Under the pieces are notes generated by a model. The model saw only the letters and a program-made list of their open reading frames with translations, was not told the DNA's origin and made no database searches. Both the position numbers and the translations under genes were made by a program. A DNA stretch of 45,869 bases, taken from positions 1-45,869 of the IMG/VR virus record IMGVR_UViG_2721755987_000001; one strand, 5' to 3'. Origin of the DNA: a virus. This document shows positions 1 through 45,869 of the stretch, piece after piece (position 1 is the stretch's first letter; every line of letters begins with the position of its first letter).

Positions 1-21
1 AACCGTACAACAGATTAGCAA
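1..21. repeat. attL core, 21-bp direct repeat identical to 45849..45869
   Basis: AACCGTACAACAGATTAGCAA occurs at both window ends. The sequence after the left copy does not continue as tRNA. Confidence 0.85.
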
Positions 22-171
22 GCCGTTAGATCAAGACCTGAAAGGCTTGTAAGTTAAGAAATCTACGGACAGCTTTCAAGCACTGCCCAAAAATTGCCCA
101 ATTTTTTGCTAATATTTAGAAGCCGCCCACATGGTGGCAACCAATTGAATGGAAACTTTTTCAACTACCCA

Positions 172-222
172 GGAAAGCCCGCGACAATCAAAGCCCGCGA
201 CAATCAAGTTCGCGGGCTTTCC
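172..222 (-). terminator. Putative terminator/repeat structure downstream of the tail operon
   Basis: 16-bp tandem direct repeat AAGCCCGCGACAATCA (175..190, 191..206). Either AAAGCCCGCGA copy can pair with TCGCGGGCTTT (210..220). On the minus strand the hairpin is followed by TTTGATT. Confidence 0.35.
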
Positions 223-492
223 GTATTTCGGTGTAGGTTTGTGACAGTTGGCAGCGGCTCCCGATTAGATCGCTTGCTGTGCAAGGCAACTAGTCGAAGC
301 TGGCAAAATCCCCAAGACTCTTTTCTTGAAAGGGTTTTGGGGATTTTGCTTTTGGATTTTTTGGACTAGGACTGAAAACGAAAAATCAGGCGTTTCAGAG
401 AGCGTACTACAACCCAAAAAGTCCAGGTTTAGTCCAGGTTTTGTAGCACGGCTTGTATTACGAATTTGCCTTGTGACAGTTGTGTGGAATTT

Positions 493-765
493 TCAGGGCA
501 TCGCGCTGACTTGGATCGACCCATTGGCCCCACGCACGCCGATCATCACCTCGCCCCGGCGAATCGTGCCGGAGCTGATCAGCTGCACGGGCACGCGCCC
601 GCCGTTGGGTAGCCTGCCCCAGTGCTGCCCATACTCGCAGCCGTCGTAGAGCAGCGTGTACTCGCCTCGCGTGTCGGCTGCGTCTTGGTGGGCGGTGAGC
701 GCCTCCAAGCGTTGGGCACGGCCGGCGGCGGTGGCGAGGCGGGCGCGATCGCTTAGGTTACTCAA
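493..765 (-). CDS. Hypothetical small tail-operon protein (90 aa)
   Basis: Trimmed from track ORF 493..849. TTG start at 765 overlaps the stop of the upstream gene (ATTGAGTAA) and is preceded by GGAGGTG. It is the last gene of the co-directional tail block. Confidence 0.45.
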   Translation of the reverse strand: MSNLSDRARLATAAGRAQRLEALTAHQDAADTRGEYTLLYDGCEYGQHWGRLPNGGRVPVQLISSGTIRRGEVMIGVRGANGSIQVSAMP

Positions 766-2044
766 TCCCCACCTCCAACTGAATATCAAGGGCGATCGCC
801 CCAGTTTCCTCATACGCCTGCACAAATCCCACCACAAGCCAAGATCCACTCGGAATCTCCAGCAGCGGATTGAATATGCCCCCCGCGCCTACCATTCCGT
901 CGCCCGCAGGATTGTAGTACACGTACCGGTTCGGCGTAATGGGATTGCCGTTGAGCAGCACCGACATTCGATCTAATTGAGAGCCAGTGGCAGGCAAATC
1001 GAACTCCGTCACCTCAAACTCGTAGTTCCCTGATCCGGTGTTTGTGTCAAAGCCGATAAGTCGATACGGCTCTAGCCCAATCGCCTCAAACACGTTCGCC
1101 TTGCCGTGCCACGCCCCCTCGATCAGGTTATTCAGCCACCAGAAACGGGTCAGCGGTTGGTTGCTGAGTGCCGCCGCCAGTGCCGCGTCGGGGCTATCGT
1201 TTGCCAAGTAGCTATCGAGGATCAGATTTCTTAAGCCCTCAATCGAGCCAGCAGTCGCCACCGTCGCGGCTGCCCCCAACCGGAATACCACCAGCCGGAT
1301 CTGTGCAGTCGGCGTGCCTGCTGGCTTATTCAGTTGCCCCCTAAGCTTCAGTTGACCGCCTCTTCTATAAACCCGGGCCATCGTCAGCCCGGCGTACCGT
1401 GCCCCCGGCGTGGCGGCACCGTCCATCCCATACTCGCAGACCGGTACGTCAAAACTCAGCCCATGCACAACGGGCCTGGTTTCGTTGGATGCGTACAAAA
1501 AACAGCCCTCGGTGCCAGTGTTCAATCCGGCACCGGCATAGGCATTCTTCGCTGCAAGCATAGCTGGAGTATTGCACTGTAGTCCGCAGATCAGAGGGGG
1601 CGGAATTCGATCTAGCCCGGCCATCTGGTAGTGCGGTTCCAGATTGTAGATGAATAAATCCCCTATCCCCGCTGGCTCGACTAGGTTTCCGCCCAGATTT
1701 TCGTACCACCAAACAGAAATCAGGTTCTCTTCGGAAACTGATTGGCGACGGCGGCGGGTTTGTTGGTTTAGCCGAGTTCCGCAGCCCAGGAACTGAACGG
1801 GTGAGCCGATCGGGGTGGATCCATTGGTGATGTAGCCGCCTCTGGCTTGGTAGGGCTGTCCTCCCAGCGGTTGGACAAGTGGTCGCCCGTTTGCCCAGCC
1901 GGCTGCGACGTGGTGAGTGCTGCTGCACCGGCGATACTGCTCGGCGTTGAGGAGCGATCGCCCTCTTTCCGTCCGTCCGCCTTCGACTAGATCCCGCGCC
2001 CGCTGCTGTAGCAGGTCGTCTTGTGGCTGTTCGCAGCAATCCAT
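758..2044 (-). CDS. Hypothetical tail-fibre/baseplate-region structural protein (428 aa)
   Basis: Long ORF whose start overlaps the upstream gene's stop at 2044. Lies in the tail-distal operon. No motif recognised. Confidence 0.6.
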   Translation of the reverse strand: MDCCEQPQDDLLQQRARDLVEGGRTERGRSLLNAEQYRRCSSTHHVAAGWANGRPLVQPLGGQPYQARGGYITNGSTPIGSPVQFLGCGTRLNQQTRRRRQSVSEENLISVWWYENLGGNLVEPAGIGDLFIYNLEPHYQMAGLDRIPPPLICGLQCNTPAMLAAKNAYAGAGLNTGTEGCFLYASNETRPVVHGLSFDVPVCEYGMDGAATPGARYAGLTMARVYRRGGQLKLRGQLNKPAGTPTAQIRLVVFRLGAAATVATAGSIEGLRNLILDSYLANDSPDAALAAALSNQPLTRFWWLNNLIEGAWHGKANVFEAIGLEPYRLIGFDTNTGSGNYEFEVTEFDLPATGSQLDRMSVLLNGNPITPNRYVYYNPAGDGMVGAGGIFNPLLEIPSGSWLVVGFVQAYEETGAIALDIQLEVGIE

Positions 2045-2745
2045 TAGCGGCTGCCCACCTGAACGGCGATCGCCAGATTTGCCCCAGGCTGCAAGATTCG
2101 GGTGTTGTTGCCAGAACTATCGACCGGAACCTTCTCAAACAGCAGAGCCACGCCGTTGGCAAACCTGCACCGCAGCGATCCAGAAAAGCTGCTCCCTATA
2201 GTCAGCGGCGAACCGCCATCGGTCGCCGAGATGCGGAACCCGTTTGACGAAAGTGACGTGGATGAAACCCAGTAGTAGGTATCTGCAGTGATTCCTGTGG
2301 GATAACTGCTGGCTCCGTCGAAAAACACTCTATCCCCAGCGGCCAAACCGTGCGCCGTCGCGCACTGAAGCACATTGCTGGATATGGACGTAATCAGCCT
2401 GTTACTGTTGGCGTTGCCGTCGGCGATCAGCGCCACGCAATCGTATTGCAGTGGCGTGTTGGGGCTGTTTGGCTTGGTGATCGTCACCAGTTGCGGCCCG
2501 TAGCTCACCAAGTTATCGATCGTGTTTTTGGCGGGTGCTGCGCTGGGTGTCCAGGTGACGCGCTCGTAGCCGTCTGAGTGGTTCACCTCTTTCTTTAGCA
2601 CTGCCATGTGGGTGGCGTTTTGGGTCATCGCGTCGGTGTCGTTGAGCAGCGCGATCCGAAACTTGGCGGGGTCAAATTTGGCGCGAGTGCGGTAGCCAAT
2701 TTCCAAAAGCTCTACCATGCCGTCCAAAAAAGCTGCAAAAGCCAT
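2044..2745 (-). CDS. Hypothetical tail-associated protein (233 aa)
   Basis: ORF coupled at both ends (shared bases at 2745 and 2044) within the tail operon. Beta-rich S/T/G/N composition. Confidence 0.6.
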   Translation of the reverse strand: MAFAAFLDGMVELLEIGYRTRAKFDPAKFRIALLNDTDAMTQNATHMAVLKKEVNHSDGYERVTWTPSAAPAKNTIDNLVSYGPQLVTITKPNSPNTPLQYDCVALIADGNANSNRLITSISSNVLQCATAHGLAAGDRVFFDGASSYPTGITADTYYWVSSTSLSSNGFRISATDGGSPLTIGSSFSGSLRCRFANGVALLFEKVPVDSSGNNTRILQPGANLAIAVQVGSR

Positions 2746-3176
2746 TACGCCTCCAGTTTGCCAACGTCGTCACCTGTTTCAACCCAGCGCAGAGGGATAT
2801 TGTTCTCAGCGACGATCGCATTCCACTCTGCAATCGCCTCCGGATCGATTTCGCCTTCAAATCGCTCCACCAGCGCGTTCCAACTGCCCACCACGAAGCC
2901 CACAAACGGCTCGTCTTTGCCAGCTTCGATTTGGAGGGCGATCGCTGTTTGTGGGTCGATCTGCATGAGCTGTCCCAGCAGCAGCCGGAAGCCAGGATCG
3001 TTTAGCACAGAAATTCTGAAAGCCCCCCAGTTGGGCACGGGTGCAGCGCGACTCAGAAACTCCACCACCGCCGGATCATCCTCGGACACCTCGATCCACT
3101 CCTTAGCTTCGGCGCTGGGCGGGCTGGTGGCGTAGGCAATCACCGTTTCGTTTTCATCCAATTTTATAAAAGGCAT
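2745..3176 (-). CDS. Hypothetical acidic protein (143 aa), possibly a fibre assembly factor
   Basis: Track ORF 2745..3200 trimmed to ATG 3176 (MPFIKLDEN), which lies directly after the stop of the upstream gene at 3179..3181. Confidence 0.5.
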   Translation of the reverse strand: MPFIKLDENETVIAYATSPPSAEAKEWIEVSEDDPAVVEFLSRAAPVPNWGAFRISVLNDPGFRLLLGQLMQIDPQTAIALQIEAGKDEPFVGFVVGSWNALVERFEGEIDPEAIAEWNAIVAENNIPLRWVETGDDVGKLEA

Positions 3177-3178
3177 AA

Positions 3179-5953
3179 CTAGTACAGGGGGTCGATCCAT
3201 CCAAGCGTTTGCAGTCCAATGATTGTTACGGCACTATCAGCCCAGAAACGCACCTGCCTGGATGTGTTGGTGGCGATCGCCTGATTGAGCGGCAGGCGCT
3301 GCACAACCGTGGTGTTTGTTAATCCAGTAAAGTTCCAGGTCGGGATTGAAGTGGCAGACAGGTTTGCGGGGCCAATCCGAATAACAACGCTGTGTTCATT
3401 AGTAATTAATCGGATAATTGGCTCTACTTGCACACCGTTAGGAACTGTAAGCGCTTGCAGGTTTGTATTTGAGGTGGGCACCGACCCGGCGAAATCGTTG
3501 ACCGGACTTTCCAGCGTGAACATTGCCCTGGTTTGCAGAAAATTGCGGATGCTGCTACTGCCATCCGTTAGCACCGACCCAATCCGGCGGCGGCTCAAAT
3601 AGCCGCTGGGAGCATTCGCACCGGTCACGCTCGTATCGAACATATAGTCCACCTGCCCAGCCGAATTCACGATCGCAAAGACGTGATAGGTGGTATTGGC
3701 TGCCAGTGACCCGCCGACGCGCCCGCCGTTGCCCGTACCCGCCACCCAAGTGGCGTTGATCGATTTGGTGATATTGCTGGGGGCGATCGCCACCGCTCGA
3801 ATATTTTCATTGTTGACGGGGTAAACGCAGCGCCCCGCCGTGATGCGGATCTGCGTGCTGCTGACCCATTCTAGGGTCATGCCTTCGGGTGGAATTGTGA
3901 GCGGTGCATCAAGCATGTCGTCTATCAAGCTCCCAGCTTGTTGAATCGTTCCCTGTAGCTCCAAGGCGGGTTGCACCATTCCGGCTGTCTGCACAGTCCC
4001 GCCAAACTCAAACTCTTCTTCGAGCGCATAGCCAGGGGCAAACAGCGTGCCCGTGAGCGCGATCGCCCCTGCAAAATCAAACGATTCGGCGTAGGGGTGA
4101 AACACGTACTCGTCTGGGTCGGTCACGCCGTCGGCGGGTGGCGTGGGTGGTGGGGGCGATCGCCGTTTTACCTGCCCCAGATTGATTGAGTCTCCACCGA
4201 CGACTCCCCGCCGCGCCTCATGCACGAAGCTCAGACCGTCTGTCAGGTGGCGGGTGATCGTGCCGTTTGGCTGAATCCAGTCGATCACCAAGAGGGGCTG
4301 ATAGTTTGCCAGAAATCGCTGCCGCAACGGTAGCACCCAGTTTAATCGCGCCTGCCTGCCATGCAGCAGCGCCCCCTCACGCCGGGCCACTTCCTCGCAG
4401 TGGGCATCGCTCACGGGATAGCGCACCTCGTATTCTCTATCCGCCTCCTGAAAGCTGCTGCCAGCCACAGGCGGGAATCTCGCCTCGCCCTTGTATTGCC
4501 GTTCCTCTCCGTCATTGGGTTCGGCTCTGCGCTCTGGCGAGGGGGGCTGCGTGTCACCGCTGCTGCTGTAGTTGGTGCTGGCTCTGCTGGTTTCACCCGG
4601 CTTGTATTTCCGCACCTTGGAAAATTGAATCCACCCGCGCCCCTGCTTATACCAAAATTGTGTCTCCCACTCGCTTAGCTTCATGCCGTAGGCGCGGGTG
4701 TTGAGGGGCTGATCCGGCGCATAGCCCAGCACGATCGCCGCTGGCTCGTAGGTCTTTTTGTCGATCCGAATTGTTGCGTCGTCAGCGTAGGTGTAGGTTT
4801 CCTCGATTTCCTTAGAGTCGATTAGCCCCGTGTCGCCAGGATTGGTTGCTGGAAACACCACGCCACGCGGTTGCCGCACTCTGCTGCGCCTCCTGCGTAG
4901 CAGTCCTTCCGGCCCGTCGTCGTAGTAGGTGAAATTGTCTTCCTCAGTGGCGCGGATCAGCGTCTTGGAGCCGGGATACTGCTGTGGAAAGAGCCGCCCG
5001 CGTGGTTGCCGCACGTTGGTAAAAGTTGCGATTGTTGATGTGCCGAAACCAGTGAACACCGTGCTGCTGATCTCGCTGGGGTCAAACTCGGCATCGGCTG
5101 CGATGGAGAAAACAGGCAGCGGATTCGTGACCTCCTTCACTTCTGGAGCCACACCCACCGCCCTCACCCGCTCGGCTGGTGTTTCGTCAGGGGCGATCGC
5201 CTGCACCTCCACCTCACCCGTGCCAATTCGCACGCGCAGGTCTGGCGTGTCTGGATCGCTGGGCACCTTCCGGGCGCGGAGCCGCTCTTGATTGTCGATC
5301 CACAGCACGTAGCCCGCGTCCCAGGCCAGTGCCCCCATCGTCGCTACGTAGCTCTGTTCTGTGGGCACGGGGTAATTCAGCGGGTATTCGTCGATCGCAT
5401 CTTGCAGCGCCCCGATGCCCACCTTGGCAGCCAGCCGGTTGATGATCTCTGTGCGCGTGGTCATCTCACCCAGCCTGATTCCGCTTTCGTCGCTGGGTGG
5501 CTGGCGATAATCCTGCAACGCCAGCAGGCAACCGATCTCGATCTCCAGGGTGGGCGCTCTACCAATCGGCGGCGCGGGTGGCTTGAGGATTCGCAGCCGT
5601 CCCCGTGGGTGAGCCACCGTTGCGCCCGTATTGTCTTTGATCTGCACAATCACCCGGCAGCCCCGCGCAAACCGAGCCGGGTTAACCAGTGGATCAAGCG
5701 CTTCGACAAAAGCATCCACTGGGCTAGCCGGGATTACCAGCGTCCCCGTCGTTTTGCTCAGACCGTCGCTGCTCAGGTGCGCGTCTTTCGTGTCGAAGCC
5801 CACCACTGGCACGGCGATCGCCCCGCTGCCATCTGGATAGGCGAGAGACACAGAGATAGGGTTGTTGCCGAGGTCTAGGATCACGCCATAATTTTGGCAC
5901 CGCTGAGCTATTTTTCCCAGAAATTCCCTGAGTGCCTCTTGATACCGCTTCAT
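3179..5953 (-). CDS. Large tail-tip / host-specificity protein (924 aa), putative receptor-binding C-terminus
   Basis: Track ORF 3179..6082 trimmed to ATG 5953 (MKRYQEAL), just after the stop of 5958..6326. Contains a tandem ~34-aa repeat beginning VRQPRG. The C-terminal ~250 aa are rich in N/T/S/G/V, like phage receptor-binding tips. Confidence 0.65.
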   Translation of the reverse strand: MKRYQEALREFLGKIAQRCQNYGVILDLGNNPISVSLAYPDGSGAIAVPVVGFDTKDAHLSSDGLSKTTGTLVIPASPVDAFVEALDPLVNPARFARGCRVIVQIKDNTGATVAHPRGRLRILKPPAPPIGRAPTLEIEIGCLLALQDYRQPPSDESGIRLGEMTTRTEIINRLAAKVGIGALQDAIDEYPLNYPVPTEQSYVATMGALAWDAGYVLWIDNQERLRARKVPSDPDTPDLRVRIGTGEVEVQAIAPDETPAERVRAVGVAPEVKEVTNPLPVFSIAADAEFDPSEISSTVFTGFGTSTIATFTNVRQPRGRLFPQQYPGSKTLIRATEEDNFTYYDDGPEGLLRRRRSRVRQPRGVVFPATNPGDTGLIDSKEIEETYTYADDATIRIDKKTYEPAAIVLGYAPDQPLNTRAYGMKLSEWETQFWYKQGRGWIQFSKVRKYKPGETSRASTNYSSSGDTQPPSPERRAEPNDGEERQYKGEARFPPVAGSSFQEADREYEVRYPVSDAHCEEVARREGALLHGRQARLNWVLPLRQRFLANYQPLLVIDWIQPNGTITRHLTDGLSFVHEARRGVVGGDSINLGQVKRRSPPPPTPPADGVTDPDEYVFHPYAESFDFAGAIALTGTLFAPGYALEEEFEFGGTVQTAGMVQPALELQGTIQQAGSLIDDMLDAPLTIPPEGMTLEWVSSTQIRITAGRCVYPVNNENIRAVAIAPSNITKSINATWVAGTGNGGRVGGSLAANTTYHVFAIVNSAGQVDYMFDTSVTGANAPSGYLSRRRIGSVLTDGSSSIRNFLQTRAMFTLESPVNDFAGSVPTSNTNLQALTVPNGVQVEPIIRLITNEHSVVIRIGPANLSATSIPTWNFTGLTNTTVVQRLPLNQAIATNTSRQVRFWADSAVTIIGLQTLGWIDPLY

Positions 5954-5957
5954 CGAG

Positions 5958-6326
5958 CTAGCGTATGCAAGCCAAGGGGTTTTGCATTTTGTAAGAAACC
6001 ATTGCTGCACAGAAGTCATCAGGCAGGATTTCAGACCCTTCAGGATCGGCTGTGTTCCCCAGCGCCAAAGGCTTGCCAGCAAAGCTTTTCAGGCATTCTG
6101 GAAGGCTGTTGTTCCCCAGGTCGGAAGCACTGATTTTCCGTACCCAGTAAATGATGGATTTGTGATCCTTGCCAATGAACCGACCGAGCCCTCGGTGACT
6201 CATGCCCGATCGACCAGTGCGGCGATCAGTGTAGTAATCAATGCCGTCTTCTACAGCCTTGATAAAGTCACCTGTCATCTGAAAAAACGGGAATATCGAG
6301 AAGTCGTCAAAGTTGTCGCTACTCAT
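5958..6326 (-). CDS. Hypothetical protein (122 aa), possible DNA-binding/antirepressor-like
   Basis: ATG 6326 preceded by AGGAGGTG. It starts 5 nt after the stop of the HTH gene. The segment GMSHRGLGRFIGKDHKSIIYWVRK looks HTH-like. Lies in a low-GC, HIP1-poor island. Confidence 0.5.
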   Translation of the reverse strand: MSSDNFDDFSIFPFFQMTGDFIKAVEDGIDYYTDRRTGRSGMSHRGLGRFIGKDHKSIIYWVRKISASDLGNNSLPECLKSFAGKPLALGNTADPEGSEILPDDFCAAMVSYKMQNPLACIR

Positions 6327-6330
6327 GCTG

Positions 6331-6543
6331 TCACCTCCTGAACGAATACGCCAGAAATTCTCCAGGTTGAGCTTTGTAAGTCTCACAAATGGCGGTTACA
6401 GCTTTTTTGTCTGGATAGACACTTCTGTCCCTAAACAGTCGATAAGCCGTTGACTGAGGAAGCCCTGTGTCTTTCCAGAAGCGGTAGGCAGTGGTTACGC
6501 CCCGCGCTTCTAGGAATTTGTCGAGAGTGTTCATAAGTCCCAT
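6331..6543 (-). CDS. Small XRE/Cro-type helix-turn-helix regulator (70 aa)
   Basis: TAYRFWKDTGLPQSTAYRLFRD plus C-terminal ICETYKAQPGEFL is the typical pattern of short cyanobacterial HTH regulators. Divergent promoter region lies upstream. Confidence 0.65.
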   Translation of the reverse strand: MGLMNTLDKFLEARGVTTAYRFWKDTGLPQSTAYRLFRDRSVYPDKKAVTAICETYKAQPGEFLAYSFRR

Positions 6544-6564
6544 GAAATAACAGTACCACCCTTA

Positions 6565-6593
6565 ACGGTACTGCCATTCGTTGAAAGTGTCAA
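6565..6593 (-). promoter_or_regulatory. Putative promoter for the HTH gene
   Basis: On the minus strand: TTGACA (6593..6588), 17-nt spacer, TACCGT (6570..6565). The -10 overlaps the operator-like site TACCACCCTTAACGGTA (6554..6570). Confidence 0.35.
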
Positions 6594-6612
6594 CAAATGG
6601 GGTTGTTATAGA

Positions 6613-6641
6613 TTGACAGTGCCATTAAGTGGTAGTATTCT
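6613..6641 (+). promoter_or_regulatory. Putative sigma70-type promoter for the 6735.. operon
   Basis: TTGACA (6613..6618), 17-nt spacer, TATTCT (6636..6641). The spacer holds TGCCATTAAGTGGTA (6620..6634), a reverse-oriented relative of the 6554..6570 site. Confidence 0.45.
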
Positions 6642-6734
6642 TTAAACAAGAGAGGGGCGATCGCTCCGCCTGGACAGCTAAGTGCGATCGCCCCTCTCAC
6701 CACATCAAACCCTTAACAAAGGATTTCCTCAATT

Positions 6735-6917
6735 ATGCACCTACTCACAATTCAAGACGGCGAATACACAATCGACCTGGACTTGATCTCTGAAATCTAC
6801 TGGGAGAGCGAAGACGAAGCCACGGTGACTCTGACCACCGGGAACGCTTACACATTCGAGGACGAAGACCTGGAAGCCTTGAAGCGCTTTGTTGCTGAAA
6901 AGCAGCAAAAGCAGTAA
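6735..6917 (+). CDS. Hypothetical small acidic protein (60 aa)
   Basis: ATG with AAGGA upstream. First ORF downstream of the predicted promoter. Confidence 0.5.
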   Translation: MHLLTIQDGEYTIDLDLISEIYWESEDEATVTLTTGNAYTFEDEDLEALKRFVAEKQQKQ

Positions 6918-6955
6918 GCACAGCACTTCTCAGCAAACCCTCACAGAGATATCCA

Positions 6956-7210
6956 ATGGCAATTTTCAACTTTTCAGGAGACGACTCTCGCGGCTCGGGC
7001 CGCAAGTACCGCGCTTTTCAAGAGGAATACACCGCCCCTCGCACACCCCAGAAGCACTGCTCTCGCAGCATGGCGATCGCCTGGGGTCGCCTAGCCGCAA
7101 CGCTCGGCTGGGATCTCGAAATCGACCTCCCCAACGAAGTTGAGCCTGAATATCACGACGTGGCTCGCAAGTTCTATCATCTCACGTTGTCTCGGCGGAG
7201 GGCTGCATAG
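6956..7210 (+). CDS. Hypothetical protein (84 aa)
   Basis: ORF in the co-directional early-type operon. Its stop overlaps the next start by 1 nt. Confidence 0.45.
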   Translation: MAIFNFSGDDSRGSGRKYRAFQEEYTAPRTPQKHCSRSMAIAWGRLAATLGWDLEIDLPNEVEPEYHDVARKFYHLTLSRRRAA

Positions 7211-7416
7211 TGGAGGTGGTGACTCTGGCTAAGCTGGAGTCGCCACCTGCCTCTCAGGTGACGGCTCCAGAATGTGCAGGCTGCTTCTGGTGGGAAGCGT
7301 CGGAGCGGGCGCGGGGCGTAGGATTTTGCTGGTGGCATCATGACCGCGTGATTGGCTGCGACAAGGCGTGCAGCTCGTATTCAAACAGGGAGAATGACCC
7401 ATGCCCAAAATCGTGA
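7210..7416 (+). CDS. Hypothetical Cys/His-rich small protein (68 aa), possible zinc binder
   Basis: GTG start. Contains CAGC...C..HH...C...C. Overlaps the next gene by 16 nt. Confidence 0.4.
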   Translation: MEVVTLAKLESPPASQVTAPECAGCFWWEASERARGVGFCWWHHDRVIGCDKACSSYSNRENDPCPKS

Positions 7417-7883
7417 CCCCAATCGTGTGCCGGGTGCAGGTGCTCGGCAAGGTGAAGCCCTCTGAGTACACAGAAGCGGGCTATCGCTCGGTGCTGTTTG
7501 TGGAGGCTGAATACTTTGGCAAGCCGCAAGAGGAAGTGCCGGAGTCCGCTAGGATCTGGCAATCCTTTGATGCTGACGATGAGGCGCTGCGATCGCTCCA
7601 GAAAGGGACGTGGGTGGAGCTGCTACCCGTCGGTGAAAAGAACGGCAAACCTCGCTATGGACTAAAGCTGATGTCTCTACCTACCCAGCCACAGACAGCC
7701 CAAACTCAGACGGCTGGGCTAACACCGGCTCAGAAGCGGGCGATCGCCGCCAAGGTTGAGCAAGATGCTGCCCTACTCAAGTTCTGCTACGACCAGGCGC
7801 GTCAAAAATTCGCGGGTGTGATAGACGATCCAGAGTCGTTGCGAGCACTGGCCACGACGCTGTTTATTCAAGCCCTTCGCTAG
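7401..7883 (+). CDS. Hypothetical protein (160 aa)
   Basis: ATG preceded by GGGAGA. N-terminal beta-rich half, Q/T/P linker, helical C-terminus. No motif recognised. Confidence 0.55.
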   Translation: MPKIVTPIVCRVQVLGKVKPSEYTEAGYRSVLFVEAEYFGKPQEEVPESARIWQSFDADDEALRSLQKGTWVELLPVGEKNGKPRYGLKLMSLPTQPQTAQTQTAGLTPAQKRAIAAKVEQDAALLKFCYDQARQKFAGVIDDPESLRALATTLFIQALR

Positions 7884-7905
7884 ACAGGACGTTCCAAAGC
7901 AAAAT

Positions 7906-7929
7906 CCCAGTCCGGAACTCCGGACTGGG
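7906..7929. repeat. Palindrome-family copy 1 (CCCAGTCCGGA-AC-TCCGGACTGGG)
   Basis: 11-bp perfect arms. The core AGTCCGGAACTCCGGACT (7909..7926) differs by one central base from the 18-mer at 27809, 38309 and 43492. Confidence 0.8.
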
Positions 7930-8305
7930 GTGCGGGGCAAGCCGTAAGAGGCTTACAAGTCACGGACCAAGGTGATTGAGCTGGTCTGGGGTGTGGCGAA
8001 GTCGGGAACCAGCAGCCGTTATTGGGCGGCAAAATGGAAATTTAGGCGTATCCTTCACAGAAGGGGAAAGCCGTTGCCTGGTAAGCCTTGGGGCGAAGAT
8101 GCGGACGATCTGAAGGGATTTGGGAGGTGAGCAAGATTTTTGAGCGTTTTCCGCTGCGCTGTCCGGAGGGCTGGCCCCGGATAAACTCAGCAGAGCGGAA
8201 ACAGGCCAGTTTCGGCAGCGTTAATATGTTGACAACGGGTATATTGTAGAGCCATAAATGGTTTAAGGCAAAACGAAAAGAACGATTCCAAGCCTGGAGG
8301 AAACA

Positions 8306-8560
8306 ATGAGAGCTAAAACTCAAAGCACTGTTGACTACTATTTCGCTACCCCAACATGGGAAACATTGTATTTGTGGGGGCTGATCCCGGCGGAACTAGG
8401 AATAGACTCAGATCACTATTCCTGGTTTTGCCAACGAGCGATCGCAGCGGGGTTAGATCCAGAGGTTCACGTAGAAAACGCAACGCCCTTGACCTTCAAA
8501 CACATGAATTGTTTTATCTCAGAAGAGCTTTTCAACGTACTGAGAAATCAAAGCAAGTGA
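8306..8560 (+). CDS. Hypothetical protein (84 aa)
   Basis: ATG preceded by CTGGAGGAAACA. Follows a 420-bp non-coding gap. Confidence 0.5.
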   Translation: MRAKTQSTVDYYFATPTWETLYLWGLIPAELGIDSDHYSWFCQRAIAAGLDPEVHVENATPLTFKHMNCFISEELFNVLRNQSK

Positions 8561-8630
8561 TCAGCGATCGCACAAAGAACCCCGCGCATTCCTGGCTGCG
8601 CTGGGTTTCCCGTTAACGGGAGATTCAATT

Positions 8631-8837
8631 ATGGGAACACGTGGGCCACAACCGACAGTCAACGCATTACGTCGTACCGGGTGGCGACCGCCATTAATCC
8701 AGGGCAAGTATCTAGAGTTGGTGATAGTAATCGCCTCTCGCCCTGAGTTCAAGGGTGCAACTACCCGACAAATAATAGAAGCTGCGCTTGATGCGTTTGC
8801 CACCAGTGAGGAGATGGATAGAGCGACTTTAGAGTGA
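8631..8837 (+). CDS. Hypothetical protein (68 aa)
   Basis: ATG preceded by GGGAGA. The N-terminus MGTRGPQP recalls P27-type small terminases, but the protein is far too short for that call. Confidence 0.4.
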   Translation: MGTRGPQPTVNALRRTGWRPPLIQGKYLELVIVIASRPEFKGATTRQIIEAALDAFATSEEMDRATLE

Positions 8838-8972
8838 GAGCGGAAGGGGATCTGCCTACGGAGAGGGCTGTTGCAGGATATTGGTCGGTATGGCGATCGC
8901 GTGATTGCAGGGCTTGAGGCTCAGCTTGGAGCTTACCGGGGGGCTGTAAGGGGTTTTGAATGGGCTATTGTT

Positions 8973-9722
8973 TTACGCGCTGGCGGCCAGCCGCATTTTT
9001 CCTAGCGGAATCAGCGGGATAGCCCAGGTCGGCACGCGCCCGGAGTCGATCAAGCCGATCAGCGTGCGGGCGATCGCCGGGTCGATTTCCTCCACCGCCG
9101 CCTGCTGATTGAGCATTCGCTCGAACGGGTTGAAGTGGGCAGGCTCCAGATCCTTCACGCCCTGAGCCGCTAGCGAGTAGCAGCCAAGCAAAGCGGTGGG
9201 GATGGCGGCGCGGTGTGCCCGCTCCAGCTCCAGCCGGGTGACAGCAGCGATCGCCTGCTCAATCAGCAGCAGCGGGCAACTAGCGAAGCGAGCTGCGCTG
9301 AAGCGCGGCTCATGAGGGAAGTGCAGTTGCAGAGTCCAGTAGACCTCTGCCCAGTCGGTGGGCTTGCTGGGTTCGGTGTCTGCCTGCTCCGGCTCTGATT
9401 CGTTCAGGTCTTTCCAGCGGCGGCGCTCTCCCAGGGCAAAATCGGCAATCTGAGCAATCTCAGCAATCGAGAAACTCCCCGATACCTTCTCCAGTGTCCA
9501 GTTTGGGTCATGCCGCGAGATGAGGATCAGCGTAGCAATCACAGGATTCAGGTGCATCGCTGCGATGATCGTCGCTTGATCGCCAGTAACCTCCAGCAGA
9601 TCTGCCTGCCCAGCTAGCAGCTCCTCAAAGGCGATCGCCTCCTGCACCGTTGGGCAGCCGTAGCGAGGCAGCGAAACAGCCCCCACCGTGAAAAACTCAG
9701 GCGCACAATCAAACGGCAGCAT
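8973..9722 (-). CDS. Hypothetical protein in the tail-assembly-chaperone position (249 aa)
   Basis: Second gene after the tail-tube gene. Its start overlaps the upstream ORF by 14 nt. Acidic central linker. Confidence 0.5.
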   Translation of the reverse strand: MLPFDCAPEFFTVGAVSLPRYGCPTVQEAIAFEELLAGQADLLEVTGDQATIIAAMHLNPVIATLILISRHDPNWTLEKVSGSFSIAEIAQIADFALGERRRWKDLNESEPEQADTEPSKPTDWAEVYWTLQLHFPHEPRFSAARFASCPLLLIEQAIAAVTRLELERAHRAAIPTALLGCYSLAAQGVKDLEPAHFNPFERMLNQQAAVEEIDPAIARTLIGLIDSGRVPTWAIPLIPLGKMRLAASA

Positions 9723-9927
9723 CGACCCGCCTCAACTCGACCTTGTAACTGAGGCTGCTGGGAGCGCCATCAACCTCGACCCAATAGCGATTATTCTGGG
9801 CATCCCAAAGCTCGTGCCTGCCCGCCACGAACCCAGCATCCAACACCAGCAGCCCGGCAACTATGAAATCGCCCGCCACTTTGCAGTGGCAGGCGAAGAC
9901 AGTGTGACCAGTGAGTGATGCAATCAT
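9709..9927 (-). CDS. Hypothetical small protein (72 aa) downstream of the tail-tube gene
   Basis: Starts 4 nt after the tail-tube gene's stop and is coupled to the next ORF. Confidence 0.45.
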   Translation of the reverse strand: MIASLTGHTVFACHCKVAGDFIVAGLLVLDAGFVAGRHELWDAQNNRYWVEVDGAPSSLSYKVELRRVDAAV

Positions 9928-9930
9928 CCC

Positions 9931-10860
9931 CTATTTCCGAGCGGGAGTGTCGATAGGCTCGCCGCGGCCGTTGAAGGAGGTGCTGAAGGTGATGTTGCCA
10001 TCGCTGGGGTTATCCTTGCTGATGCCAATCACCTGGCAAAGCCCCTCAAACTGTTCGCCGTAGGTGTAGCCAGCGGGTGCAGTGTCGCGCTTCACGACGT
10101 AGCCGAACACGCCTTTGACAGCATTGCGGGCGGCGTAGCGCAGGCGGTAGTAGCCAGGCTCACCCGGCAATACTACTGCATCATAGTTCATCGTCCAGTT
10201 GGCGCTGGTGGCCGAGCCGTTTGCGTAGCCCGCGCCGTCGCCGAAGATCGTCACGGTTTCTTCATCGGTGCTGATTTCTTCGTTGGCGCTGGTTCCTCCT
10301 TGCAGCAGCAGCAGCCCTCGGTGCAGCGCCTTCGAGTTATTGGCGATCGCCTCATCCAGGGGCAATACGCTCACTGTCGTCGCACCGGCTGCGGCATCGG
10401 CAGAGGTGTAGGCGACCTGAAAAGCACCAGAAAAAACGTGCCCAACAGAGCTATTGGCGATTGCCTGCTTAAGCGGCCTGACGGTAATCGAGGTTGCACT
10501 GGAAGCCGCCGCCGCCGCGACTTCGACATCAAATTCGTAGCCCGCGAACTTGATCTTGGCTCCAGCGGCGATCGCCGAAGTGAGCGCGGTCACGGTTAGG
10601 GTGGTTGCACCCTTTGCAGCCGCCGAGCTGAGCGTCACCGCTGTCACGCCAGCGGGCGGATAAAACAGCAGTGCCGACCCAGCAGGCAGCGGATTGGCGA
10701 GCGCGGTCACGGTCAAGGTTGCCGCTCCGGCAGAAGCCGCCGAGCCTAGAGTCACTAGAACATCGGGAGGTGGTGGAGTCGGCTCTTGATTTACGAGATC
10801 AGGGTGAAGTATGCCGAAAAGCACCTGGGTTCCCGATCCACTAAGGACTTGTCTAGGCAT
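9931..10860 (-). CDS. Putative major tail (tube) protein with four N-terminal tandem repeats (309 aa)
   Basis: The C-terminal half (GGTSANEEISTDEETVTIFGD...GEQFEGLCQVIGISKDNPSDGNITFSTSFNGRGEP) follows the gpV/TP901-type tail-tube pattern. The N-terminus has four copies of a GATTLTVTAL..IAAG..I.F type unit. Confidence 0.65.
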   Translation of the reverse strand: MPRQVLSGSGTQVLFGILHPDLVNQEPTPPPPDVLVTLGSAASAGAATLTVTALANPLPAGSALLFYPPAGVTAVTLSSAAAKGATTLTVTALTSAIAAGAKIKFAGYEFDVEVAAAAASSATSITVRPLKQAIANSSVGHVFSGAFQVAYTSADAAAGATTVSVLPLDEAIANNSKALHRGLLLLQGGTSANEEISTDEETVTIFGDGAGYANGSATSANWTMNYDAVVLPGEPGYYRLRYAARNAVKGVFGYVVKRDTAPAGYTYGEQFEGLCQVIGISKDNPSDGNITFSTSFNGRGEPIDTPARK

Positions 10861-10899
10861 AAGCTCTCTCAGAATTCTGAAGAGAGTGTTCCTACTGAA

Positions 10900-11034
10900 T
10901 CAGATAGGGCAGGAATTGCAGCACTCCGAGTACCGCTGACAGTCGCAGGGCGGATTCTTGGCGCGCCCGACAGCAATCGGGGTGAGAGCGATCGCCACAG
11001 CAAACAGTAGTGCCAAAGGTAAACGGCTAAGCAT
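10900..11034 (-). CDS. Small secreted cysteine-rich peptide (44 aa; below track cutoff)
   Basis: Own translation: MLSRLPLALLFAVAIALTPIAVGRAKNPPCDCQRYSECCNSCPI. Signal-peptide-like N-terminus and five Cys in the last 16 residues. The ATG lies 14 nt after the recombinase stop. Confidence 0.4.
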   Translation of the reverse strand: MLSRLPLALLFAVAIALTPIAVGRAKNPPCDCQRYSECCNSCPI

Positions 11035-11048
11035 AGTGGGGGGGATTG

Positions 11049-11879
11049 CTAAAGGTCGAGATAGCGGCTACTGCTGTCCTCTGGGTTACTTTCCAGATAA
11101 ACATTCGTAACAGCGATTGAAGAGTGCCCCAAACTGTCTCGGACTAGGTGCAGCGGAGCGCCGCCCGCCAGTGAGTGCTGCGCGTGAGCGTGTCGGAGCC
11201 AGTGGGCCGAAATTTTGGGGTCTAGCCCAGCGGCGATTACGGCGGCTTTGATCAGCCGGTGAACGTCATAGCGATTCAGGGGGCGATCGCCCTGCCAGAA
11301 AACTGGAGCAGTGCCAGGGCGATCGCCCCTCAGCTCTTGCAACTCTACCCAAACTCCGGCGGGCACAAGCACCACCCGTTCCTTGCCCCCCTTGCCCAGA
11401 ATTCGCACCTGCACCGCGCCGCTGTCGCGCTCGTGAAAATCTGCCCAGATCAGCCCGCACGCCTCACTCACCCGCACTCCCGTGGCGTACATGAAGTGGA
11501 TGAGGGGGTGCGCTGTCACCAGCTTACGCACCTGATCCTTGCGTAGGATTCGCCCGGCCAGGCTGTTTTTCATGCGCTTCGCTCGCAGCGCAGCGGCCAC
11601 GTTGAAGCGAACATATTGCAGCTTGGCTGCAAAACTAAACAGTGATTTCAGCGCGTTAATTTTGTTGCGCTTGGTCGCGTCTGCCAGTTGCCGTTCTGCC
11701 AAGGCAGTGCTGTAGGCTTGCAAGTCCTCCAGCCGCACCTCAGCCAGCGGCTTGCTCACGAACTGGCGAAACTCCGCGACGGTGCGGCGATAGTTTGCCT
11801 GAGTCCCAGCGGGCCGATCATGGAGCCACAGATCAATCAGGCGATCATCAGTGTCCACCCGCGATAATTCGCCGCTCAT
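11049..11879 (-). CDS. Second tyrosine recombinase, XerC/XerD-like (276 aa)
   Basis: SAM-like N-terminal domain, box I ATGVRVSEACGL, HWLRHAHAQH (H-x-x-R) and LGHSSIAVTNVYLE (catalytic Tyr). Confidence 0.85.
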   Translation of the reverse strand: MSGELSRVDTDDRLIDLWLHDRPAGTQANYRRTVAEFRQFVSKPLAEVRLEDLQAYSTALAERQLADATKRNKINALKSLFSFAAKLQYVRFNVAAALRAKRMKNSLAGRILRKDQVRKLVTAHPLIHFMYATGVRVSEACGLIWADFHERDSGAVQVRILGKGGKERVVLVPAGVWVELQELRGDRPGTAPVFWQGDRPLNRYDVHRLIKAAVIAAGLDPKISAHWLRHAHAQHSLAGGAPLHLVRDSLGHSSIAVTNVYLESNPEDSSSRYLDL

Positions 11880-11992
11880 CCTTCATCTCTCAGCCCTTAC
11901 CCTTTTCTGGGTTCCCCACACAAAACTGCACTTTTGTGCAGCGCAGTATGGCAAGGGCAAAAAACTAGGATCAGGGGAGGAGGGATTTCAAG

Positions 11993-12382
11993 ATGCAGTG
12001 TTTAGAGGAATTTGCGGTGGAGGATGGACTTGATTGGGATTTGGAGCTAAGGCTTGACCCAGATAGGCAGATGATTTTGGCTATCAAGTCCAAGTTGTCT
12101 GCTTTCGTCTCCGAGTGTGTGGGCTGTTTTCCATGCCCCTCGATCGCACTGCTTTGGATAGCCGCCTTTAGGGAGCTGGCGGCTGAGATGGAAAACCGCC
12201 CTGCTCCACCGATCAAACTAAATCAGGCAGATCGTCATTCAGTTGGGATTATCAAAATCCAGGTTAGGGACTTTGTGAAAAAACACGTCGGGACTGGCTG
12301 CCTAGAAATCTCGCTATGCTGGGCGATCGCCCTCAGCGAACTGGCGGATCAGATTCAGATGAGCCATGCGTGCGATCATTAA
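11993..12382 (+). CDS. Hypothetical protein (129 aa)
   Basis: ATG preceded by GGGGAGGAGGG. Divergent from the recombinase gene. Confidence 0.5.
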   Translation: MQCLEEFAVEDGLDWDLELRLDPDRQMILAIKSKLSAFVSECVGCFPCPSIALLWIAAFRELAAEMENRPAPPIKLNQADRHSVGIIKIQVRDFVKKHVGTGCLEISLCWAIALSELADQIQMSHACDH

Positions 12383-12479
12383 AGCTTTGATGAACCTCAT
12401 CAAAGATCCGTACTTCTCCGAACACCGAACCTGTCAACCTTCGCCAGCATGGGATCAGGAGAGCTGACTGGTCGAAAAT

Positions 12480-13235
12480 GTGGGCATAGAGAAGGTTTGG
12501 GGGGAATATCGCGCAAAGGCGGTAAGGGTCGCCAATGCGCGTGAGTTTGAGGAATATCGAAAAAAGCAAACCATCGCTTTGCGAAACCGGTTGGCAATTC
12601 TGAATGACGGGCTGGCCTGCAAAGAGGCGCATCGCCAGGCGAACTGCTGCGACGTGCCGTATGAGGACTTGGTGCAATACGGGCGGATTGGACTGCTGAA
12701 GGCAATCGAGCGCTATGACCCGGCTGAGGGTAGCGCCTTCAGCTCGTTTGCAGTGCCCTACATCCGGGGCGAAATCCAGCACTTCCTGCGCGATCATGCC
12801 TGGGATCTGGGCAAGGTGCCGCGTCGGGCAATCGAAACGGCCAGCCATGTGAAACGGCTGAAGCGCAGGGCGATCGCCGCTGGCAGACTGGATGTGGATG
12901 AGCAGCAGGTGGCTCGCTCGGTCGGCATTTCCGGGGCGAAGTGGCAGCAAGTTGCTGAGGTCACAGCTCGCAAGCCGGTGATCGACCTGGATGAGGTCGT
13001 GCATGTGGCAGCGGAGCATGACGAGGCGAAGGCGCTGCATGGTGAGGTGCGAGCGGCTGTGGCCAAGCTGCCCAATCCCTATCGCGCCGCCATTGTCGAG
13101 CACTATTTCAAAGGGCTGAGCGAAGAGGCGATCGCCGAACAGAGCCACGTTGAGGTCGCCCAGGTGCAGCGCTGGCTGGCTGAAGGTTTGCGGCGGCTGC
13201 AAGCGGGGCATCTTGGGATTGGGAGGCTGGGATAA
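12480..13235 (+). CDS. Sigma-70 family RNA polymerase sigma factor (group 3 / SigF-like)
   Basis: Region 2: DLVQYGRIGLLKAIERYDPAEGSAFSSFAVPYIRGEIQHFLRD. Region 4 HTH: LPNPYRAAIVEHYFKGLSEEAIAEQSHVEVAQVQRWLAEGLRRL. The GTG start is uncertain. Confidence 0.85.
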   Translation: MGIEKVWGEYRAKAVRVANAREFEEYRKKQTIALRNRLAILNDGLACKEAHRQANCCDVPYEDLVQYGRIGLLKAIERYDPAEGSAFSSFAVPYIRGEIQHFLRDHAWDLGKVPRRAIETASHVKRLKRRAIAAGRLDVDEQQVARSVGISGAKWQQVAEVTARKPVIDLDEVVHVAAEHDEAKALHGEVRAAVAKLPNPYRAAIVEHYFKGLSEEAIAEQSHVEVAQVQRWLAEGLRRLQAGHLGIGRLG

Positions 13236-14003
13236 ATGCTTGCTGTTGAGGTGATTGGTGGATTTGATTATTCGGTGCTGGATGGGGCGATCGCCGAACG
13301 GGTGCAGGGTCGCCTTAACCGGATGCGCCAGCTCTATCGGCAGAGCGTCCACGCGGCGGTGGAAATCGGCCTGGAGTTGCTGGCACTCAAAAAAGATCTG
13401 GTAGAAGAAAAGCTTTATCGGCGGTGGATTGAGACGGAATTCCCCTGGGGAAAATCCAGCGCCAATCAGTTTGAGAAGGTGGCCGAGCGGTTTGCCCATG
13501 TCCAAAATTTGGACAGGTTTGAGGTGAGTGCGCTGTACGTCCTGGCGGCTCCTTCGACCTCGCCAGAGATCAGGCAAAAGGCGATCGCCCTGGCTGAAGC
13601 TGGCGAGCGCATCACTCACGCCCGCGCCAAGGCGCTGAAAAGCGGCAGCGACTTGCTGCTGCTGAAGCCAGAGCGAGAGGTGCTGGTGCAGAATGGCCCC
13701 TACCAAGGGCAGCCGGTGGTGGTGAAATCGGTTGGCAAATCTGAGGGGCTGGTGAGTGTCGTCACTTCCACCGGAGAGGCCACGCTGCTGCTGAGCGAAC
13801 TAATGCCAGAGGAGGCAGAGAGCAAGCCAGCCAAGGCAAGAAAACACAAACCCAATCATCTAGAGGCGATCGCCACAGAGTTGGAAATCGAGCGCGATCG
13901 CGGGCTGCTGCTGGAGGATGTTCTACGGCGAATCTGCGCGGCTGCCCGCGCGGGACTCCTAACCGATCAACTGCTGCGTGAGGCAGAAGAGCTGCTGGCA
14001 TAA
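13236..14003 (+). CDS. Hypothetical protein, DUF3102-like N-terminal region (255 aa)
   Basis: ATG directly after the sigma gene's stop. The segment WIETEFPWGKSSANQFEKVAERFAHVQNLDRFEVSALYVLA resembles the plasmid/phage DUF3102 pattern (from memory). Confidence 0.55.
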   Translation: MLAVEVIGGFDYSVLDGAIAERVQGRLNRMRQLYRQSVHAAVEIGLELLALKKDLVEEKLYRRWIETEFPWGKSSANQFEKVAERFAHVQNLDRFEVSALYVLAAPSTSPEIRQKAIALAEAGERITHARAKALKSGSDLLLLKPEREVLVQNGPYQGQPVVVKSVGKSEGLVSVVTSTGEATLLLSELMPEEAESKPAKARKHKPNHLEAIATELEIERDRGLLLEDVLRRICAAARAGLLTDQLLREAEELLA

Positions 14004-14050
14004 GGGCTACTGGCATAGGGAACGTTCAGGACGTAGCGCAACACTCTGCA

Positions 14051-14413
14051 ATGAACGCCCAAACTCAGCAGTTAGCTCAAATCTCAGAAGTATCGCCGGA
14101 ACTTCCCAGCGTGCCAAACTACACCGAATGGGGACTGGTCGGAGCGGTGGCCTACCTCCTGATCAAAGAAGGTTTCGGCTGGTTTCGCGAAAAGGAAGCC
14201 AGCGAGGATAAGCTGGTCGCTTCCCTGATTGATAACCAGCAGCGCGTTCTAGAGCGACTGCTGGAGGTGCAGCAGAGTCAGCACAAGGATTTTATCGAAC
14301 TAAAGCAGGCGATCTTGGGGTTTAGCGACACGCTCCAGCGCTCCGTAGAATCGCAAAATCGGGCGATCGCTCAAATCCAGTCGCAGCTTAATTCGCTGCG
14401 TTCTCAAAAATAA
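14051..14413 (+). CDS. Hypothetical membrane-anchored coiled-coil protein (120 aa)
   Basis: One hydrophobic helix (WGLVGAVAYLLIKEGFGWF) followed by a Q/L/E-rich heptad-like region. Confidence 0.5.
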   Translation: MNAQTQQLAQISEVSPELPSVPNYTEWGLVGAVAYLLIKEGFGWFREKEASEDKLVASLIDNQQRVLERLLEVQQSQHKDFIELKQAILGFSDTLQRSVESQNRAIAQIQSQLNSLRSQK

Positions 14414-14471
14414 TGCCAAATTATTGTCACTAGCCTAGAATGATTGCGAATCAATCATTTCAGGCGTTTTT

Positions 14472-14747
14472 ATGAACAAAGGTGAATTAGTCGATCAAAT
14501 TTCTGAAGCCACCAACTTCACCAAGAAAGATGTGGATGCCGTCCTTAGCGCGGCGATCGCCAAAATCATGGATGCCGTCGCGGCTGGCGAGAGAGTCACT
14601 CTAGTCGGGTTTGGGGTGTTTGAGCCACGCAACCGTAAAGAGCGAGAGGGGCGCAATCCCAAAACAGGCGAAGCAATAAAAATCCCTGCGACCCGTGTGC
14701 CGACCTTCTCGGCAGGGAAGAGTTTCAAGGATATGGTTAGCGGTTAA
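14472..14747 (+). CDS. hup: DNA-binding protein HU
   Basis: MNKGELVDQI..., VTLVGFGVFEPRNRKEREGRNPKTGEAIKIPA and FSAGKSFKD form the canonical HU/IHF fold signature. Length is 91 aa. Confidence 0.92.
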   Translation: MNKGELVDQISEATNFTKKDVDAVLSAAIAKIMDAVAAGERVTLVGFGVFEPRNRKEREGRNPKTGEAIKIPATRVPTFSAGKSFKDMVSG

Positions 14748-14776
14748 CCTGGAACCTGCTGCCTTCTCTCAAAGGA

Positions 14777-14807
14777 AAGCCTGCCGTATTGCTACGGCAG
14801 GCTTTTT
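14777..14807 (+). terminator. Rho-independent terminator after hup
   Basis: AAGCCTGCCGTA-TTGC-TACGGCAGGCTT followed by a T run. Confidence 0.8.
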
Positions 14808-14827
14808 TGCTGTGGTGGGTGGTTCGA

Positions 14828-15166
14828 TCAGGCGGATTTGCGGCGGGTCGCTGGCTTGCGCTTGGTCGCCGCTGTCGCCGCCGGGGTGGATTTTGCTGCT
14901 GTCTTTGCTGCTGTGGGCTTTGCCGTAGATTTTGCAGCCGGTTTAGCTGCTGTCTTGGGTGCTGTCTTGACGGGTGGTTTGGCTGTCTCTGCTTTAGGTG
15001 CTGGCTGTTGGAGCCACCCATTCAGCCGCACCTGAATGCGGTTTTGCACATAGGCCGCCAGCTCGTCGCCAGATAGATAGCGCTCTAGCTCAAGGTCGAT
15101 CAGGTTGTCTAGCGCGGGGGCGATCGCCCCCTGAATCGCAGTGGCAAGATCGGCAGTTGCAGGCAT
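14828..15166 (-). CDS. Lys/Ala/Pro-rich histone-H1-like protein (112 aa)
   Basis: Structured N-terminal ~55 aa, then AKPPVKTAPKTAAKPAAKSTAKPTAAKTAAKSTPAATAATKRKPATRRKSA. Convergent with hup. Confidence 0.6.
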   Translation of the reverse strand: MPATADLATAIQGAIAPALDNLIDLELERYLSGDELAAYVQNRIQVRLNGWLQQPAPKAETAKPPVKTAPKTAAKPAAKSTAKPTAAKTAAKSTPAATAATKRKPATRRKSA

Positions 15167-15174
15167 AAGGATTC

Positions 15175-15486
15175 CTAGAATTCATCTGAAGCCAATTCTA
15201 CTCCAGCCCCTTCAGTCTGCTTTTCAGGCACATACTCGGCTTCCCAAAAGCACTCGTTGAATAGCCAGATCTGCAATTTGAGGCAGCCGGTGATGATCCA
15301 AATCTGTTTTAGCAGCCCGTCGCTGCCCATCAACTTTTCAGCAATAGACGGGTTCATGCAAATCACATGCAGCGTTCGCTCACAGTCGATCGCCGTGCTG
15401 CACATCATCAGCAGCGGCTCTGCGACCTTCAGGCGAATCTGCGCCTTCATATCCAAAATTCTTTGATCGCCTTCGGTTAGCTCCAC
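15175..15486 (-). CDS. Hypothetical protein (103 aa)
   Basis: ORF upstream of and co-directional with the H1-like gene. Lower-GC stretch. Confidence 0.45.
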   Translation of the reverse strand: MELTEGDQRILDMKAQIRLKVAEPLLMMCSTAIDCERTLHVICMNPSIAEKLMGSDGLLKQIWIITGCLKLQIWLFNECFWEAEYVPEKQTEGAGVELASDEF

Positions 15487-15601
15487 AACTGCCTCCTTTT
15501 CCTTGCCTTAGCCTTCCCTCTGTCGGTTTGTCGGGTTGCCGACATAGGCCCCAAAGCCTTGACAGACGGGAACTCTGCGATCGTCGGGTGGCGGTTGTCG
15601 G

Positions 15602-16075
15602 ATGGCGGATCGGGTTGACCCCAAACGGGCAGAAGCGAAACGAATTTATTTAGAGAAGGGCTGGACGCACGCGGCGATCGCCGAGCATTTTGGCGTGAGC
15701 ACTCGCACCGTCGAGCGGTGGGCCTCGGCTGATGGCTGGGGGGCGCTGAGACAATCCAAGGTGGTGCAGATGGGCAATCGCCCCAAGGCTGCCACGCCTC
15801 GCGAGCGACCCAGCCGCCGTGTCAGACGCAGTGCCGATCTGGATGAGCTGGAGGTGGTGGAGAGCGCGATCGCCGATCTCAGCGCTGCCCTGGCGAGTGC
15901 AGAGGATGTTCGCTCGATGGGCGGGCTGGCAGGCGGGCTGGTGAGGCTGCTGGAGTATCGCCGCAAAATTTGCCCACCCAGCGCTCACGAACTGGCTGAG
16001 CAGGTGCTTGCCTTGGGCATCAGCCCTAGCGAATTCGCGAAGGAGCTGCGGGAGAAGTGGCAGCTCAGAGCCTAA
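15602..16075 (+). CDS. terS: Terminase small subunit
   Basis: N-terminal HTH (WTHAAIAEHFGVSTRTVERWASADGW). Lies immediately upstream of and overlapping the large terminase gene. Confidence 0.7.
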   Translation: MADRVDPKRAEAKRIYLEKGWTHAAIAEHFGVSTRTVERWASADGWGALRQSKVVQMGNRPKAATPRERPSRRVRRSADLDELEVVESAIADLSAALASAEDVRSMGGLAGGLVRLLEYRRKICPPSAHELAEQVLALGISPSEFAKELREKWQLRA

Positions 16076-17595
16076 AGCAAGAATTGATTGAGGAACTGGA
16101 AAGCGCCCTGGAAATCGGGCAAGCGGCGATCGCCGAGTATGCCGCCTATGCTCGCGATCCGGTTGGATTCATTCAGCAGGTGCTGAGTGTCAAGCTGACG
16201 GCTGAGCAGCAGGCGATCGCGCTGTCTGTGCGCGACAACCGAGAGACGAACGTGCAGGCCTCTCACGGCTGCGGCAAGACCTTCCTGGCAGCCTGCCTAG
16301 TGCTGTGGTGGGTGCTGGCGGTTCGTGGTTTGTGCATCACCACAGCACCCACCAAGCGCCAAGTGATTGAGCTGCTGTGGGGCGAAATCCGCAAGGCTCA
16401 CGGGCGGCTGAATCTACCGGGCGATCGCGGGCAAACTTTTCTGCGACTGACTGAGGAAGCTCGCGCCTTTGGCTTTACGGCCTCAGACAACAACTCGAAT
16501 GCCTTCCAGGGCGTGCACCACCCGCGCCTGCTGGTGATTGAGGATGAGGCGTGCGGGATCAGTGCCGACATCGATGAGGGTGCCAGCTCCTGTGCAACCG
16601 GCGCAGAAAACCGCTTCCTGAGAATCGGCAACCCAATCAGCACGGGTGGGCCATTCGAGAAAGCCTGTAGACGCCAGCACATTCGTATCCCGGCCTGGTC
16701 TCACCCAAACGTTGCTTGGGCGTATCAGCAGGGGATGCATCGGCTGAAGCCAGAGGTGGCCGAGGCAATCCTTGACCAGCAGGGCAAGGTGCGGCCTCAG
16801 AGCGAGTGGCCCGATTGGTGCCCTCGCGATCGCATCCCCGGTGCTATCTCAATTTCTTGGATTGAGGAAGCCCGCGCCAAGTACGGCGAAGGCTCAGCCT
16901 ACTGGCAGTCGCGCGTTGAGGGCTTCTTCCCTGAAGACAGCACCCAAAGCATCGTGCCTCGTTCCTGGTGGCTGGCCGCGCGCCGCCGCTACGACGAAGA
17001 TCCTGAGTTTTGGGATAAGCAGGCGGAGATTCATCAGAGCCGCTACGGCTTGGACGTTGCCGACGGCAGCGACGATCACGCCTTGGCTCGCTGGCAGGGC
17101 CCGGTGCTCTACAGCGCGATCGCCATCCCCACCAAAGGCGATCAGGAAGATGTGCCCCGCGCTGCTGGGCTAGCGATCGCCGCACTGAAGGATTTTCCTG
17201 GATCAATCCACGTCGATCGCGGTGGCTGCGGCGCTGGGGCACAGGGGCTGCTGAAAGCGGAGGGCTACAAGTCGCACGGTGTCCATTGGGGTGAAGCACC
17301 TCGCGACCCAGCCCAGTTCCTCAACTCGAAGGCTGAGGACTACTGGACACTGCGGGAGGCATTCCGCAACAACGAGGTGGCGATCGCCCCACTGGGGGAG
17401 TACGAGGAAATGGCGATGGAGGATCTTGCTGGAATTTACTGGGAGCAAACCAGCGTTGGCAAGACCCGCATCGAAGACAAGGCAAAAACTCGCAAGCGGC
17501 TGCATCGATCGCCCAACTTAGGCGATGCGATCGCACTTGGTTTCAGACAGCCCGTTCGCCACCACGTAAAGCGCTCTGGGTTGCCCCTCTACTAG
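16057..17595 (+). CDS. terL: Terminase large subunit
   Basis: Walker A QASHGCGKTF, Walker B LLVIEDEACGI and a downstream IGNP motif. 512 aa, located before the portal gene. Confidence 0.85.
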   Translation: MAAQSLKQELIEELESALEIGQAAIAEYAAYARDPVGFIQQVLSVKLTAEQQAIALSVRDNRETNVQASHGCGKTFLAACLVLWWVLAVRGLCITTAPTKRQVIELLWGEIRKAHGRLNLPGDRGQTFLRLTEEARAFGFTASDNNSNAFQGVHHPRLLVIEDEACGISADIDEGASSCATGAENRFLRIGNPISTGGPFEKACRRQHIRIPAWSHPNVAWAYQQGMHRLKPEVAEAILDQQGKVRPQSEWPDWCPRDRIPGAISISWIEEARAKYGEGSAYWQSRVEGFFPEDSTQSIVPRSWWLAARRRYDEDPEFWDKQAEIHQSRYGLDVADGSDDHALARWQGPVLYSAIAIPTKGDQEDVPRAAGLAIAALKDFPGSIHVDRGGCGAGAQGLLKAEGYKSHGVHWGEAPRDPAQFLNSKAEDYWTLREAFRNNEVAIAPLGEYEEMAMEDLAGIYWEQTSVGKTRIEDKAKTRKRLHRSPNLGDAIALGFRQPVRHHVKRSGLPLY

Positions 17596-17628
17596 TAGGG
17601 AACGCTACGCCAGAGTTGAAGAGTTGCC

Positions 17629-19143
17629 GTGGCGTATTCCTACATCTCTGAGCGGGCCAAACGAACTCCACTGAGGGAGCCGGCCAGCGTCGCACCCAAA
17701 ACCGAACAGAGTTCCCCCGTCGCCGCTCCCTGCATGGTGTATCAGCAGATGCAAGGCTATTGGGCAGTGATTGACTCGGTGAAAGCTGGCACGCAAGCAA
17801 TCCGCGCCAATGGCGAGGCGTATTTGCCCCTGGAGCCTTTTGAAAAGCCTGAAGCCTACGATCGCCGGCTGAAGAAAACGACATTGGCCCCTTGGTATAC
17901 GCGCTTGGTGCGCGGGCTGGTGGGTATGGTGCTGCGTAAGCCGATCGCCCTCGACGTATCAGAACGGGTGAAGGCTGACCTAGACAACGTGAACCTGCTG
18001 GGCGATGACCTCAACAGCTTCGCTCGTGAGGTGTTTGAGGCAGCAATCGACTATGGCTATACCGGGCTGTTTGTCGATTACACCCGCGTTGAGGGGGCAC
18101 AGACCTTGGCGGATGAGCGGGCGATCGCCCCGCGTCCCTATTGGATTCACTACACCGCACCCGAAATCATTGGTTTTCGCTACAGCATCATCGGCAACCG
18201 GCGCGTCTTAACCCAGCTCCGGCTGCTGCTGCACGACATTCAGCCCGATGGCGAGTTTGGCGAGCGGGAGGTTGAGCAGGTCAAGGTTTACGACCTGACA
18301 GAGAACGGCGTGCAGTGGCGGCTGTTCGAGCAGAGCGATGGCAACTGGGAGCAGGTTGATCAAGGCCCGCTGTCGCTGCCTCTGATCCCATTTGCTTTCG
18401 TCTACACGAACAAGAAAAAATCGCTGATCGTGCAGCCGCCCATGCTGGAGGTTGCCTACCTGAATATCAAACACTTCCAGCTCAGCGCTGACCTGGATCA
18501 TGCGCTGCACATTGCTGCCAATCCAAAATTTTGCCTCTTCGGTTATGACCCCGAAAATGGCGACGTGGTGGCGGGCGTGGATGAGGCGCTAATTTTCGAG
18601 AATGCGGCTGGGCGTGCTGAGTGGGTTGCGCCGCCGCCAACCTCTTTCGATGCGCTAGAGCGCCGCATTGACAAAATTGAGCAGCAGATGGCGATACTGG
18701 GGCTTTCCACTCTGGTAAGCCCAAAAAACGTGGCCGAGAGCGCTGAGGCCAAGAAGCTCGATCGCACGCAAGGCGACAGCATCATGGCCGTCGTCGCGCA
18801 GGGGCTGCAAGATGCCTTAGACCTATGCCTGGAGTTTCACGCGGCGTACCTGGGAGAGGCTCCAGGTACGTGCCAGGTGAATCGTGATTACGATGTGGCT
18901 CAACTCGATCCACAGGCGATCGCCGCTTACAGCAATCTGCACAGCAAGAGCCAAATCAGCCTGGAAACGCTGCTGGAGCTGCTGAAACGCGGCGAAGTTT
19001 TCGATGATGAGTTTTCGATCGAGGAAGAGCTGAAGCGGCTAGAGGCGGAATTTCGGCGGGAAGCAGCCGCCGTGACTCAGGAAGGGCTGGAAGCCGCCAT
19101 TGAAAATCCTGAGTCCGGAACTCCGGACGAAGCGGAGGGCTAA
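17629..19143 (+). CDS. Portal protein
   Basis: 504 aa, between terL and the MuF-like gene. The N-terminal pattern YQQMQGYW...GEAYLP...AYDRRLKKTTLAPWYTRLVRGLVGMVLRKP resembles DUF4055-type portals. Confidence 0.75.
   Translation: MAYSYISERAKRTPLREPASVAPKTEQSSPVAAPCMVYQQMQGYWAVIDSVKAGTQAIRANGEAYLPLEPFEKPEAYDRRLKKTTLAPWYTRLVRGLVGMVLRKPIALDVSERVKADLDNVNLLGDDLNSFAREVFEAAIDYGYTGLFVDYTRVEGAQTLADERAIAPRPYWIHYTAPEIIGFRYSIIGNRRVLTQLRLLLHDIQPDGEFGEREVEQVKVYDLTENGVQWRLFEQSDGNWEQVDQGPLSLPLIPFAFVYTNKKKSLIVQPPMLEVAYLNIKHFQLSADLDHALHIAANPKFCLFGYDPENGDVVAGVDEALIFENAAGRAEWVAPPPTSFDALERRIDKIEQQMAILGLSTLVSPKNVAESAEAKKLDRTQGDSIMAVVAQGLQDALDLCLEFHAAYLGEAPGTCQVNRDYDVAQLDPQAIAAYSNLHSKSQISLETLLELLKRGEVFDDEFSIEEELKRLEAEFRREAAAVTQEGLEAAIENPESGTPDEAEG
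19112..19128. repeat. Palindrome-family copy 2 (inside the portal 3' end)
   Basis: AGTCCGGAACTCCGGAC, 17 of 18 positions matching copy 1. Encodes ESGTPDE. Confidence 0.7.
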
Positions 19144-19146
19144 ACT

Positions 19147-20985
19147 GTGCCCACGCCTGGCGATCGCCTAGCTGCCATCGTCGCTCGATATGACACCGCT
19201 CTGAGCGGGGCTGAGGCGGCGACTGTCTCTCGCGTCAATGCGGCTCTAGAAAGCTCCTATCTGCGGCTAGAGAGGCGGCTGCTCGACTCCTATGAGGTTC
19301 ACTCCAGCAACCTCGACTTTCTGCCCAACCAGCGCAAGCTGCTGGTGATGGACGAGGTGAGCAGCCTGCTGAAACTGATCAATCCCAGGCAGGCAGAGCA
19401 GATCCAGGCAAGCTTTGAGGGGCTGCTGCGTACCTCTGATCAGTACGGACGGAGTATGGCTGCCGACCTAGTGAGGGCGATCGCCAATGAGAAGGTGCAG
19501 TCGTTTGCAGCGGTGCCTCTAGAAGCCGTGCGATTTCAGGCGCAAGATGGGCTGCGGCGGCTGAGCAGGCACACCGAAGAATTTGCCAGCCGGGCCAGCG
19601 GCGTGGTGGAGATGGGCCTCGTGCAGGGCTGGGGCGGGCGCAAGGTGGCCACCGAACTGCGGCGGGAGCTGGGCACAACCAAGGGCAAAGCTGAGGCGAT
19701 CGCCCGCACAGAAAGCGTGAGCGCCCTCGACAGCGCCGCCCGTGCCACCTATCAGCGCAATGGGATTTTCTATGTTCAGCGAATTGCGACCCAGGACGCA
19801 CGAGTGTGTCCTACGTGCGCCGCTCGTGCAGGGCGGGTCTACCGTCTGGAGGAAGCGCCTAGTGTGCTGCATCCACGCGATCGCTGCTACAACATGCCCT
19901 ACAAGCCAGAGTGGGTGCAGGCGGGCTTGATTGACGAGCAGTGGATTGTCGATCATGCCGAAGCGGTGCAGGCTGAGGTGCTGAATCGTGGTGAGAAGCT
20001 GAATTTTGGGCTGGCTCCATTCGAGAAGGCGAACAGGCTGGAGAAACCGCCTGAGGCAATTTGGCAGCCCACGATTAACCGGAGGCAGGCGAGACTGCTG
20101 GGAGACGGCACCTACCTGCCAGAGGGCAGCCAAGTGGCCCGTCCCGGCATCCATACGGCGCTGATTGAGCGAGGGCGGGCGGCAGTTGGCACTGACCTGA
20201 TCCAGCAGCTAGAGGAGGCGATCGCCGGAGGTGCGCGAGTTGCCAGCCTGAAGGCTGAGATAGCAAGGCTGGAACCGGAGTTTGATAAGCTCTTCGATAA
20301 AGATCCCAGCGCTGCCTTTAGAAGCGACATAGGAAAGCGCTTAACAGAGCTAGACAAACAGCTCAAAGAGGCGGTAGCAGGTGCTGAGTCTGCCGCTGAA
20401 TTGACGATGGCGCAGATCCGCGCCAAGCTCAAAATCCTTTCTCGCGCTGAGGCTGAGGCGCTAGCAGGCAGGGCAAAGGTGCTGAAATCGGCTGCGAACT
20501 ATGCCGGCGAGGCAAAACTCCGCACGCAACTAGCCGACGTCTACGAAATCACAGGCGGCAAGGGCAGCGATCGCCTCAAGAAAATCAAACTGACCAATGC
20601 CCGCGCTCACGCCGAGCCAGAGGGTGCGCTGAATATTGGCAGAAATCTCTCATGGGAGCGAGAGAGGATTTTCTGGCACGAAATGGGGCACTTCGTTGAA
20701 TACGAATCCGAAGAAATCAGAGCCGCTCTGGAATCTTGGGTTCGAGCTAGAGCCACTGGAGGCTTTCAGCACCTGAATGCCATCACAGGTCAGAGTATCT
20801 GGGATGATGACGAATTTGCCTGGCCAGGCAAATTCGTCGATCCCTACGTGGGCAGGATCTACAGCGATGGCGCGACCGAGGTGCTGAGCATGGGCTTGCA
20901 GCACTTCGTGAATCCGAGCGATATGCTGAAGCTGTATAAGGGCGATCGCGAACATTTCTTCCTCACCATCGGAGCCTTGCGGTGA
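19147..20985 (+). CDS. Head morphogenesis protein (SPP1 gp7 / Mu F family) fused to a C-terminal HEXXH metallopeptidase-like domain
   Basis: MuF signature: ARTESVSALDSAARATYQRNGIFYVQRIATQDARVCPTCAARAGRVY. The C-terminus has WHEMGHF (20677..20691). 612 aa. Confidence 0.8.
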   Translation: MPTPGDRLAAIVARYDTALSGAEAATVSRVNAALESSYLRLERRLLDSYEVHSSNLDFLPNQRKLLVMDEVSSLLKLINPRQAEQIQASFEGLLRTSDQYGRSMAADLVRAIANEKVQSFAAVPLEAVRFQAQDGLRRLSRHTEEFASRASGVVEMGLVQGWGGRKVATELRRELGTTKGKAEAIARTESVSALDSAARATYQRNGIFYVQRIATQDARVCPTCAARAGRVYRLEEAPSVLHPRDRCYNMPYKPEWVQAGLIDEQWIVDHAEAVQAEVLNRGEKLNFGLAPFEKANRLEKPPEAIWQPTINRRQARLLGDGTYLPEGSQVARPGIHTALIERGRAAVGTDLIQQLEEAIAGGARVASLKAEIARLEPEFDKLFDKDPSAAFRSDIGKRLTELDKQLKEAVAGAESAAELTMAQIRAKLKILSRAEAEALAGRAKVLKSAANYAGEAKLRTQLADVYEITGGKGSDRLKKIKLTNARAHAEPEGALNIGRNLSWERERIFWHEMGHFVEYESEEIRAALESWVRARATGGFQHLNAITGQSIWDDDEFAWPGKFVDPYVGRIYSDGATEVLSMGLQHFVNPSDMLKLYKGDREHFFLTIGALR

Positions 20986-21287
20986 TTAAATTTCGGCTGA
21001 AACGCAACATTGAGATCTGGGTTGATTCAGATGATCCAAACCTTGCAGCGCCAATCCAGCACAGCAACCCTTACCCTGAGCTAGCGGATTACACAGAAAC
21101 GCTGCTGCGAACTCTCAGCAGCCAGTACGGGGCTTTTGGGCATCTGATAGGAAACACCACGACCCCAATCGACCTGCACGCCGCCATGAACAAGCCAGAG
21201 ATGGCAGAGTACCGCCCGCAGCTAATCGAGGGGGCTGAGATGGTTCAGATCTACGTCTCAGGAATTCCTGATGGGGCAAAGAGCTGA
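20982..21287 (+). CDS. Hypothetical protein (101 aa) coupled to the MuF-fusion gene
   Basis: The start overlaps the upstream stop (GTGA). Followed by a terminator. Confidence 0.5.
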   Translation: MIKFRLKRNIEIWVDSDDPNLAAPIQHSNPYPELADYTETLLRTLSSQYGAFGHLIGNTTTPIDLHAAMNKPEMAEYRPQLIEGAEMVQIYVSGIPDGAKS

Positions 21288-21300
21288 GAATCGACATGGG

Positions 21301-21325
21301 AACAAAAGGGGTGACTCCTTTTGTT
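21301..21325 (+). terminator. Rho-independent terminator-like hairpin
   Basis: AACAAAAGG-GGTGACT-CCTTTTGTT followed by TGTT. Confidence 0.55.
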
Positions 21326-21332
21326 TGTTCTG

Positions 21333-21959
21333 ATGCGTACCTCTAGATCTCCCCGATGCTTTCGTCGGTTTTATAAAGGTGGTTCAAGTTCTGGCACTGG
21401 CGCTGGCGCTGGCAGCAGCGGAGGTGCAGCGAGTCAGTCGCGCCTGCCTGAGGGTGTTCAGATCTCAGAAGATTCCATAGCTAGGGAATACAGCTTTGAG
21501 CTTGAGGGTAATACAGTTATTCTCAGCATCAATAAACTCACCTCTCCTGGGGAAGTGACTTTTAGTGTGAATGGAAGCCTCGATATCGAGGGCAACCTTT
21601 CTACACGAGCCTCTCTACGGGCCTCCCTAAACCTATTCCGCATCATTGAAGCGGATGCGAGAACGAGAGAGGACGGTTTCTTATACAAAACAAATGCCTG
21701 GACGTTTGACGGAAGCGGAGCTAAGCGAGCGGCTGCTTATGAGCGTGCCGGCTTTAGTCGTCCCGTTAATGGCGAACCGGGACGCGAGCAATATGCCGTT
21801 GTTCGGCGTGGAAGGATAGAGCCTGCTAACGATGTTGTATTGCGAATGGAAAGGACTTTAGGTATAACCCAAGAGTCTGTGAATCGTAATATTGCCGCCG
21901 CTCAAAGGGATCGCAGACTGGAGCGGATACGGCGCAGGCAAAACAGTAGAGAAGACTGA
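21333..21959 (+). CDS. Hypothetical protein (208 aa), weak GNAT-like C-terminal motif
   Basis: Track ORF 21321 trimmed to ATG 21333 because the TTG lies in the terminator stem. G/S-rich linker. DGSGAKRAAAYERAGF recalls an acetyltransferase motif. Lies in a low-GC, HIP1-free island. Confidence 0.5.
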   Translation: MRTSRSPRCFRRFYKGGSSSGTGAGAGSSGGAASQSRLPEGVQISEDSIAREYSFELEGNTVILSINKLTSPGEVTFSVNGSLDIEGNLSTRASLRASLNLFRIIEADARTREDGFLYKTNAWTFDGSGAKRAAAYERAGFSRPVNGEPGREQYAVVRRGRIEPANDVVLRMERTLGITQESVNRNIAAAQRDRRLERIRRRQNSRED

Positions 21960-21974
21960 GGATAGTTTTGTTCT

Positions 21975-22211
21975 ATGGCTGATGAAAACTTAGACGAGTG
22001 GACTAATGAGGATGAGACACTCCTTGATCAACTAGTAAAAGAGTTGATGCGGAGCGATCTTAGCGATCTTGAAATTGATGCCATTCTGGCAAAATACCCG
22101 GCGCATATTGTGGACGAATGTGGTGACATGTGTGGGGCAGTTGTTGCAGGGGCGATCGCCCAAGGTAAGGAAAAGCGCGCAGAGAAAGAATTGGAAGCGG
22201 AAGCGAGCTAA
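21975..22211 (+). CDS. Hypothetical acidic protein (78 aa)
   Basis: ATG ORF in the low-GC island. Confidence 0.45.
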   Translation: MADENLDEWTNEDETLLDQLVKELMRSDLSDLEIDAILAKYPAHIVDECGDMCGAVVAGAIAQGKEKRAEKELEAEAS

Positions 22212-22283
22212 GGCAATCGGAGCAGGCGATCGCCCCTGACAACAGGCAAGCCATTGGCTTGGGAACTATCGGGGTGGAATTGA

Positions 22284-22988
22284 TTGGGGCTTTTCCGCGT
22301 GACACGACGACGGACTGGGAGTGGGTGGACGACTCGTGTCGCCCGCAACTATTACAACCTGAATACTTTTTGTTTCCGGTGGGGGATCAGTTTTTCGGGT
22401 CAATACGACCTGCCTGTGCTTGAGCGCTGCGATCTGGTGCCTGAGAAGCTTTTCCCGTTTGACGAGCGGAACAAGTGGAAGCCGGGCGAGGGGGCGATCC
22501 ACTTCTTCTGTGAGGATTGTGAATTTGAGAATGTGTGGCTGAGGGCAAATCGATTTCCGCATGTGCCCGCTGTCGTGCAGAAGGCGGGTGCGGCGCTGAC
22601 ACCAGATTTCAGCGTGTTTACCGATTTCCCGCTGGCAAGCCAGATCTGGAACGTCTACCGCTCCAGGCTGCTAGGGGCTATCTGGCATCGCCAGGGCGTG
22701 CAGGTGATTCCCTCGGTGGTGTGGGGGCTGCCTGAGTCCTTCTCATGGTGCTTTGACGGACTGCCAACAGGCGGGACGCTTGCTGTATCCACTGGACACG
22801 TATCAGCGCCTGAGGAGAAGGGCTATTTTTTGGCGGGATTTCAAACGATGTGCGATCGCCTCCAGCCGGATACGGTGCTGGTGTATGGGCGGGCACTGAA
22901 AAATGAGCTGGAGGCGCGGCATCCAGCGGTGAAGCGCTACGATTCGCGGCTAACTCAGCTCTACGAACAGCGCCGGAAGGCGGGCTGA
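22284..22988 (+). CDS. DUF4417-like protein
   Basis: IHFFCEDCEFENVW..., LTPDFSVFTDFPLASQIWNVYRSRLLGAIWHRQGVQVIPSVVW and FDGLPTGGTLAVST match my recollection of the DUF4417 pattern. The start codon is uncertain (TTG in the track). Confidence 0.6.
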   Translation: MGLFRVTRRRTGSGWTTRVARNYYNLNTFCFRWGISFSGQYDLPVLERCDLVPEKLFPFDERNKWKPGEGAIHFFCEDCEFENVWLRANRFPHVPAVVQKAGAALTPDFSVFTDFPLASQIWNVYRSRLLGAIWHRQGVQVIPSVVWGLPESFSWCFDGLPTGGTLAVSTGHVSAPEEKGYFLAGFQTMCDRLQPDTVLVYGRALKNELEARHPAVKRYDSRLTQLYEQRRKAG

Positions 22989-22994
22989 AGCGCC

Positions 22995-23038
22995 GCTCCC
23001 TGCCGCTGGCTGCCTCTCGGTGCAGCCAGCGGCAGGGA
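22995..23038. terminator. 18-bp-stem hairpin between convergent genes
   Basis: CTCCCTGCCGCTGGCTGC-8 nt-GCAGCCAGCGGCAGGGAG. No T run on either side. Confidence 0.5.
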
Positions 23039-23042
23039 GATC

Positions 23043-23435
23043 CTAGCCGCTTCGCCGTCGTCGCGGCGGGCGCGGCTGCGTCGCTAGGGTCGCCACTGCC
23101 AGCAGCGCGGCATCGCTGGCGATCGCCCTCTCGTGCAGCTCCTTCGCCTGCTGGATGAGCGCCTCGTGCCGTCGTCGTCGTGCGGTCGGAGCGGGCATCA
23201 CCTCGATGGGGGTCAGGGGTTGGAGGTCAGGGGTTGGAGGCTGGGGTTCGGTCGTCATTTCCGGGGCTGCTGTCGGCTCCGGCTGGGGCTGCTGCTGCCG
23301 TTTCCAGCGCGGGTAGTAGGCAATCAGCAGCAGGGGGAAGCTGGCCAGCGTCAGGAGGGCGATTGCCTCGATGCCCAGCAGCGCGGCGCGGTCGATAGCA
23401 GTCAGGATCAGATCGTTCAGAACTGCGGTAGTCAT
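23043..23435 (-). CDS. Hypothetical membrane protein (130 aa), reverse-oriented moron
   Basis: TM helix LLGIEAIALLTLASFPLLLIAYY, P/Q/T-rich linker, basic C-terminus. It is the only minus-strand gene inside the head module. Confidence 0.5.
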   Translation of the reverse strand: MTTAVLNDLILTAIDRAALLGIEAIALLTLASFPLLLIAYYPRWKRQQQPQPEPTAAPEMTTEPQPPTPDLQPLTPIEVMPAPTARRRRHEALIQQAKELHERAIASDAALLAVATLATQPRPPRRRRSG

Positions 23436-23811
23436 TTTGGTTTTTCCAAGGTTCGGTAGGACATCCCTAGCGTAGGGATGCGATCGCCAAAAATCCGAGT
23501 TGACCCCTCGTTTTTGGGGCTTCCAAAAACCGCTTCACGGAATCTTCAAAAACTTCATCGCAGCTTGATTGAAAAACGATTATTTTCAGCAGGGCTTTTT
23601 TGCGTTTTTGCCCTGCAACTTTCTATGGCAAGTGCCTCAAACGACGAAACGATTAAACCGTTTGGGCGATCGCCGCTATCCCATAAGAAATCCAAAAGCA
23701 AAATTGTTGCGATTCCGTTACACAGTTCTTTCTGGCGGTATTGGGGGGTTGACAGGCAGGTAGGAATCCTACAAGCGATGTATAGAGCGCAATGCGCCGC
23801 CCAATGGGTTT

Positions 23812-24510
23812 ATGGATTTAGAGCAAGCCTTGGCGAAAATCGCCGAACTTGAGACTGAAATCGGTGGATTGAAAGACGAGAAAACTGCCCTGCTCCGCAA
23901 GCGCGACGAGCTGCTGGGCAAGCTGAAAAAATTTCAGAAATTCGAAGCCTACGCTGATTTGGACGTGGAAGAGCTGATCCGAATCAAAGAATCCCAAGCC
24001 AGCGAGATCAAGGCCAAATACGAGTCTGCCTACCAAGCGGACAAAAAGCGACTGGAAGATCGAATCGCCGCCATTGAGGCAGAGCGAAAAGCGGAGGCTG
24101 AAGAGCGGGAGCGGGAGAGGCAACAGGTGCTGGCAGAGCGAATCCGTGCAGCGGCGATCGCCGAATTCTCCAAGCCCGATCACGGCGTGTTCAACGCTGA
24201 TCAACTTTTTCGCTTGGTGGGCGATCGCGTGCGCCTGGACGAACAGGGCAAGCCGGTGGTGGGAGACGAGTACAAAGAGCTGCCGCTCGCTGACTACCTG
24301 AAAGAGCTGCGCTCCGACCCGGACTATCAGAACCAATTCCGAGCCACGGGCGTGACCGGCTCCGGCTCCAGCCCCAGCACGGGCACGGTGAGCGCAGGCA
24401 CAGTGAACCCCTGGAAGAAAGAGACGTTCAACCTGACGCAGCAGGGCAAGATTCTGCGCGAGAATCCTCAGCTCGCCAAGGCGCTGAAGACAGCCGCTGG
24501 GGTTCAGTAA
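23812..24510 (+). CDS. Scaffolding protein (putative)
   Basis: 232 aa, strongly charged coiled coil (LKDEKTALLRKRDELLGKLKKFQKFE...). Lies directly upstream of the capsid gene. Confidence 0.65.
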   Translation: MDLEQALAKIAELETEIGGLKDEKTALLRKRDELLGKLKKFQKFEAYADLDVEELIRIKESQASEIKAKYESAYQADKKRLEDRIAAIEAERKAEAEERERERQQVLAERIRAAAIAEFSKPDHGVFNADQLFRLVGDRVRLDEQGKPVVGDEYKELPLADYLKELRSDPDYQNQFRATGVTGSGSSPSTGTVSAGTVNPWKKETFNLTQQGKILRENPQLAKALKTAAGVQ

Positions 24511-24534
24511 GAGCGAGTTGTTGAGTCCGCATGG

Positions 24535-24560
24535 CCGCCTCTCGAAAGAGGCGGTTTTTT
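24535..24560 (+). terminator. Rho-independent terminator/attenuator between scaffold and capsid genes
   Basis: CCGCCTCT-CGAA-AGAGGCGG followed by TTTTTT. Confidence 0.7.
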
Positions 24561-24655
24561 GTTTGTAGGAACGCTGATGGCGATCGCGCAATGCGCCCGC
24601 CCACAGGCAATGCCGGTTGGGGCGACAAAAAACTACTCTCCAATCAGCAAGAACA

Positions 24656-25633
24656 ATGCCTGCAACAAAATTAGCTGACATTCTAATTCCGGAAATTTGG
24701 GTGCCTTACATGACTATCCGCACCAAAGAGCTATCCGCTCTCTGGTCGGCTGGCATCCTCGACCAGAACGAACAGTACGATCGCCTCGCGGCGGGCGGTG
24801 GCAGCACGGTGCAGATGCCTTTCTTCCAAGATCTAACGGGCAATTCTGAGGTGCTTAGCGACGCAGCCAGCTTGACGATTGGGAAGATTACAGCCACCAA
24901 AGACGTTGCTCACATCCACTACCGAGGCAAGGCCTGGGGCGCGAATGATCTGGCAAAGGCTCTCTCTGGGGCTGACCCGATGGCGGCGATCGCTGACTTG
25001 GTTGCCACTTGGTGGGCACGCGATTTTCAGAAGACACTGCTGTCCAGCCTGAAGGGGATTTTCACCACCACGCTTGCCAGCACTCACGTTCTGGATGTTT
25101 CGATCGCCGATGGCAACGCCGCAACGGCTGCAAACAAAGTCAGCTCTGACAACGTGATCAGCGCCTTCGACAGGCTGGGCGATGCCTCGGCAGACCTGAC
25201 GGCGATCGCCATGCACAGCGCGATCTATCACAACCTGCTGAAGCAAGATGTGATCGAATTCGAGCAGCCATCTGAGCAGGGACAGCCGATTCAGCGCTAC
25301 CTGGGCCGCCGAGTCATCGTCGATGACTCACTGCCCAAGGTGGCAGGCGCAACCAGTGGTTTTGTCTACACCACCTACCTGTTCGGACAGGGGGCGATCG
25401 CCTTCGGCGAGGGCAATCCTGATGAGCCAGTGGAAATGGATCGCGACATCCTGGCTGGCGAGTCCTACCTGGTGAATCGTCGCCACTTCATCCTGCACCC
25501 CAAGGGCGTGAAGTTCACCGGCACGCCCGCTGGTGTCTCTCCCACTAATGCCGAGCTGGAAACCGGCGCGAGCTGGAGCCGTGTTTATGAGATCAAGAAT
25601 GTCCCAATAGTTGCGCTCAGGACAAATGGCTAG
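24656..25633 (+). CDS. Major capsid protein
   Basis: Track ORF 24617 trimmed to ATG 24656 (MPATKLADILIPEIW). 325 aa. Called from its position after the scaffold gene and HK97-fold-type sequence character. Confidence 0.7.
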   Translation: MPATKLADILIPEIWVPYMTIRTKELSALWSAGILDQNEQYDRLAAGGGSTVQMPFFQDLTGNSEVLSDAASLTIGKITATKDVAHIHYRGKAWGANDLAKALSGADPMAAIADLVATWWARDFQKTLLSSLKGIFTTTLASTHVLDVSIADGNAATAANKVSSDNVISAFDRLGDASADLTAIAMHSAIYHNLLKQDVIEFEQPSEQGQPIQRYLGRRVIVDDSLPKVAGATSGFVYTTYLFGQGAIAFGEGNPDEPVEMDRDILAGESYLVNRRHFILHPKGVKFTGTPAGVSPTNAELETGASWSRVYEIKNVPIVALRTNG

Positions 25634-25645
25634 GAGGCACCTCGC

Positions 25646-25852
25646 TTGGGACTAACTGCATTCAACAAAGCCCGCCGCGAGGCGGCTGAGCGAGCGAACG
25701 TGCCCGCTGAAGAGCTGACCTATGACGAGGCGATCGCCATCCTGGTACAGCCTCTGTTGACCAGTTCTCCAGCACCAGCGAATGAACCCGAAAAGGTTGC
25801 AGACCCTGCACCGCGCCGCGCTCGCAAGCCTCGCACCAAAGCCGCCGAATAA
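25646..25852 (+). CDS. Hypothetical small protein (68 aa)
   Basis: TTG start preceded by TAGGAGG. Basic C-terminus. Confidence 0.45.
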   Translation: MGLTAFNKARREAAERANVPAEELTYDEAIAILVQPLLTSSPAPANEPEKVADPAPRRARKPRTKAAE

Positions 25853-25862
25853 CAGGTGATCT

Positions 25863-26219
25863 ATGCCCTTCGCTGCCACCACGCTTGATCGAGTCATGGG
25901 AGCGCTCTCGCTCCCGCTCACCCGCTTCTACGTTGAAGCGGTGCAGGATGCGCTTGACCATGCCGAGGCCTATGGCGGCGAAGGGGCGATCGCTCGCATC
26001 GAGGGCTATCTCACGCAATACGAAGCGGCTGAAACCGCTCTAAACGAGGGAGCCGAAAGCGCGGGGCTGATCAAAGCCGCCGTGCTGGAGTGGCAACCCG
26101 GCACTCGCAATCAGGGCTACAAGTCAGAAATGAAACGGCTGAGGGGGTTGATTGCTAGCAGTCTCAACCTCAGCCGTTTGGCGCAGGGGGGCGGGCGAGT
26201 GAGGTTGATCCGTGGCTAA
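25863..26219 (+). CDS. Putative head-tail connector protein (118 aa)
   Basis: Called from position and size in the capsid-to-tail gene series. Overlaps the next gene. Confidence 0.5.
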   Translation: MPFAATTLDRVMGALSLPLTRFYVEAVQDALDHAEAYGGEGAIARIEGYLTQYEAAETALNEGAESAGLIKAAVLEWQPGTRNQGYKSEMKRLRGLIASSLNLSRLAQGGGRVRLIRG

Positions 26220-26610
26220 ATCGCCCTTCGCCGCCTACGTCAATTTCACCGCCAGCTTCACTGTCGCTGGCGACGCGCTGGAGCAAGATGCGCGAGGCAA
26301 CTGGCGGCCCAGCACCGCGACGGTGGCGGTGACGGCAGTAGTGGAGCAAGCAAAGGACGGCAGAAAGCAGTCAGACGAGATTCGTCGCCCTGGCGTTGAT
26401 TCGCGTGCCATCTACCTCAAGGGCTACCTGGTCGAGCCGCGCCCGCTGCCTGCCAGTGTCACCCCGATTTCGCCCTGCTCAGCCACCTACAACGGGCTAA
26501 GCGGCTCGTTTGTGATGGATTTCACAGGGCGAAACCCCTACCTGCAAGCGCTGGGCATCGACTTGGTAGACGAGATCAAAGGCTGGTTCCTACCTAATTC
26601 TTTCACCTAG
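26212..26610 (+). CDS. Putative head closure / adaptor protein (132 aa)
   Basis: Called from position in the connector series. No motif recognised. Confidence 0.5.
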   Translation: MAKSPFAAYVNFTASFTVAGDALEQDARGNWRPSTATVAVTAVVEQAKDGRKQSDEIRRPGVDSRAIYLKGYLVEPRPLPASVTPISPCSATYNGLSGSFVMDFTGRNPYLQALGIDLVDEIKGWFLPNSFT

Positions 26611-26615
26611 AAAAA

Positions 26616-27035
26616 ATGAAGCTTTCCAAATATTTCACGCTGGCCGAGATGACCGCTAGCCAGACAGCAACCCGACGCGGCATCAGCAACGTGCCCGATG
26701 CGGCAGCAATCGCCAACCTGAAGGCGCTCTGCGAAAACGTGCTGGATAAGGTTCGCGAACACTATGGCGTACCCATCACGCCCAACTCCGGCTATCGCTC
26801 GCCCGCGCTGAACGCCGCCGTGGGTGGCAGCCGCAACAGCCAGCATTGCATCGGCGAAGCTGTGGATTTCACGGTTCCAGGGCGTTCGATCCCAGAGGTC
26901 TGCGAGTGGATCCGCAAAAACCTGGAATTTGATCAGCTGATCCAGGAGTTCTACAACCCTCGCACCGGAAGCGGCTGGATTCACGTCTCTTTCCGGCGCG
27001 GGCGCAATCGCAAGCAGTTTTTGAGAATTGGCTGA
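26616..27035 (+). CDS. Peptidase M15 family cell-wall hydrolase (endolysin candidate)
   Basis: FTLAEM..., SGYRSPALNAAVGGSRNSQHCIGEAVDF and GWIHVSF match the Zn-binding H/D/H pattern of Peptidase_M15_3. Confidence 0.8.
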   Translation: MKLSKYFTLAEMTASQTATRRGISNVPDAAAIANLKALCENVLDKVREHYGVPITPNSGYRSPALNAAVGGSRNSQHCIGEAVDFTVPGRSIPEVCEWIRKNLEFDQLIQEFYNPRTGSGWIHVSFRRGRNRKQFLRIG

Positions 27036-27391
27036 TGACCCAGGTAAAAATCGACCTGACCCGAATCACCACAGCAGCGCAATCGGCAATGGCGCAGACC
27101 GCGCTGCTGATTCATCGCAGGGCGATCGAGGTGATCAGCGAACCGGGCGCATTTGATGGCTTCGACGGCGATATTGTAGACACGGGCGTGCTGCGGGCCA
27201 GCCAGCAGCCGCCTGAAATTAGGGGCAACACGGCAATCCTCAGAAACACCGTGGACTATTCGATCTACGTGCATGAGGGCTACACACTCCGCAGTGGGGG
27301 AAGGCAGCCTGGCCGCCCGTGGATGGAGGAAGCAGTTCGTCGAGCCGAGCCTCAAAAAGCCTTTGAAACCCTCCTGACGGCAAAACTGTGA
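27035..27391 (+). CDS. HK97 gp10-like tail-completion/minor capsid protein
   Basis: IVDTGVLRAS..., VDYSIYVHEGYT and GRPWMEEA follow the gp10-family pattern. Confidence 0.6.
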   Translation: MTQVKIDLTRITTAAQSAMAQTALLIHRRAIEVISEPGAFDGFDGDIVDTGVLRASQQPPEIRGNTAILRNTVDYSIYVHEGYTLRSGGRQPGRPWMEEAVRRAEPQKAFETLLTAKL

Positions 27392-27810
27392 TTAACTACC
27401 CCGCAATCCGAGACGCGCTGGCGATCGCCCTGGCTGATCATCTCGGCACCTACACCTTTGGCAACGGGCTGAGCACACCGGCGGTGCAGATCGACGACGG
27501 CTCCGATCCCTTGCCAGAAAGCCCCCGTATAGAGGGGCTGGAGATGGTGATTGAGCCGAGCGTCCGGGTGCCGATTGCTGGAGCCTTCGGCGGCTATCGG
27601 CAGACCTTCAGCGGCAACGTGATCCTGAAGCAGTGGGACATCACGAAAACCACGCTGGAAGCCATGCCGATTGTTCTCGATGTGCTGCGATCGCAGTTCT
27701 CAGAGCTGAAGGTTGCCAATGCAGAGCGGGTCATCCGCAGCCTGAAGCTCGACAACATCGAGACGTTTTCGGTGCAGATCAGTCAGGAGTTTTTCAGCGA
27801 TAGCGATTAG
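27388..27810 (+). CDS. Putative tail terminator/completion protein (140 aa)
   Basis: Last gene of the connector series. Its start overlaps the upstream stop. Confidence 0.5.
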   Translation: MINYPAIRDALAIALADHLGTYTFGNGLSTPAVQIDDGSDPLPESPRIEGLEMVIEPSVRVPIAGAFGGYRQTFSGNVILKQWDITKTTLEAMPIVLDVLRSQFSELKVANAERVIRSLKLDNIETFSVQISQEFFSDSD

Positions 27811-27826
27811 TCCGGAATTCCGGACT
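27809..27826. repeat. Palindrome-family copy 3 (perfect 18-mer AGTCCGGAATTCCGGACT)
   Basis: Overlaps the stop codon of 27388..27810. Identical 18-mers occur at 38309 and 43492. Confidence 0.9.
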
Positions 27827-27837
27827 GAGTTCGGGAT

Positions 27838-27863
27838 GCCCACCCCGCAACGGGTGGGCTTTT
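27838..27863 (+). terminator. Rho-independent terminator upstream of the tape-measure gene
   Basis: GCCCACCC-CGCAAC-GGGTGGGC followed by TTTT. Confidence 0.7.
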
Positions 27864-27914
27864 CAAGCCGCCAAATTGCCGTAGGCACTCTACCTGAGAA
27901 CTCGTGGCTCAGGT

Positions 27915-30900
27915 ATGGCTGGATCGGTAGAACTTAGCGTTAGCCTCTCACTTGCTCAACTACTGAAGGATGCGGCCCGCGCCTCCCAAGTGATTAAGCA
28001 GCAGCTCAAGGATCAAGAGATTAAGGTCAACCTCAAGACCGAGGCGGGCGGGATTGCGGGGCTGGCCCGGACGCTGAAGAGCACCTATGGCGAGGCGCAG
28101 CAGTTTGCTAAGTCGCTGGGGCTGACGGGGGATCAGGCAACGGCGGCGATCGCCAGGGTTCGCGAACTCGATGCCGTCAGCGCGACCACGGCAGAAAAAT
28201 TCAAAGCGCTGAAGAACGAATTTGGCTTGACCGCCGTTCAAATGAACCAGGTGATCAAGGCTGCCAAAGCCGTTGAAGAGCAGTTCAACGCCCAAGCGAA
28301 AGCGGCGCAGAACAATAGCCAGCAGGTTGTGAACTTGGCGCGATCGCTCAATACGAGTTTTACGAGCGCAGAGAAATATGCGTCGGGATTGGGGCTGACG
28401 GCTCAGAAGGCAAATGAGGCGATCGCCAAGCTGCGCGATCTGGACAAAGCCGGTGCAACCAACGCCGAAAAGTTTCGTGTCCTCAGCAAAGAGTTGGGCG
28501 TGACCAGCCAGCAGTTCGAGGTGCTGAACAAATCAGCAGCTCAGACCACCGAAGGGCTGACGGCAGTGGCGGCGGGTGCAGGGGCGGTTAGTGCAGCCGT
28601 CAGCGCTGCCTTCGTGAAAGGCACACAGGATTTTATTGCCTTTGATAGCGCAGTGCGACAGTCGGGCGTGATCAGCGGCTCGACGGGCACACCGCAACTC
28701 CAAGCGCTGAGAGAAGAGGTAGAGCGCCTGGGCATTGTCACGTCCAAAGCTCCGGCTGAGGTGGCAAAAATGAGCGTCAGCCTCAGCCGCGCTGGCTTCA
28801 CGGCTGAAGAATCAGCAGCCTCGCTAGAGGCGATTGTGCGGGCTGCTGAGGGGACTGGGGAAGCGGTTGAGGTGGTAGGCGATATCGTCGCCAAGACCTA
28901 CCGCTCGTTTCAGAAGGAGTTTGAAGCAGCGGGTACGGGCGTGAGAGATGCCTCGAACCAGATTGCTGATGCGCTGGTCGCAACGGCCAATAACACGAAC
29001 ACCTCGGTTGTTACTCTCGGCGAATCGCTGAAGTACGTCTCAGCTCAGGCTGCTGCCAGCAATCAGCCGATGGAGGATGTGCTTGTCTTGTTGGGATTGT
29101 TGGGTGACGCGGGCATTCAGGGCAGCCAAGCAGGTACAAACCTGGCCCAGGCATTGGAGAGGCTCAAGTTGGCGAGTGCAGGAGCTGAGTCAGAGTTCTC
29201 TGGGCTTCTAAAAGGCAGCGCAAAGGCTACTTCTGCCTTCAATGCAATCGGTGCCGAGGTTCGCAATGCCGACGGCACGATGAAGAGTGTGCTTGAGATT
29301 CTGCCTGTAATGCAAGAGAAGCTGAATTCGCTAGACAGCCAGGCAGATAAAGACATCCTGATGAAGGCGTTGTTTGGCGTGGAGGGCGGGCGCGCTTTCC
29401 AGGTGCTGCTAAACACGACCCCAGACCGGATCGACCTGGTGACAAAGAAAATCTATGAGTCTGAGGGCGCGGCGATCGCCTCCGGCAAGGCATTGAACCA
29501 GGGGCTAGGCGGGGCACTCAACCTGTTTGGTGGATCGCTGGAAACCGTCAGTACCAAGTTTGGTGAATTCATCGCGGTCGGCTTGGAGCCGGCCGTGACC
29601 GCCGCCACAAACCTGCTCAACACGTTTTTGGGTGCGCCGCCCATCGTGCAGAAGCTGATCATCGGCGCGACGGCCCTGACGGGTGCATTTAGCGCAGCCG
29701 TGGCGATCATCACCACCTACAAGCTGCTGAATATCCAGCTTGTAGCCACGCAGGCAGCTCAGACTGCGGCCATGATTGCCAGCGCGATCGCCTCCAAGGG
29801 CGCGGCGGCGGCTCAACTGCTGTTCAACACGCAGATCACGGCGACCAACCTCCAGCTTGTGGCGTTGCGGGCGGGCATTCTGGCTGCTGCTGTTGCCAAG
29901 AAGGCTTATGCAGTTGCCACGGGTGGCGCAGTTGTGGCAACCAAGGGGCTGCTGGTGGCGCTGGCTGGTGTGGCTCCGCTGCTAGCGGCGATTGCTGCTG
30001 GTATTGCAGCGATCAAATTCGCCCAATTTGCCAACGATTTGCGGCGGGCAAACGAATCAATCGACGAATTTAGCCAGCGAGTTGCAACGAGTGGCGACGA
30101 GGCGATCGCCGCCGCTGGCAGAACCAAGGCAGCAGCCGAAAAGCTCAATCAGGCACGGACAGAGGGACGCAAACTGACAGAGCAAGAAATCGCCGACGCT
30201 AGGAACCTGCTGAAGGCGAACCAGCAGCGACTGCAAGGGCTGCAAGACGAACTGAAAGCAGCCGAAAGCATCACCACCGCCAACGACGAACAGGCCCGGA
30301 GCAAGGCAGCGCTGATCCAAAACCTGCAAACCTCAATTGGTGCGCTGGAAAGCCAGAACCAAAAGCTGAATGAGGCGGTAGCGGCGCACAATGCTGCGGG
30401 CGCTGCTGCTGAAGAGCAAGGCAAAAAAACCAAGGAAGCGGCCAATGCGGTAAAGCAGGCAATCGCCTCCTACGAGGCCCTGACGGCAGAGCTTGAGAGC
30501 CAGGATCAGACAGCCAGGACAAGCATCACCGAGGATCTGGCAAAGGGGCTAATCAGCGAAAAACAAGCCCAGCAAGCGTTCCTAGACCAAGAGAAAGCCT
30601 TCAACCAGCAGCGCCTGAACGAGGCTGAAAGGTTCGCGGCTGAGCTGAAAGAGCTGCGTAGCGTCACCACCGATCCGAAGGAGCTTGAGGAGCTAAACAA
30701 ACGGATTCTTGATGCAGATAAAACTGTGGCGGATGCGCGGCTGGCGATCGCCGAAACCGCCCTGAAAGAACGTGAGCAGGCGGAGAAAGACGCGCTAGAG
30801 CGCATCGAGGCAGCAAACCGCGAGAGCGAGGCGCGGATCTCCGAAAGCCAGCGATCGCGGGTGCTGGCAGTACGCCAAGCTCAGCTTGACGGCGTGAAGA

Positions 30901-32162
30901 CGGCAGAGCAGGCAGAGCGGGCGATCGCCCAAATCGAGCAAGACGGCATTGCCCAGCGGGTCGCTCAAAAGCAGCAGGAGCTAGCTCAGGTGCGACAGCT
31001 CCGGCAACAGGGGACGCTGAGCGCCGAGGAAGCCCGCGATCGCGAGCTATCGCTGAATGAGGAGATTGGGCAGCTTAACCTCCAACGGATCGAGAAAGAG
31101 ATTGAGGCACAGGAAAAGGCGCGTCAGGCAGCGCTGAAGGCGGCGGAGGATCAGAAGAAAGCAGCAATTGAGGCGATCGAAGCGGCTGGCAACGCTGCTA
31201 AAAACGTGCTTCAGTCTGGGCAGATTGAGTTGGATATTGCTTCGAAGTCCAACAGTGCTGAGTCTGGGCTATTGGCTGCACAATTGGAGCAGCAGCGGGC
31301 GATCGCCGAAGTGGAGCAAGTGCGCCTGAATGGGGCGATCGAACGGGCTAAGCTGGCAGGTGACGACGTACTTGCTGAGCGGCTCAAACTGAAGCAAGTG
31401 CGTGCACAACAGGCAGCACTGGAGCAACAGTTTCAGATTGAGCAACAGCAGCTCACGCTGTCTCAGCAGCAGCGGGCGATCGAGCTAGAACGCCAAAAGA
31501 TTGCGGCTGAAATTGCGGCAATTGAGGCAGAGGTAGCGGTACAGAAGGCGATCGCCAATGGCGCGAGTGAGGCTGAGATCAACAACCTGCAAACGATTCT
31601 GGGATTGCGGCAAAAACAGGTGAAACAGGCGCAAGCTGCTGAGGCACAGCAGGATCGGCTAAACCAGCTAGAGTCTGAAACACTGGCAGCACGGCAGGAA
31701 TCGCGGCGCATTCAGGGTCAAACGGCGATCGCCCAACAGGAGGCAGCAATCAAAAACGCGCAGAAGCAGCGGGCTGAAGGTCGGCCTAGCCAGGAAGATG
31801 GGGGCGATCGCCCTTCTAGACCCCGTGGCCCCAGTGCCGAGGAACTGGAGAAGCTGCGAATCGAGCAAGGTCTGAGAAACGGCTTCAATGCGGCCGGGTC
31901 ACCCCTACGACAGCTCAAGAGCAAGATGCCCGGTGTGCAGGCTCCAAATTTGAGTCCGGTTACTGATTTGAGCGGGCTGGGCACGGTATTGCAAGAGGGC
32001 AACGGGCTAGTTATTCGCAAGCTGGATGAGCTGAAGGCGGCAATCACGCAGCTTGCCAATACGCCGCGCTGCGTGAGCGTGAGCGCTCCTGATCCAGTGG
32101 GCGCGGTCGGGCAAGTGCTGGCGGATATCAATCGCCAAAACTTTAGGAGATCCAAGCTATGA
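27915..32162 (+). CDS. Tail tape measure protein (1415 aa)
   Basis: TP901-type core (ALREEVERLGIVTSKAPAEVAKMSVSLSRAGFTAEESAASLEAIVRAAEGTGE...), hydrophobic central segments and a very long Q/A/E coiled coil. Confidence 0.9.
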   Translation: MAGSVELSVSLSLAQLLKDAARASQVIKQQLKDQEIKVNLKTEAGGIAGLARTLKSTYGEAQQFAKSLGLTGDQATAAIARVRELDAVSATTAEKFKALKNEFGLTAVQMNQVIKAAKAVEEQFNAQAKAAQNNSQQVVNLARSLNTSFTSAEKYASGLGLTAQKANEAIAKLRDLDKAGATNAEKFRVLSKELGVTSQQFEVLNKSAAQTTEGLTAVAAGAGAVSAAVSAAFVKGTQDFIAFDSAVRQSGVISGSTGTPQLQALREEVERLGIVTSKAPAEVAKMSVSLSRAGFTAEESAASLEAIVRAAEGTGEAVEVVGDIVAKTYRSFQKEFEAAGTGVRDASNQIADALVATANNTNTSVVTLGESLKYVSAQAAASNQPMEDVLVLLGLLGDAGIQGSQAGTNLAQALERLKLASAGAESEFSGLLKGSAKATSAFNAIGAEVRNADGTMKSVLEILPVMQEKLNSLDSQADKDILMKALFGVEGGRAFQVLLNTTPDRIDLVTKKIYESEGAAIASGKALNQGLGGALNLFGGSLETVSTKFGEFIAVGLEPAVTAATNLLNTFLGAPPIVQKLIIGATALTGAFSAAVAIITTYKLLNIQLVATQAAQTAAMIASAIASKGAAAAQLLFNTQITATNLQLVALRAGILAAAVAKKAYAVATGGAVVATKGLLVALAGVAPLLAAIAAGIAAIKFAQFANDLRRANESIDEFSQRVATSGDEAIAAAGRTKAAAEKLNQARTEGRKLTEQEIADARNLLKANQQRLQGLQDELKAAESITTANDEQARSKAALIQNLQTSIGALESQNQKLNEAVAAHNAAGAAAEEQGKKTKEAANAVKQAIASYEALTAELESQDQTARTSITEDLAKGLISEKQAQQAFLDQEKAFNQQRLNEAERFAAELKELRSVTTDPKELEELNKRILDADKTVADARLAIAETALKEREQAEKDALERIEAANRESEARISESQRSRVLAVRQAQLDGVKTAEQAERAIAQIEQDGIAQRVAQKQQELAQVRQLRQQGTLSAEEARDRELSLNEEIGQLNLQRIEKEIEAQEKARQAALKAAEDQKKAAIEAIEAAGNAAKNVLQSGQIELDIASKSNSAESGLLAAQLEQQRAIAEVEQVRLNGAIERAKLAGDDVLAERLKLKQVRAQQAALEQQFQIEQQQLTLSQQQRAIELERQKIAAEIAAIEAEVAVQKAIANGASEAEINNLQTILGLRQKQVKQAQAAEAQQDRLNQLESETLAARQESRRIQGQTAIAQQEAAIKNAQKQRAEGRPSQEDGGDRPSRPRGPSAEELEKLRIEQGLRNGFNAAGSPLRQLKSKMPGVQAPNLSPVTDLSGLGTVLQEGNGLVIRKLDELKAAITQLANTPRCVSVSAPDPVGAVGQVLADINRQNFRRSKL

Positions 32163-32644
32163 GCCTAATTCTGACGTTTGGCAGCCTGAGTGTGACGCTG
32201 GGCAATCGATTCACCAGCCCATTTACGGATTCCAACTTCCCGCGAGTGCGGATCGACACGCCCGCCTTCAGCCGCTCGTTTGCGGGCGCAGTGATCGCTG
32301 AAGCAATTCCCTATGAGCCGCCCTTCACCTGGGGCGTGGGTGTGCGGCTCCGCAAGGCAGAGGCCGACAAGCTGAAGCGGATTTATAGCCTGTGGGTGCA
32401 GACACGCCCATTCCAGTACGTGACGCTGGAAGACCGCATCGACCCGGTTTACGAGGCAGGTGCTGTGGCGGGCGATCGCACGCGGGCACTAGCAACCGGG
32501 GCAAGCGTGACCGTGGATGCAGCCGGATTGTCTTACCTGGCGAAGTTCAACACGGTTTTTGTAGACGTGCCCGAATTTGCTCAGGCAGGGGCTTGGGTGC
32601 AGTGCCAATTTCAGCTATTAGAGGGGGCGAAGCTGTCTCCCTGA
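32159..32644 (+). CDS. Putative distal tail protein (161 aa)
   Basis: Start overlaps the tape-measure stop (ATGA). A terminator follows. Confidence 0.5.
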   Translation: MSLILTFGSLSVTLGNRFTSPFTDSNFPRVRIDTPAFSRSFAGAVIAEAIPYEPPFTWGVGVRLRKAEADKLKRIYSLWVQTRPFQYVTLEDRIDPVYEAGAVAGDRTRALATGASVTVDAAGLSYLAKFNTVFVDVPEFAQAGAWVQCQFQLLEGAKLSP

Positions 32645-32669
32645 GCTTGATTCGATAGGCAATAAAAAA

Positions 32670-32696
32670 CCCTGGATTTCTGTCCAGGGTTTTTTT
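32670..32696. terminator. Bidirectional Rho-independent terminator
   Basis: AAAAAA-CCCTGGA-TTTCTG-TCCAGGG-TTTTTTT. Confidence 0.85.
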
Positions 32697-32726
32697 GTGG
32701 GGGGATGGGGGGCGATCGCTTATTCC

Positions 32727-32888
32727 TCACTCAGGCTCTTGCTGTCCTCGCATTCTCTTATTCACAATCCGCTTGTTGCTGCCCTCGGCATACTTTGCAA
32801 GCCCGCGCTCCCAAACGATTCGATTCAGCTCCGCTGGCTTCCAGCTCTCATACTCGGCGCGCAATGCGGGGTAGTGCCCACGGATCAA
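32727..32888 (-). CDS. Hypothetical small protein (53 aa, TTG start; below track cutoff)
   Basis: Own translation: LIRGHYPALRAEYESWKPAELNRIVWERGLAKYAEGSNKRIVNKRMRGQQEPE. Lies 21 nt downstream of the RHH gene. The only candidate start is TTG. Confidence 0.3.
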   Translation of the reverse strand: MIRGHYPALRAEYESWKPAELNRIVWERGLAKYAEGSNKRIVNKRMRGQQEPE

Positions 32889-32909
32889 GTGATAGCAGTT
32901 TATTGATAC

Positions 32910-33155
32910 TCATTCCTCATCTCCGCTAAGCCACTCAGTTTCAAGCTCTTCTAGCGTGATGCCGCGATACCTGGCGATCGCTTCCATTTCCTTTTGGATT
33001 TCTGCCCAGTTAGCCTCAATCCTGTTTTGGATGATGTTTGCTCCTAGCGTGGCTCGGTTGGTGCCTTTGAGCTTTGCCCAAAGCAGTAATTTTCTGTGAT
33101 ACCAGTCCGGTAACGAAACTCCAAAGCGCACCATTGCCATCAAGTCCATAAACAT
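32910..33155 (-). CDS. Ribbon-helix-helix (CopG/Arc-like) DNA-binding protein
   Basis: VRFGVSLPDWYHRKLLLWAKLKGTNRATLGANIIQNRIE has the beta-strand/helix/helix pattern of RHH regulators. Several alternative Met starts exist. Confidence 0.6.
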   Translation of the reverse strand: MFMDLMAMVRFGVSLPDWYHRKLLLWAKLKGTNRATLGANIIQNRIEANWAEIQKEMEAIARYRGITLEELETEWLSGDEE

Positions 33156-33192
33156 CCTCCATTTATACAGCTTGAGCGCTATTCAGGCTTCA

Positions 33193-33234
33193 ATGATGCA
33201 CCCGTGTACCTCTACTGTCTCACAGGTGCATCAT
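33193..33234. promoter_or_regulatory. 10-bp inverted repeat in the divergent intergenic region (operator candidate)
   Basis: ATGATGCACC (33193..33202), 22-nt spacer, GGTGCATCAT (33225..33234). Lies between the RHH gene and the 33295 operon. Confidence 0.4.
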
Positions 33235-33294
33235 CTCCATGCTATCTTTTGATTACGCCAAAGCTACAGACGATTACAAAAACGGTGACAGACG

Positions 33295-34011
33295 ATGACA
33301 GCACTGCCAAACAAAGGATTTGCAAGGAGCTTGAAGATTGTGAGCCAAGAATCTACACCCAGTGACAAAAACGGTGACAACCCGATGACGCTGGTGACGG
33401 TTTTTGATGACGATGACGCGACTGATTACAAGTGGAGCGAGGTGCGCGATCGCCTCTCGCTGACCAGCAACGTGGCAAACGCCCGCTGGATGCCCGAAAA
33501 GCTACTCCCTCTATTCCGAAATCTGAAAGCCCCAGACCTGCTCACAGACAAGGGTAGACCGACCCGCTTCGGCGCGCAGATGTTAGCCCGCTACAAGGCT
33601 TTCTGCGTGGATCAGGCGGGCGATTACGAGAGCTTCTGCGAGCTGGTTAGAAAACATTTTGGTGACGGAGTTGGTGGCGGCGCAAAAGCTGTTCAGGTCG
33701 AAGTTCTGGGATTTGGTGACGGAGTTGGTGACGGCGGTGACGGCACGTTGTCACCGTTTTCGGCGCAACAGCAGGAAATCGATGACAAGGCAGACGACCT
33801 GCTGGGAAAGATGGTGCGTGCTAGGCAGGCGAAGCAGGAAGCCGACGCGGCGATCGCCAAGCTCGACGGCATGAATCAGAAGTCCTGGGAGCAAGAGGTG
33901 ATCGAAGACGAGCTGGCAAAGTTCGAGGAAGAGCAGCGCCGAAAGAAGGCAGAGGCGGAACTGCGCCTGAAAGTGCGGCAAATGCTGGAGGGAAACGGCG
34001 GTGGCGAGTAG
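33295..34011 (+). CDS. Hypothetical protein (238 aa) with G/D/V repeat and coiled-coil C-terminus
   Basis: ATG ORF, first gene of a long + strand operon. An in-frame second ATG at 33385 is preceded by the same 15-mer as the first. Confidence 0.55.
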   Translation: MTALPNKGFARSLKIVSQESTPSDKNGDNPMTLVTVFDDDDATDYKWSEVRDRLSLTSNVANARWMPEKLLPLFRNLKAPDLLTDKGRPTRFGAQMLARYKAFCVDQAGDYESFCELVRKHFGDGVGGGAKAVQVEVLGFGDGVGDGGDGTLSPFSAQQQEIDDKADDLLGKMVRARQAKQEADAAIAKLDGMNQKSWEQEVIEDELAKFEEEQRRKKAEAELRLKVRQMLEGNGGGE

Positions 34012-34104
34012 CCCTGGCGATCGCCTGCTTACTCGCCTTTGCGGCTGGCTACTGGCTGGGCAGCCTGCGCCCGGAGCCACCGCCCCCAATAGGAGAAAAA
34101 TACC

Positions 34105-34383
34105 ATGCTTGACAAAATCACAGAGCTAAAAACCATTCAGAGCAAAGACCTGTGGCAGCAATGCCCCAATCCAGATTGCAGCGATGGCGAGGTTCCGAAC
34201 CCAGCCTGGGTTCACACCCGCGCGGCTGGGTTCGACTGGGAGAATTACGATTTTCAAGCCTTGCAAAGGCGTGTCGGGCCTGAGTTTGAGACTTGCCCTG
34301 ATTGTGGCGGCAGGGGAGAAGTCCTAACTGAACTGGGGCAGGCTCTCAAGCATCTTGCCCGCCTAATTGAGTCTGTTCGCTGA
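34105..34383 (+). CDS. Hypothetical zinc-ribbon protein (92 aa)
   Basis: CPNPDC...CPDCGGRG (two CxxC pairs). AGGAGAAAAATACC precedes the ATG. Confidence 0.55.
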   Translation: MLDKITELKTIQSKDLWQQCPNPDCSDGEVPNPAWVHTRAAGFDWENYDFQALQRRVGPEFETCPDCGGRGEVLTELGQALKHLARLIESVR

Positions 34384-34469
34384 CCAAAAGAGCGATCGCC
34401 CCAAGCCTCTCACAGCAAGTGGCCAAGGAAACCAGCAACTCGCACTATTCGGATTGGAGGAAACTCATC

Positions 34470-34637
34470 ATGGTCTACACGTTTCGAGCCGAAACCGCTG
34501 AGGCAGCCCAGCACGTAAGGGCGATCGCTCTGAAAGCTGCCAAAACCCTCGACCAGTGGCAAGACGGCGACGCATGGTGGCTCAAGGTTTGGACAGATGA
34601 CCGAGAGCTACCTTGGATCAGGCGATCGCCCACCTAG
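34470..34637 (+). CDS. Hypothetical small protein (55 aa)
   Basis: Track ORF 34419 (GTG) trimmed to ATG 34470, which has GGAGG 9 nt upstream. Confidence 0.4.
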   Translation: MVYTFRAETAEAAQHVRAIALKAAKTLDQWQDGDAWWLKVWTDDRELPWIRRSPT

Positions 34638-34780
34638 ACGAGATCGAGGCTCAGATCCCTGGACTATCCAGGGCTGATGCAGTGCAACTTATCCGCGACT
34701 TTGCCGTGCAGAGCGATCGCCTCCACCTGCTGTCCGATAAATTCGTTCTGCTTGCTGAACGGCTCGGCGAGGACGAATAG
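34613..34780 (+). CDS. Hypothetical small helical protein (55 aa, TTG start; below track cutoff)
   Basis: Own translation: LDQAIAHLDEIEAQIPGLSRADAVQLIRDFAVQSDRLHLLSDKFVLLAERLGEDE. Fills an otherwise empty gap. The start is uncertain. Confidence 0.3.
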   Translation: MDQAIAHLDEIEAQIPGLSRADAVQLIRDFAVQSDRLHLLSDKFVLLAERLGEDE

Positions 34781-34884
34781 TTGCTCACCTTTTATGGGCG
34801 ATCGCCGTCCCCGACCAAAGTTCTGGCGATCGCCCGCGTTGCCCCATTACCGATGCTCATCTTGCCGCCGTTCGGGAAGGAGGA

Positions 34885-35010
34885 ATGATGAAGCTTTTGA
34901 TCTTTTGCCTCTGCCTGACCGTGTTGCTATCCTGCGACCCGACCGATATGGGTTGGGTCAGTTCAACCTTGCTTACGGAGATGACTTATGAACACTCACC
35001 TACTCGGTAG
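34885..35010 (+). CDS. Small lipoprotein (41 aa; below track cutoff)
   Basis: Own translation: MMKLLIFCLCLTVLLSCDPTDMGWVSSTLLTEMTYEHSPTR. Lipobox-like LLSC and a strong RBS GGAAGGAGG. Confidence 0.55.
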   Translation: MMKLLIFCLCLTVLLSCDPTDMGWVSSTLLTEMTYEHSPTR

Positions 35011-35359
35011 CGCCCTTGGAGCGCTGATCACCGCTGCTGCTGTTATTCCGCCCGATGCCCTTGCGCCAGAGGTTTCAGCCGACCCCACCCCGTCGCCGTC
35101 GGCGCTCGGAATGGTCGAAATCGTGCCCGGCAACGGGTTCTATTGGCTGCGAGGCTACAGCTACGCGCCTGGGCAACCGCCGCAGCTTCCCCCCGTTCCC
35201 GTCGGCGCGGCTGGTGTGGTCTACGATGCGACCGGGCGCTGCATTGGTCGATTTGAGGCGCAACAGTTTGTTTTCCTGGATGCCGATTCGGTGCAGTGCG
35301 TCGGTATCCCAACCGCGCCGCCGGTCGTGTACCAATTCGCATCGGGAGAGCAGGGTTAA
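34988..35359 (+). CDS. Secreted/periplasmic protein (123 aa)
   Basis: Signal-peptide-like MNTHLLGSALGALITAAAVIPPDALA. Overlaps the lipoprotein ORF out of frame. Confidence 0.55.
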   Translation: MNTHLLGSALGALITAAAVIPPDALAPEVSADPTPSPSALGMVEIVPGNGFYWLRGYSYAPGQPPQLPPVPVGAAGVVYDATGRCIGRFEAQQFVFLDADSVQCVGIPTAPPVVYQFASGEQG

Positions 35360-35508
35360 TGGGGCATTGGCTTTGCGTGGCAGGCTTGACCCTGCTGCTG
35401 TTGTTTGTCTATAGCCCCCGCAACAGCACCAGCCGCCCCTGGCTGGGACTGTTTGGGGCGATCGCCATCGCATCCCTGACCCAAGCCCGGAGGCAAGATC
35501 ATGAGTGA
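35359..35508 (+). CDS. Small two-TM membrane protein (49 aa)
   Basis: Track ORF 35296 trimmed to ATG 35359 (TAATG coupling). Sequence: MGHWLCVAGLTLLLLFVY...WLGLFGAIAIASL. Confidence 0.45.
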   Translation: MGHWLCVAGLTLLLLFVYSPRNSTSRPWLGLFGAIAIASLTQARRQDHE

Positions 35509-36274
35509 CACCCAAGCGACCGAATCCGCCAAAACACCCTCGACCCCACCCAGCAGCCCAGACCGCCGTGAGAGCGTCAGGCAGGCAATGGAGCGGGCTG
35601 CCCAGAGCCGCGCCAGCAAACCGAGCAATACGACCCCAGAGCGCAAACCCAGCAGCCCCATCCGCTCCGATGCCTACCTGGAGAAGCAGGATCGCGGACA
35701 AAAGGCGATCGCCAAAGGAATTGGCACGTTGCACCTGTTTTTGGGGCTGGCGCTGAGCTGGCTTCGCACCTTCTTTCAGCGCTCTATCCTATCGCTTGTA
35801 GCCATGCTCATTCTGTTGATCGGCATGGCGCTGGCGGCGGAATCCTACAGCCTGAGTGCTGGCACTTTGCCCGCTGCTGTGCTGCCAAAGCCGGGGGTTG
35901 CCTGGGGCGCTGCTGCTGAAAACATTCAGGCAATCCTGAACAGCTTTAGCGGCTGGGAATGGTTTCTGCTGGCTTGCACCTGCTTTTTTGCGATCGCCGT
36001 CCAAGCGATTCAATGGGGCAGCATCCGCTATCTCGGAGCGCGTACCCGTGTTGGTTCCACTGGCGGCAAACTTGCCCTCTCTGGCTGGGCGCTGTTGCCA
36101 TTCGTCATCTTTGTCGGCTTCATCTGGTGGCAAGACCTACAGATCGTGAGCGGGCTGTACCTGGCGCAGGGCTTCACCCTTGGCGGCTTGCTGGTGTGGT
36201 TTTGGGCTGCATTCCCTAGCGAGATTGCTGAGGCATTTATTCAACTGCAAAAATCCCTACCTGCTGAGGACTAA
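35501..36274 (+). CDS. Polytopic membrane protein (257 aa, about 5 TM) with S/P-rich N-terminus
   Basis: ATG overlaps the upstream stop. Hydrophobic helices from residue ~85 onwards. Confidence 0.65.
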   Translation: MSDTQATESAKTPSTPPSSPDRRESVRQAMERAAQSRASKPSNTTPERKPSSPIRSDAYLEKQDRGQKAIAKGIGTLHLFLGLALSWLRTFFQRSILSLVAMLILLIGMALAAESYSLSAGTLPAAVLPKPGVAWGAAAENIQAILNSFSGWEWFLLACTCFFAIAVQAIQWGSIRYLGARTRVGSTGGKLALSGWALLPFVIFVGFIWWQDLQIVSGLYLAQGFTLGGLLVWFWAAFPSEIAEAFIQLQKSLPAED

Positions 36275-36302
36275 CTTGGAATTTATTCAGAGGACTAGAG
36301 CG

Positions 36303-37919
36303 ATGGTCTATGCAACTTGGAAAGACGAGCTACAGGCATTTGAGGCCGACTGCGATCGCCTTCGCAAAGCGCGGCGTGAGAGCTTTCCGATCAAAGTGCT
36401 GGGACTAGCGCCCCTGGCTGCAATCCCGCTGATGGGCAGCTTGCCCGGCGGTCGCAGGCTGCTGGCGTTTGCAGGCATGGCGATCAGCGGGGCATCGCTG
36501 TTGCTGGAGCTTGACCGGCAGCGCGACATCTACGGCGGCAACCTGGCGATCGACCTAAATCCGAATAGCGATTACGACAACCTGGCAGGCGCATTCAAGA
36601 CGCGATCGCCCCGGTGGGAAGCACTCGCCTATCTCTACAGCCAGCTTGACCCGGTGAACCTGAAAGACAAGCTAGGGCAGCTCGACGACCCCACGGCTAA
36701 GCGATGCCTCGACCGGATGCTACGCCGGGTGCGCTCTGGGCTAGATGAGATTCGGGCGCTGAATCCGAACAAACCTGCCTACAGCGACATAGTGCTGGAC
36801 ATCACGGGCGAATGGAAAACCGACACCATTAAGATCCTCGACCGTGCGCTATTCAGCGCAGGCGCGGCCACGCTGGAAGATGTGGATCTGAGCGAGGATG
36901 AGGCGCTGGCGGCGCTTGATGATGTGCGTGTCACTGATGAGGCGATCGCCCCCGTCCCCACTCAGCAGCCCTCGACCGTTGCGCTGTTCAACTGGCATGA
37001 TCTCGCAGCGCGACCCGACTTCTATCCTCATCTGCTGCTATTGGGGAAAACTGGCGCGGGCAAAACTCATTTGGCTGAAAAGCTGCTGAGTCTGCTACCG
37101 GGCGATCGCCTGATCATCAGTCCTCACGTCCGCCCGCATGAGTTCCCAGGTGTGCCAAAGGTTGGGATGGGGCGTGACTATGGCGCTATTGCTGAGGCGC
37201 TGGCAGAGCTAGAGCAGGAAATGCAGCAGCGCTACGAACAGTACGCCAAAGGCATCGATGCTGGGCGCTGGCTGAATGTGGTGATTGATGAATACCCGGC
37301 GATCGCTGCCTACTGCAAAAATGCCAGCGGCGTGATTCAAGTCCTGGCCCGCGAGGCTCGTAAGGTGCGGATCAGGCTGCTGATCCTCAGCCAAGGCGCG
37401 GAGGTCAAGACGCTGGGCATCGAGGGACAGGGCAGCTTGCGCGAGTGCTTCACCTTTTGCCGGGGGCGAGGCTTCGTAGAAGACCACGCGCGGCGACTGA
37501 AAGATGAGGCGATCGCCCGGTGGGTTGCCTCGCAGCCCTTCCCCTGGATGGTGGAAGACCAGTGCGCCGACACCTCGACCCTGGCGGCTGTAGAACCTGT
37601 AGAACCTATGTCCAACAGCGGTTCTACACCCCTCGACAGTGAGCCAGAAGATGAGGGTGAAGCGGTAATAGAGCCGCTGATGCTGCCTGGCATCATGCTC
37701 AGCGATGAGGCGACGCGGCTGCTGGTATGGCTCACCCGCAAAGCGCAACAGGGCAAGCTGTCGCACACCCTGCGAGAGATTCAGCAAGGCAAGCCGCTAG
37801 GCAAGACGGCGGCGCATACCGTTGAGGCGTTGCAGCCGGTGATCAGTGAACTGCTGGCTGCTGGGCTGGTAAGCTTCACCGATGGGGCGATCGCGCTCAA
37901 CGGTTTTGTAGAACCGTAG
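36303..37919 (+). CDS. Membrane-anchored FtsK/SpoIIIE/TraB-like P-loop ATPase with C-terminal winged-helix-like domain (538 aa)
   Basis: Track ORF 36180 trimmed to ATG 36303. Two N-terminal hydrophobic helices. Walker A LLLGKTGAGKTH, Walker B-like WLNVVIDEYP, then ARKVRIRLLILSQGAEV. C-terminus: LSHTLREIQQGKPLGKTAAHTVEALQPVISELLAAGLV. Confidence 0.7.
   Translation: MVYATWKDELQAFEADCDRLRKARRESFPIKVLGLAPLAAIPLMGSLPGGRRLLAFAGMAISGASLLLELDRQRDIYGGNLAIDLNPNSDYDNLAGAFKTRSPRWEALAYLYSQLDPVNLKDKLGQLDDPTAKRCLDRMLRRVRSGLDEIRALNPNKPAYSDIVLDITGEWKTDTIKILDRALFSAGAATLEDVDLSEDEALAALDDVRVTDEAIAPVPTQQPSTVALFNWHDLAARPDFYPHLLLLGKTGAGKTHLAEKLLSLLPGDRLIISPHVRPHEFPGVPKVGMGRDYGAIAEALAELEQEMQQRYEQYAKGIDAGRWLNVVIDEYPAIAAYCKNASGVIQVLAREARKVRIRLLILSQGAEVKTLGIEGQGSLRECFTFCRGRGFVEDHARRLKDEAIARWVASQPFPWMVEDQCADTSTLAAVEPVEPMSNSGSTPLDSEPEDEGEAVIEPLMLPGIMLSDEATRLLVWLTRKAQQGKLSHTLREIQQGKPLGKTAAHTVEALQPVISELLAAGLVSFTDGAIALNGFVEP
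37590..37627. repeat. 8-mer cluster 1: GTAGAACC x2, GTCCAACA, GGTTCTAC (inside the ATPase gene)
   Basis: Exact copies at 37590..37597, 37599..37606, 37610..37617 (reverse complement of TGTTGGAC) and 37620..37627 (reverse complement of GTAGAACC). Confidence 0.85.
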
Positions 37920-38011
37920 AACCTGTTGGACGTGTTGGACGTGTAGAACCGGGGTAAAACACCCCGGTTTTTAGTGCCCGCGATCGGGTTCTACAGTTCT
38001 ACAAGTTCAAC
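37908..38011. repeat. 8-mer cluster 2: GTAGAACC x3, TGTTGGAC x2, GGTTCTAC plus degenerate copies
   Basis: GTAGAACC at 37908, 37916 and 37943. TGTTGGAC at 37924 and 37933. GGTTCTAC at 37987, AGTTCTAC at 37995 and AGTTCAAC at about 38004. The cluster spans the stop codon and terminator. Confidence 0.85.
37949..37972 (+). terminator. Rho-independent terminator after the ATPase gene
   Basis: CCGGGGT-AAAAC-ACCCCGG followed by TTTTT. Confidence 0.75.
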
Positions 38012-38091
38012 AAGCCGCTTTGTATTTGTCACGGGTTCGCAACACAAGCGCTTAGAAATTGACGAAGGGCGATCGCACTGGTAAATTTTAG

Positions 38092-38301
38092 AAAGACGGG
38101 CAATCGACACACGCCCGCACTGGCGCAATCGTTTCAAGCAACACGGGCAATTCCTCAGGCCCGCATCTACACCTTGAGATCACCGACACTAGCGGCAAAG
38201 TTATTGACCCAAAACCGCATATCCCAGACGTGAAAGGGCCGCAGAGCTTCGGCAGTATTGACCCAACCAAATCGGCGCAGTGCCAAAACAAACGACTATG
38301 A
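38092..38301 (+). pseudogene. C-terminal remnant of an M23 (LytM-type) peptidase
   Basis: Own translation of a start-less open frame: ...GAIVSSNTGNSSGPHLHLEITDTSGKVIDPKPHIP... This matches the GSTG.STGPHLHFE...G..VDP motif. No HxxxD region or start codon lies upstream (TAG at 38089). Confidence 0.6.
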
Positions 38302-38308
38302 CCCTCTC

Positions 38309-38326
38309 AGTCCGGAATTCCGGACT
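38309..38326. repeat. Palindrome-family copy 4 (perfect 18-mer)
   Basis: AGTCCGGAATTCCGGACT, again immediately followed by a GC hairpin and T run. Confidence 0.9.
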
Positions 38327-38334
38327 ACGGGAAA

Positions 38335-38359
38335 CCGCGCCGCTTCGCGCGGCTTTTTT
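38335..38359 (+). terminator. Rho-independent terminator
   Basis: CCGCGC-CGCTTC-GCGCGG, then C and TTTTTT. Confidence 0.65.
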
Positions 38360-38426
38360 GTGCTGAAAATTTGAGCCTGCGATAGCTTAAGCGGTAAACA
38401 TCCAAACCCCATCAGGATGTTGCCGA

Positions 38427-38792
38427 ATGCCCTCAATACACAATCACAAAGGCTGGACGATCTTAGTTTTTGACTTAGCTCTTGACTCTGAAAAAAACTG
38501 GAGCTTCTCTTGCTGCCCAAAATCAGGAGAAGCGCTCAATCCTGGCGAGCTATATGCCAATTCTGAGCTGGCCTTGCAAGCGGCGATCGCCTTCATCGAG
38601 CGGCTTTTGGTGCGCTGCCAAATGGCTGATTTACTGGATTCCTGGCTGGAGCTAGGGCAGATCAGCGCCGAAGAGCATCGGCAGGCCAATGAGCTGCTGA
38701 GCAAACTAGCTACCCTGCTTTCACCTCAGCCACCAGCCGTTCCCAAACCACTTGAGCCACCTTCAAAAAATCCTCCCGATTCAGCGCCCTGA
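38427..38792 (+). CDS. Hypothetical protein (121 aa)
   Basis: ATG ORF. Its 3' end overlaps the convergent repressor gene by 83 nt, so the true end or reality of the gene is uncertain. Confidence 0.4.
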   Translation: MPSIHNHKGWTILVFDLALDSEKNWSFSCCPKSGEALNPGELYANSELALQAAIAFIERLLVRCQMADLLDSWLELGQISAEEHRQANELLSKLATLLSPQPPAVPKPLEPPSKNPPDSAP

Positions 38793-39054
38793 GATCTTGA
38801 ATCAGAGCATCTGTGGAGCTTTGGGGAGGTAGCGGAATATTTTCAAGAAACGCTTCCAGCTCGGCGGGCGTGCGGCCAAGACCCCGTGCAATAGCGCTGC
38901 GTGATTCAGCGCCGGGATAGGTTGTGCCATCTAAATAGCTGGTCACAGAGGTTGGGGACAGATCGAGGCGCTTTGCAAGCTGTCTGCCAGAGAGGTTATG
39001 CGTTTGCATGAAATCCAGCAGTAGTTGCCTTAAGCGTTCTTTTCGACCATCCAT
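38710..39054 (-). CDS. XRE-family HTH repressor (CI-like candidate, 114 aa)
   Basis: LSGRQLAKRLDLSPTSVTSYLDGTTYPGAESRSAIARGLG is a classic HTH_3 pattern. Divergent from a small Cro-like ORF and upstream of the replication genes. Confidence 0.7.
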   Translation of the reverse strand: MDGRKERLRQLLLDFMQTHNLSGRQLAKRLDLSPTSVTSYLDGTTYPGAESRSAIARGLGRTPAELEAFLENIPLPPQSSTDALIQDLRALNREDFLKVAQVVWERLVAEVKAG

Positions 39055-39134
39055 TAACGGTGTTTCTCAATGCACTAGCTCGATCTAATCACGCTAGTGG
39101 TGAACAGATTGTGATCATTTTGATGACCGTGGTA

Positions 39135-39162
39135 TTGACATTATGATCAGAGTAGTTACAAA
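39135..39162 (+). promoter_or_regulatory. Putative early promoter with TGATCA operator-like sites
   Basis: TTGACA (39135..39140), 16-nt spacer, TACAAA (39157..39162). ATTnTGATCA occurs at 39108..39117 and 39140..39149. A 7-bp inverted repeat CACTAGC/GCTAGTG lies at 39073/39093. Confidence 0.4.
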
Positions 39163-39224
39163 ATGGTTACTGAGATTGGATCTTTTCGTTCTACTTCCGT
39201 AACCATCTAGACACTCGGACAATA

Positions 39225-39386
39225 ATGGCTCAAACCGGAAAGAAAATGCACATCCCGCTGGCTCTTGTGCCCTTAGTAGAGTCGCTGATCTCGCAGTGGC
39301 GGGAGCAAGTGAAGCTGTCTCAGGAAGAGACATCCAAGCAGTTTGTGGAGGCTGCTGAAACAACTCTGCTGAAAAAGTCCGCATGA
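39225..39386 (+). CDS. Small Cro/RHH-like protein (53 aa; below track cutoff)
   Basis: Own translation: MAQTGKKMHIPLALVPLVESLISQWREQVKLSQEETSKQFVEAAETTLLKKSA. Divergent from the repressor and followed by a strong hairpin. Confidence 0.45.
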   Translation: MAQTGKKMHIPLALVPLVESLISQWREQVKLSQEETSKQFVEAAETTLLKKSA

Positions 39387-39390
39387 AAAA

Positions 39391-39420
39391 GCCGCGCCGA
39401 TCCATTGGATCGGCGCGGCT
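39391..39420. terminator. Strong bidirectional hairpin terminator
   Basis: GCCGCGCCGATCCA-TT-TGGATCGGCGCGGC, flanked by AAAAA upstream and TTT downstream. Confidence 0.7.
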
Positions 39421-39499
39421 TTGCAATAAAAAACCGCTCCCGTGCTTGCCCGGCCCGAAGCGGTTCCTAGTTCTTCGTTCTTCCCTTGAGAGAAGGTAA

Positions 39500-40420
39500 A
39501 TGTTAAGCGGTCTTAAAACAAGAATATCATCCGGCGATAGGCGATCGCCGGTATCATCCAGCCACCTCGTAGCGGTAGGCAGCCTGGGATTAGGGCAGGA
39601 AGTCTGGTGGCTGTCTCGCCGCTGGAAAGTCCTGCAAAAGCAGGCAGAAGGTAGCACAGTGCGGCTGAAGCTGAAAAGCGGCAACCGCTTGGAGACATTT
39701 CGCTTCGTGGCTGAAAAACAGCTAGAAGTTTTCGACCGTACTCGTGTGCAGGAAGCTGCCGATCTGCTGGGCAAAGAGATCCTGGCTAAGTTTCAGCCTG
39801 GGCAGCCTGCGCTGACGGTGCAGGGGCTGGCGATCGCCTGTGGCTATCGCCATGCTGGGCCCGCTTTTAAGGCGGCGCTAGAGCACTTGGTCGAAGAGGG
39901 CAGTCTGCTGAAAATCTATCGGCGCGATCGCCCCTTCTACCGGCTGCCGCTGCCGCATGAGCCGGGGCTGGCGGTAGTTGAAAACTGGGGGCGTGCCAAT
40001 CAGCGCTGCGGCTGGATTGTGGAGTGGAAGCGACTAAACGGCCGGCTGCTGCCCTTGGTGCAGTGGGTGGAATGGGGTGGTACCTCGCCAACCGCCGAGG
40101 AACTGCTGGAGCCAGCCAGCGGCATCGCGCCCGCTATGATCCGAATCCGCATCGCCAAGCAGCTTGCCACGGGCATCCCTCCTCAGCAGTGGGTGGAGGT
40201 GCCCGATTTTTTGTGGCGCTCTCTCGCTAACCAACTCGGCGGCCGGGTCGAGCCGGAGCTGCTGCGCGATGTGGCAGCAGTCCTGGGCTATTGCACTCCA
40301 GAATTGCCAGCAGCACGGGGCTACCGCTTTCGCAACGTGGTGTTTGATTATCTCGATCTTTACTACCCCGGCTGGCGACGGGGCAAGCTCACGTTTCCCA
40401 TTCAAAGGAGGGCTACATGA
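39500..40420 (+). CDS. Hypothetical early protein (306 aa)
   Basis: ATG preceded by GAGAGAAGG. No catalytic motif recognised. Confidence 0.6.
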   Translation: MLSGLKTRISSGDRRSPVSSSHLVAVGSLGLGQEVWWLSRRWKVLQKQAEGSTVRLKLKSGNRLETFRFVAEKQLEVFDRTRVQEAADLLGKEILAKFQPGQPALTVQGLAIACGYRHAGPAFKAALEHLVEEGSLLKIYRRDRPFYRLPLPHEPGLAVVENWGRANQRCGWIVEWKRLNGRLLPLVQWVEWGGTSPTAEELLEPASGIAPAMIRIRIAKQLATGIPPQQWVEVPDFLWRSLANQLGGRVEPELLRDVAAVLGYCTPELPAARGYRFRNVVFDYLDLYYPGWRRGKLTFPIQRRAT

Positions 40421-40601
40421 TCAACTTTTTGGCTTGGGCGAAATTGTCATCACTCAGCAGTTGGCGACTTCGCAGCATGGCGATTTTATCAAGGCAGGCG
40501 CTTGGTGATTGATCGAGCAGGTCGTGCTGCTCGACGGCGGCTGGCAATACTCCATCGTGCATGGCGATCGCCCTTGTTTTCGTATGAGTTTCTGTTTCCA
40601 C
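40413..40601 (-). CDS. Possible small reverse-oriented ORF (62 aa)
   Basis: It exactly fills the gap between two + strand genes. There is no other support. Confidence 0.25.
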   Translation of the reverse strand: METETHTKTRAIAMHDGVLPAAVEQHDLLDQSPSACLDKIAMLRSRQLLSDDNFAQAKKLIM

Positions 40602-40614
40602 ACAAGTTTCCGCA

Positions 40615-41640
40615 ATGTTTGAGCTTTCAAATTACACCCAAGTTCCAAATCAGTTCTTGGACAACATAAATTGTTTCAGCAATGCCGAGTTCAAAGTTAT
40701 GGCCCTAATTTTCAGGGAAACGCTTGGCTATCACAGACAGGTAGCAGAGATACCTAACAAGCTTTTTCAACACAGAACCGGACTGTCGCATCAGGGTGTC
40801 AGGAATGCGATCGCCTCACTGAAGTCGCGGAACTGCATTTTTGAATCGAAGGGGAAGCTGCATAACTCCTACGGAGTTGTCCTTGAGTCGATCAACTCAG
40901 TTGATCAGTCGATCAACTCAGTTGATCAGTCGATCAACTCAGTTGATCAGTCGATCAACTCAGTTGATCAAGCGTCGCCCGAAACCCTTGAAAAATCCTA
41001 TGCTGCAAGCTCCCTAAAGAAAGATCTAAAGAAAGATCTAAATAAACTTAAAGAAAGGCCGGATCCGGAATGCGCGAGAGAAAAATCGCTTCGCTCTTCC
41101 GAACCAGCCAAGCCGACCCAGGGGATAAACGGTGGATCGGAGGTACGGGCTTCGCTGCCAAGCGAGCTAAAGAAACGGGTCGTGCTGAAAAGAGCTGTAG
41201 AGGATCAGGGTTCCGCCGACGCGCCGCCGCCTGCGGAAAACTTTGAGCCGTGGTGGAGTGACCCCGGCTCCCCTGATCAAGAGTTTTTGGAATACCTTCT
41301 GCGGTTCTACCTGCCCACCGTGCCGAGCTACCGAGATACGAGCCTAAACCTCGGACACGCCCGCCTGTGGCTCAGCCGCGCCCGCCACGACGATGGCCGC
41401 CACGAAGCAGCGCAGATCCAGTACCAGTGCTTCCTGGAGTGGAAAGACCGCCAAGCCCCGCAAGCCCCGGCCGCTAGGACTCCCACCTCTGCCAACCCTG
41501 TCCCGCTGCCCGTACCTCTGGCTGCTCGGCTAAGGGGTATGGCGCGCGTGCCCGCGCTCCGATCCCAGGCGATCGCCCGTGCCAGGGAAGCGGGTATCCC
41601 CATCGAACACCTCGGCTTGGCGGAGGTTGATCATGCCTAG
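40615..41640 (+). CDS. Replication initiator, lambda O-like N-terminal domain (341 aa)
   Basis: YTQVPNQFLDNINCFSNAEFKVMALIFRETLGYHRQ...TGLSHQGVRNAIASLKSRN matches the phage replication-O/replisome-organiser pattern. Iterons are embedded in the gene. Confidence 0.7.
   Translation: MFELSNYTQVPNQFLDNINCFSNAEFKVMALIFRETLGYHRQVAEIPNKLFQHRTGLSHQGVRNAIASLKSRNCIFESKGKLHNSYGVVLESINSVDQSINSVDQSINSVDQSINSVDQASPETLEKSYAASSLKKDLKKDLNKLKERPDPECAREKSLRSSEPAKPTQGINGGSEVRASLPSELKKRVVLKRAVEDQGSADAPPPAENFEPWWSDPGSPDQEFLEYLLRFYLPTVPSYRDTSLNLGHARLWLSRARHDDGRHEAAQIQYQCFLEWKDRQAPQAPAARTPTSANPVPLPVPLAARLRGMARVPALRSQAIARAREAGIPIEHLGLAEVDHA
40886..40969. repeat. Origin iterons: 4 perfect tandem 21-bp repeats
   Basis: Unit (AGTCGATCAACTCAGTTGATC) x4, each containing the palindrome ATCAAC-TCA-GTTGAT. 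Encodes (SINSVDQ)x4. Confidence 0.9.
41015..41060. repeat. AT-rich region next to the iterons (candidate DNA-unwinding element)
   Basis: TAAAGAAAGATC x2 (41015..41038), followed by TAAATAAACTTAAAGAAAGG. Confidence 0.55.
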
Positions 41641-42103
41641 CTCCCCGCTGGTCAGCTCCGTCTCCCTTTTTGTCGAGTGCCTGGCCCAGCGCCAGCACTT
41701 AAGCGACCCCGATTACCGCCTGGAAGTCACTCGCTGGGCCTTCGCAAACGACTGCGAGATGCTGCTTTCGGATGAGGGCGAGCTGGTGGACGTGCGTCTG
41801 AGGCTGATTGACCTGCGCTGCCTGCTGGATTGCTTTTTGGCAGAGTGCGGACTGGCTGAATGGATCCCTCCCCGTCGTCTGGTAGTCGATCAGCGAGTGG
41901 TTCTTTGGGCGATCGCCGCGCTAGAGCGCACGGGGTACTCCCCCGAAAACATTGTCTCAGCCCTCGGAAATCGCCCCGTGGAGAGCCATTGGAATTATTT
42001 GCGTACCAGATTGCCTTACGAGGCTTTAGAGGCGCTTCTAGCCCGCCTAGTCGAAAAGTTTGAGATTGGAGATTTCAATGAACACCGACCAACTACCAAG
42101 TGA
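41633..42103 (+). CDS. Hypothetical protein (156 aa) downstream of the initiator
   Basis: Track ORF 41579 trimmed to ATG 41633, which overlaps the stop of the O-like gene. Confidence 0.5.
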   Translation: MPSSPLVSSVSLFVECLAQRQHLSDPDYRLEVTRWAFANDCEMLLSDEGELVDVRLRLIDLRCLLDCFLAECGLAEWIPPRRLVVDQRVVLWAIAALERTGYSPENIVSALGNRPVESHWNYLRTRLPYEALEALLARLVEKFEIGDFNEHRPTTK

Positions 42104-42112
42104 GGTGCCCTT

Positions 42113-42523
42113 ATGCCTCTAGAGCGCGACCGATACCCCGCTGAGTGGGAGGCGATCGCCCTCCGAGTAAAGGAAGCAGCCGGCTGGTGCTGTGACCACT
42201 GCGGCCGCCCGTGCCGAAGACCAGGGCAGCGGTGGCTAGATCTCGCCTTTGAGCTTGAAGAAGCGGGGTGGGGACGGGAACTGGAATACCCAGGGCGTTT
42301 CGTTTTGACCTGTGCCCACCTTGACCAAGACCCCAGCAATAACGACCCCTCTAACCTGCGAGCGCTCTGCGCCCCCTGCCACCTTCGCCACGATGCACCC
42401 TACCGGAAGGCAAACGCGCACTCGAAGCGCGAGCGGTGTGGGCAGATCTCGCTCGACATGCTCATAACCCCAGAGCCGGATGGGCATGGGAAAGGTGCGA
42501 TCGCCCCATCACCCGACTCCTAA
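42113..42523 (+). CDS. HNH endonuclease
   Basis: CDHCGRPC...LTCAHLDQDPSNNDPSNLRALCAPCHLRHD gives the Cys4 plus H-N-H arrangement. Confidence 0.8.
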   Translation: MPLERDRYPAEWEAIALRVKEAAGWCCDHCGRPCRRPGQRWLDLAFELEEAGWGRELEYPGRFVLTCAHLDQDPSNNDPSNLRALCAPCHLRHDAPYRKANAHSKRERCGQISLDMLITPEPDGHGKGAIAPSPDS

Positions 42524-42563
42524 TCCCTAACCTCCAACCGAGCTAGAAAAGTTGAGAGAAGAT

Positions 42564-44174
42564 ATGACCACCACGAAGAAAACTTGCTCAGGATGTCAGC
42601 ACAGTGAAATCAATTTTGATGAAAAAGATCCAGCGCTAAAATGCCAAGCTGGCAAATTCGCTGGAGCGATTATAGCGGAGGGAGTGATTGCTGATATTCA
42701 GGCTGAGAAGTGTGAGGAGTACACACCCAGCAATCCTCAGATGCCAAGCGATCGCCTCTTTCCCTCAAGGCCCGTCGAAGTCGATCCCGTCGCGGTTTAC
42801 AAGGGCGAAGTCTACTACTCTGAGGTGAAAAGCGGCGCGTGGCACCTAGCAACGCCGGAAGAAATCAAAGCGCTGAAGAAGGGCGATCGCGTCTCTATCG
42901 CAGGCGAAAACTGGAGCTACAGCTATCTCCGCTGGGACAGTGTTGAAGCTGAGGCAGTGGTGGAGTTTATCGGGTCGAATTTCCGCACGCGAATCCCTGC
43001 GGCAAAGCTTCAGGTGGAAGGACGGATGAAGCCCGTAGAAAAAGTAGAAGAGCCTGTGAAAGAGGTGCTAAGTCCTACAGTCGAAACCTTTAGAGCGCTA
43101 GACAGGGAATACGAAGAGGGGCTTGCCCGCGCTGCTGAGTTGCCGCCTGTGGTCAACGTCTCGCGGGCACTGATGGATGATCCCTTTGGCGATCGCCAAG
43201 GCAACCCAGCCAAACCCACCCTCGATGCTGCACCCGCTGCCGTCGAGGTTGTCCCCATCGAACCTCAGCAGCACCTCAGCCAGCTCGAAGAAGCCATCCA
43301 GGCTGGGCTAGAGATGATGGAGCAAGGCAAAGCGCGGATCTGGCAGGCAGTTGCACAGATCCAAGCTGAAGAGCTTTGGAAGCTGTCCGGGCACGAGAGT
43401 TTTGAGGCGTATTGCAAGGCCCGCTGGGGCTGGCAGCGCTCCAATGCCTTTGAGGTGGCAGGCGCGGGGCGCATCTTGGGCGAACTGCGTCAGTCCGGAA
43501 TTCCGGACTCTGATCTGCCGACCTCTGTTAGCCAAACCCGCCTGCTGGCAAAGCTGCCACCCGACCAGCGTGCCGAAGCTTGGCGGGAAGCCAGCGCCGA
43601 CGGCAAGCCCACCGCCGCTAAGGTCAAGGCAGCGGTGCAGCGATTTGCCGAGCCGCCACTCAACCCAACCATCACGCACAAGGATCTGGGCATCTCGCTG
43701 GAGGGGCTGAAACAAAACTTTGAAGAGAAAAAAGAGCAGGCGAAAAAGCCCTCGCCCGAAAGCCCGCACGTCTTTGGGGCGCTCTCCGAGATTCACTATG
43801 CTGTGAGGCGGCTGGCAAAAATCAATGAAGCGCCGTGGGATGAAGGCGAGATCGACCGCATTGCCGATCACTTAGTGCAAGCGCTATACGAAACTCAAAG
43901 CCGTGTGCCCAGAGGAGTGCTGAAGCTGGAGCGCAACGCCGATGGCTGGCTGATCAAAGAGGTGCCGCTGAGCGATGCCGAGTACCTTGCTCTCACGGGA
44001 GTAGCGAAGCGACTCAACCCCAGCCAGCCCAGCTTGAAAGCGGCGCTGCAACATCTACTGGCTCCACCCGATCCAGCCGCCCTGCTGGACTGGCTGCCCA
44101 GCCTGAAACCCGACGATCTGGCGCTAGTGAGCGATCGTATCGACCAAATTTTGGCAGAGAGGGAAGCCGCATGA
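42564..44174 (+). CDS. Hypothetical multidomain DNA-binding protein (536 aa): N-terminal Cys cluster plus DUF3102/ParB-HTH-like middle domain
   Basis: Track ORF trimmed to ATG 42564. Contains CSGC...C...C. The segment ELWKLSGHESFEAYCKARWGWQRSNAFEVAGAGRIL resembles the 13236 gene region. Confidence 0.6.
   Translation: MTTTKKTCSGCQHSEINFDEKDPALKCQAGKFAGAIIAEGVIADIQAEKCEEYTPSNPQMPSDRLFPSRPVEVDPVAVYKGEVYYSEVKSGAWHLATPEEIKALKKGDRVSIAGENWSYSYLRWDSVEAEAVVEFIGSNFRTRIPAAKLQVEGRMKPVEKVEEPVKEVLSPTVETFRALDREYEEGLARAAELPPVVNVSRALMDDPFGDRQGNPAKPTLDAAPAAVEVVPIEPQQHLSQLEEAIQAGLEMMEQGKARIWQAVAQIQAEELWKLSGHESFEAYCKARWGWQRSNAFEVAGAGRILGELRQSGIPDSDLPTSVSQTRLLAKLPPDQRAEAWREASADGKPTAAKVKAAVQRFAEPPLNPTITHKDLGISLEGLKQNFEEKKEQAKKPSPESPHVFGALSEIHYAVRRLAKINEAPWDEGEIDRIADHLVQALYETQSRVPRGVLKLERNADGWLIKEVPLSDAEYLALTGVAKRLNPSQPSLKAALQHLLAPPDPAALLDWLPSLKPDDLALVSDRIDQILAEREAA
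43492..43509. repeat. Palindrome-family copy 5 (perfect 18-mer inside a CDS)
   Basis: AGTCCGGAATTCCGGACT, encoding QSGIPDS. Confidence 0.9.
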
Positions 44175-44302
44175 ATTCACCCGATAAAAGCGGATGGGTA
44201 AAAATTTCAGCCAAATCGCTCTGGGATCAGAATGAGCATCCTGAGGCGATCGAGCAGTCGCCTCAGAAAGAATTCGCCGCTCGTGTTGGACGGGATTGTT
44301 GA
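44171..44302 (+). CDS. Hypothetical small protein (43 aa; below track cutoff)
   Basis: ATGA coupling to the upstream stop. Own translation: MNSPDKSGWVKISAKSLWDQNEHPEAIEQSPQKEFAARVGRDC. Confidence 0.3.
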   Translation: MNSPDKSGWVKISAKSLWDQNEHPEAIEQSPQKEFAARVGRDC

Positions 44303-44313
44303 GGGAGAGACTG

Positions 44314-44664
44314 ATGACCAAGCTCACTTTGGCAGAGCTGCACCAGCGGCTCACAAAGTTGGAAGAGCAGCAGCGCTGGGTGGAGCGCGTGTTGGAAGCC
44401 TACGGCATTCGCGGGCTGTGGCTGTCGCCTGCCAAGGCTGCGCCGCTACTGGGAGTAGGGCGCGATCGCATCATGGCGGAAATTCGCCAGGCTGAAAAAA
44501 TGCGGGCGCTAAGGCAGCAAGGCGACCTGCAATACGGTATTCACTATCGCAACGTGCAAGACCCTGAAGCTGCCGAACCGACCTGGCAAGTTCACGTCGA
44601 GGCGTTTGACGGCGTGCTTCAGATCCCACCAGATGAGCGCCGCCTGCCCATCACCTCTCGATAG
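44314..44664 (+). CDS. Excisionase/RDF-like HTH protein (116 aa)
   Basis: Track ORF trimmed to ATG 44314 (GGGAGAGACTG upstream). WLSPAKAAPLLGVGRDRIMAEIRQAE is a MerR/Xis-type HTH. Lies adjacent and convergent to int, with a 46-nt overlap. Confidence 0.5.
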   Translation: MTKLTLAELHQRLTKLEEQQRWVERVLEAYGIRGLWLSPAKAAPLLGVGRDRIMAEIRQAEKMRALRQQGDLQYGIHYRNVQDPEAAEPTWQVHVEAFDGVLQIPPDERRLPITSR

Positions 44665-45731
44665 ATCTTCAGGTAGGGCTGCTCTCCCCACCAAGCGCGA
44701 TAGGTCGTGAGGTGAACGTCTAGCGAGTGGCCCATCGACTGGGCTAAAAAGTCTGGGCTGAAACCCAGTTCAAACCCGCGACGGGCGTAGGAATGCCTCA
44801 AATCATAGGGATTAAAGCCCAGCTTGAGCTGCCGAAACTTTTGAGACACAGCCATTCCTAGCTGATTGTTATTCCGCCCTTCAATCCTGACGGGTGGCAG
44901 CTCCCAGCTTTGAAAATCCATCTGCCAGCCATCACCGGGCAACGGAAACACGATCCGTTGCCCGGTTTTTGTTTGGTTTGGCACTTCTAATAAAGCTGGA
45001 TCTTCTTGAAGGCGATCGGGAATTGCCAACAGCGCCTCATGCGGGCGCAGCCCATACACAGCCAGCGCTGAATACAGCCACGCCCACCCGCCGCGAAACC
45101 TGCTGGCAGCGGCGGCGATCGCCTCATCAGTTGGCAAGTTGCGCGGGTTCACACTGCGATCGCTGGAATAGCCAGCACCCAGCGCCGTCAGCTCTTGATG
45201 CCCCTCCAACCCCGCAAACTCTGCCAGCCGCCGAAACGCATAGGCATATCCCTTTCGGCTGCGAGTCGCTGGGGCGCTGCGCTCCAAAATCACTCGCTTC
45301 AGCAGCTCCAGGCTGAGGGGTTCCTCCTGTGGTAAGTGATTGAATTTCAGCTCAAAATCTTTGTGCCACGTATTCAGCTTGCTTGGCTCTTGGGACGTGC
45401 GGCTCCAGTGATCCGCCTCGAAGCGCTCCAGCCATTCGCCTACGGTCTGCGCTGGCTTCTGCTTTCCCCTCAGCCACGGCGACCAATCGAATTTCTCTCG
45501 AATAAGCTGGCTTTCGATCTCGTGAGCGATCGCCACTGCCTGATTCAGCCCAGCCGGCGTGGCCGGCTTGCCTGTGGCGATCTCCTGAGATTTGGGGCGG
45601 CTACCAGTTCCGGGCTTGGGTGGTAGCGTGGCCCGCAATGAGAGGCGATCGCCACGACGGCGGATAGACACTAGTTTGAGCTGCTGATTAGCCTGCTCAA
45701 TCCGCTCATCAATTGCCCAAATTTTGCCCAA
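44619..45731 (-). CDS. int: Tyrosine integrase
   Basis: 370 aa. GLRPHEAL, YDLRHSYARRG (H-x-x-R) and MGHSLDVHLTTYRAW (catalytic Tyr). Lies next to attR and the tRNA. Confidence 0.9.
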   Translation of the reverse strand: MGKIWAIDERIEQANQQLKLVSIRRRGDRLSLRATLPPKPGTGSRPKSQEIATGKPATPAGLNQAVAIAHEIESQLIREKFDWSPWLRGKQKPAQTVGEWLERFEADHWSRTSQEPSKLNTWHKDFELKFNHLPQEEPLSLELLKRVILERSAPATRSRKGYAYAFRRLAEFAGLEGHQELTALGAGYSSDRSVNPRNLPTDEAIAAAASRFRGGWAWLYSALAVYGLRPHEALLAIPDRLQEDPALLEVPNQTKTGQRIVFPLPGDGWQMDFQSWELPPVRIEGRNNNQLGMAVSQKFRQLKLGFNPYDLRHSYARRGFELGFSPDFLAQSMGHSLDVHLTTYRAWWGEQPYLKIYREVMGRRRSSGGI

Positions 45732-45812
45732 GAATCAGCCCTCAATCAACCCTAATCAACCTACTAAAACCGTAGGTGAGTGAAAACCCTAAAACGCTGA
45801 AATCCTTGAGAA

Positions 45813-45869
45813 CGGAGAGAGAGGGATTCGAACCCTCGGTACGGCCTAAACCGTACAACAGATTAGCAA
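45813..45869 (-). tRNA. tRNA-Ser(GCU): tRNA-Ser(GCU), 3' portion only (window ends in the anticodon loop)
   Basis: Minus strand reads TTGCTAA (loop, anticodon GCT), TCTGT, a long variable arm GTACGG..CCGTAC, the T arm GAGGG-TTCGAAT-CCCTC, acceptor TCTCTCC and discriminator G. No encoded CCA. Confidence 0.8.
45849..45869. repeat. attR core, 21-bp direct repeat identical to 1..21
   Basis: Covers the tRNA anticodon loop, the 3' anticodon stem and the start of the variable arm. Confidence 0.85.

Follow-up and report, generated by a model that had tools for sequence, protein, structure and literature searches.

The tail genes of the prophage studied here (45,869 nt, the whole stretch of DNA that was analysed, hereafter referred to as the window) are distributed over three separate blocks on both strands. 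This layout is, on balance, probably the genuine and inherited gene order of a small lineage of temperate siphoviruses in filamentous (Leptolyngbya-type) cyanobacteria and not an invertible segment. The three blocks had been reported in a preliminary description of this DNA, and all their coordinates hold; among the explanations offered there, a fixed rearrangement matches the comparative data. The blocks would represent three autonomous cassettes, namely the tube gene with genes for 72 and about 250 aa, the tape measure with a 161-aa gene, and the tip and fibre genes. Three or more old rearrangements would have moved them, always precisely between genes, and some of these events are common to the relatives.

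The prophage and its tail cassettes

The window comprises a complete prophage, with a 21-nt att repeat, located within a tRNA gene, at its two ends. The attL core, AACCGTACAACAGATTAGCAA (1..21, no strand assigned), is an exact direct repeat of the attR core (45849-45869), which lies in the 3' half of the tRNA gene (45814..45869, minus strand) with a readable T-arm, GGTTCGAATCC, and a long variable arm; a complete tRNA was not called in the window by ARAGORN, the 5' half falling beyond the window end. The main integrase (370 aa; 44619..45731, minus strand) was identified beside attR from a PHROG integrase match (8e-14) and its adjacency to the att/tRNA end. The packaging, head and connector module (15602..27810, plus strand), recognised from PHROG matches, comprises terS, terL, portal, MuF-like, nuclease, scaffold, major capsid, M15 peptidase and Neck1-like genes and a 140-aa gene. 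An HU-like DNA-binding protein is encoded at 14472..14747 (plus strand), with 59-64% identity to the genes carrying Pfam Bac_DNA_binding that lie directly 3' of the recombinase in L020 and L022. The prophage genome also carries 127 copies of HIP1 and several long palindromes.

Siphovirus tail modules of the lambda/HK97/SPP1 type are arranged in the order terminator, tube, G/GT chaperones, tape measure, distal tail and tip. The same roles in the same internal order are found inside each cassette of the window, where, however, the module is interrupted between genes at three places and its parts extend over 32 kb on both strands. The window also differs in an N-terminal beta-repeat extension of about 180 aa in the tube protein and in a second chaperone-position ORF that is not in the usual -1 frame, no slippery site being apparent by eye.

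The first cassette opens with a tube-like major tail protein (9931..10860, minus strand), comprising the N-terminal beta-repeat region and a C-terminal tube-like domain (about residues 181-309). Its PHROG matches are weak but consistent (1407 'major tail protein', 6.6e-7; 38654, 1e-5, residues 184-307), and Pfam Phage_tail_2 is the only recurrent match for the C-terminal domain (five of seven family members, best E-value 0.003, weak). In related metagenomic phages (loci L001-L006), orthologues with 65% identity come directly after the 140-aa gene and are followed by the chaperone-position genes and the tape measure. The tube assignment of the preliminary description agrees with these weak signals and with the canonical slot; AlphaFold gave no usable model of the C-terminal domain (pLDDT about 30), and the tube fold is putative. 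Two genes for 72 aa (9709..9927) and 249 aa (8973..9722) follow on the same strand with a 14-nt overlap (8973..9927 together). Their orthologues, with 47-69% identity, are always 3' of the tube gene and abut the tape-measure start in L001-L006. Neither gene gave a family match and no slippery heptamer was seen by eye in them; they are putative chaperone genes by position. A signal-peptide-like ORF of 44 aa with a Cys-rich tail, recognised from its translation, lies between the recombinase and the tube gene (10900..11034, minus strand), in agreement with the tiny secreted-peptide gene described earlier. The ORF was not found in the relatives, and the slot is variable, being empty in L013 and L021 and occupied by other small ORFs in L012. 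The block had been described as an apparent operon headed by the recombinase; the tube and chaperone-position genes do sit behind it, but, with a conserved promoter-like motif in front of the tube gene itself, such an operon is not established. Convergent with the block are two small genes of 84 and 160 aa (6956..7883, plus strand), homologues of which are likewise convergent and just 3' of the ~250-aa gene in L012, L013, L021, L026 and L027.

The connector genes, which include a match to the PHROG tail-completion/Neck1 family (27035..27391) and the conserved 140-aa gene in the connector position (27388..27810), extend to 27810, and the first base of the tape measure gene is 27915, as previously described. 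The 104 nt between them hold only an 18-nt palindrome, AGTCCGGAATTCCGGACT (27809-27826), and an intrinsic-terminator-like GC hairpin with a T-run (27838-27863; 27809..27863 together, plus strand). The palindrome had been noted at this junction; it is present there, but is not confined to it, the motif AGTCCGGAAYTCCGGACT having five copies in the window against 0.03 expected by chance. The second cassette (27915..32644, plus strand) consists of the tape measure (1415 aa; 27915..32162; Pfam PhageMin_Tail 4e-30, PHROG tape measure 1e-46) and the 161-aa gene (32159..32644), with 77-80% and 71% identity, respectively, to the L001-L006 orthologues. Homology to the relatives past the tape measure ends precisely at the stop codon of the 161-aa gene, and a strong bidirectional terminator-like hairpin (32664..32695, no strand assigned) lies just 3' of it, where tip genes normally begin.

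The third cassette (493..6082, minus strand) is formed by five genes at 3179..6082, 2745..3200, 2044..2745, 758..2044 and 493..849. They gave no PHROG or Pfam matches and are assigned a putative tip/fibre function by position only, having 72-82% identity, in the same internal order, to the genes that in L001-L006 come directly after the pair of tape measure and 161-aa gene. The earlier account of a separate minus-strand block next to attL (493..5953) stands, but 5953 is one of three possible starts (6082, 5953 and about 5885) of the 967-aa ORF at 3179..6082, whose homology to the relatives begins at about 5888. Upstream lie a 142-aa ORF (5958..6386) and a 70-aa Cro/C1-type HTH gene (6331..6543; Pfam HTH_26, 2.6e-9; 5958..6543 together, minus strand), neither of which was found at the corresponding position in the relatives.

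Gene orders in related phages

In L001-L006 the order is canonical: connector, tube, 72 aa, ~250 aa, tape measure, 161 aa and ~900 aa. The split in the window is therefore real, and the tube and chaperone cassette belongs, as had been proposed, between the connector genes and the tape measure. At least six arrangements occur among the relatives in all, and the synteny comparison suggested in the preliminary description reveals that they largely share the order of the window, piece by piece. The recombinase followed by the tube gene is common to L013/L014 (68% identity for the recombinase, 54% for the tube protein) and is also found in L021, L026, L027 and L028 (72% and 60%). In L024 and L029 the 140-aa gene leads straight into the tape measure, and the tube block is divergent from the sigma factor gene; since they share this connector-to-tape-measure junction with the window, it is ancestral in the lineage rather than one of the alternative states of a switch. 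The recombinase is divergent from sigma, terS and portal in L016/L017, whose contigs end in a 34-nt perfect palindrome that is also the start of the tube contig L012, and L007 has yet another order. The position of the tip block on the attL side and the junction after the 161-aa gene occur in none of the relatives and are seen in the window assembly only, so that detachment of the tip block would so far be particular to the window. Every breakpoint lies exactly between genes, at stop/start boundaries.

The scattered order might instead be the rearrangement debris of a decaying, non-functional prophage whose genes are no longer used together. Some members of the lineage may indeed be defective, since in L024 and L029 no head genes occur in the interval from the sigma factor to the connector genes, and a transposase adjoins the tube block; the tape measure of L013 has only 579 aa. 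This explanation is nevertheless unlikely for the window, in which the structural ORFs are all full length relative to their orthologues, nothing is missing from the sets of packaging, head, connector and tail genes, the att sites, the integrase and an iteron-bearing replication gene are present too, and the cassette borders are clean. The same sub-arrangements, moreover, persist over lineages with 54-81% protein identity, which implies selection.

The XerD-like recombinase and the origin of the junctions

The gene at 11049..11879 (minus strand) encodes a full-length XerD-like tyrosine recombinase of 276 aa without an arm-binding domain, in accordance with its earlier description as XerC/D-like. 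Pfam Phage_integrase (2e-25) and a SAM-like N-terminal domain were matched, the nearest solved structure is XerD (4.5e-19), and the translation shows the full catalytic set of R, K, HxxR, H and Y. In NCBIfam, Xer families were matched at 1e-39 and tyrosine-type DNA invertases, weakly, at 5e-8, every score being far below the family cut-offs. Orthologues with 57-72% identity occur in many cyanobacterial prophages, and the protein is a member of an accessory family found in the interval between the early and the packaging genes of many temperate phages. The recombinase adjoins rearrangement junctions in several lineages, which could mean that it helped in creating them.

A candidate core site or operator, CTGCACAAAA-GTGCAG-TTTTGTGTGG (10-6-10; 11916..11941, minus strand), was recognised by the presence of a homologous palindrome 30-70 nt upstream of every recombinase homologue (11 of 11 cyanobacterial loci, phiKM1 and phiAP1). 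The arms of the palindrome co-vary across the homologues while the spacer stays GTRYAG. The site is single-copy, with one per locus and one in the 45.9-kb prophage, and was found at no block junction of any locus. Having one site only speaks against inversion and is compatible with multimer resolution or autoregulation. Since there is one site per genome, the likeliest role of the recombinase would be intermolecular, namely to resolve phage genome multimers in the manner of Cre/loxP and XerS/difSL; another site-specific reaction such as multimer resolution, also suggested earlier, fits one conserved dif/lox-like site beside the recombinase gene. The right arm of the site abuts a promoter-like GGGAAC motif (11911-11916) 37 nt upstream of the recombinase ATG, so the site may also act as an autoregulatory element.

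Cre/loxP of phage P1, which persists as a plasmid prophage, circularises the P1 genome and resolves its dimers. It resembles the window module in that the phage encodes a tyrosine recombinase and each genome has one inverted-repeat site close to its gene, but a sequence relationship is undetectable, and the phage of the window integrates in a tRNA gene via a separate integrase. In the XerS/difSL systems of streptococci and lactococci the site is genetically linked to the recombinase gene (PMC2731167, PMC2965235). The likeness lies in a single Xer-type recombinase without an arm-binding domain and one imperfect palindrome with a 6-bp centre beside its gene; the putative module of the window differs in being phage-borne and not at a chromosome terminus, in its 10-bp arms and in its NCBIfam matches (XerS 1.5e-11, XerD 8.6e-39, likewise far below the cut-offs). 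The second 'integrase' genes of Acetobacter phage phiAP1 (PhiAP1_290) and Komagataeibacter phage phiKM1 (PhiKM1_290) have 40% full-length identity to the window recombinase. They share its position between the early genes and terS/terL and have an upstream palindrome with a GTGTAG or CTGTAG spacer, but the structural order is canonical and no tail gene lies 3' of the recombinase. Cultured, infectious phiAP1 integrates in tRNA-Ser by a different, att-side integrase of 412 aa, which was the enzyme studied (PMC8566455). The small recombinase of phiAP1 lies about 2 kb upstream of terL.

The small recombinase could also be a second integrase for an alternative chromosomal attachment site, with the upstream palindrome as the attP core. 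Its simple Xer-like architecture and adjacent core-type site are consistent with this, homologues lie near the ends of the IMG/VR prophage predictions L009-L011, and the L010 site resembles the XerD arm of E. coli dif, as in IMEX elements. The candidate site is, however, intact and internal in the integrated prophages of the window, L020 (a 149-kb chromosomal contig) and phiAP1, which use another integrase and a tRNA att site. The site having stayed intact inside the window and L020 prophages, the recombinase did not carry out their integration, and a second-integrase role is improbable.

Inversion systems such as the Rci shufflon, FimB/E and the Gin/Cin tail-fibre switches act on paired inverted sites flanking a segment. 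The window resembles them in a recombinase gene adjoining phage tail genes and in block orientations that vary among relatives; it differs in the absence of paired inverted flanking sites and in the size of the blocks, each an entire operon instead of a promoter or a C-terminal fibre exon. The large invertible segment envisaged earlier, flipped by the XerD-like recombinase so that the tube and chaperone genes lie upstream of the tape measure in one isomer, would agree with the complete catalytic residues, the location of the recombinase on the edge of a block (in the window and in L013 and L021), its orientation relative to the sigma/terS module, which varies among relatives, and the weak invertase matches. 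We consider it very unlikely, given the single-copy site, the far stronger matches to Xer families, the normal order coexisting with the phiAP1 homologue and the fixed connector/tape-measure junction of L024 and L029, which has no intervening tube or chaperone genes. Convincing inverted target sites had not been found by eye, and the computed search likewise yielded no inverted or direct repeats of at least 11 nt joining block junctions besides HIP1 and the 18-nt palindrome. The single inversion between 8.9 and 27.85 kb would place the tube and chaperone genes upstream of the tape measure, but it would also flip the whole packaging and head module, leave the tip block detached and not give the canonical order, from which the window is separated by a minimum of three reversals.

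An assembly artefact, in which a contig of a truly canonical phage was mis-joined at repeats or palindromes, is highly improbable as well. The HIP1 copies and long palindromes, the palindromes that visibly break the Logan contigs of relatives and the two window-only junctions (after the 161-aa gene; the tip block beside attL) speak for it; against it, the recombinase-tube and connector-tape-measure junctions recur in independent samples put together by other assemblers, the two window ends form a coherent picture with their att repeats and tRNA half, and the breaks are precisely intergenic, with terminators, new upstream genes and promoter-like motifs, and do not fall inside shared repeats. 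Exchange between the over-represented 18-nt palindromes as symmetric sites, those at 7909 and 27809 (both intergenic, leaving genes intact in either isomer, at about 1 kb beyond the tube block and at the connector/tape-measure junction, near the end points proposed earlier) inverting 7.9-27.8 kb and bringing the tube about 1 kb upstream of the tape measure, is extremely unlikely, as the arms are only 6-7 bp with unconserved flanks, two copies lie within ORFs (the portal gene and a 540-aa gene), the motif occurs in none of 29 related loci although junctions are shared, there is no similarity to the recombinase-adjacent site, and a host-origin or transcriptional element is equally likely, with hairpins or terminators after three copies.

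Promoter-like motifs and cassette expression

An AGGAAC promoter-like motif (10888..10893, minus strand), followed by a leader palindrome, lies 33 nt upstream of the tube ATG, and GT-RGGAAC is found 27-38 nt upstream of the tube start at all 11 tube loci, in every arrangement type. Of the 36 RGGAAC copies in the window, eight are on the coding strand and no more than 60 nt upstream of a gene start, where 1.4 would be expected; five of the eight (recombinase, tube, gene 14051, terS and portal) are 31-37 nt from the called start and the rest at 23, 23 and 50 nt. The 967-aa tip ORF, if begun at its TTG codon (6082), is preceded at 34 nt by a GGGAAC motif (6111..6116, minus strand), a spacing that matches those of the tube, recombinase, terS and portal motifs. 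RGGAAC also precedes the tape measure in L013 and L029, where this gene starts its own unit; in the window, the tape measure sits behind a terminator and lacks a well-placed RGGAAC (only GAGAAC at -19). No recognisable -10 partner of the motif was found. Judged from its placement, RGGAAC may be a promoter, the spacing of which would imply near-leaderless mRNAs.

A phage sigma factor of the Sigma70 r2/r4 type (12480..13235, plus strand; PHROG 351, 2e-26), the homologues of which carry Pfam Sigma70_r2/r4_2, is encoded right beside the recombinase-tube block and divergent from it. Under an inherited layout of separate cassettes, the tube cassette would simply have landed 3' of a resident accessory recombinase in this lineage. 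The scattered arrangement probably works because the cassettes are independent of read-through from the head operon, the late genes being switched on in trans, as we infer, from dispersed promoters.

Prophage content and the dispersed tail module

The window is a complete prophage of 45,869 bp. An identical sequence of 21 nt, AACCGTACAACAGATTAGCAA, is present at both of its ends (1-21 and 45849-45869) and the right copy is located within the 3' half of a tRNA gene (45814-45869, minus strand) adjoining the gene for a 370-aa integrase (44619..45731), so that the direct att repeats of a tRNA-integrating temperate prophage, one of them in a tRNA 3' end beside an integrase, are found here. The cyanobacterial palindrome HIP1, GCGATCGC, occurs in 127 copies. 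A gene map was obtained from PHROG and Pfam scans, which identified a sigma factor (start 12480), terS (15602), terL (16057), portal (17629), a MuF-like protein (19147), a nuclease (22284), scaffold (23812), major capsid (24617), an M15 peptidase (26616), a Neck1/tail-completion-like protein (27035) and the tape measure (27915..32162). A 140-aa gene occupies a connector position at 27388..27810 and an O-like replication gene starts at 40615. The latter, a replication initiator gene (40615..41640), encloses 21-bp iterons, AGTCGATCAACTCAGTTGATC, in five tandem copies at 40865-40990 (three exact, with two partial copies at the ends), and this array is likely the replication origin. The M15 peptidase (26616-27035, plus strand; PHROG 894, 2.5e-47) is endolysin-like and embedded among the head-tail connector genes; as this position, identical in all relatives, is unusual for a lysis enzyme, the protein could be a lysin associated with the virion. 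The stretch separating attL from the last tail gene holds several short repeats, both direct and inverted (172-222, 174-207, 239/471 and 420-441), including two copies each of AAAGCCCGCGACAATCAA, AGTCCAGGTTT and TTGTGACAGTTG, and these may be arm-type binding sites for the 370-aa integrase.

The order of tube, chaperones, tape measure and tip is a highly dependable landmark for the annotation of siphoviruses and the recognition of prophages. The preliminary description had claimed a tail module split into three blocks on both strands, with a second tyrosine recombinase heading the tube block, and all the elements it described were found in the window, including the gap between the connector genes and the tape measure (27811-27914), which carries an 18-nt perfect palindrome and a hairpin with a T-run and no ORF. 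The canonical siphovirus synteny places tube, chaperones and tape measure next to each other on one strand, after the connector genes. This order is seen in six related contigs (L001-L006) and not in the window, where the tube and the chaperone-position genes are located at 8973-10860 on the minus strand and the tape measure begins at 27915 on the plus strand, directly after the 140-aa connector-position gene. The tape measure is not followed by the tip genes and is trailed by a 161-aa gene (32159..32644) alone; the tip gene of about 900 aa and its three successor genes are found at 493-6082 on the minus strand.

The identification of 9931..10860 as a putative tube gene is based on weak profile matches and position, because two AlphaFold runs, on the full-length protein and on the C-terminal domain alone, left residues 181-309, for which the beta-sandwich with one helix of tube proteins would be expected, at a pLDDT of about 30. 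Matches to PHROG 'major tail protein' families (PHROG 1407, 6.6e-7; PHROG 38654, 1e-5) extend over the C-terminal 125 residues, and Pfam Phage_tail_2 scores below threshold (13.9 against a cut-off of 23.8 bits), being the sole family to recur, weakly, in five of the seven members of the tube family. Profile searches of the PDB with the tube alignments gave no sequence match, only noise. The fold searches, which returned low TM-scores throughout with one 'major tail protein' among the top viral matches, are unusable as evidence in view of the failure of AlphaFold on this domain. Orthologues in L001-L007 sit between the tail terminator/completion genes and the chaperones plus tape measure, the position expected of a tube gene. 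Homologues are rare, with six close clusters among 5.8 billion proteins; tblastn against GenBank phages and a scan of IMG/VR retrieved no relative, and a scan of genome contigs gave a single match, a contig of a Leptolyngbyales MAG. Residues ~33-180 of the protein comprise four tandem repeats of about 37 aa (consensus AAxxGATTLTVTAL..PLPAGS.L.F), predicted with pLDDT 75-93 as a beta-repeat domain preceding the tube-like domain, which may form a decoration or adhesion extension on the tail tube.

The two chaperone-position ORFs, of 72 aa (9709..9927) and 249 aa (8973..9722), overlap by 14 nt, the second being in the +1 frame. Pfam and PHROG profile scans gave no family matches for either, and no slippery heptamer for a -1 frameshift, as expected of a G/GT pair, was seen by eye in their sequence; a chaperone role is suggested by their position. 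A 44-aa ORF between the recombinase and the tube gene (10900..11034, minus strand) has a signal-peptide-like N terminus and a Cys-rich CxC...CC..C tail. As this slot is variable, being empty or occupied by other small ORFs in the relatives, the ORF may be a moron.

Tail gene order among the relatives

The canonical contigs L001-L006, from JGI and Logan, carry a tube homologue 65% identical to that of the window and have all the genes on one strand in the order M15 peptidase, 149 aa, 114 aa, 140 aa, tube (311 aa), 72 aa, 253 aa and tape measure (1412 aa), followed by genes of 161 aa, ~890 aa, 142 aa, 232 aa and 424 aa. The window proteins share 57-82% identity with these orthologues. The DNA homology between the window and these contigs breaks off exactly at three points, namely where the ~250-aa gene stops and the tape measure starts, where the 161-aa gene stops, and where the ~900-aa gene starts. 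Termination of the homology exactly at gene boundaries indicates that the tail module of the window has really been cut there into three cassettes, namely the tube with the 72-aa and 249-aa genes (cassette c), the tape measure with the 161-aa gene (cassette F) and the tip genes (cassette a).

The orthologous tail cassettes are kept in at least six different orders in this cyanobacterial phage family, which, judged from the sequences, points to repeated reshuffling at clean gene boundaries. Besides the canonical order, a tube block followed by an inverted tape-measure-plus-tip block is found in L007 (tube 71% identical to that of the window). A Leptolyngbyales MAG and a Logan sample (L013/L014; recombinase 68% and tube 54% identical) have the order recombinase, tube, 72, 245, a small reverse gene, a 579-aa tape measure, 161 and 890. 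Four other loci (L021, L026-L028; recombinase 72% identical) carry recombinase, tube, 72 and 257, and then convergent genes. In L024 and L029 (tube 76% identical) the tube block is divergent from the sigma factor and the connector genes run straight into the tape measure, 161 and tip. The window, with its three separate blocks, represents the sixth. The tape measure of L013 (3401-5140; 579 aa) aligns with residues 875-1415 of the window protein and is preceded by the small reverse-strand gene and an AGGAAC motif of its own, which would mean a truncated gene or else a naturally far shorter tail. In L024 (1-12000) and L029 (2500-10200), sigma factor, a 251-aa gene and two small ORFs precede the connector genes, tape measure and tip, terminase, portal and capsid genes are absent from that stretch, and a transposase and a primase-helicase follow the tube block. 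They may represent a head-less, tail-only (tailocin-like) element or a further rearranged phage.

The closest relative (tube 81%, recombinase 71% identical) is spread over the contigs L016/L017 and L012. The former end 27 nt past the recombinase in a 34-nt perfect palindrome, the terminator TAAGAAAACCCACCAGTACTGGTGGGTTTTCTTA (L016 10822-10855, L017 2337-2370), with which L012 opens (1-30). Structural variation was rejected as the cause of these contig ends, which come from two Logan samples, since the palindrome exceeds the assembler k-mer and restarts the tube contig L012. The break was most probably introduced by the assembler; in assemblies of this kind, a perfect palindrome that exceeds the k-mer in length can imitate a structural breakpoint. 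Once joined, the contigs read portal, terL, terS and sigma, divergent from recombinase, tube, 72 and 247, which is the arrangement of the window. Two of the three unusual junctions of the window thus recur in independent samples, as they are shared with the arrangements of the relatives, and detachment of the tip block to the attL side is confined to the window among the relatives compared. A homologue search with the 161-aa protein yielded a single cluster.

Two explanations had been offered in the preliminary description, a fixed rearrangement and a large invertible segment. The occurrence of the same sub-arrangements in relatives supports the former, with a layout that is inherited and not peculiar to the window. 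The latter is unsupported, and differing block orientations are seen only between distinct lineages. Misassembly is possible at the two junctions unique to the window and unlikely at those common to the relatives. An invertible segment would require at least two inverted recombinase sites flanking it, as in the shufflon, Fim and Gin/Cin systems with their paired inverted sites, whereas the window has a single site; with one site per genome, intramolecular inversion cannot be supported. A search for repeats across the junctions detected no inverted ones linking them and recovered only HIP1 and the 18-nt palindrome. The single inversion that had been proposed would bring tube and tape measure together only if the entire head module were inverted with them, and a breadth-first search over signed block orders places at least three reversals between the window and the canonical order.

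The 18-nt perfect palindrome, AGTCCGGAAYTCCGGACT, is present in five copies (7909-7926, 19112-19129, 27809-27826, 38309-38326 and 43492-43509; 0.03 expected by chance), one of them at the connector/tape-measure junction and another about 1 kb past the tube block. It was judged unlikely to be a recombination site because the copies have unrelated flanks, two of them are inside ORFs (the portal C terminus and a 540-aa gene) and none of the 29 related loci contains it. Three copies are followed by hairpins and the palindrome is tentatively regarded as a host-type or transcriptional element.

The small recombinase and its adjacent palindrome

The recombinase heading the tube block (11049..11879, minus strand; 276 aa) is an intact XerD-like tyrosine recombinase. 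It matches Pfam Phage_integrase and, with its SAM-like core-binding domain, Phage_int_SAM_4/1, has the catalytic R-K-H-R-H/W-Y residues readable in its translation and is without an arm-binding domain. Its nearest solved relative is XerD (1a0p). It falls short of the curated equivalog cut-offs for XerD (133.6 versus 329.6 bits), XerA (124 versus 220) and XerS (43.7 versus 267), and is thus Xer-like and outside the XerC, XerD, XerS and XerA equivalogs. The family has 547 matches at E < 1e-30, nearly all cyanobacterial, and its members are flanked by the early genes on one side and the packaging module on the other. The gene directly after the recombinase is often HU-like (L018-L020, L022). A sigma-factor gene is found nearby; it precedes the recombinase in L018 and L022, follows it in L020 and diverges from it in the window and L016. 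The L020 recombinase is located about 5 kb inside a prophage on a 149-kb Leptolyngbya contig.

Directly upstream of every recombinase homologue is a 10-6-10 imperfect palindrome, the putative cognate site, whose arms co-vary in pairs around a central 6 bp that stays near GTRYAG. The palindrome reads CTGCACAAAA-GTGCAG-TTTTGTGTGG in the window (11916-11941, minus strand), CTGCACGAAA-GTATAG-TTTTGTGCAG in L013 (373-398) and L021, TTGCACGAAA-CTCTAG-TTTTGCGCAA in L016 (9943-9968), TTCAACATAA-CTGCAC-TTATGTTGAA in L010 (492-517) and AGGGACATAA-CTGTAG-TTATGCCCCG in the phage phiKM1 (about 5896-5921), and is also present in L020 (9976-10001) and L022 (9919-9944). In the phage phiAP1 it is a perfect 11-6-11 palindrome, CCGCAAGATAA-GTGTAG-TTATCTTGCGG (about 12333-12360), and its left arm is repeated once more, in direct orientation, some 38 bp upstream. 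Each recombinase-bearing locus has one copy of the 6-6-6 core, in every case upstream of the recombinase and at no cassette junction, and the core is single-copy in the window. In its anatomy the palindrome is a core site of a tyrosine recombinase, situated beside the recombinase gene as in XerS/difSL (PMC2731167, PMC2965235) and Cre/loxP.

The recombinase-plus-palindrome family includes members in cyanobacterial prophages and in cultured phages of Acetobacteraceae. phiAP1, which is infectious, has a separate 412-aa integrase for insertion at tRNA-Ser (PMC8566455). The order of its structural genes is normal, and it has the small recombinase and site about 2 kb upstream of terL. Integrated elements carry the site intact and therefore the recombinase did not carry out their integration; a role as the prophage integrase was rejected. 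Multimer resolution or monomerisation would be the most economical reading of its function. As the site in the window abuts the GGGAAC motif before the recombinase gene, the recombinase is possibly autoregulated.

A further role would be that of a recombinational hinge, at which recombinase and site capture and re-orient whole tail cassettes, either in the course of evolution or, via secondary sites, at a low frequency in the present. It would account for the recombinase bordering rearrangement junctions in at least four lineages and for its variable orientation relative to the sigma/packaging module. If true, the phage family would exemplify in nature how a recombinase can shuffle structural operons. 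We consider it very improbable.

Literature searches on the phage family and on the small recombinase found nothing; the recombinase-plus-site pair is widespread and routinely labelled 'integrase', and no description of it was found in these searches.

A promoter-like motif and its possible bearing on gene order

A conserved promoter-like motif precedes the tube cassette and other late units, with the gene for a phage sigma factor close by. (GT)RGGAAC is located 27-38 nt 5' of the tube start codon in 11/11 loci, covering all arrangement types, usually with a terminator before it and a small leader palindrome after it. Eight of the 36 RGGAAC copies in the window are on the coding strand and no more than 60 nt before a start codon (1.4 expected), the distance being 31-37 nt for the recombinase, tube, gene 14051, terS and portal, and a ninth lies 34 nt before the TTG opening the long tip-gene ORF. 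These copies are at 10888-10893, 11911-11916 and 6111-6116 on the minus strand and at 14018, 15568, 17598, 21298, 22261 and 24567 on the plus strand. The motif also precedes the tape measure in L013 and L029, where this gene starts its own unit, and is absent there in the canonical L003. The tape measure of the window is the exception, having only GAGAAC at -19, behind a terminator.

ECF-type sigma factors classically have GGAAC as their -35 element, and a phage protein with Sigma70 r2/r4 regions is encoded divergently from the tube block. Alignment of the sequences downstream of RGGAAC revealed no clear -10 element. The motif is a candidate late promoter element for the phage sigma factor, and we tentatively infer that the late genes would form a regulon switched on in trans. 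The order of the cassettes would then be weakly constrained.

Annotation that relies on synteny can overlook the genes for tube and chaperones in genomes of this kind. The small XerD-like recombinase, together with its GTRYAG-spacer palindrome, is found from cyanobacterial to acetic acid bacterial phages in which another integrase does the integrating, and if it is a genome-multimer resolvase, it would provide a compact recombinase-plus-site pair that is directly testable and may be a useful tool. The phage family itself offers a natural test of whether co-linearity of the tail genes is needed for assembly, or only for co-transcription.

Follow-up and report, generated by a model that had tools for sequence, protein, structure and literature searches.

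A candidate DNA-translocation cassette with an FtsK-like ATPase and 3' repeat arrays in a cyanobacterial tailed prophage

The window, the whole 45,869-nucleotide stretch of viral DNA analysed here, is a temperate tailed phage (cyanosiphovirus) of a filamentous cyanobacterium. Its segment from 34.4 to 38.0 kb, possibly beginning at 32.7 kb, is interpreted as a self-contained DNA-translocation cassette acquired by the phage, probably serving cell-to-cell spread. The function is inferred, and this reading is given a probability of roughly 0.5. In the best reading, the ATPase, a cis site, and Spd-like partners form a sequence-directed dsDNA translocase. The first-pass annotation had proposed a transfer, exclusion, or segregation module at 34885-37919. 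All of these roles remain inferences, and segregation, coupling-protein, and exclusion functions are not excluded. The features of the cassette are:

34419-34637, plus strand: 72-aa protein, conserved operon gene, 55% identical to a 64-aa gene at the same position in related locus L001
34613-34780, plus strand: 55-aa helical protein, conserved operon gene, 66% identical to a 72-aa gene of L036
34885-35010, plus strand: 41-aa peptide (MMKLLIFCLCLTVLLSC...) with a hydrophobic N-terminus and an LLSC lipobox
34988-35359, plus strand: 123-aa protein whose N-terminus is signal-like and whose C-terminal half has two cysteines
35359-35508, plus strand: 49-aa two-helix membrane protein, translationally coupled via TAATG
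35501-36274, plus strand: 257-aa integral membrane protein with a charged, S/P-rich N-terminus
36303-37919, plus strand: membrane-anchored FtsK-like P-loop ATPase, 538 aa
37590-37627, no strand: repeat cluster 1, two direct copies and one inverted copy of GTAGAACC in the linker-coding region
37906-38012, no strand: repeat cluster 2, three direct copies of GTAGAACC over the stop codon, two of TGTTGGACG, a terminator hairpin, and inverted GGTTCTAC/GTTCTACA/GTTCAACA copies

As judged from its sequence and a structural model, the 538-aa product is an FtsK-like P-loop ATPase, anchored in the membrane and bearing a winged helix at its C-terminus. Its start codon is fixed by homologues that all begin MVYATWKDE. 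The predicted domains are a TM hairpin (residues 28-70), a helical domain (90-210), a RecA-like motor (225-425), a disordered linker (430-460), and a winged helix (467-532). The two N-terminal hydrophobic helices previously described lie at residues 28-44 and 53-70, and one or two such helices occur in 30 of 30 homologues. Walker A (GKTGAGKT), Walker B (VVIDE), and the REARKVRIRLLILSQG motif are all present as first read. Across 31-33 homologues, the lysine of Walker A, the DE pair of Walker B, the conserved arginines, and the glutamine of LSQG vary little or not at all. The suspected winged-helix tail is supported by an AlphaFold model (pLDDT 89.8, topology H-b-H-H-b-b), whose Foldseek matches are all winged helices.

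The first-pass annotation read the protein as an FtsK-type pump, and an FtsK-type family scored best in every test run. The profile search and structure prediction that it had suggested for 36303-37919 returned FtsK_SpoIIIE as the top Pfam family (23.2 bits, E 5.5e-5), slightly below the gathering score of 24 bits, and the FtsK motor as the best fold. With a family profile against the PDB, the FtsK motor is again best (E 7e-7), spanning Walker A to the ATQRP-like motif, followed by midasin (P-loop only), EccC (1e-4), and, lower, TcpA (2.5e-3). Foldseek places the FtsK motor, TcpA, and EccC on top, with TcpA giving the highest target TM-score among these (0.42). Among 5.8 billion proteins, canonical FtsK comes next after the ATPase's own family in a profile search. 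Pfam detected no FtsK alpha or gamma domain. The translocase reading was to fall if the ATPase fitted better as Zot, a helicase loader, or a terminase, or if the block proved to be a conserved replication or lysis cassette of characterised cyanophages. Neither holds: none of the three families outscored the FtsK type, and a tblastn search of 50,697 deposited phage genomes gave no match to the block. The presence of EccC and EssC among the sequence and structure matches, and of several small helical proteins encoded upstream, would also suit a single-domain EssC/EccC-like ATPase that exports those proteins. This is most improbable: ATPases of the EssC type have their ATPase domains in tandem, no type VII component, WXG100-like or otherwise, was detected, and the C-terminal winged helix with cognate DNA repeats points to a DNA substrate.

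These repeats are concentrated at the 3' end of the ATPase gene. The 8-bp repeat GTAGAACC occurs eight times in the window (0.56 expected), and seven of the eight copies fall inside 400 bp at this 3' end, a local density matched by only 3 of 20,000 shuffles. Cluster 1 encodes VEPVEP. Cluster 2 is a candidate cis-acting locus. The GC-rich terminator hairpin of the operon (37947-37972) lies between its direct and inverted arrays, and the region 37900-38015 folds at -53.9 kcal/mol (z = -6.1). Since the arrays flank a terminator, they could be regulatory sites or be bound by some other protein. A similar layout is found in at least nine related loci, with a repeat that differs by lineage. The full arrangement of direct array, terminator hairpin, inverted array, and linker cluster occurs with GTAGAACC in L001, L003, and L036, with TCTGAACC instead in L029 and L037, with TGTTGGAC in L002 and L017, and with TGTCGAAC in L004. 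L032 and L011 have their own arrays just 3' of the stop codon, and additional family members have repeat clusters within the gene or a few hundred bp past it. No exact 8-mer cluster was found in pDU1.

The repeat and the winged helix vary jointly, as one contiguous 3' segment. Homologues P0003, P0005, and P0006, whose loci bear the other repeat, TCTGAACC, match the window ATPase at 92-95% identity over the TM hairpin and motor and at 78-93% over the helical domain; in the linker and winged helix identity drops to 31-38%. Because the two are physically contiguous, their covariation could reflect co-inheritance of one DNA segment instead of recognition.

FtsK and SpoIIIE, with KOPS and SRS, share with the window ATPase the best-matching motor by sequence and structure and the order of N-terminal TM anchor, linker, RecA-like motor, and C-terminal winged helix, which in FtsK/SpoIIIE reads 8-bp oriented motifs. 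Unlike them, the window ATPase has no detected alpha or gamma Pfam domain, is much shorter, and belongs to mobile elements rather than to host division, and its repeats gather at a single locus instead of being distributed with polarity across the replicon. FtsK reads KOPS, which converge on dif. A membrane- or septum-anchored pump could similarly read oriented repeats on its own replicon and clear or partition DNA at the closing septum, perhaps feeding multimers to an Xer-like recombinase. Such intracellular segregation or resolution remains possible but is considered unlikely. FtsK proper is the closest relative in sequence and fold, the repeats converge toward a central point as KOPS do toward dif, small tyrosine recombinases occur in many of the carriers (int276 in the window, the integrase of pDU1, and those of L030 and L032), and a ParM-like gene adjoins the module in L004. 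However, an active pump is seldom necessary for very small multicopy plasmids (5.6-6.4 kb), this reading leaves the dedicated exported and multi-TM partners unexplained, and nothing resembling a dif site was identified between the arrays. In addition, almost every named host is filamentous, though unicellular cyanobacteria have plasmids too.

The partners are encoded directly upstream. All five plus-strand ORFs first described at 34885-37919 are present, and they are not chance ORFs because all five genes are conserved in related loci. The conserved unit extends beyond them, upstream to include 34419-34637 and 34613-34780 and downstream through the repeat arrays and terminator to 38012. The 41-aa ORF was called a lipoprotein gene. 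Its proposed ribosome-binding site (GGAAGGAGG, 11 nt upstream), the ORF itself, and the lipobox are confirmed, and orthologues by position and sequence occur in seven loci. However, the cysteine is kept in only three of the seven, which makes lipoprotein status doubtful, and on sequence grounds the product is probably not a conserved lipoprotein. The reading frame of the 123-aa protein, as described, overlaps this ORF (23 nt are shared), and the protein is hydrophobic near its N-terminus (residues 5-21). It is exported or membrane-anchored, with orthologues in L001-L005, L016, L030, and L031 and equal-sized genes there in L036 and L037. The TAATG stop/start overlap and two hydrophobic stretches reported for the 49-aa protein are both seen. 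Orthologues occur in L001 and L003, and 50-51-aa genes occupy the equivalent place in L036 and L037. The 257-aa protein has the S/P-rich N-terminus reported and four to five hydrophobic helices, where about five had been counted. Its TFFQRS, PKPG, and FPSE motifs are invariant, and its gene is directly upstream of the ATPase in every close-subfamily member.

The module resembles the Streptomyces TraB/clt/Spd machinery (pSVH1, pIJ101, pSG5, and AICE elements), an analogy from which neither functional likeness nor common ancestry with TraB has been shown. Both combine a membrane-associated N-terminus, an FtsK-like motor, and a C-terminal winged-helix DNA-recognition domain with an element-specific cis locus of 8-bp repeats at or just past the 3' end of the translocase gene (PMC4447253; PMC3548315). 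In both, a neighbouring operon whose stop and start codons overlap encodes small, diverse proteins that are membrane-bound or exported; both are carried by very small plasmids and integrase-plus-replication integrative elements, occur in multicellular filamentous hosts, and do not need a relaxase (PMC4447253; PMC3548315). The spd genes are diverse, number three to seven per plasmid, lie in operons with stop/start overlaps, and include multi-TM proteins among their products (PMC4447253). The analogy is strengthened because the 8-bp arrays at the gene's 3' end change with the winged helix. Unlike the Streptomyces systems, the window module has Cyanobacteria, which are diderm, as hosts, while TraB homologues are reported from Actinobacteria only (PMC3548315). 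The cyanobacterial motor family is shorter (360-630 aa), whereas the TraB C-terminal domain lies at aa 717-772 (PMC4447253). The window repeats are arranged as inverted arrays on either side of a terminator, and a further cluster lies within the coding sequence. The module sits inside a tailed prophage, and no sequence homology between the upstream proteins and Spd proteins was found. Counting against the translocase reading are the sub-threshold Pfam score, the lack of any detected FtsK alpha or gamma domain, a type IV secretion (T4SS) name given by PGAP to two relatives, and the absence of the 8-mer cluster in pDU1.

The module is an accessory cassette. Relatives lie on cyanobacterial plasmids of 5.6-38 kb, on ~11-kb integrated elements with an integrase, a primase, and host genes on their flanks, and on other phage-like contigs, including L004. 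The small plasmids include pDU1 (6.4 kb) and pCC7120zeta (5.6 kb), typed as non-mobilizable by MOB-suite, and on plasmids of 5.6-6.4 kb the module is almost the sole non-replication function. Named hosts are filamentous cyanobacteria, the sole exception being one MAG labelled Obscuribacterales; this pattern rests on ~18 named genera without phylogenetic correction. The proposed synteny search found most occurrences of the block outside tailed phages, on plasmids and integrative elements of small size, which fits the earlier suggestion that it was grafted onto a phage.

TcpA (pCW3) and ConQ-type coupling proteins have two N-terminal TM helices and an FtsK-like nucleotide-binding domain, like the window ATPase, and TcpA homologues are reported from Firmicutes only (PMC3548315). 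A TcpA-like protein would pass a relaxase-processed single strand to a host-encoded conjugative T4SS, and the carriers would be mobilizable elements. In close relatives L001 and L036, a PF03432 relaxase and a NikA/MobC-like gene stand beside the ATPase, which fits this role and counts against the translocase reading. TcpA ranks with the best matches by structure, two relatives carry the PGAP name 'type IV secretory system conjugative DNA transfer family protein', and cyanobacteria have a T4SS class of their own, MPF-C (PMC3548315). The role is nevertheless improbable. No relaxase was found in the window, L002, L003, L029, L030, L032, L037, or the PLSDB plasmids, all of them typed as non-mobilizable; most carriers, the window among them, lack T4SS genes as well; and NCBIfam gave no T4CP match for the window ATPase. 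Coupling proteins act by recognising the proteins of the relaxosome. A sequence-specific winged helix of their own, matched by repeats at the gene, is not normal for them, and TcpA has none. The DNA-donation ATPase TdtA of Thermus thermophilus ICETh1 (transjugation) is hexameric, belongs to the FtsK-HerA superfamily, and pushes dsDNA from the donor independently of a T4SS (PMC5365140). It too is an ATPase of this superfamily on an integrative element. Unlike the window ATPase, TdtA resembles HerA and lacks a DNA-binding domain. It acts together with a NurA nuclease and a restriction enzyme, and relies on recipient competence.

The tailed-prophage context inferred earlier holds, with TerS, TerL, portal, major capsid, and tape measure genes identified. 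The window is a single element bounded by a 21-bp att repeat at a tRNA-Ser gene, and the module occupies an accessory region with tail genes on one side and immunity/replication genes on the other. The boundaries and flanking genes are:

1-21, no strand: left copy of the 21-bp att core, AACCGTACAACAGATTAGCAA
32664-32695, no strand: perfect 13-bp inverted repeat with A-run and T-run flanks (AAAAAACCCTGGA...TCCAGGGTTTTTT), likely a bidirectional terminator dividing the module from the tail genes
32910-33155, minus strand: 81-aa ORF directed away from the operon, its N-terminus (VSLPDWYHRKLLLWAKLKG) resembling a ribbon-helix-helix
33295-34011, plus strand: 238-aa protein with a C-terminal coiled coil, first plus-strand gene past the terminator
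34105-34383, plus strand: 92-aa zinc-ribbon-like protein with two CxxC pairs and only weak zinc-ribbon/IBR matches
44619-45731, minus strand: tyrosine integrase int370, 370 aa, adjoining the att site
45849-45869, no strand: right att core, within the 3' half of a tRNA-Ser(GCU)-like gene (minus strand, 45813-45866)

The 81-aa ORF is a candidate regulator on weak evidence. It had no Pfam match, is 33% identical across 43 aa to the RHH_5 protein of L003, and RHH_5 genes hold the equivalent position in L003, L030, L032, and L037. The 238-aa protein has a weak PHROG scaffolding match in its coiled coil and is unrelated to the ~190-aa HTH and coiled-coil first gene of the small elements. Its absence from relatives makes its membership of the module uncertain.

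The module might alternatively not belong to the phage proper: the window would then combine a tailed prophage, which has int276 as its recombinase, with a small integrative element carrying the module, replication genes, and int370, the two now sharing one att pair. int370 is 32-35% related to XisA/XisC-type integrases of small elements bearing the same module (L001, L002, L021, L026), and close relatives L001 and L002 also have upstream membrane genes and a full-length ATPase. The sigma factor, int276-like recombinase, and terminase trio are conserved in prophage L042, whose contig gave no hit in the IMG/VR ATPase scan. This composite origin is nonetheless doubtful. The window holds exactly two 21-bp att cores, with no internal copy at up to three mismatches and no second flanking repeat found; the phage part without the right arm has no identified replication or immunity genes; and L004, another phage-like contig, also bears the module. 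It also concerns history, not function, since a fused element excising as one unit would still be a phage with the module.

Lysogenic-conversion and exclusion genes are often located between tail and immunity/replication genes. The module's location, its apparent absence from related prophages, and a weak PADLOC match (mad8, 22 bits) would suit a membrane ATPase that, with envelope partners, blocks or expels competitor phage or plasmid DNA. Such superinfection exclusion or defence is very unlikely. No significant match was found among 5,027 defence models, the element's own DNA, not a competitor's, bears the recognition repeats, and a near-sole non-replication function on 5.6-6.4 kb plasmids better fits selfish transfer or maintenance.

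Under the preferred reading of sequence-directed transfer, the winged helices of an oligomeric, probably hexameric, motor would bind the element's own DNA at the repeat arrays. Anchored by its N-terminal hairpin, the motor would then pump dsDNA across the membrane through a passage that the multi-TM protein and small envelope proteins may build or stabilise. These steps would follow the logic of Streptomyces TraB, clt, and Spd. Cells of a filament are separated at the septum only by two cytoplasmic membranes and perforated peptidoglycan. A further inference is that the element may move between neighbouring cells of the cyanobacterial filament without a relaxase. If this is true, a prophage, plasmid, or integrative element could colonise an entire filament without lysis.

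The first-pass annotation described five tightly packed or overlapping genes on the + strand, and both the ORF listing and direct reading of the sequence find them:

34885-35010, + strand, gene for a 41-aa product, with RBS GGAAGGAGG upstream
34988-35359, + strand, gene for a 123-aa product, with a 23-nt overlap with the 41-aa ORF
35359-35508, + strand, gene for a 49-aa product, with a TAATG stop/start overlap
35501-36274, + strand, gene for a 257-aa product
36303-37919, + strand, gene for the 538-aa ATPase

Orthologues of all five genes occur in the same order in other loci; therefore, none is a chance ORF. The start of the ATPase gene is set at 36303 because all homologues begin MVYATWKDE. 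Hydropathy also backs the membrane features claimed for the five products. A hydrophobic stretch lies at the N-terminus of both the 41-aa and the 123-aa product, the 49-aa product contains two such stretches, and the 257-aa product combines an S/P-rich N-terminus with four to five helices. Of the seven loci that conserve the 41-aa ORF, only three keep the lipobox cysteine, which makes the lipoprotein designation doubtful. Pfam, PHROGs, and NCBIfam return nothing usable for the four upstream proteins or the flanking small ORFs, and for the 257-aa membrane protein, word-indexed homology searching yields only five close relatives.

Four close relatives have a conserved gene for a ~52-58-aa product (MEDAI.V...EIDILIEALS.YHDVLESEG) between the multi-TM and ATPase genes (L003, 9820-9996; L029, 777-950; L036, 1877-2050; L037, 9209-9367). 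The window lacks this gene, and its multi-TM and ATPase genes are 28 nt apart. Upstream of the operon are a perfect bidirectional terminator-like hairpin (32664-32695) and a divergently transcribed 81-aa RHH-like ORF (32910-33155), whose position is held by RHH_5 genes in the small elements L003, L030, L032, and L037. Two candidate kinships are rejected by hhalign. In the viral contig L015, whose 623-aa ATPase is the most distant relative, the gene directly upstream (8179-8910) encodes a DUF2637 membrane protein with a possible C-terminal HTH (weak match); this protein is unrelated to the family of the window 257-aa protein. Likewise, the window 238-aa first gene is unrelated to the ~190-aa HTH and coiled-coil first gene of the small elements.

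The 538-aa protein had been read as an FtsK-like motor, which is supported by Pfam, a PDB profile comparison, Foldseek, and a search of 5.8 billion proteins. Its best Pfam family is FtsK_SpoIIIE (PF01580; E = 5.5e-5), with a score of 23.2 bits that lies under the 24-bit gathering threshold. The same family is matched weakly by 20 of 31 family members, and precomputed PF01580 matches exist for the ATPase homologues P0005 (marked faint) and P0022. The claimed FtsK motif order holds as well, with Walker A, Walker B, and a downstream R...(L/I)ILATQ/LSQG motif invariant or nearly so across 31-33 homologues. The best match of a profile built from 31 homologues is the FtsK motor 2iuu (E = 7e-7), aligned from Walker A as far as the ATQR-like motif; after it come midasin matches limited to the P-loop, EccC, and, further down, TcpA. 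In the AlphaFold (AF2) model of the ATPase (pLDDT 82.3), a TM hairpin is followed by a helical domain and a RecA-like core (~225-425), and a disordered linker then connects the core to a small C-terminal domain. The best PDB matches of this model in Foldseek are the FtsK motor (6t8g/2ius), TcpA (6o1w), and EccC (4nh0), over ~190-220 aligned columns with an rmsd of 3-5 Å. As modeled, the window ATPase folds like the beta (RecA-like) motor domain of FtsK. When 5.8 billion proteins are searched with a broader profile, the family itself comes first and canonical FtsK next, at ~3e-8. The FtsK alpha (PF17854) and gamma (PF09397) domains are both present in these true FtsK matches, and neither is reported for the window ATPase or its family. 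An exhaustive HMM search yields 553 clusters (50% identity, E <= 1e-30), and the ATPases thus form a sizeable unnamed family.

Two other roles were weighed for this protein. A terminase or packaging-motor reading (PHROG 2666, a weak match of 26 bits) is rejected on two grounds: the phage already encodes a classical TerL, and phages account for only a minority of the family members. A function in exclusion or defence is very unlikely; the sole PADLOC match of the ATPase is mad8 (22 bits), and none of nine neighbouring proteins has one.

Hydrophobic helices span residues 28-44 and 53-70 of the window ATPase, and every homologue has one or two at its N-terminus. The winged-helix-like tail proposed for the opposite end is borne out by a model of the C-terminal 72 residues (pLDDT 89.8), which has the order H-b-H-H-b-b and whose top structural matches are all winged helices. 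The modeled domain is a generic winged helix. This assignment rests on AF2 and Foldseek because the winged-helix profile has no significant match among PDB sequences, and MarR_2 is matched by only one family member. In the ATPase subfamily of loci L019-L028, from Phormidium, Phormidesmis, Myxacorys, Leptolyngbya, and FACHB-63, the C-terminus runs from a winged-helix-like segment into an acidic-aromatic tail (DDYDF or DDFNW), reminiscent of SSB-type protein-docking tails. Several copies of this subfamily occur per genome (four in FACHB-63, three in Phormidium tanganyikae).

The 3' end of the ATPase gene carries arrays of the 8-bp repeat GTAGAACC, which is present in eight copies in the window versus 0.56 expected:

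37590-37627, GTAGAACC cluster 1, three copies inside the linker-coding region, encoding VEPVEP
37908, 37916, and 37943, three direct GTAGAACC copies across the stop codon
37947-37972, GC-rich terminator hairpin after the direct copies
37987-38012, inverted repeat copies after the terminator hairpin

The local 8-mer density of these arrays is reached in only 3 of 20,000 shuffles. Folding of 37900-38015 gives -53.9 kcal/mol (z = -6.1); the 37947-37972 hairpin is visible by folding and is not listed in a consensus terminator scan. At other loci, orthologues of the gene end in the same two-cluster layout, each with its own unit. Arrays are seen in the window and at least nine loci, and they differ by winged-helix type.

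Repeat units at related loci
GTAGAACC: L001, L003, and L036
TCTGAACC: L029 and L037
TGTTGGAC: L002/L016 and L017
TGTCGAAC: L004
GTCTAGC: L032, array just downstream of the stop codon
TGAAACG: L011, array just downstream of the stop codon

Across 11-22 kb of sequence, most such loci have almost every copy of their unit within 650 bp of the stop codon. More distant family members have other repeat clusters, within the gene or a few hundred bp past it. L001 (8741-8814) and L003 (8612-8676) have a third GTAGAACC cluster, of direct and inverted copies, in the exported-protein gene, which the window does not have.

The ATPase homologues P0003, P0005, and P0006, whose loci carry TCTGAACC, match the window ATPase at 92-95% identity across the TM hairpin and the motor and at 78-93% across the helical domain, but identity falls to 31-38% in the linker and winged helix. 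Judged from these domain-wise identities, the linker/winged-helix segment has been swapped as a cassette. The winged helix may recognise its cognate repeats, as the co-variation of the two suggests in the absence of binding data. The co-variation is no proof of recognition because the repeats and the winged helix are contiguous. Under the predicted protein-DNA code, each winged-helix type would have its own repeat (GTAGAACC for type A, TCTGAACC for type B). This code, predicted to be specific and swappable, makes the proposal that the module spreads DNA directly testable. A 20-nt palindrome, TCAGTCCGGAATTCCGGACT, was dropped as a recognition site because it is absent from all related loci (35 of 35 checked). 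It occurs five times in the window (7907, 19110, 27807, 38307, and 43490), mostly at gene-block ends, and is possibly a phage-specific operator, a terminator, or a small dispersed repeat.

The window is a temperate siphovirus-like element, inside which the module lies between the tail genes and the immunity/replication genes. The phage had been credited with its own terminase, and a TerS/TerL pair is indeed encoded at 15602-17595 beside the portal:

15602-16075, TerS
16057-17595, TerL
17629-19143, portal
Head morphogenesis protein, a structural gene of the window
24617-25633, major capsid protein
27915-32162, tape measure protein
38710-39054, HTH repressor-like gene
40615-41640, lambda-O-like replication initiator with internal 21-bp iterons

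The nearest deposited relatives of the portal are marine cyanosiphoviruses (~40% identity), and HIP1 (GCGATCGC) is distributed across the entire window. An identical 21-bp direct repeat, the att core, forms both ends (1-21 and 45849-45869), with no third copy in the window even when three mismatches are allowed. Thus, the 45.85 kb is one integrated (or circularised) element. The right att copy falls within a tRNA-Ser(GCU)-like gene (45813-45866, - strand), in its 3' half, and is next to the integrase (44619-45731, - strand), one of two tyrosine recombinases in the window. ARAGORN reports no tRNA at 45813-45866 because the window end cuts the gene, and an Rfam match in this region, RF04351 (plastid psbI-rps4 3'UTR), is probably the antisense of a plastid trnS region. 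It is improbable that the window arose as a phage fused with a small integrative element, a history that would be compatible with the functional readings; no second pair of flanking repeats splitting the window into two elements was found.

Several other features of the element stand out from the annotation. Inside the initiator gene, at 40865-40990, the 21-bp iteron AGTCGATCAACTCAGTTGATC is present in three exact and two degenerate copies, which mark a likely origin of replication. The genes at 11049-14003, just upstream of those for the terminase, resemble a phage-borne sigma factor module: they encode a sigma-70-family factor (251 aa) with a 255-aa partner, and a XerC/D-like recombinase (276 aa). 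In the related prophage L042, the recombinase and sigma factor again occur together with the terminase, and L004 again has the sigma factor with a ~260-aa gene. ORFans of 428, 233, 151, 967, 249, and 309 aa without Pfam matches fill 758-6082 and 8973-10860 (- strand). The 967-aa ORFan is 24% identical to an ORF on the IMG/VR contig L009, and for the 309-aa ORFan there is a weak major-tail match, as well as a 57-nt repeat within the gene. This block possibly holds the missing distal tail/fibre genes, opposite in orientation to the head-tail module. In the replication module, an HNH endonuclease gene (42113-42523; PHROG 1571, E = 2e-21) is followed by one for a 540-aa protein without family matches.

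The module is also found in smaller elements. In Thermoleptolyngbya oregonensis, it is part of a ~11-kb element (L001) with host genes on its flanks; besides the same membrane-protein genes and ATPase, this element has an XisA/C-type integrase, a D5_N primase, a relaxase, and a NikA-like gene. Similar small elements (L002, L003, L030/L031, L032, and L037) combine an integrase or resolvase with a large primase/helicase or DUF3854 protein. In the incomplete 12.5-kb contig L036, a relaxase and a NikA-like gene lie beside the module. Clear ATPase family members (family HMM E 1e-50 to 1e-82) are encoded on small cyanobacterial plasmids, including pDU1 (6.4 kb), pCC7120zeta (5.6 kb), and plasmids of Tolypothrix, Calothrix, Moorena, Allocoleopsis, Annamia, and Pseudanabaena. 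The relaxases of L001 and L036 would suit a TcpA-like coupling protein, but these are the only two loci with one, the window has none, no T4SS family was found among the window proteins scanned, and all PLSDB plasmid carriers are typed as non-mobilizable by MOB-suite; this reading is quite improbable. The plasmids pDU1/pNOS7524.02 of Nostoc PCC 7524 (L033) and pCC7120zeta of PCC 7120 (L034) each encode a 377-390-aa member, the largest gene without a replication or recombination annotation, for which the records give no function. In pDU1, it is the last gene of a small operon.

A second phage-like context, L004, has P2-type baseplate genes, a ParM-like gene, and a sigma factor 41% identical to that of the window, and IMG/VR contigs bearing relatives encode lysins, DnaB, antirepressors, and a tail-tube initiator. 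The ATPase scan does not match prophage contigs with a related capsid (L042 and L043, the former also with a related terminase); therefore, the module is accessory to the phage lineage. The first-pass annotation would have failed had the block been a conserved cassette of characterised cyanophages. That idea is rejected because tblastn with the window ATPase and a viral-contig relative finds no match in 50,697 deposited phage genomes. The named hosts are filamentous cyanobacteria, except for one MAG labelled Obscuribacterales, and the nearest non-cyanobacterial plasmid matches are Microbacterium FtsK/SpoIIIE proteins (E ~6e-6).

Streptomyces TraB has the same architecture as the window ATPase, with a membrane-associated N-terminus, an FtsK-like motor, and a C-terminal winged helix. 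Its clt locus, like the window locus, has element-specific 8-bp repeats near the gene, with binding data lacking for the window. Spd proteins, a diverse membrane-bound set, are encoded in operons with overlapping stops and starts (PMC4447253). A spd-like layout is present next to the window ATPase, where small membrane/exported-protein genes overlap in this manner; homology of the upstream proteins to any Spd protein could not be shown, and none was expected. The system also bears resemblance to FtsK/KOPS. It is not filed under TraB/clt/Spd or FtsK because the Pfam FtsK score is sub-threshold, the alpha and gamma domains are missing, and kinship with TraB is not established. According to PMC3548315, TraB homologues are confined to Actinobacteria and TcpA homologues to Firmicutes. 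Full-text searches, which leave out subscription journals, turned up no account of such a system in cyanobacteria or on pDU1 or pCC7120zeta.

The module combines an FtsK-type motor whose catalytic residues are conserved, a membrane anchor, a winged helix, element-specific 8-bp arrays, and coupled envelope genes, and it is carried by mobile elements, mostly without a relaxase. We infer that an oligomeric motor would be loaded onto the repeat arrays through its winged helices and would pump the element's own dsDNA over the membrane, by a passage that the multi-TM and exported proteins may form. This mechanism follows the published logic of Streptomyces conjugation. The septum of filamentous cyanobacteria is not entered by the outer membrane and contains nanopores and septal junctions (e.g., PMC10653889), so cell-to-cell passage would need only a TraB/Spd-type hyphal cross-wall route. 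By analogy with Streptomyces, a dsDNA pump with cognate arrays and an envelope-protein passage is given a probability of about 0.5. The stronger proposal, that a temperate tailed cyanophage with a working TraB-like device, once it has lysogenised or replicated in one cell, pumps its own dsDNA genome through septa to filament neighbours, and that pDU1, pCC7120zeta, and the integrative elements do likewise, remains possible and doubtful. An intracellular pump for segregation or resolution is an unlikely alternative function for the motor, and protein secretion is extremely unlikely.

In textbooks, dsDNA conjugation driven by a single FtsK-like pump is confined to mycelial Actinobacteria. If the transfer proposal is true, relaxase-independent dsDNA conjugation would occur in a second multicellular phylum and, for the first time, in a tailed phage. 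It would provide the long-missing transfer/spread function for the cryptic pDU1 and pCC7120zeta and for integrative elements of filamentous cyanobacteria. Because the cassette is also found in tailed prophages, the line between phages and conjugative elements would blur. A parallel cyanobacterial system would explain what the so far unexplained ATPase does on pDU1 and other cyanobacterial plasmids in wide use, and it would suggest new gene-delivery tools for filamentous cyanobacteria. The proposal offers a testable role for cryptic cyanobacterial plasmids and a tailed prophage, and such a system would show that multicellular growth has repeatedly selected for septal DNA spread by mobile elements.

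Follow-up and report, generated by a model that had tools for sequence, protein, structure and literature searches.

Among described DNA-transfer systems, those closest to the locus analysed here are the TraB/TraA-clt systems of Streptomyces elements. The clt of pWTY27 takes in 16 bp inside the 3' end of traA plus 159 bp, contains four 7-bp direct repeats together with inverted repeats and is bound by TraA, a protein with two predicted TM domains, while the clt of pJV1 carries nine 9-bp direct repeats plus inverted repeats (PMC3583192; PMC4170104; PMC4447253). In pSVH1, helix alpha-3 of the C-terminal wHTH reads the 8-bp repeats (PMC3583192; PMC4170104; PMC4447253). The Tra protein of pIJ101 matches the Pfam families FtsK_SpoIIIE and MarR_2. 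To our knowledge, and in the literature that we searched, relaxase-independent FtsK-type DNA transfer with a clt is established only in actinomycetes, and the same literature search yielded no cyanobacterial counterpart. The KOPS and SRS words associated with FtsK gamma and SpoIIIE occur throughout the chromosome, with a strand polarity directed at dif.

We analysed a window comprising the whole 45,869-nt stretch of IMG/VR record IMGVR_UViG_2721755987_000001 (positions 1 to 45,869), in which a sequence-only reading had pointed to clustered 8-bp repeats at the 3' end of an FtsK-like gene as a clt/KOPS-like recognition array. The positions given there for the 8-mers were all checked and found to be present, including a 7/8 copy, AGTTCTAC, at 37995 and a degenerate copy, AGTTCAAC, at 38004. 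The first 8-mer, GTAGAACC, lies on the plus strand at 37590, 37599, 37908, 37916 and 37943 and on the minus strand at 37620, 37987 and 41303, and the second, TGTTGGAC, on the plus strand at 37924, 37933 and 44284 and on the minus strand at 37610 and 31247. The copy at 41303 is, as noted there, the one other exact GTAGAACC; the copies of TGTTGGAC at 31247 and 44284 had been missed. For GTAGAACC, 8 copies compare with 0.56 +/- 0.78 expected, and for TGTTGGAC, 5 copies compare with 1.02 expected, with none of 100 dinucleotide shuffles reaching 8 and 5 copies, respectively; the chance expectation, put earlier at 1.4 copies, is corrected to about 0.6-1.0. Both 8-mers are accommodated by one 7-bp unit, GTWGRAC, at 8-9 bp spacing, and 12 of its 31 occurrences in the window fall inside the 143 bp formed by the blocks at 37590-37628 and 37908-38011.

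The 8-mers are not common dispersed repeats: seven of the eight copies of GTAGAACC sit in the two clusters, and outside them the 45.9 kb of the window hold one GTAGAACC, which gives no skew at window scope, and two TGTTGGAC, without enrichment or strand skew. Since the 8-mer is not dispersed within the window, it is not KOPS-like. Accordingly, of the earlier clt/KOPS-like reading it is the clt half that stands, on the arrays at the 3' end of the gene and the co-variation described below, while the KOPS half is given up, the sites being clustered rather than dispersed and polar. We propose, with moderate confidence, that the two arrays act in cis as the sites at which the ATPase encoded across them recognises or loads onto DNA, and that in function they would be the counterpart of a clt.

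The two clusters are indeed mirrored, as the earlier reading had it, each consisting of direct copies followed by inverted copies. Cluster 1 (37590..37628) reads GTAGAACC-T-GTAGAACC-TAT-GTCCAACA-GC-GGTTCTAC, with two units in direct and then two in inverted orientation, and is in frame, encoding VEPVEPMSNSGST (residues 430-442), where a disordered linker begins. Cluster 2 opens with a direct block on the plus strand (37908..37950) of five units spaced by 8-9 bp, GTAGAACC GTAGAACC TGTTGGAC-G-TGTTGGAC-G-T-GTAGAACC, in which the stop codon TAG at 37917-37919 falls within a repeat unit (G-TAG-AACC). The block is followed by a GC-rich hairpin on the plus strand (37947..37972; CCGGGGT / AAAAC / ACCCCGG then TTTTT), with its stem at 37949-37955 and 37961-37967 and its T-run at 37968-37972, which forms the intrinsic-terminator-like centre of the cluster, and then by an inverted block of three units on the minus strand (37987..38011; GGTTCTAC-A-GTTCTAC-AA-GTTCAAC). 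The terminator proposed earlier at the stop codon can be read in the sequence and is visible in the fold of cluster 2, which folds well as ssDNA (z = -4.9), although a simple terminator scan did not list it; an equivalent hairpin is found in related loci L002, L003, L004, L007, L008 and L027. We also considered a base-paired ssDNA or RNA structure as the selected feature. This is less likely than motif recognition, as the direct and inverted halves are systematically non-complementary (GTAGAAC against GTTGAAC in L003, TCTGAAC against GTGAACC in L008, and mixed units in the window) and the inverted half of cluster 2 is situated beyond the terminator.

The gene that contains cluster 1 and runs into cluster 2 (36303..37919, plus strand) encodes a P-loop ATPase of 538 aa, which was characterised by Pfam, PDB profile, AF2, Foldseek and hhalign analyses. 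In the AF2 model (pLDDT 82) two long N-terminal helices precede a helical domain, a RecA-like core, a linker and a C-terminal winged helix. The core is of FtsK/TcpA/Tra type, with Walker A (GKTGAGKT) at residues 248-255 and Walker B (VVIDE) at 326-330, and an acidic disordered linker (residues 432-457) leads to the predicted winged helix at residues 468-532 (H1-b1-H2-H3-b2-b3, with H3 at 507-519), whose coding segment at 37704..37898 on the plus strand, delimited using AF2 and Foldseek, is bracketed by the two clusters. The Pfam FtsK_SpoIIIE match (5.5e-5, 23.2 bits) falls just below the cut-off of 24, whereas FtsK is the best match both in a PDB sequence-profile search (7e-7), in which TcpA also appears, and in Foldseek (FtsK motor, 8.6e-5), where TcpA (6o1w) is nearly as good at 1.9e-4. 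Neither the 540-aa protein nor P0011 had a match when searched against the PDB. The tail was modelled with a pLDDT of 82 and a pTM of 0.71, rising to a pLDDT of about 90 over residues 468-532, and its Foldseek matches are generic winged helices (CRP, OhrR, MCM-WH and others) with TM scores of 0.55-0.66 and weak E-values of 0.02-0.15; no FtsK-gamma-specific match was among the 50 best listed, and the tail profile, when searched against PDB sequences, produced no meaningful match. The two N-terminal helices, whose Kyte-Doolittle value of ~1.55 is borderline (a scan at threshold 1.6 returned no segment), probably form a membrane hairpin. The description in the sequence-only reading of an FtsK-like ATPase with a winged-helix tail is upheld by the agreement of PDB profile, Foldseek, hhalign and AF2 models: the protein is a member of the FtsK/SpoIIIE/TcpA/Tra superfamily with a winged helix at its C-terminal end, both folds being assigned from these models and comparisons.

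This ATPase family comprises 553 clusters at 50% identity (E <= 1e-30) and is without curated annotation; no curated NCBIfam family matched the protein. By hhalign, the family aligns with pIJ101 Tra over 135 columns (94.4%, E 8.5e-8), all within the P-loop core, which falls short of full-length orthology with actinobacterial TraB. A tblastn search of 72,556 plasmids, a set that does not include GU226194 (pWTY27), returned cyanobacterial records only and no Streptomyces plasmid, so that kinship with TraB is at the level of the superfamily only. PHROGs gave a weak match (5e-6) to phrog_2666, a family labelled terminase large subunit. A role as a phage packaging motor was rejected, as the window has small and large terminases of its own at 15602-17595 and no relative of the family was found in GenBank phages or IMG/VR, both of which were searched. 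In the search for anti-phage defence the sole match was a weak P-loop similarity to PADLOC mad8 (1.8e-5).

The sequence-only reading had proposed to check whether homologous ATPase genes have co-varying arrays of their own at the same place. This proved to be the case, and the unit varies along with the C-terminal domain. Fourteen further related loci have arrays, located in the linker, at the 3' end of the gene or in both places, all of these loci being cyanobacterial where the source is named. The unit is GTAGAAC in L002, L003, L010 and L011, TCTGAAC in L007, L008 and L027, GTCGAAC in L005, GTTGGAC/GTTGGGC in L004, GTTGGAT in L009, TAACACC in L012, TTTGAACC/TTTGGAC in L020, TGTCTAG in L021, ATCAGCA in L022 and GTCAGCA in L025. 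Only the linker array is seen in L009, L012 and L025, and wherever both clusters are present in a locus their unit is identical. No clear array was found in the distant homologues L015-L018 (~38% identity) or in two tiny plasmids. The window is extremely rich in repeats, with GCGATCGC occurring 127 times, and a sliding 7-mer survey is dominated by HIP1-derived words, as might be expected if the arrays were chance or generic cyanobacterial repeat noise of the HIP1 or STRR type. We regard this as extremely unlikely: no shuffle reached the observed counts, and array position relative to the gene, orientation pattern and central hairpin are kept across genomes while the unit differs.

The repeat unit changes together with the ATPase tail. 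Protein P0003, whose locus has TCTGAAC repeats, shares 92% identity with the window protein in residues 1-429 and 38% in the tail; more generally, identity to P0003, P0005 and P0006 is 86-92% over residues 1-429 and 37-38% over the tail. From the tail class of P0006 alone the unit TCTGAAC was predicted, and it was then found in both clusters of L027. Between elements with different units only the tail differs, while the 238-aa and 92-aa upstream proteins differ between the window and L002 and yet do not track the unit. Because repeat and tail change together in relatives, the arrays are most likely the motor's own recognition site.

In otherwise collinear elements, homology is lost from the first base of cluster 1 and regained just past cluster 2. 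Between the window and L007/L008 it stops at 37591, and between the window and L002/L003 it ends at 38013/38014; L002 and L007, which are collinear on both sides, share homology up to 7289 and again from 7707, a gap that corresponds exactly to cluster 1, tail and cluster 2. Since these breaks coincide with its edges, the segment made up of array, winged-helix coding segment and array is exchanged as one cassette and, with the sites flanking the coding segment of the reader domain, reader and sites may be viewed as a single specificity cassette of ~420 bp moved by recombination.

The same arrangement means that part of the co-variation could be simple linkage, as the arrays flank the tail's coding segment and linkage alone predicts co-variation of contiguous segments. 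The arrays might instead be bound by some other factor of host or element, acting in termination control, nucleoid organisation or repression, and hitchhike with the adjacent ATPase tail; the terminator hairpin in the middle of cluster 2 and the RHH and HTH regulators encoded nearby would suit such a role. Several observations make it quite improbable. In L002 and L003 a third cluster of the locus's own unit, absent from the window, lies 2.7 kb upstream, in frame within the homologue of the gene for a 123-aa protein; as it is outside the cassette and keeps the same unit, unit agreement is not only a matter of physical linkage. Furthermore, the window and L002, which have the same unit, share no detectable DNA homology outside 34854-38013, although tblastn also gave a homologue of the small 72-aa ORF in L003 and L010. 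The window and L008, with different units, are ~79-85% identical within 34854-38013 except in the tail. A host factor would leave at least ten different units in related hosts unexplained. The RHH regulator was also considered as the reader of the unit and rejected, the RHH/operon promoter region having no copy of GTWGRAC and the regulator not being common to loci that share a unit.

The match between homology breakpoints and array edges could also indicate that the repeats are recombination sites or hot spots, for cassette shuffling or as an element end, with no role in motor loading. Copy number differs between close relatives (for example 5+3, 4+3 and 6+8), and two contigs end inside an array, although assemblies commonly break at short repeats, as an artefact. 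This explanation seems very unlikely, as recombination sites need neither co-vary with a DNA-binding tail nor recur in the linker of a second gene, and no recombinase is consistently adjacent. In every locus, mobile-element genes continue beyond the array, which is therefore not the end of the element.

The element that carries the clusters is a cyanobacterial mobile element, and the module looks like a plasmid or integrative-element function rather than a phage function; a DNA similarity search with the locus against phages and plasmids gave no match. The related elements have an AICE-like layout of replication genes, an RHH gene, an operon terminated by the ATPase gene and a tyrosine integrase, with replication genes that vary by locus (RepO, D5_N, AAA_25, DUF3854 or RepA). 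In ten related loci the ATPase gene is directly preceded by that for a 257-aa polytopic membrane protein (35501..36274, plus strand, in the window), which has three clear hydrophobic segments and, by tblastn, homologues across L001-L011, the L010 match being partial. The 123-aa protein (34988..35359, plus strand) has an N-terminal signal or TM segment and is co-conserved with the ATPase. A small protein encoded on the minus strand at 32910..33155, divergent from the operon, occupies the position of the RHH_5 gene in related elements; this ORF had no Pfam match and probably marks the left edge of the module.

Clusters of short repeats in direct and inverted orientation are characteristic of type Ib/II centromeres (such as the 7-bp heptads of pSM19035) and of iteron origins, and the sequence-only reading had listed iterons and a partition centromere as alternatives. 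Both are weakened, and together we consider them highly unlikely. Four to five copies of a canonical 21-bp iteron lie at 40865-40990 inside the window's RepO-like gene, separate from the arrays, which argues against the arrays as origin; the array units are 8-9 bp long, against the tandem 17-22-bp repeats in or beside the initiator gene of an iteron origin, and they track the ATPase tail while replication genes differ among loci. As to a centromere, the window proteins that were scanned include no ParA, ParM or TubZ, and the related plasmid locus L025 has its own, separate ParA and a weak ParB-like gene beside the ATPase gene.

A more serious alternative, if still an unlikely one, is that the ATPase serves a mobilisable element as its type IV coupling protein (TcpA/VirD4-like), with the arrays as docking sites that bring relaxase-processed ssDNA to a T4SS in trans. 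The structural likeness to TcpA noted above would agree with this, as would the PGAP name of a 36%-identical plasmid homologue, a member of the T4SS conjugative DNA transfer/coupling-protein family. In addition, relaxase (PF03432) and NikA-like genes lie 0.2-2.6 kb from the module in L003 and L010. These are, however, the only two of the loci examined with a relaxase, of which the window has no homologue; a likely oriT, placed by inference upstream of nikA, would be elsewhere in both; and none of the ORFs scanned showed VirB4 or any other T4SS signature. Furthermore, we know of no report of a coupling protein that has a sequence-specific wHTH with site arrays of its own.

Taken together, these comparisons lead us to lean, by a modest degree, towards a clt-like loading site for a TraB-like translocase of an integrative, AICE-like element as the best reading. 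From the co-variation, the exact cassette boundaries and the confirmed motif prediction, we infer that the tail binds the repeats. In this scheme, the ATPase would sit at the membrane, probably alongside the 257-aa membrane protein, with which it is co-conserved, and the exported protein of 123 aa, and its FtsK/Tra-like core would be the motor. The winged helices, carried on a disordered linker of ~25 aa, would bind the 7-8-bp GTWGRAC(C) units, and the presence of 3-8 units, 8-9 bp apart, in two opposed blocks would let several tails of one oligomer engage together. Tail engagement would then assemble the ring on the element's own double-stranded DNA, which the ring would pump, with passage through a septum or into an adjacent cell as the most plausible outcome.

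The named host organisms of the related elements belong to genera that we take to be filamentous. It is possible, if on the whole doubtful, that filament-forming cyanobacteria are host to a large family, so far undescribed, of small integrative elements and plasmids that move dsDNA between cells via a single FtsK-like pump, loading on its own clt-like arrays and with its specificity on a ~420-bp cassette. We would suggest, just as tentatively, that such movement amounts to TraB-type conjugation, or to cell-to-cell spreading within filaments, outside the Actinobacteria. If the module works like TraB/clt, a second multicellular bacterial lineage would have adopted this same minimal means of passing DNA from cell to cell. 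The site-reader-site cassette also represents a clean natural experiment in how a DNA-binding specificity keeps in step with its targets through recombination. Its tails and their 7-8-bp words form ready-made pairs for probing the rules of winged-helix recognition, and it could provide transfer or targeting parts for filamentous cyanobacteria.

In comparison with known systems, the locus shares with Streptomyces TraB/TraA-clt (pSVH1, pWTY27, pJV1, pIJ101 and AICEs) an FtsK-type motor with a C-terminal winged helix and 7-9-bp direct and inverted repeats that adjoin or overlap the motor gene at its 3' end (PMC3583192). In both cases the elements are small and combine replication, integrase and regulator genes with a few membrane proteins, and no T4SS was found. 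They differ in phylum and have no detectable similarity past the P-loop core. Here, in contrast to Streptomyces clt, two arrays bracket the wHTH segment, one of them translated as the linker and sometimes joined by a third in another gene; the stop codon lies within a repeat unit, and an array is centred on a terminator hairpin. In addition, the cassette is exchanged as a unit, and some relatives have a relaxase. With FtsK gamma/KOPS and SpoIIIE/SRS, the locus has in common an FtsK-like motor (its best structural match), and a predicted winged-helix tail on a flexible linker that would read an 8-bp word; here, however, the word is restricted to tight clusters, two or three in number, and shows no skew across the window, and the region of the FtsK alpha-domain is replaced by a different helical domain in the AF2 model. 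In TcpA and VirD4, N-terminal helices likewise lead into an FtsK-like NTPase; the fold search placed TcpA (6o1w) among its best matches and a relaxase is near in two loci, whereas no T4SS genes were found here and most loci are without relaxase. Finally, the heptad-repeat centromeres and operators recognised by omega of pSM19035 resemble the arrays in their tandem 7-bp units of mixed direct and inverted orientation. Omega is a free RHH dimer that reads its heptads cooperatively and works with a ParA-type ATPase, whereas here nothing tracks the unit except a winged helix, which forms part of an FtsK-like motor protein.

The 3' end of the FtsK-like ATPase gene carries two repeat arrays, for which all the repeat coordinates of the sequence-only reading proved correct on checking. 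The first of its 8-mers, GTAGAACC, has eight copies in the window where dinucleotide shuffles predict 0.56, with seven of the eight inside 37590-37627 and 37908-37994, and the second, TGTTGGAC, occurs five times against 1.02 expected, with three copies in the same two stretches. Behind both words lies a common 7-bp unit, GTWGRAC, with a period of 8-9 bp, which has 12 of its 31 window occurrences inside 143 bp. Cluster 1 (37590-37628) is arranged as two forward units followed by two reversed ones. Cluster 2 (37908-38011) consists of five direct units, a GC-rich hairpin followed by a T-run (37947-37972) and three inverted units, and the ATPase stop codon TAG is itself embedded in a repeat unit (G-TAG-AACC). 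Only two further words stood out as strongly repeated in a sliding survey of the window: one is a 21-bp tandem repeat at about 40.9 kb, the other HIP1 (GCGATCGC), whose 127 copies in 45.9 kb mark the source as a HIP1-rich cyanobacterium. Among the DNA relatives recovered, the MAG 'Cyanobacteria bacterium J069' (L001) is the nearest.

The best reading of the ATPase gene is an open reading frame at 36303-37919, encoding 538 aa from the first ATG. The protein matches Pfam FtsK_SpoIIIE below the cut-off (5.5e-5; 23.2 bits, cut-off 24), and the best solved structure for its family profile is FtsK (7e-7), followed by EccC and the coupling protein TcpA. The AlphaFold model (mean pLDDT 82) opens with a pair of long helices at the N-terminus, followed by a helical domain, a RecA-like core (~225-425) that Foldseek groups with the FtsK motor (8.6e-5) and TcpA (1.9e-4), a disordered segment (432-457), and a compact C-terminal H-b-H-H-b-b domain (468-532). 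This tail, in isolation, gave generic winged-helix matches (CRP, OhrR, MCM-WH) and none specific to FtsK gamma. Cluster 1 codes for residues 430-442, where the disordered linker begins, and cluster 2 begins five codons upstream of the stop. Curated annotation is lacking for the family, which comprises 553 clusters at E <= 1e-30.

Homologues at 76-88% identity came from Thermoleptolyngbya, Elainellaceae and assemblies of metagenomes or sequencing runs; weaker ones came from Leptolyngbya, among other sources. The sequence-only reading had asked whether such genes bear co-varying clusters of their own. Inspection of gene 3' ends in 20 related loci identified arrays in the linker, at the 3' end or at both in 14 further loci, with units that differ between them, and eight of the 14 reproduce the window's complete layout. 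The units are GTAGAAC (L002, L003, L010, L011), TCTGAAC (L007, L008, L027), GTCGAAC (L005), GTTGGAC/GTTGGGC (L004), GTTGGAT (L009), TAACACC (L012), TTTGAACC/TTTGGAC (L020), TGTCTAG (L021), ATCAGCA (L022) and GTCAGCA (L025). Two-cluster loci use one unit in both clusters, with the exception of L022, in which the linker holds ATCAGCA/TGCTGAT units and another repeat, GTTGTAC, follows the stop; paired arrays therefore do not always share a unit. This second, direct repeat of L022, (A/G)AGTTGTAC(C/T), is present in about four copies at 6390-6455, roughly 70-135 nt past the stop. The distant relatives L009, L012 and L025 have a linker array only, and no clear array was seen in the 38%-identity group (L015-L018) or in two very small Nostoc plasmids.

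Several of these loci have further peculiarities. L005 possesses both clusters, and its contig stops within cluster 2; it (7648-7677) and the 3' end of L006, an independent assembly, both stop about 30 bp past the stop codon within a GTCGAAC array, probably through assembly breakage at repeats. L003 has a separate tandem repeat, GGGACTGGC (7835-7870, about four copies), just past the inverted block, where a convergent relaxase gene has its 3' end. The L020 protein P0011 (4001-5719), which retains the N-terminal ~200 aa and the winged-helix tail alongside TTTGAACC/TTTGGAC arrays, has its FtsK-like core swapped for an unrelated P-loop domain (GRSQSGKTT) with no relative found by sequence search of the PDB.

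The unit follows the tail rather than the rest of the protein. P0003, the window protein's closest relative over residues 1-429 (92% identity), shares only 38% identity with it in the tail, and its repeats read TCTGAAC. DNA homology between the window and L007/L008 ends on the second base of cluster 1 (37591), and that with L002/L003 ends at 38013-38014, just beyond cluster 2. L002 and L007 are collinear on either side of a gap, with homology running up to 7289 and again from 7707, and the gap comprises cluster 1, the tail and cluster 2. Since these breakpoints frame it, the segment of array, tail-coding DNA and array is a replaceable cassette of about 420 bp. In a blind test, TCTGAAC was predicted for the homologue P0006 from its tail class before its DNA was fetched, and both clusters of its locus, L027, proved to be TCTGAAC.

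Because the arrays abut the tail's coding segment, linkage alone could yield part of this co-variation. Three comparisons nevertheless argue for a functional coupling of unit and tail. First, L002 and L003 keep the same unit, GTAGAAC, in a third cluster 2.7 kb upstream, outside the cassette (L002 4612-4683; L003 4732-4821), in frame within the linker that follows the signal/TM segment of a 124/135-aa protein; the L002 copy is 94% identical to window 37588-37636 over 49 bp, and the cluster is absent from the window homologue of this protein (34988-35359). Second, in distant homologues, unrelated tails are paired with unrelated units. Third, the shared segment of elements with different units encodes no difference besides the tail.

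Base pairing fits poorly as a reason for the arrays, as their direct and inverted halves are often non-complementary in the loci compared: GTAGAAC lies opposite seven GTTGAAC in L003 and TCTGAAC opposite GTGAACC in L008, and the window mixes GTAGAAC, GTTGGAC and GTTGAAC. What is kept is the motif family, the spacing and the opposed orientation, a pattern that points to a protein reader.

The arrays had alternatively been proposed to be iterons. The window has separate iterons, four to five tandem 21-bp repeats (AGTCGATCAACTCAGTTGATC; 40865-40990), each internally palindromic, which lie within the RepO-like gene (40615-41640) and resemble a lambda-type origin; moreover, replication genes vary between loci while the arrays track the ATPase tail, which argues against that proposal. 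A partition centromere is likewise disfavoured, as the scanned proteins included no recognisable ParA-type NTPase and a Pseudanabaena plasmid locus has its own ParA, with a weak ParB-like gene, adjoining the ATPase gene.

The window contains a phage structural block (15602-32162, + strand; the two terminase subunits, small and large, a portal, a Mu-F-like protein, a capsid and, as its last gene, the tape measure), an ATPase module (a small gene in divergent orientation at 32910-33155, several other small genes, a 123-aa protein, a 257-aa membrane protein and the ATPase), and a third block, which encodes an HTH repressor, a RepO-like initiator, an HNH-like protein and a tyrosine integrase. Between tape measure and transfer-like module no gene for baseplate, fibre or lysis was recognised, and two tyrosine-integrase genes are present (11049-11879 and 44619-45731, both - strand); the window may represent two elements in tandem, or one inside the other. 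The operon's 92-aa protein (34105-34383), with two CxxC pairs, gives a weak anti-TRAP-like zinc-ribbon match (NCBIfam RtpA, 1e-6, under cut-off) and is not conserved in L002.

No relatives of the ATPase family were found in GenBank phages or IMG/VR. Members do occur on plasmids, including 5.6- and 6.4-kb replicons, of the filamentous cyanobacterial genera Nostoc, Pseudanabaena, Allocoleopsis, Tolypothrix and Annamia. Where flanks were called, one strand of the related loci carries a large gene, either of primase/helicase type or unannotated, together with an RHH gene, and the opposite strand carries an operon whose last gene is that of the ATPase. A tyrosine integrase is often close by. This layout is like that of the integrative conjugative elements of actinomycetes (PMC3429521). 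Co-conservation with the ATPase extends to both the 123-aa and the 257-aa protein. The main rival reading, in which the ATPase is a coupling protein in relaxase-dependent mobilisation, accords with the similarity to TcpA; a relaxase and a NikA-like gene adjoin the module in L003 and L010 only, the proteins scanned yielded no T4SS signature, and we regard this reading as unlikely.

Profile comparison aligned the ATPase with Streptomyces pIJ101 Tra from Walker A to past Walker B (94.4% probability), a protein that scores FtsK_SpoIIIE and a C-terminal MarR-type winged helix. The arrays match published Streptomyces clt loci in their anatomy (PMC3583192; PMC4170104; PMC4447253). The pWTY27 clt, which takes in the final 16 bp of traA and a further 159 bp, contains four direct repeats of 7 bp along with inverted repeats and gives a footprint with TraA, a protein that has two predicted transmembrane segments; the pJV1 clt combines nine direct repeats of 9 bp with inverted ones; and pSVH1 TraB forms a hexameric pore and reads 8-bp repeats through helix alpha-3 of its C-terminal wHTH. 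On this likeness, the arrays are predicted to be the loading site of a TraB-like motor, and it is fairly probable that the tail binds them; that the outcome would be transfer of double-stranded DNA between cells is a more tentative analogy, to which we give somewhat less than an even chance. The comparative evidence supports the clt-like part of the original interpretation; the KOPS-like part did not hold, the words being clustered and neither dispersed nor skewed in the window. The searched literature yielded no cyanobacterial counterpart. Three features set the window element apart from the clt descriptions compared: sites that bracket their putative reader's own coding segment, a linker array that is translated, and exchange of the whole as a cassette.
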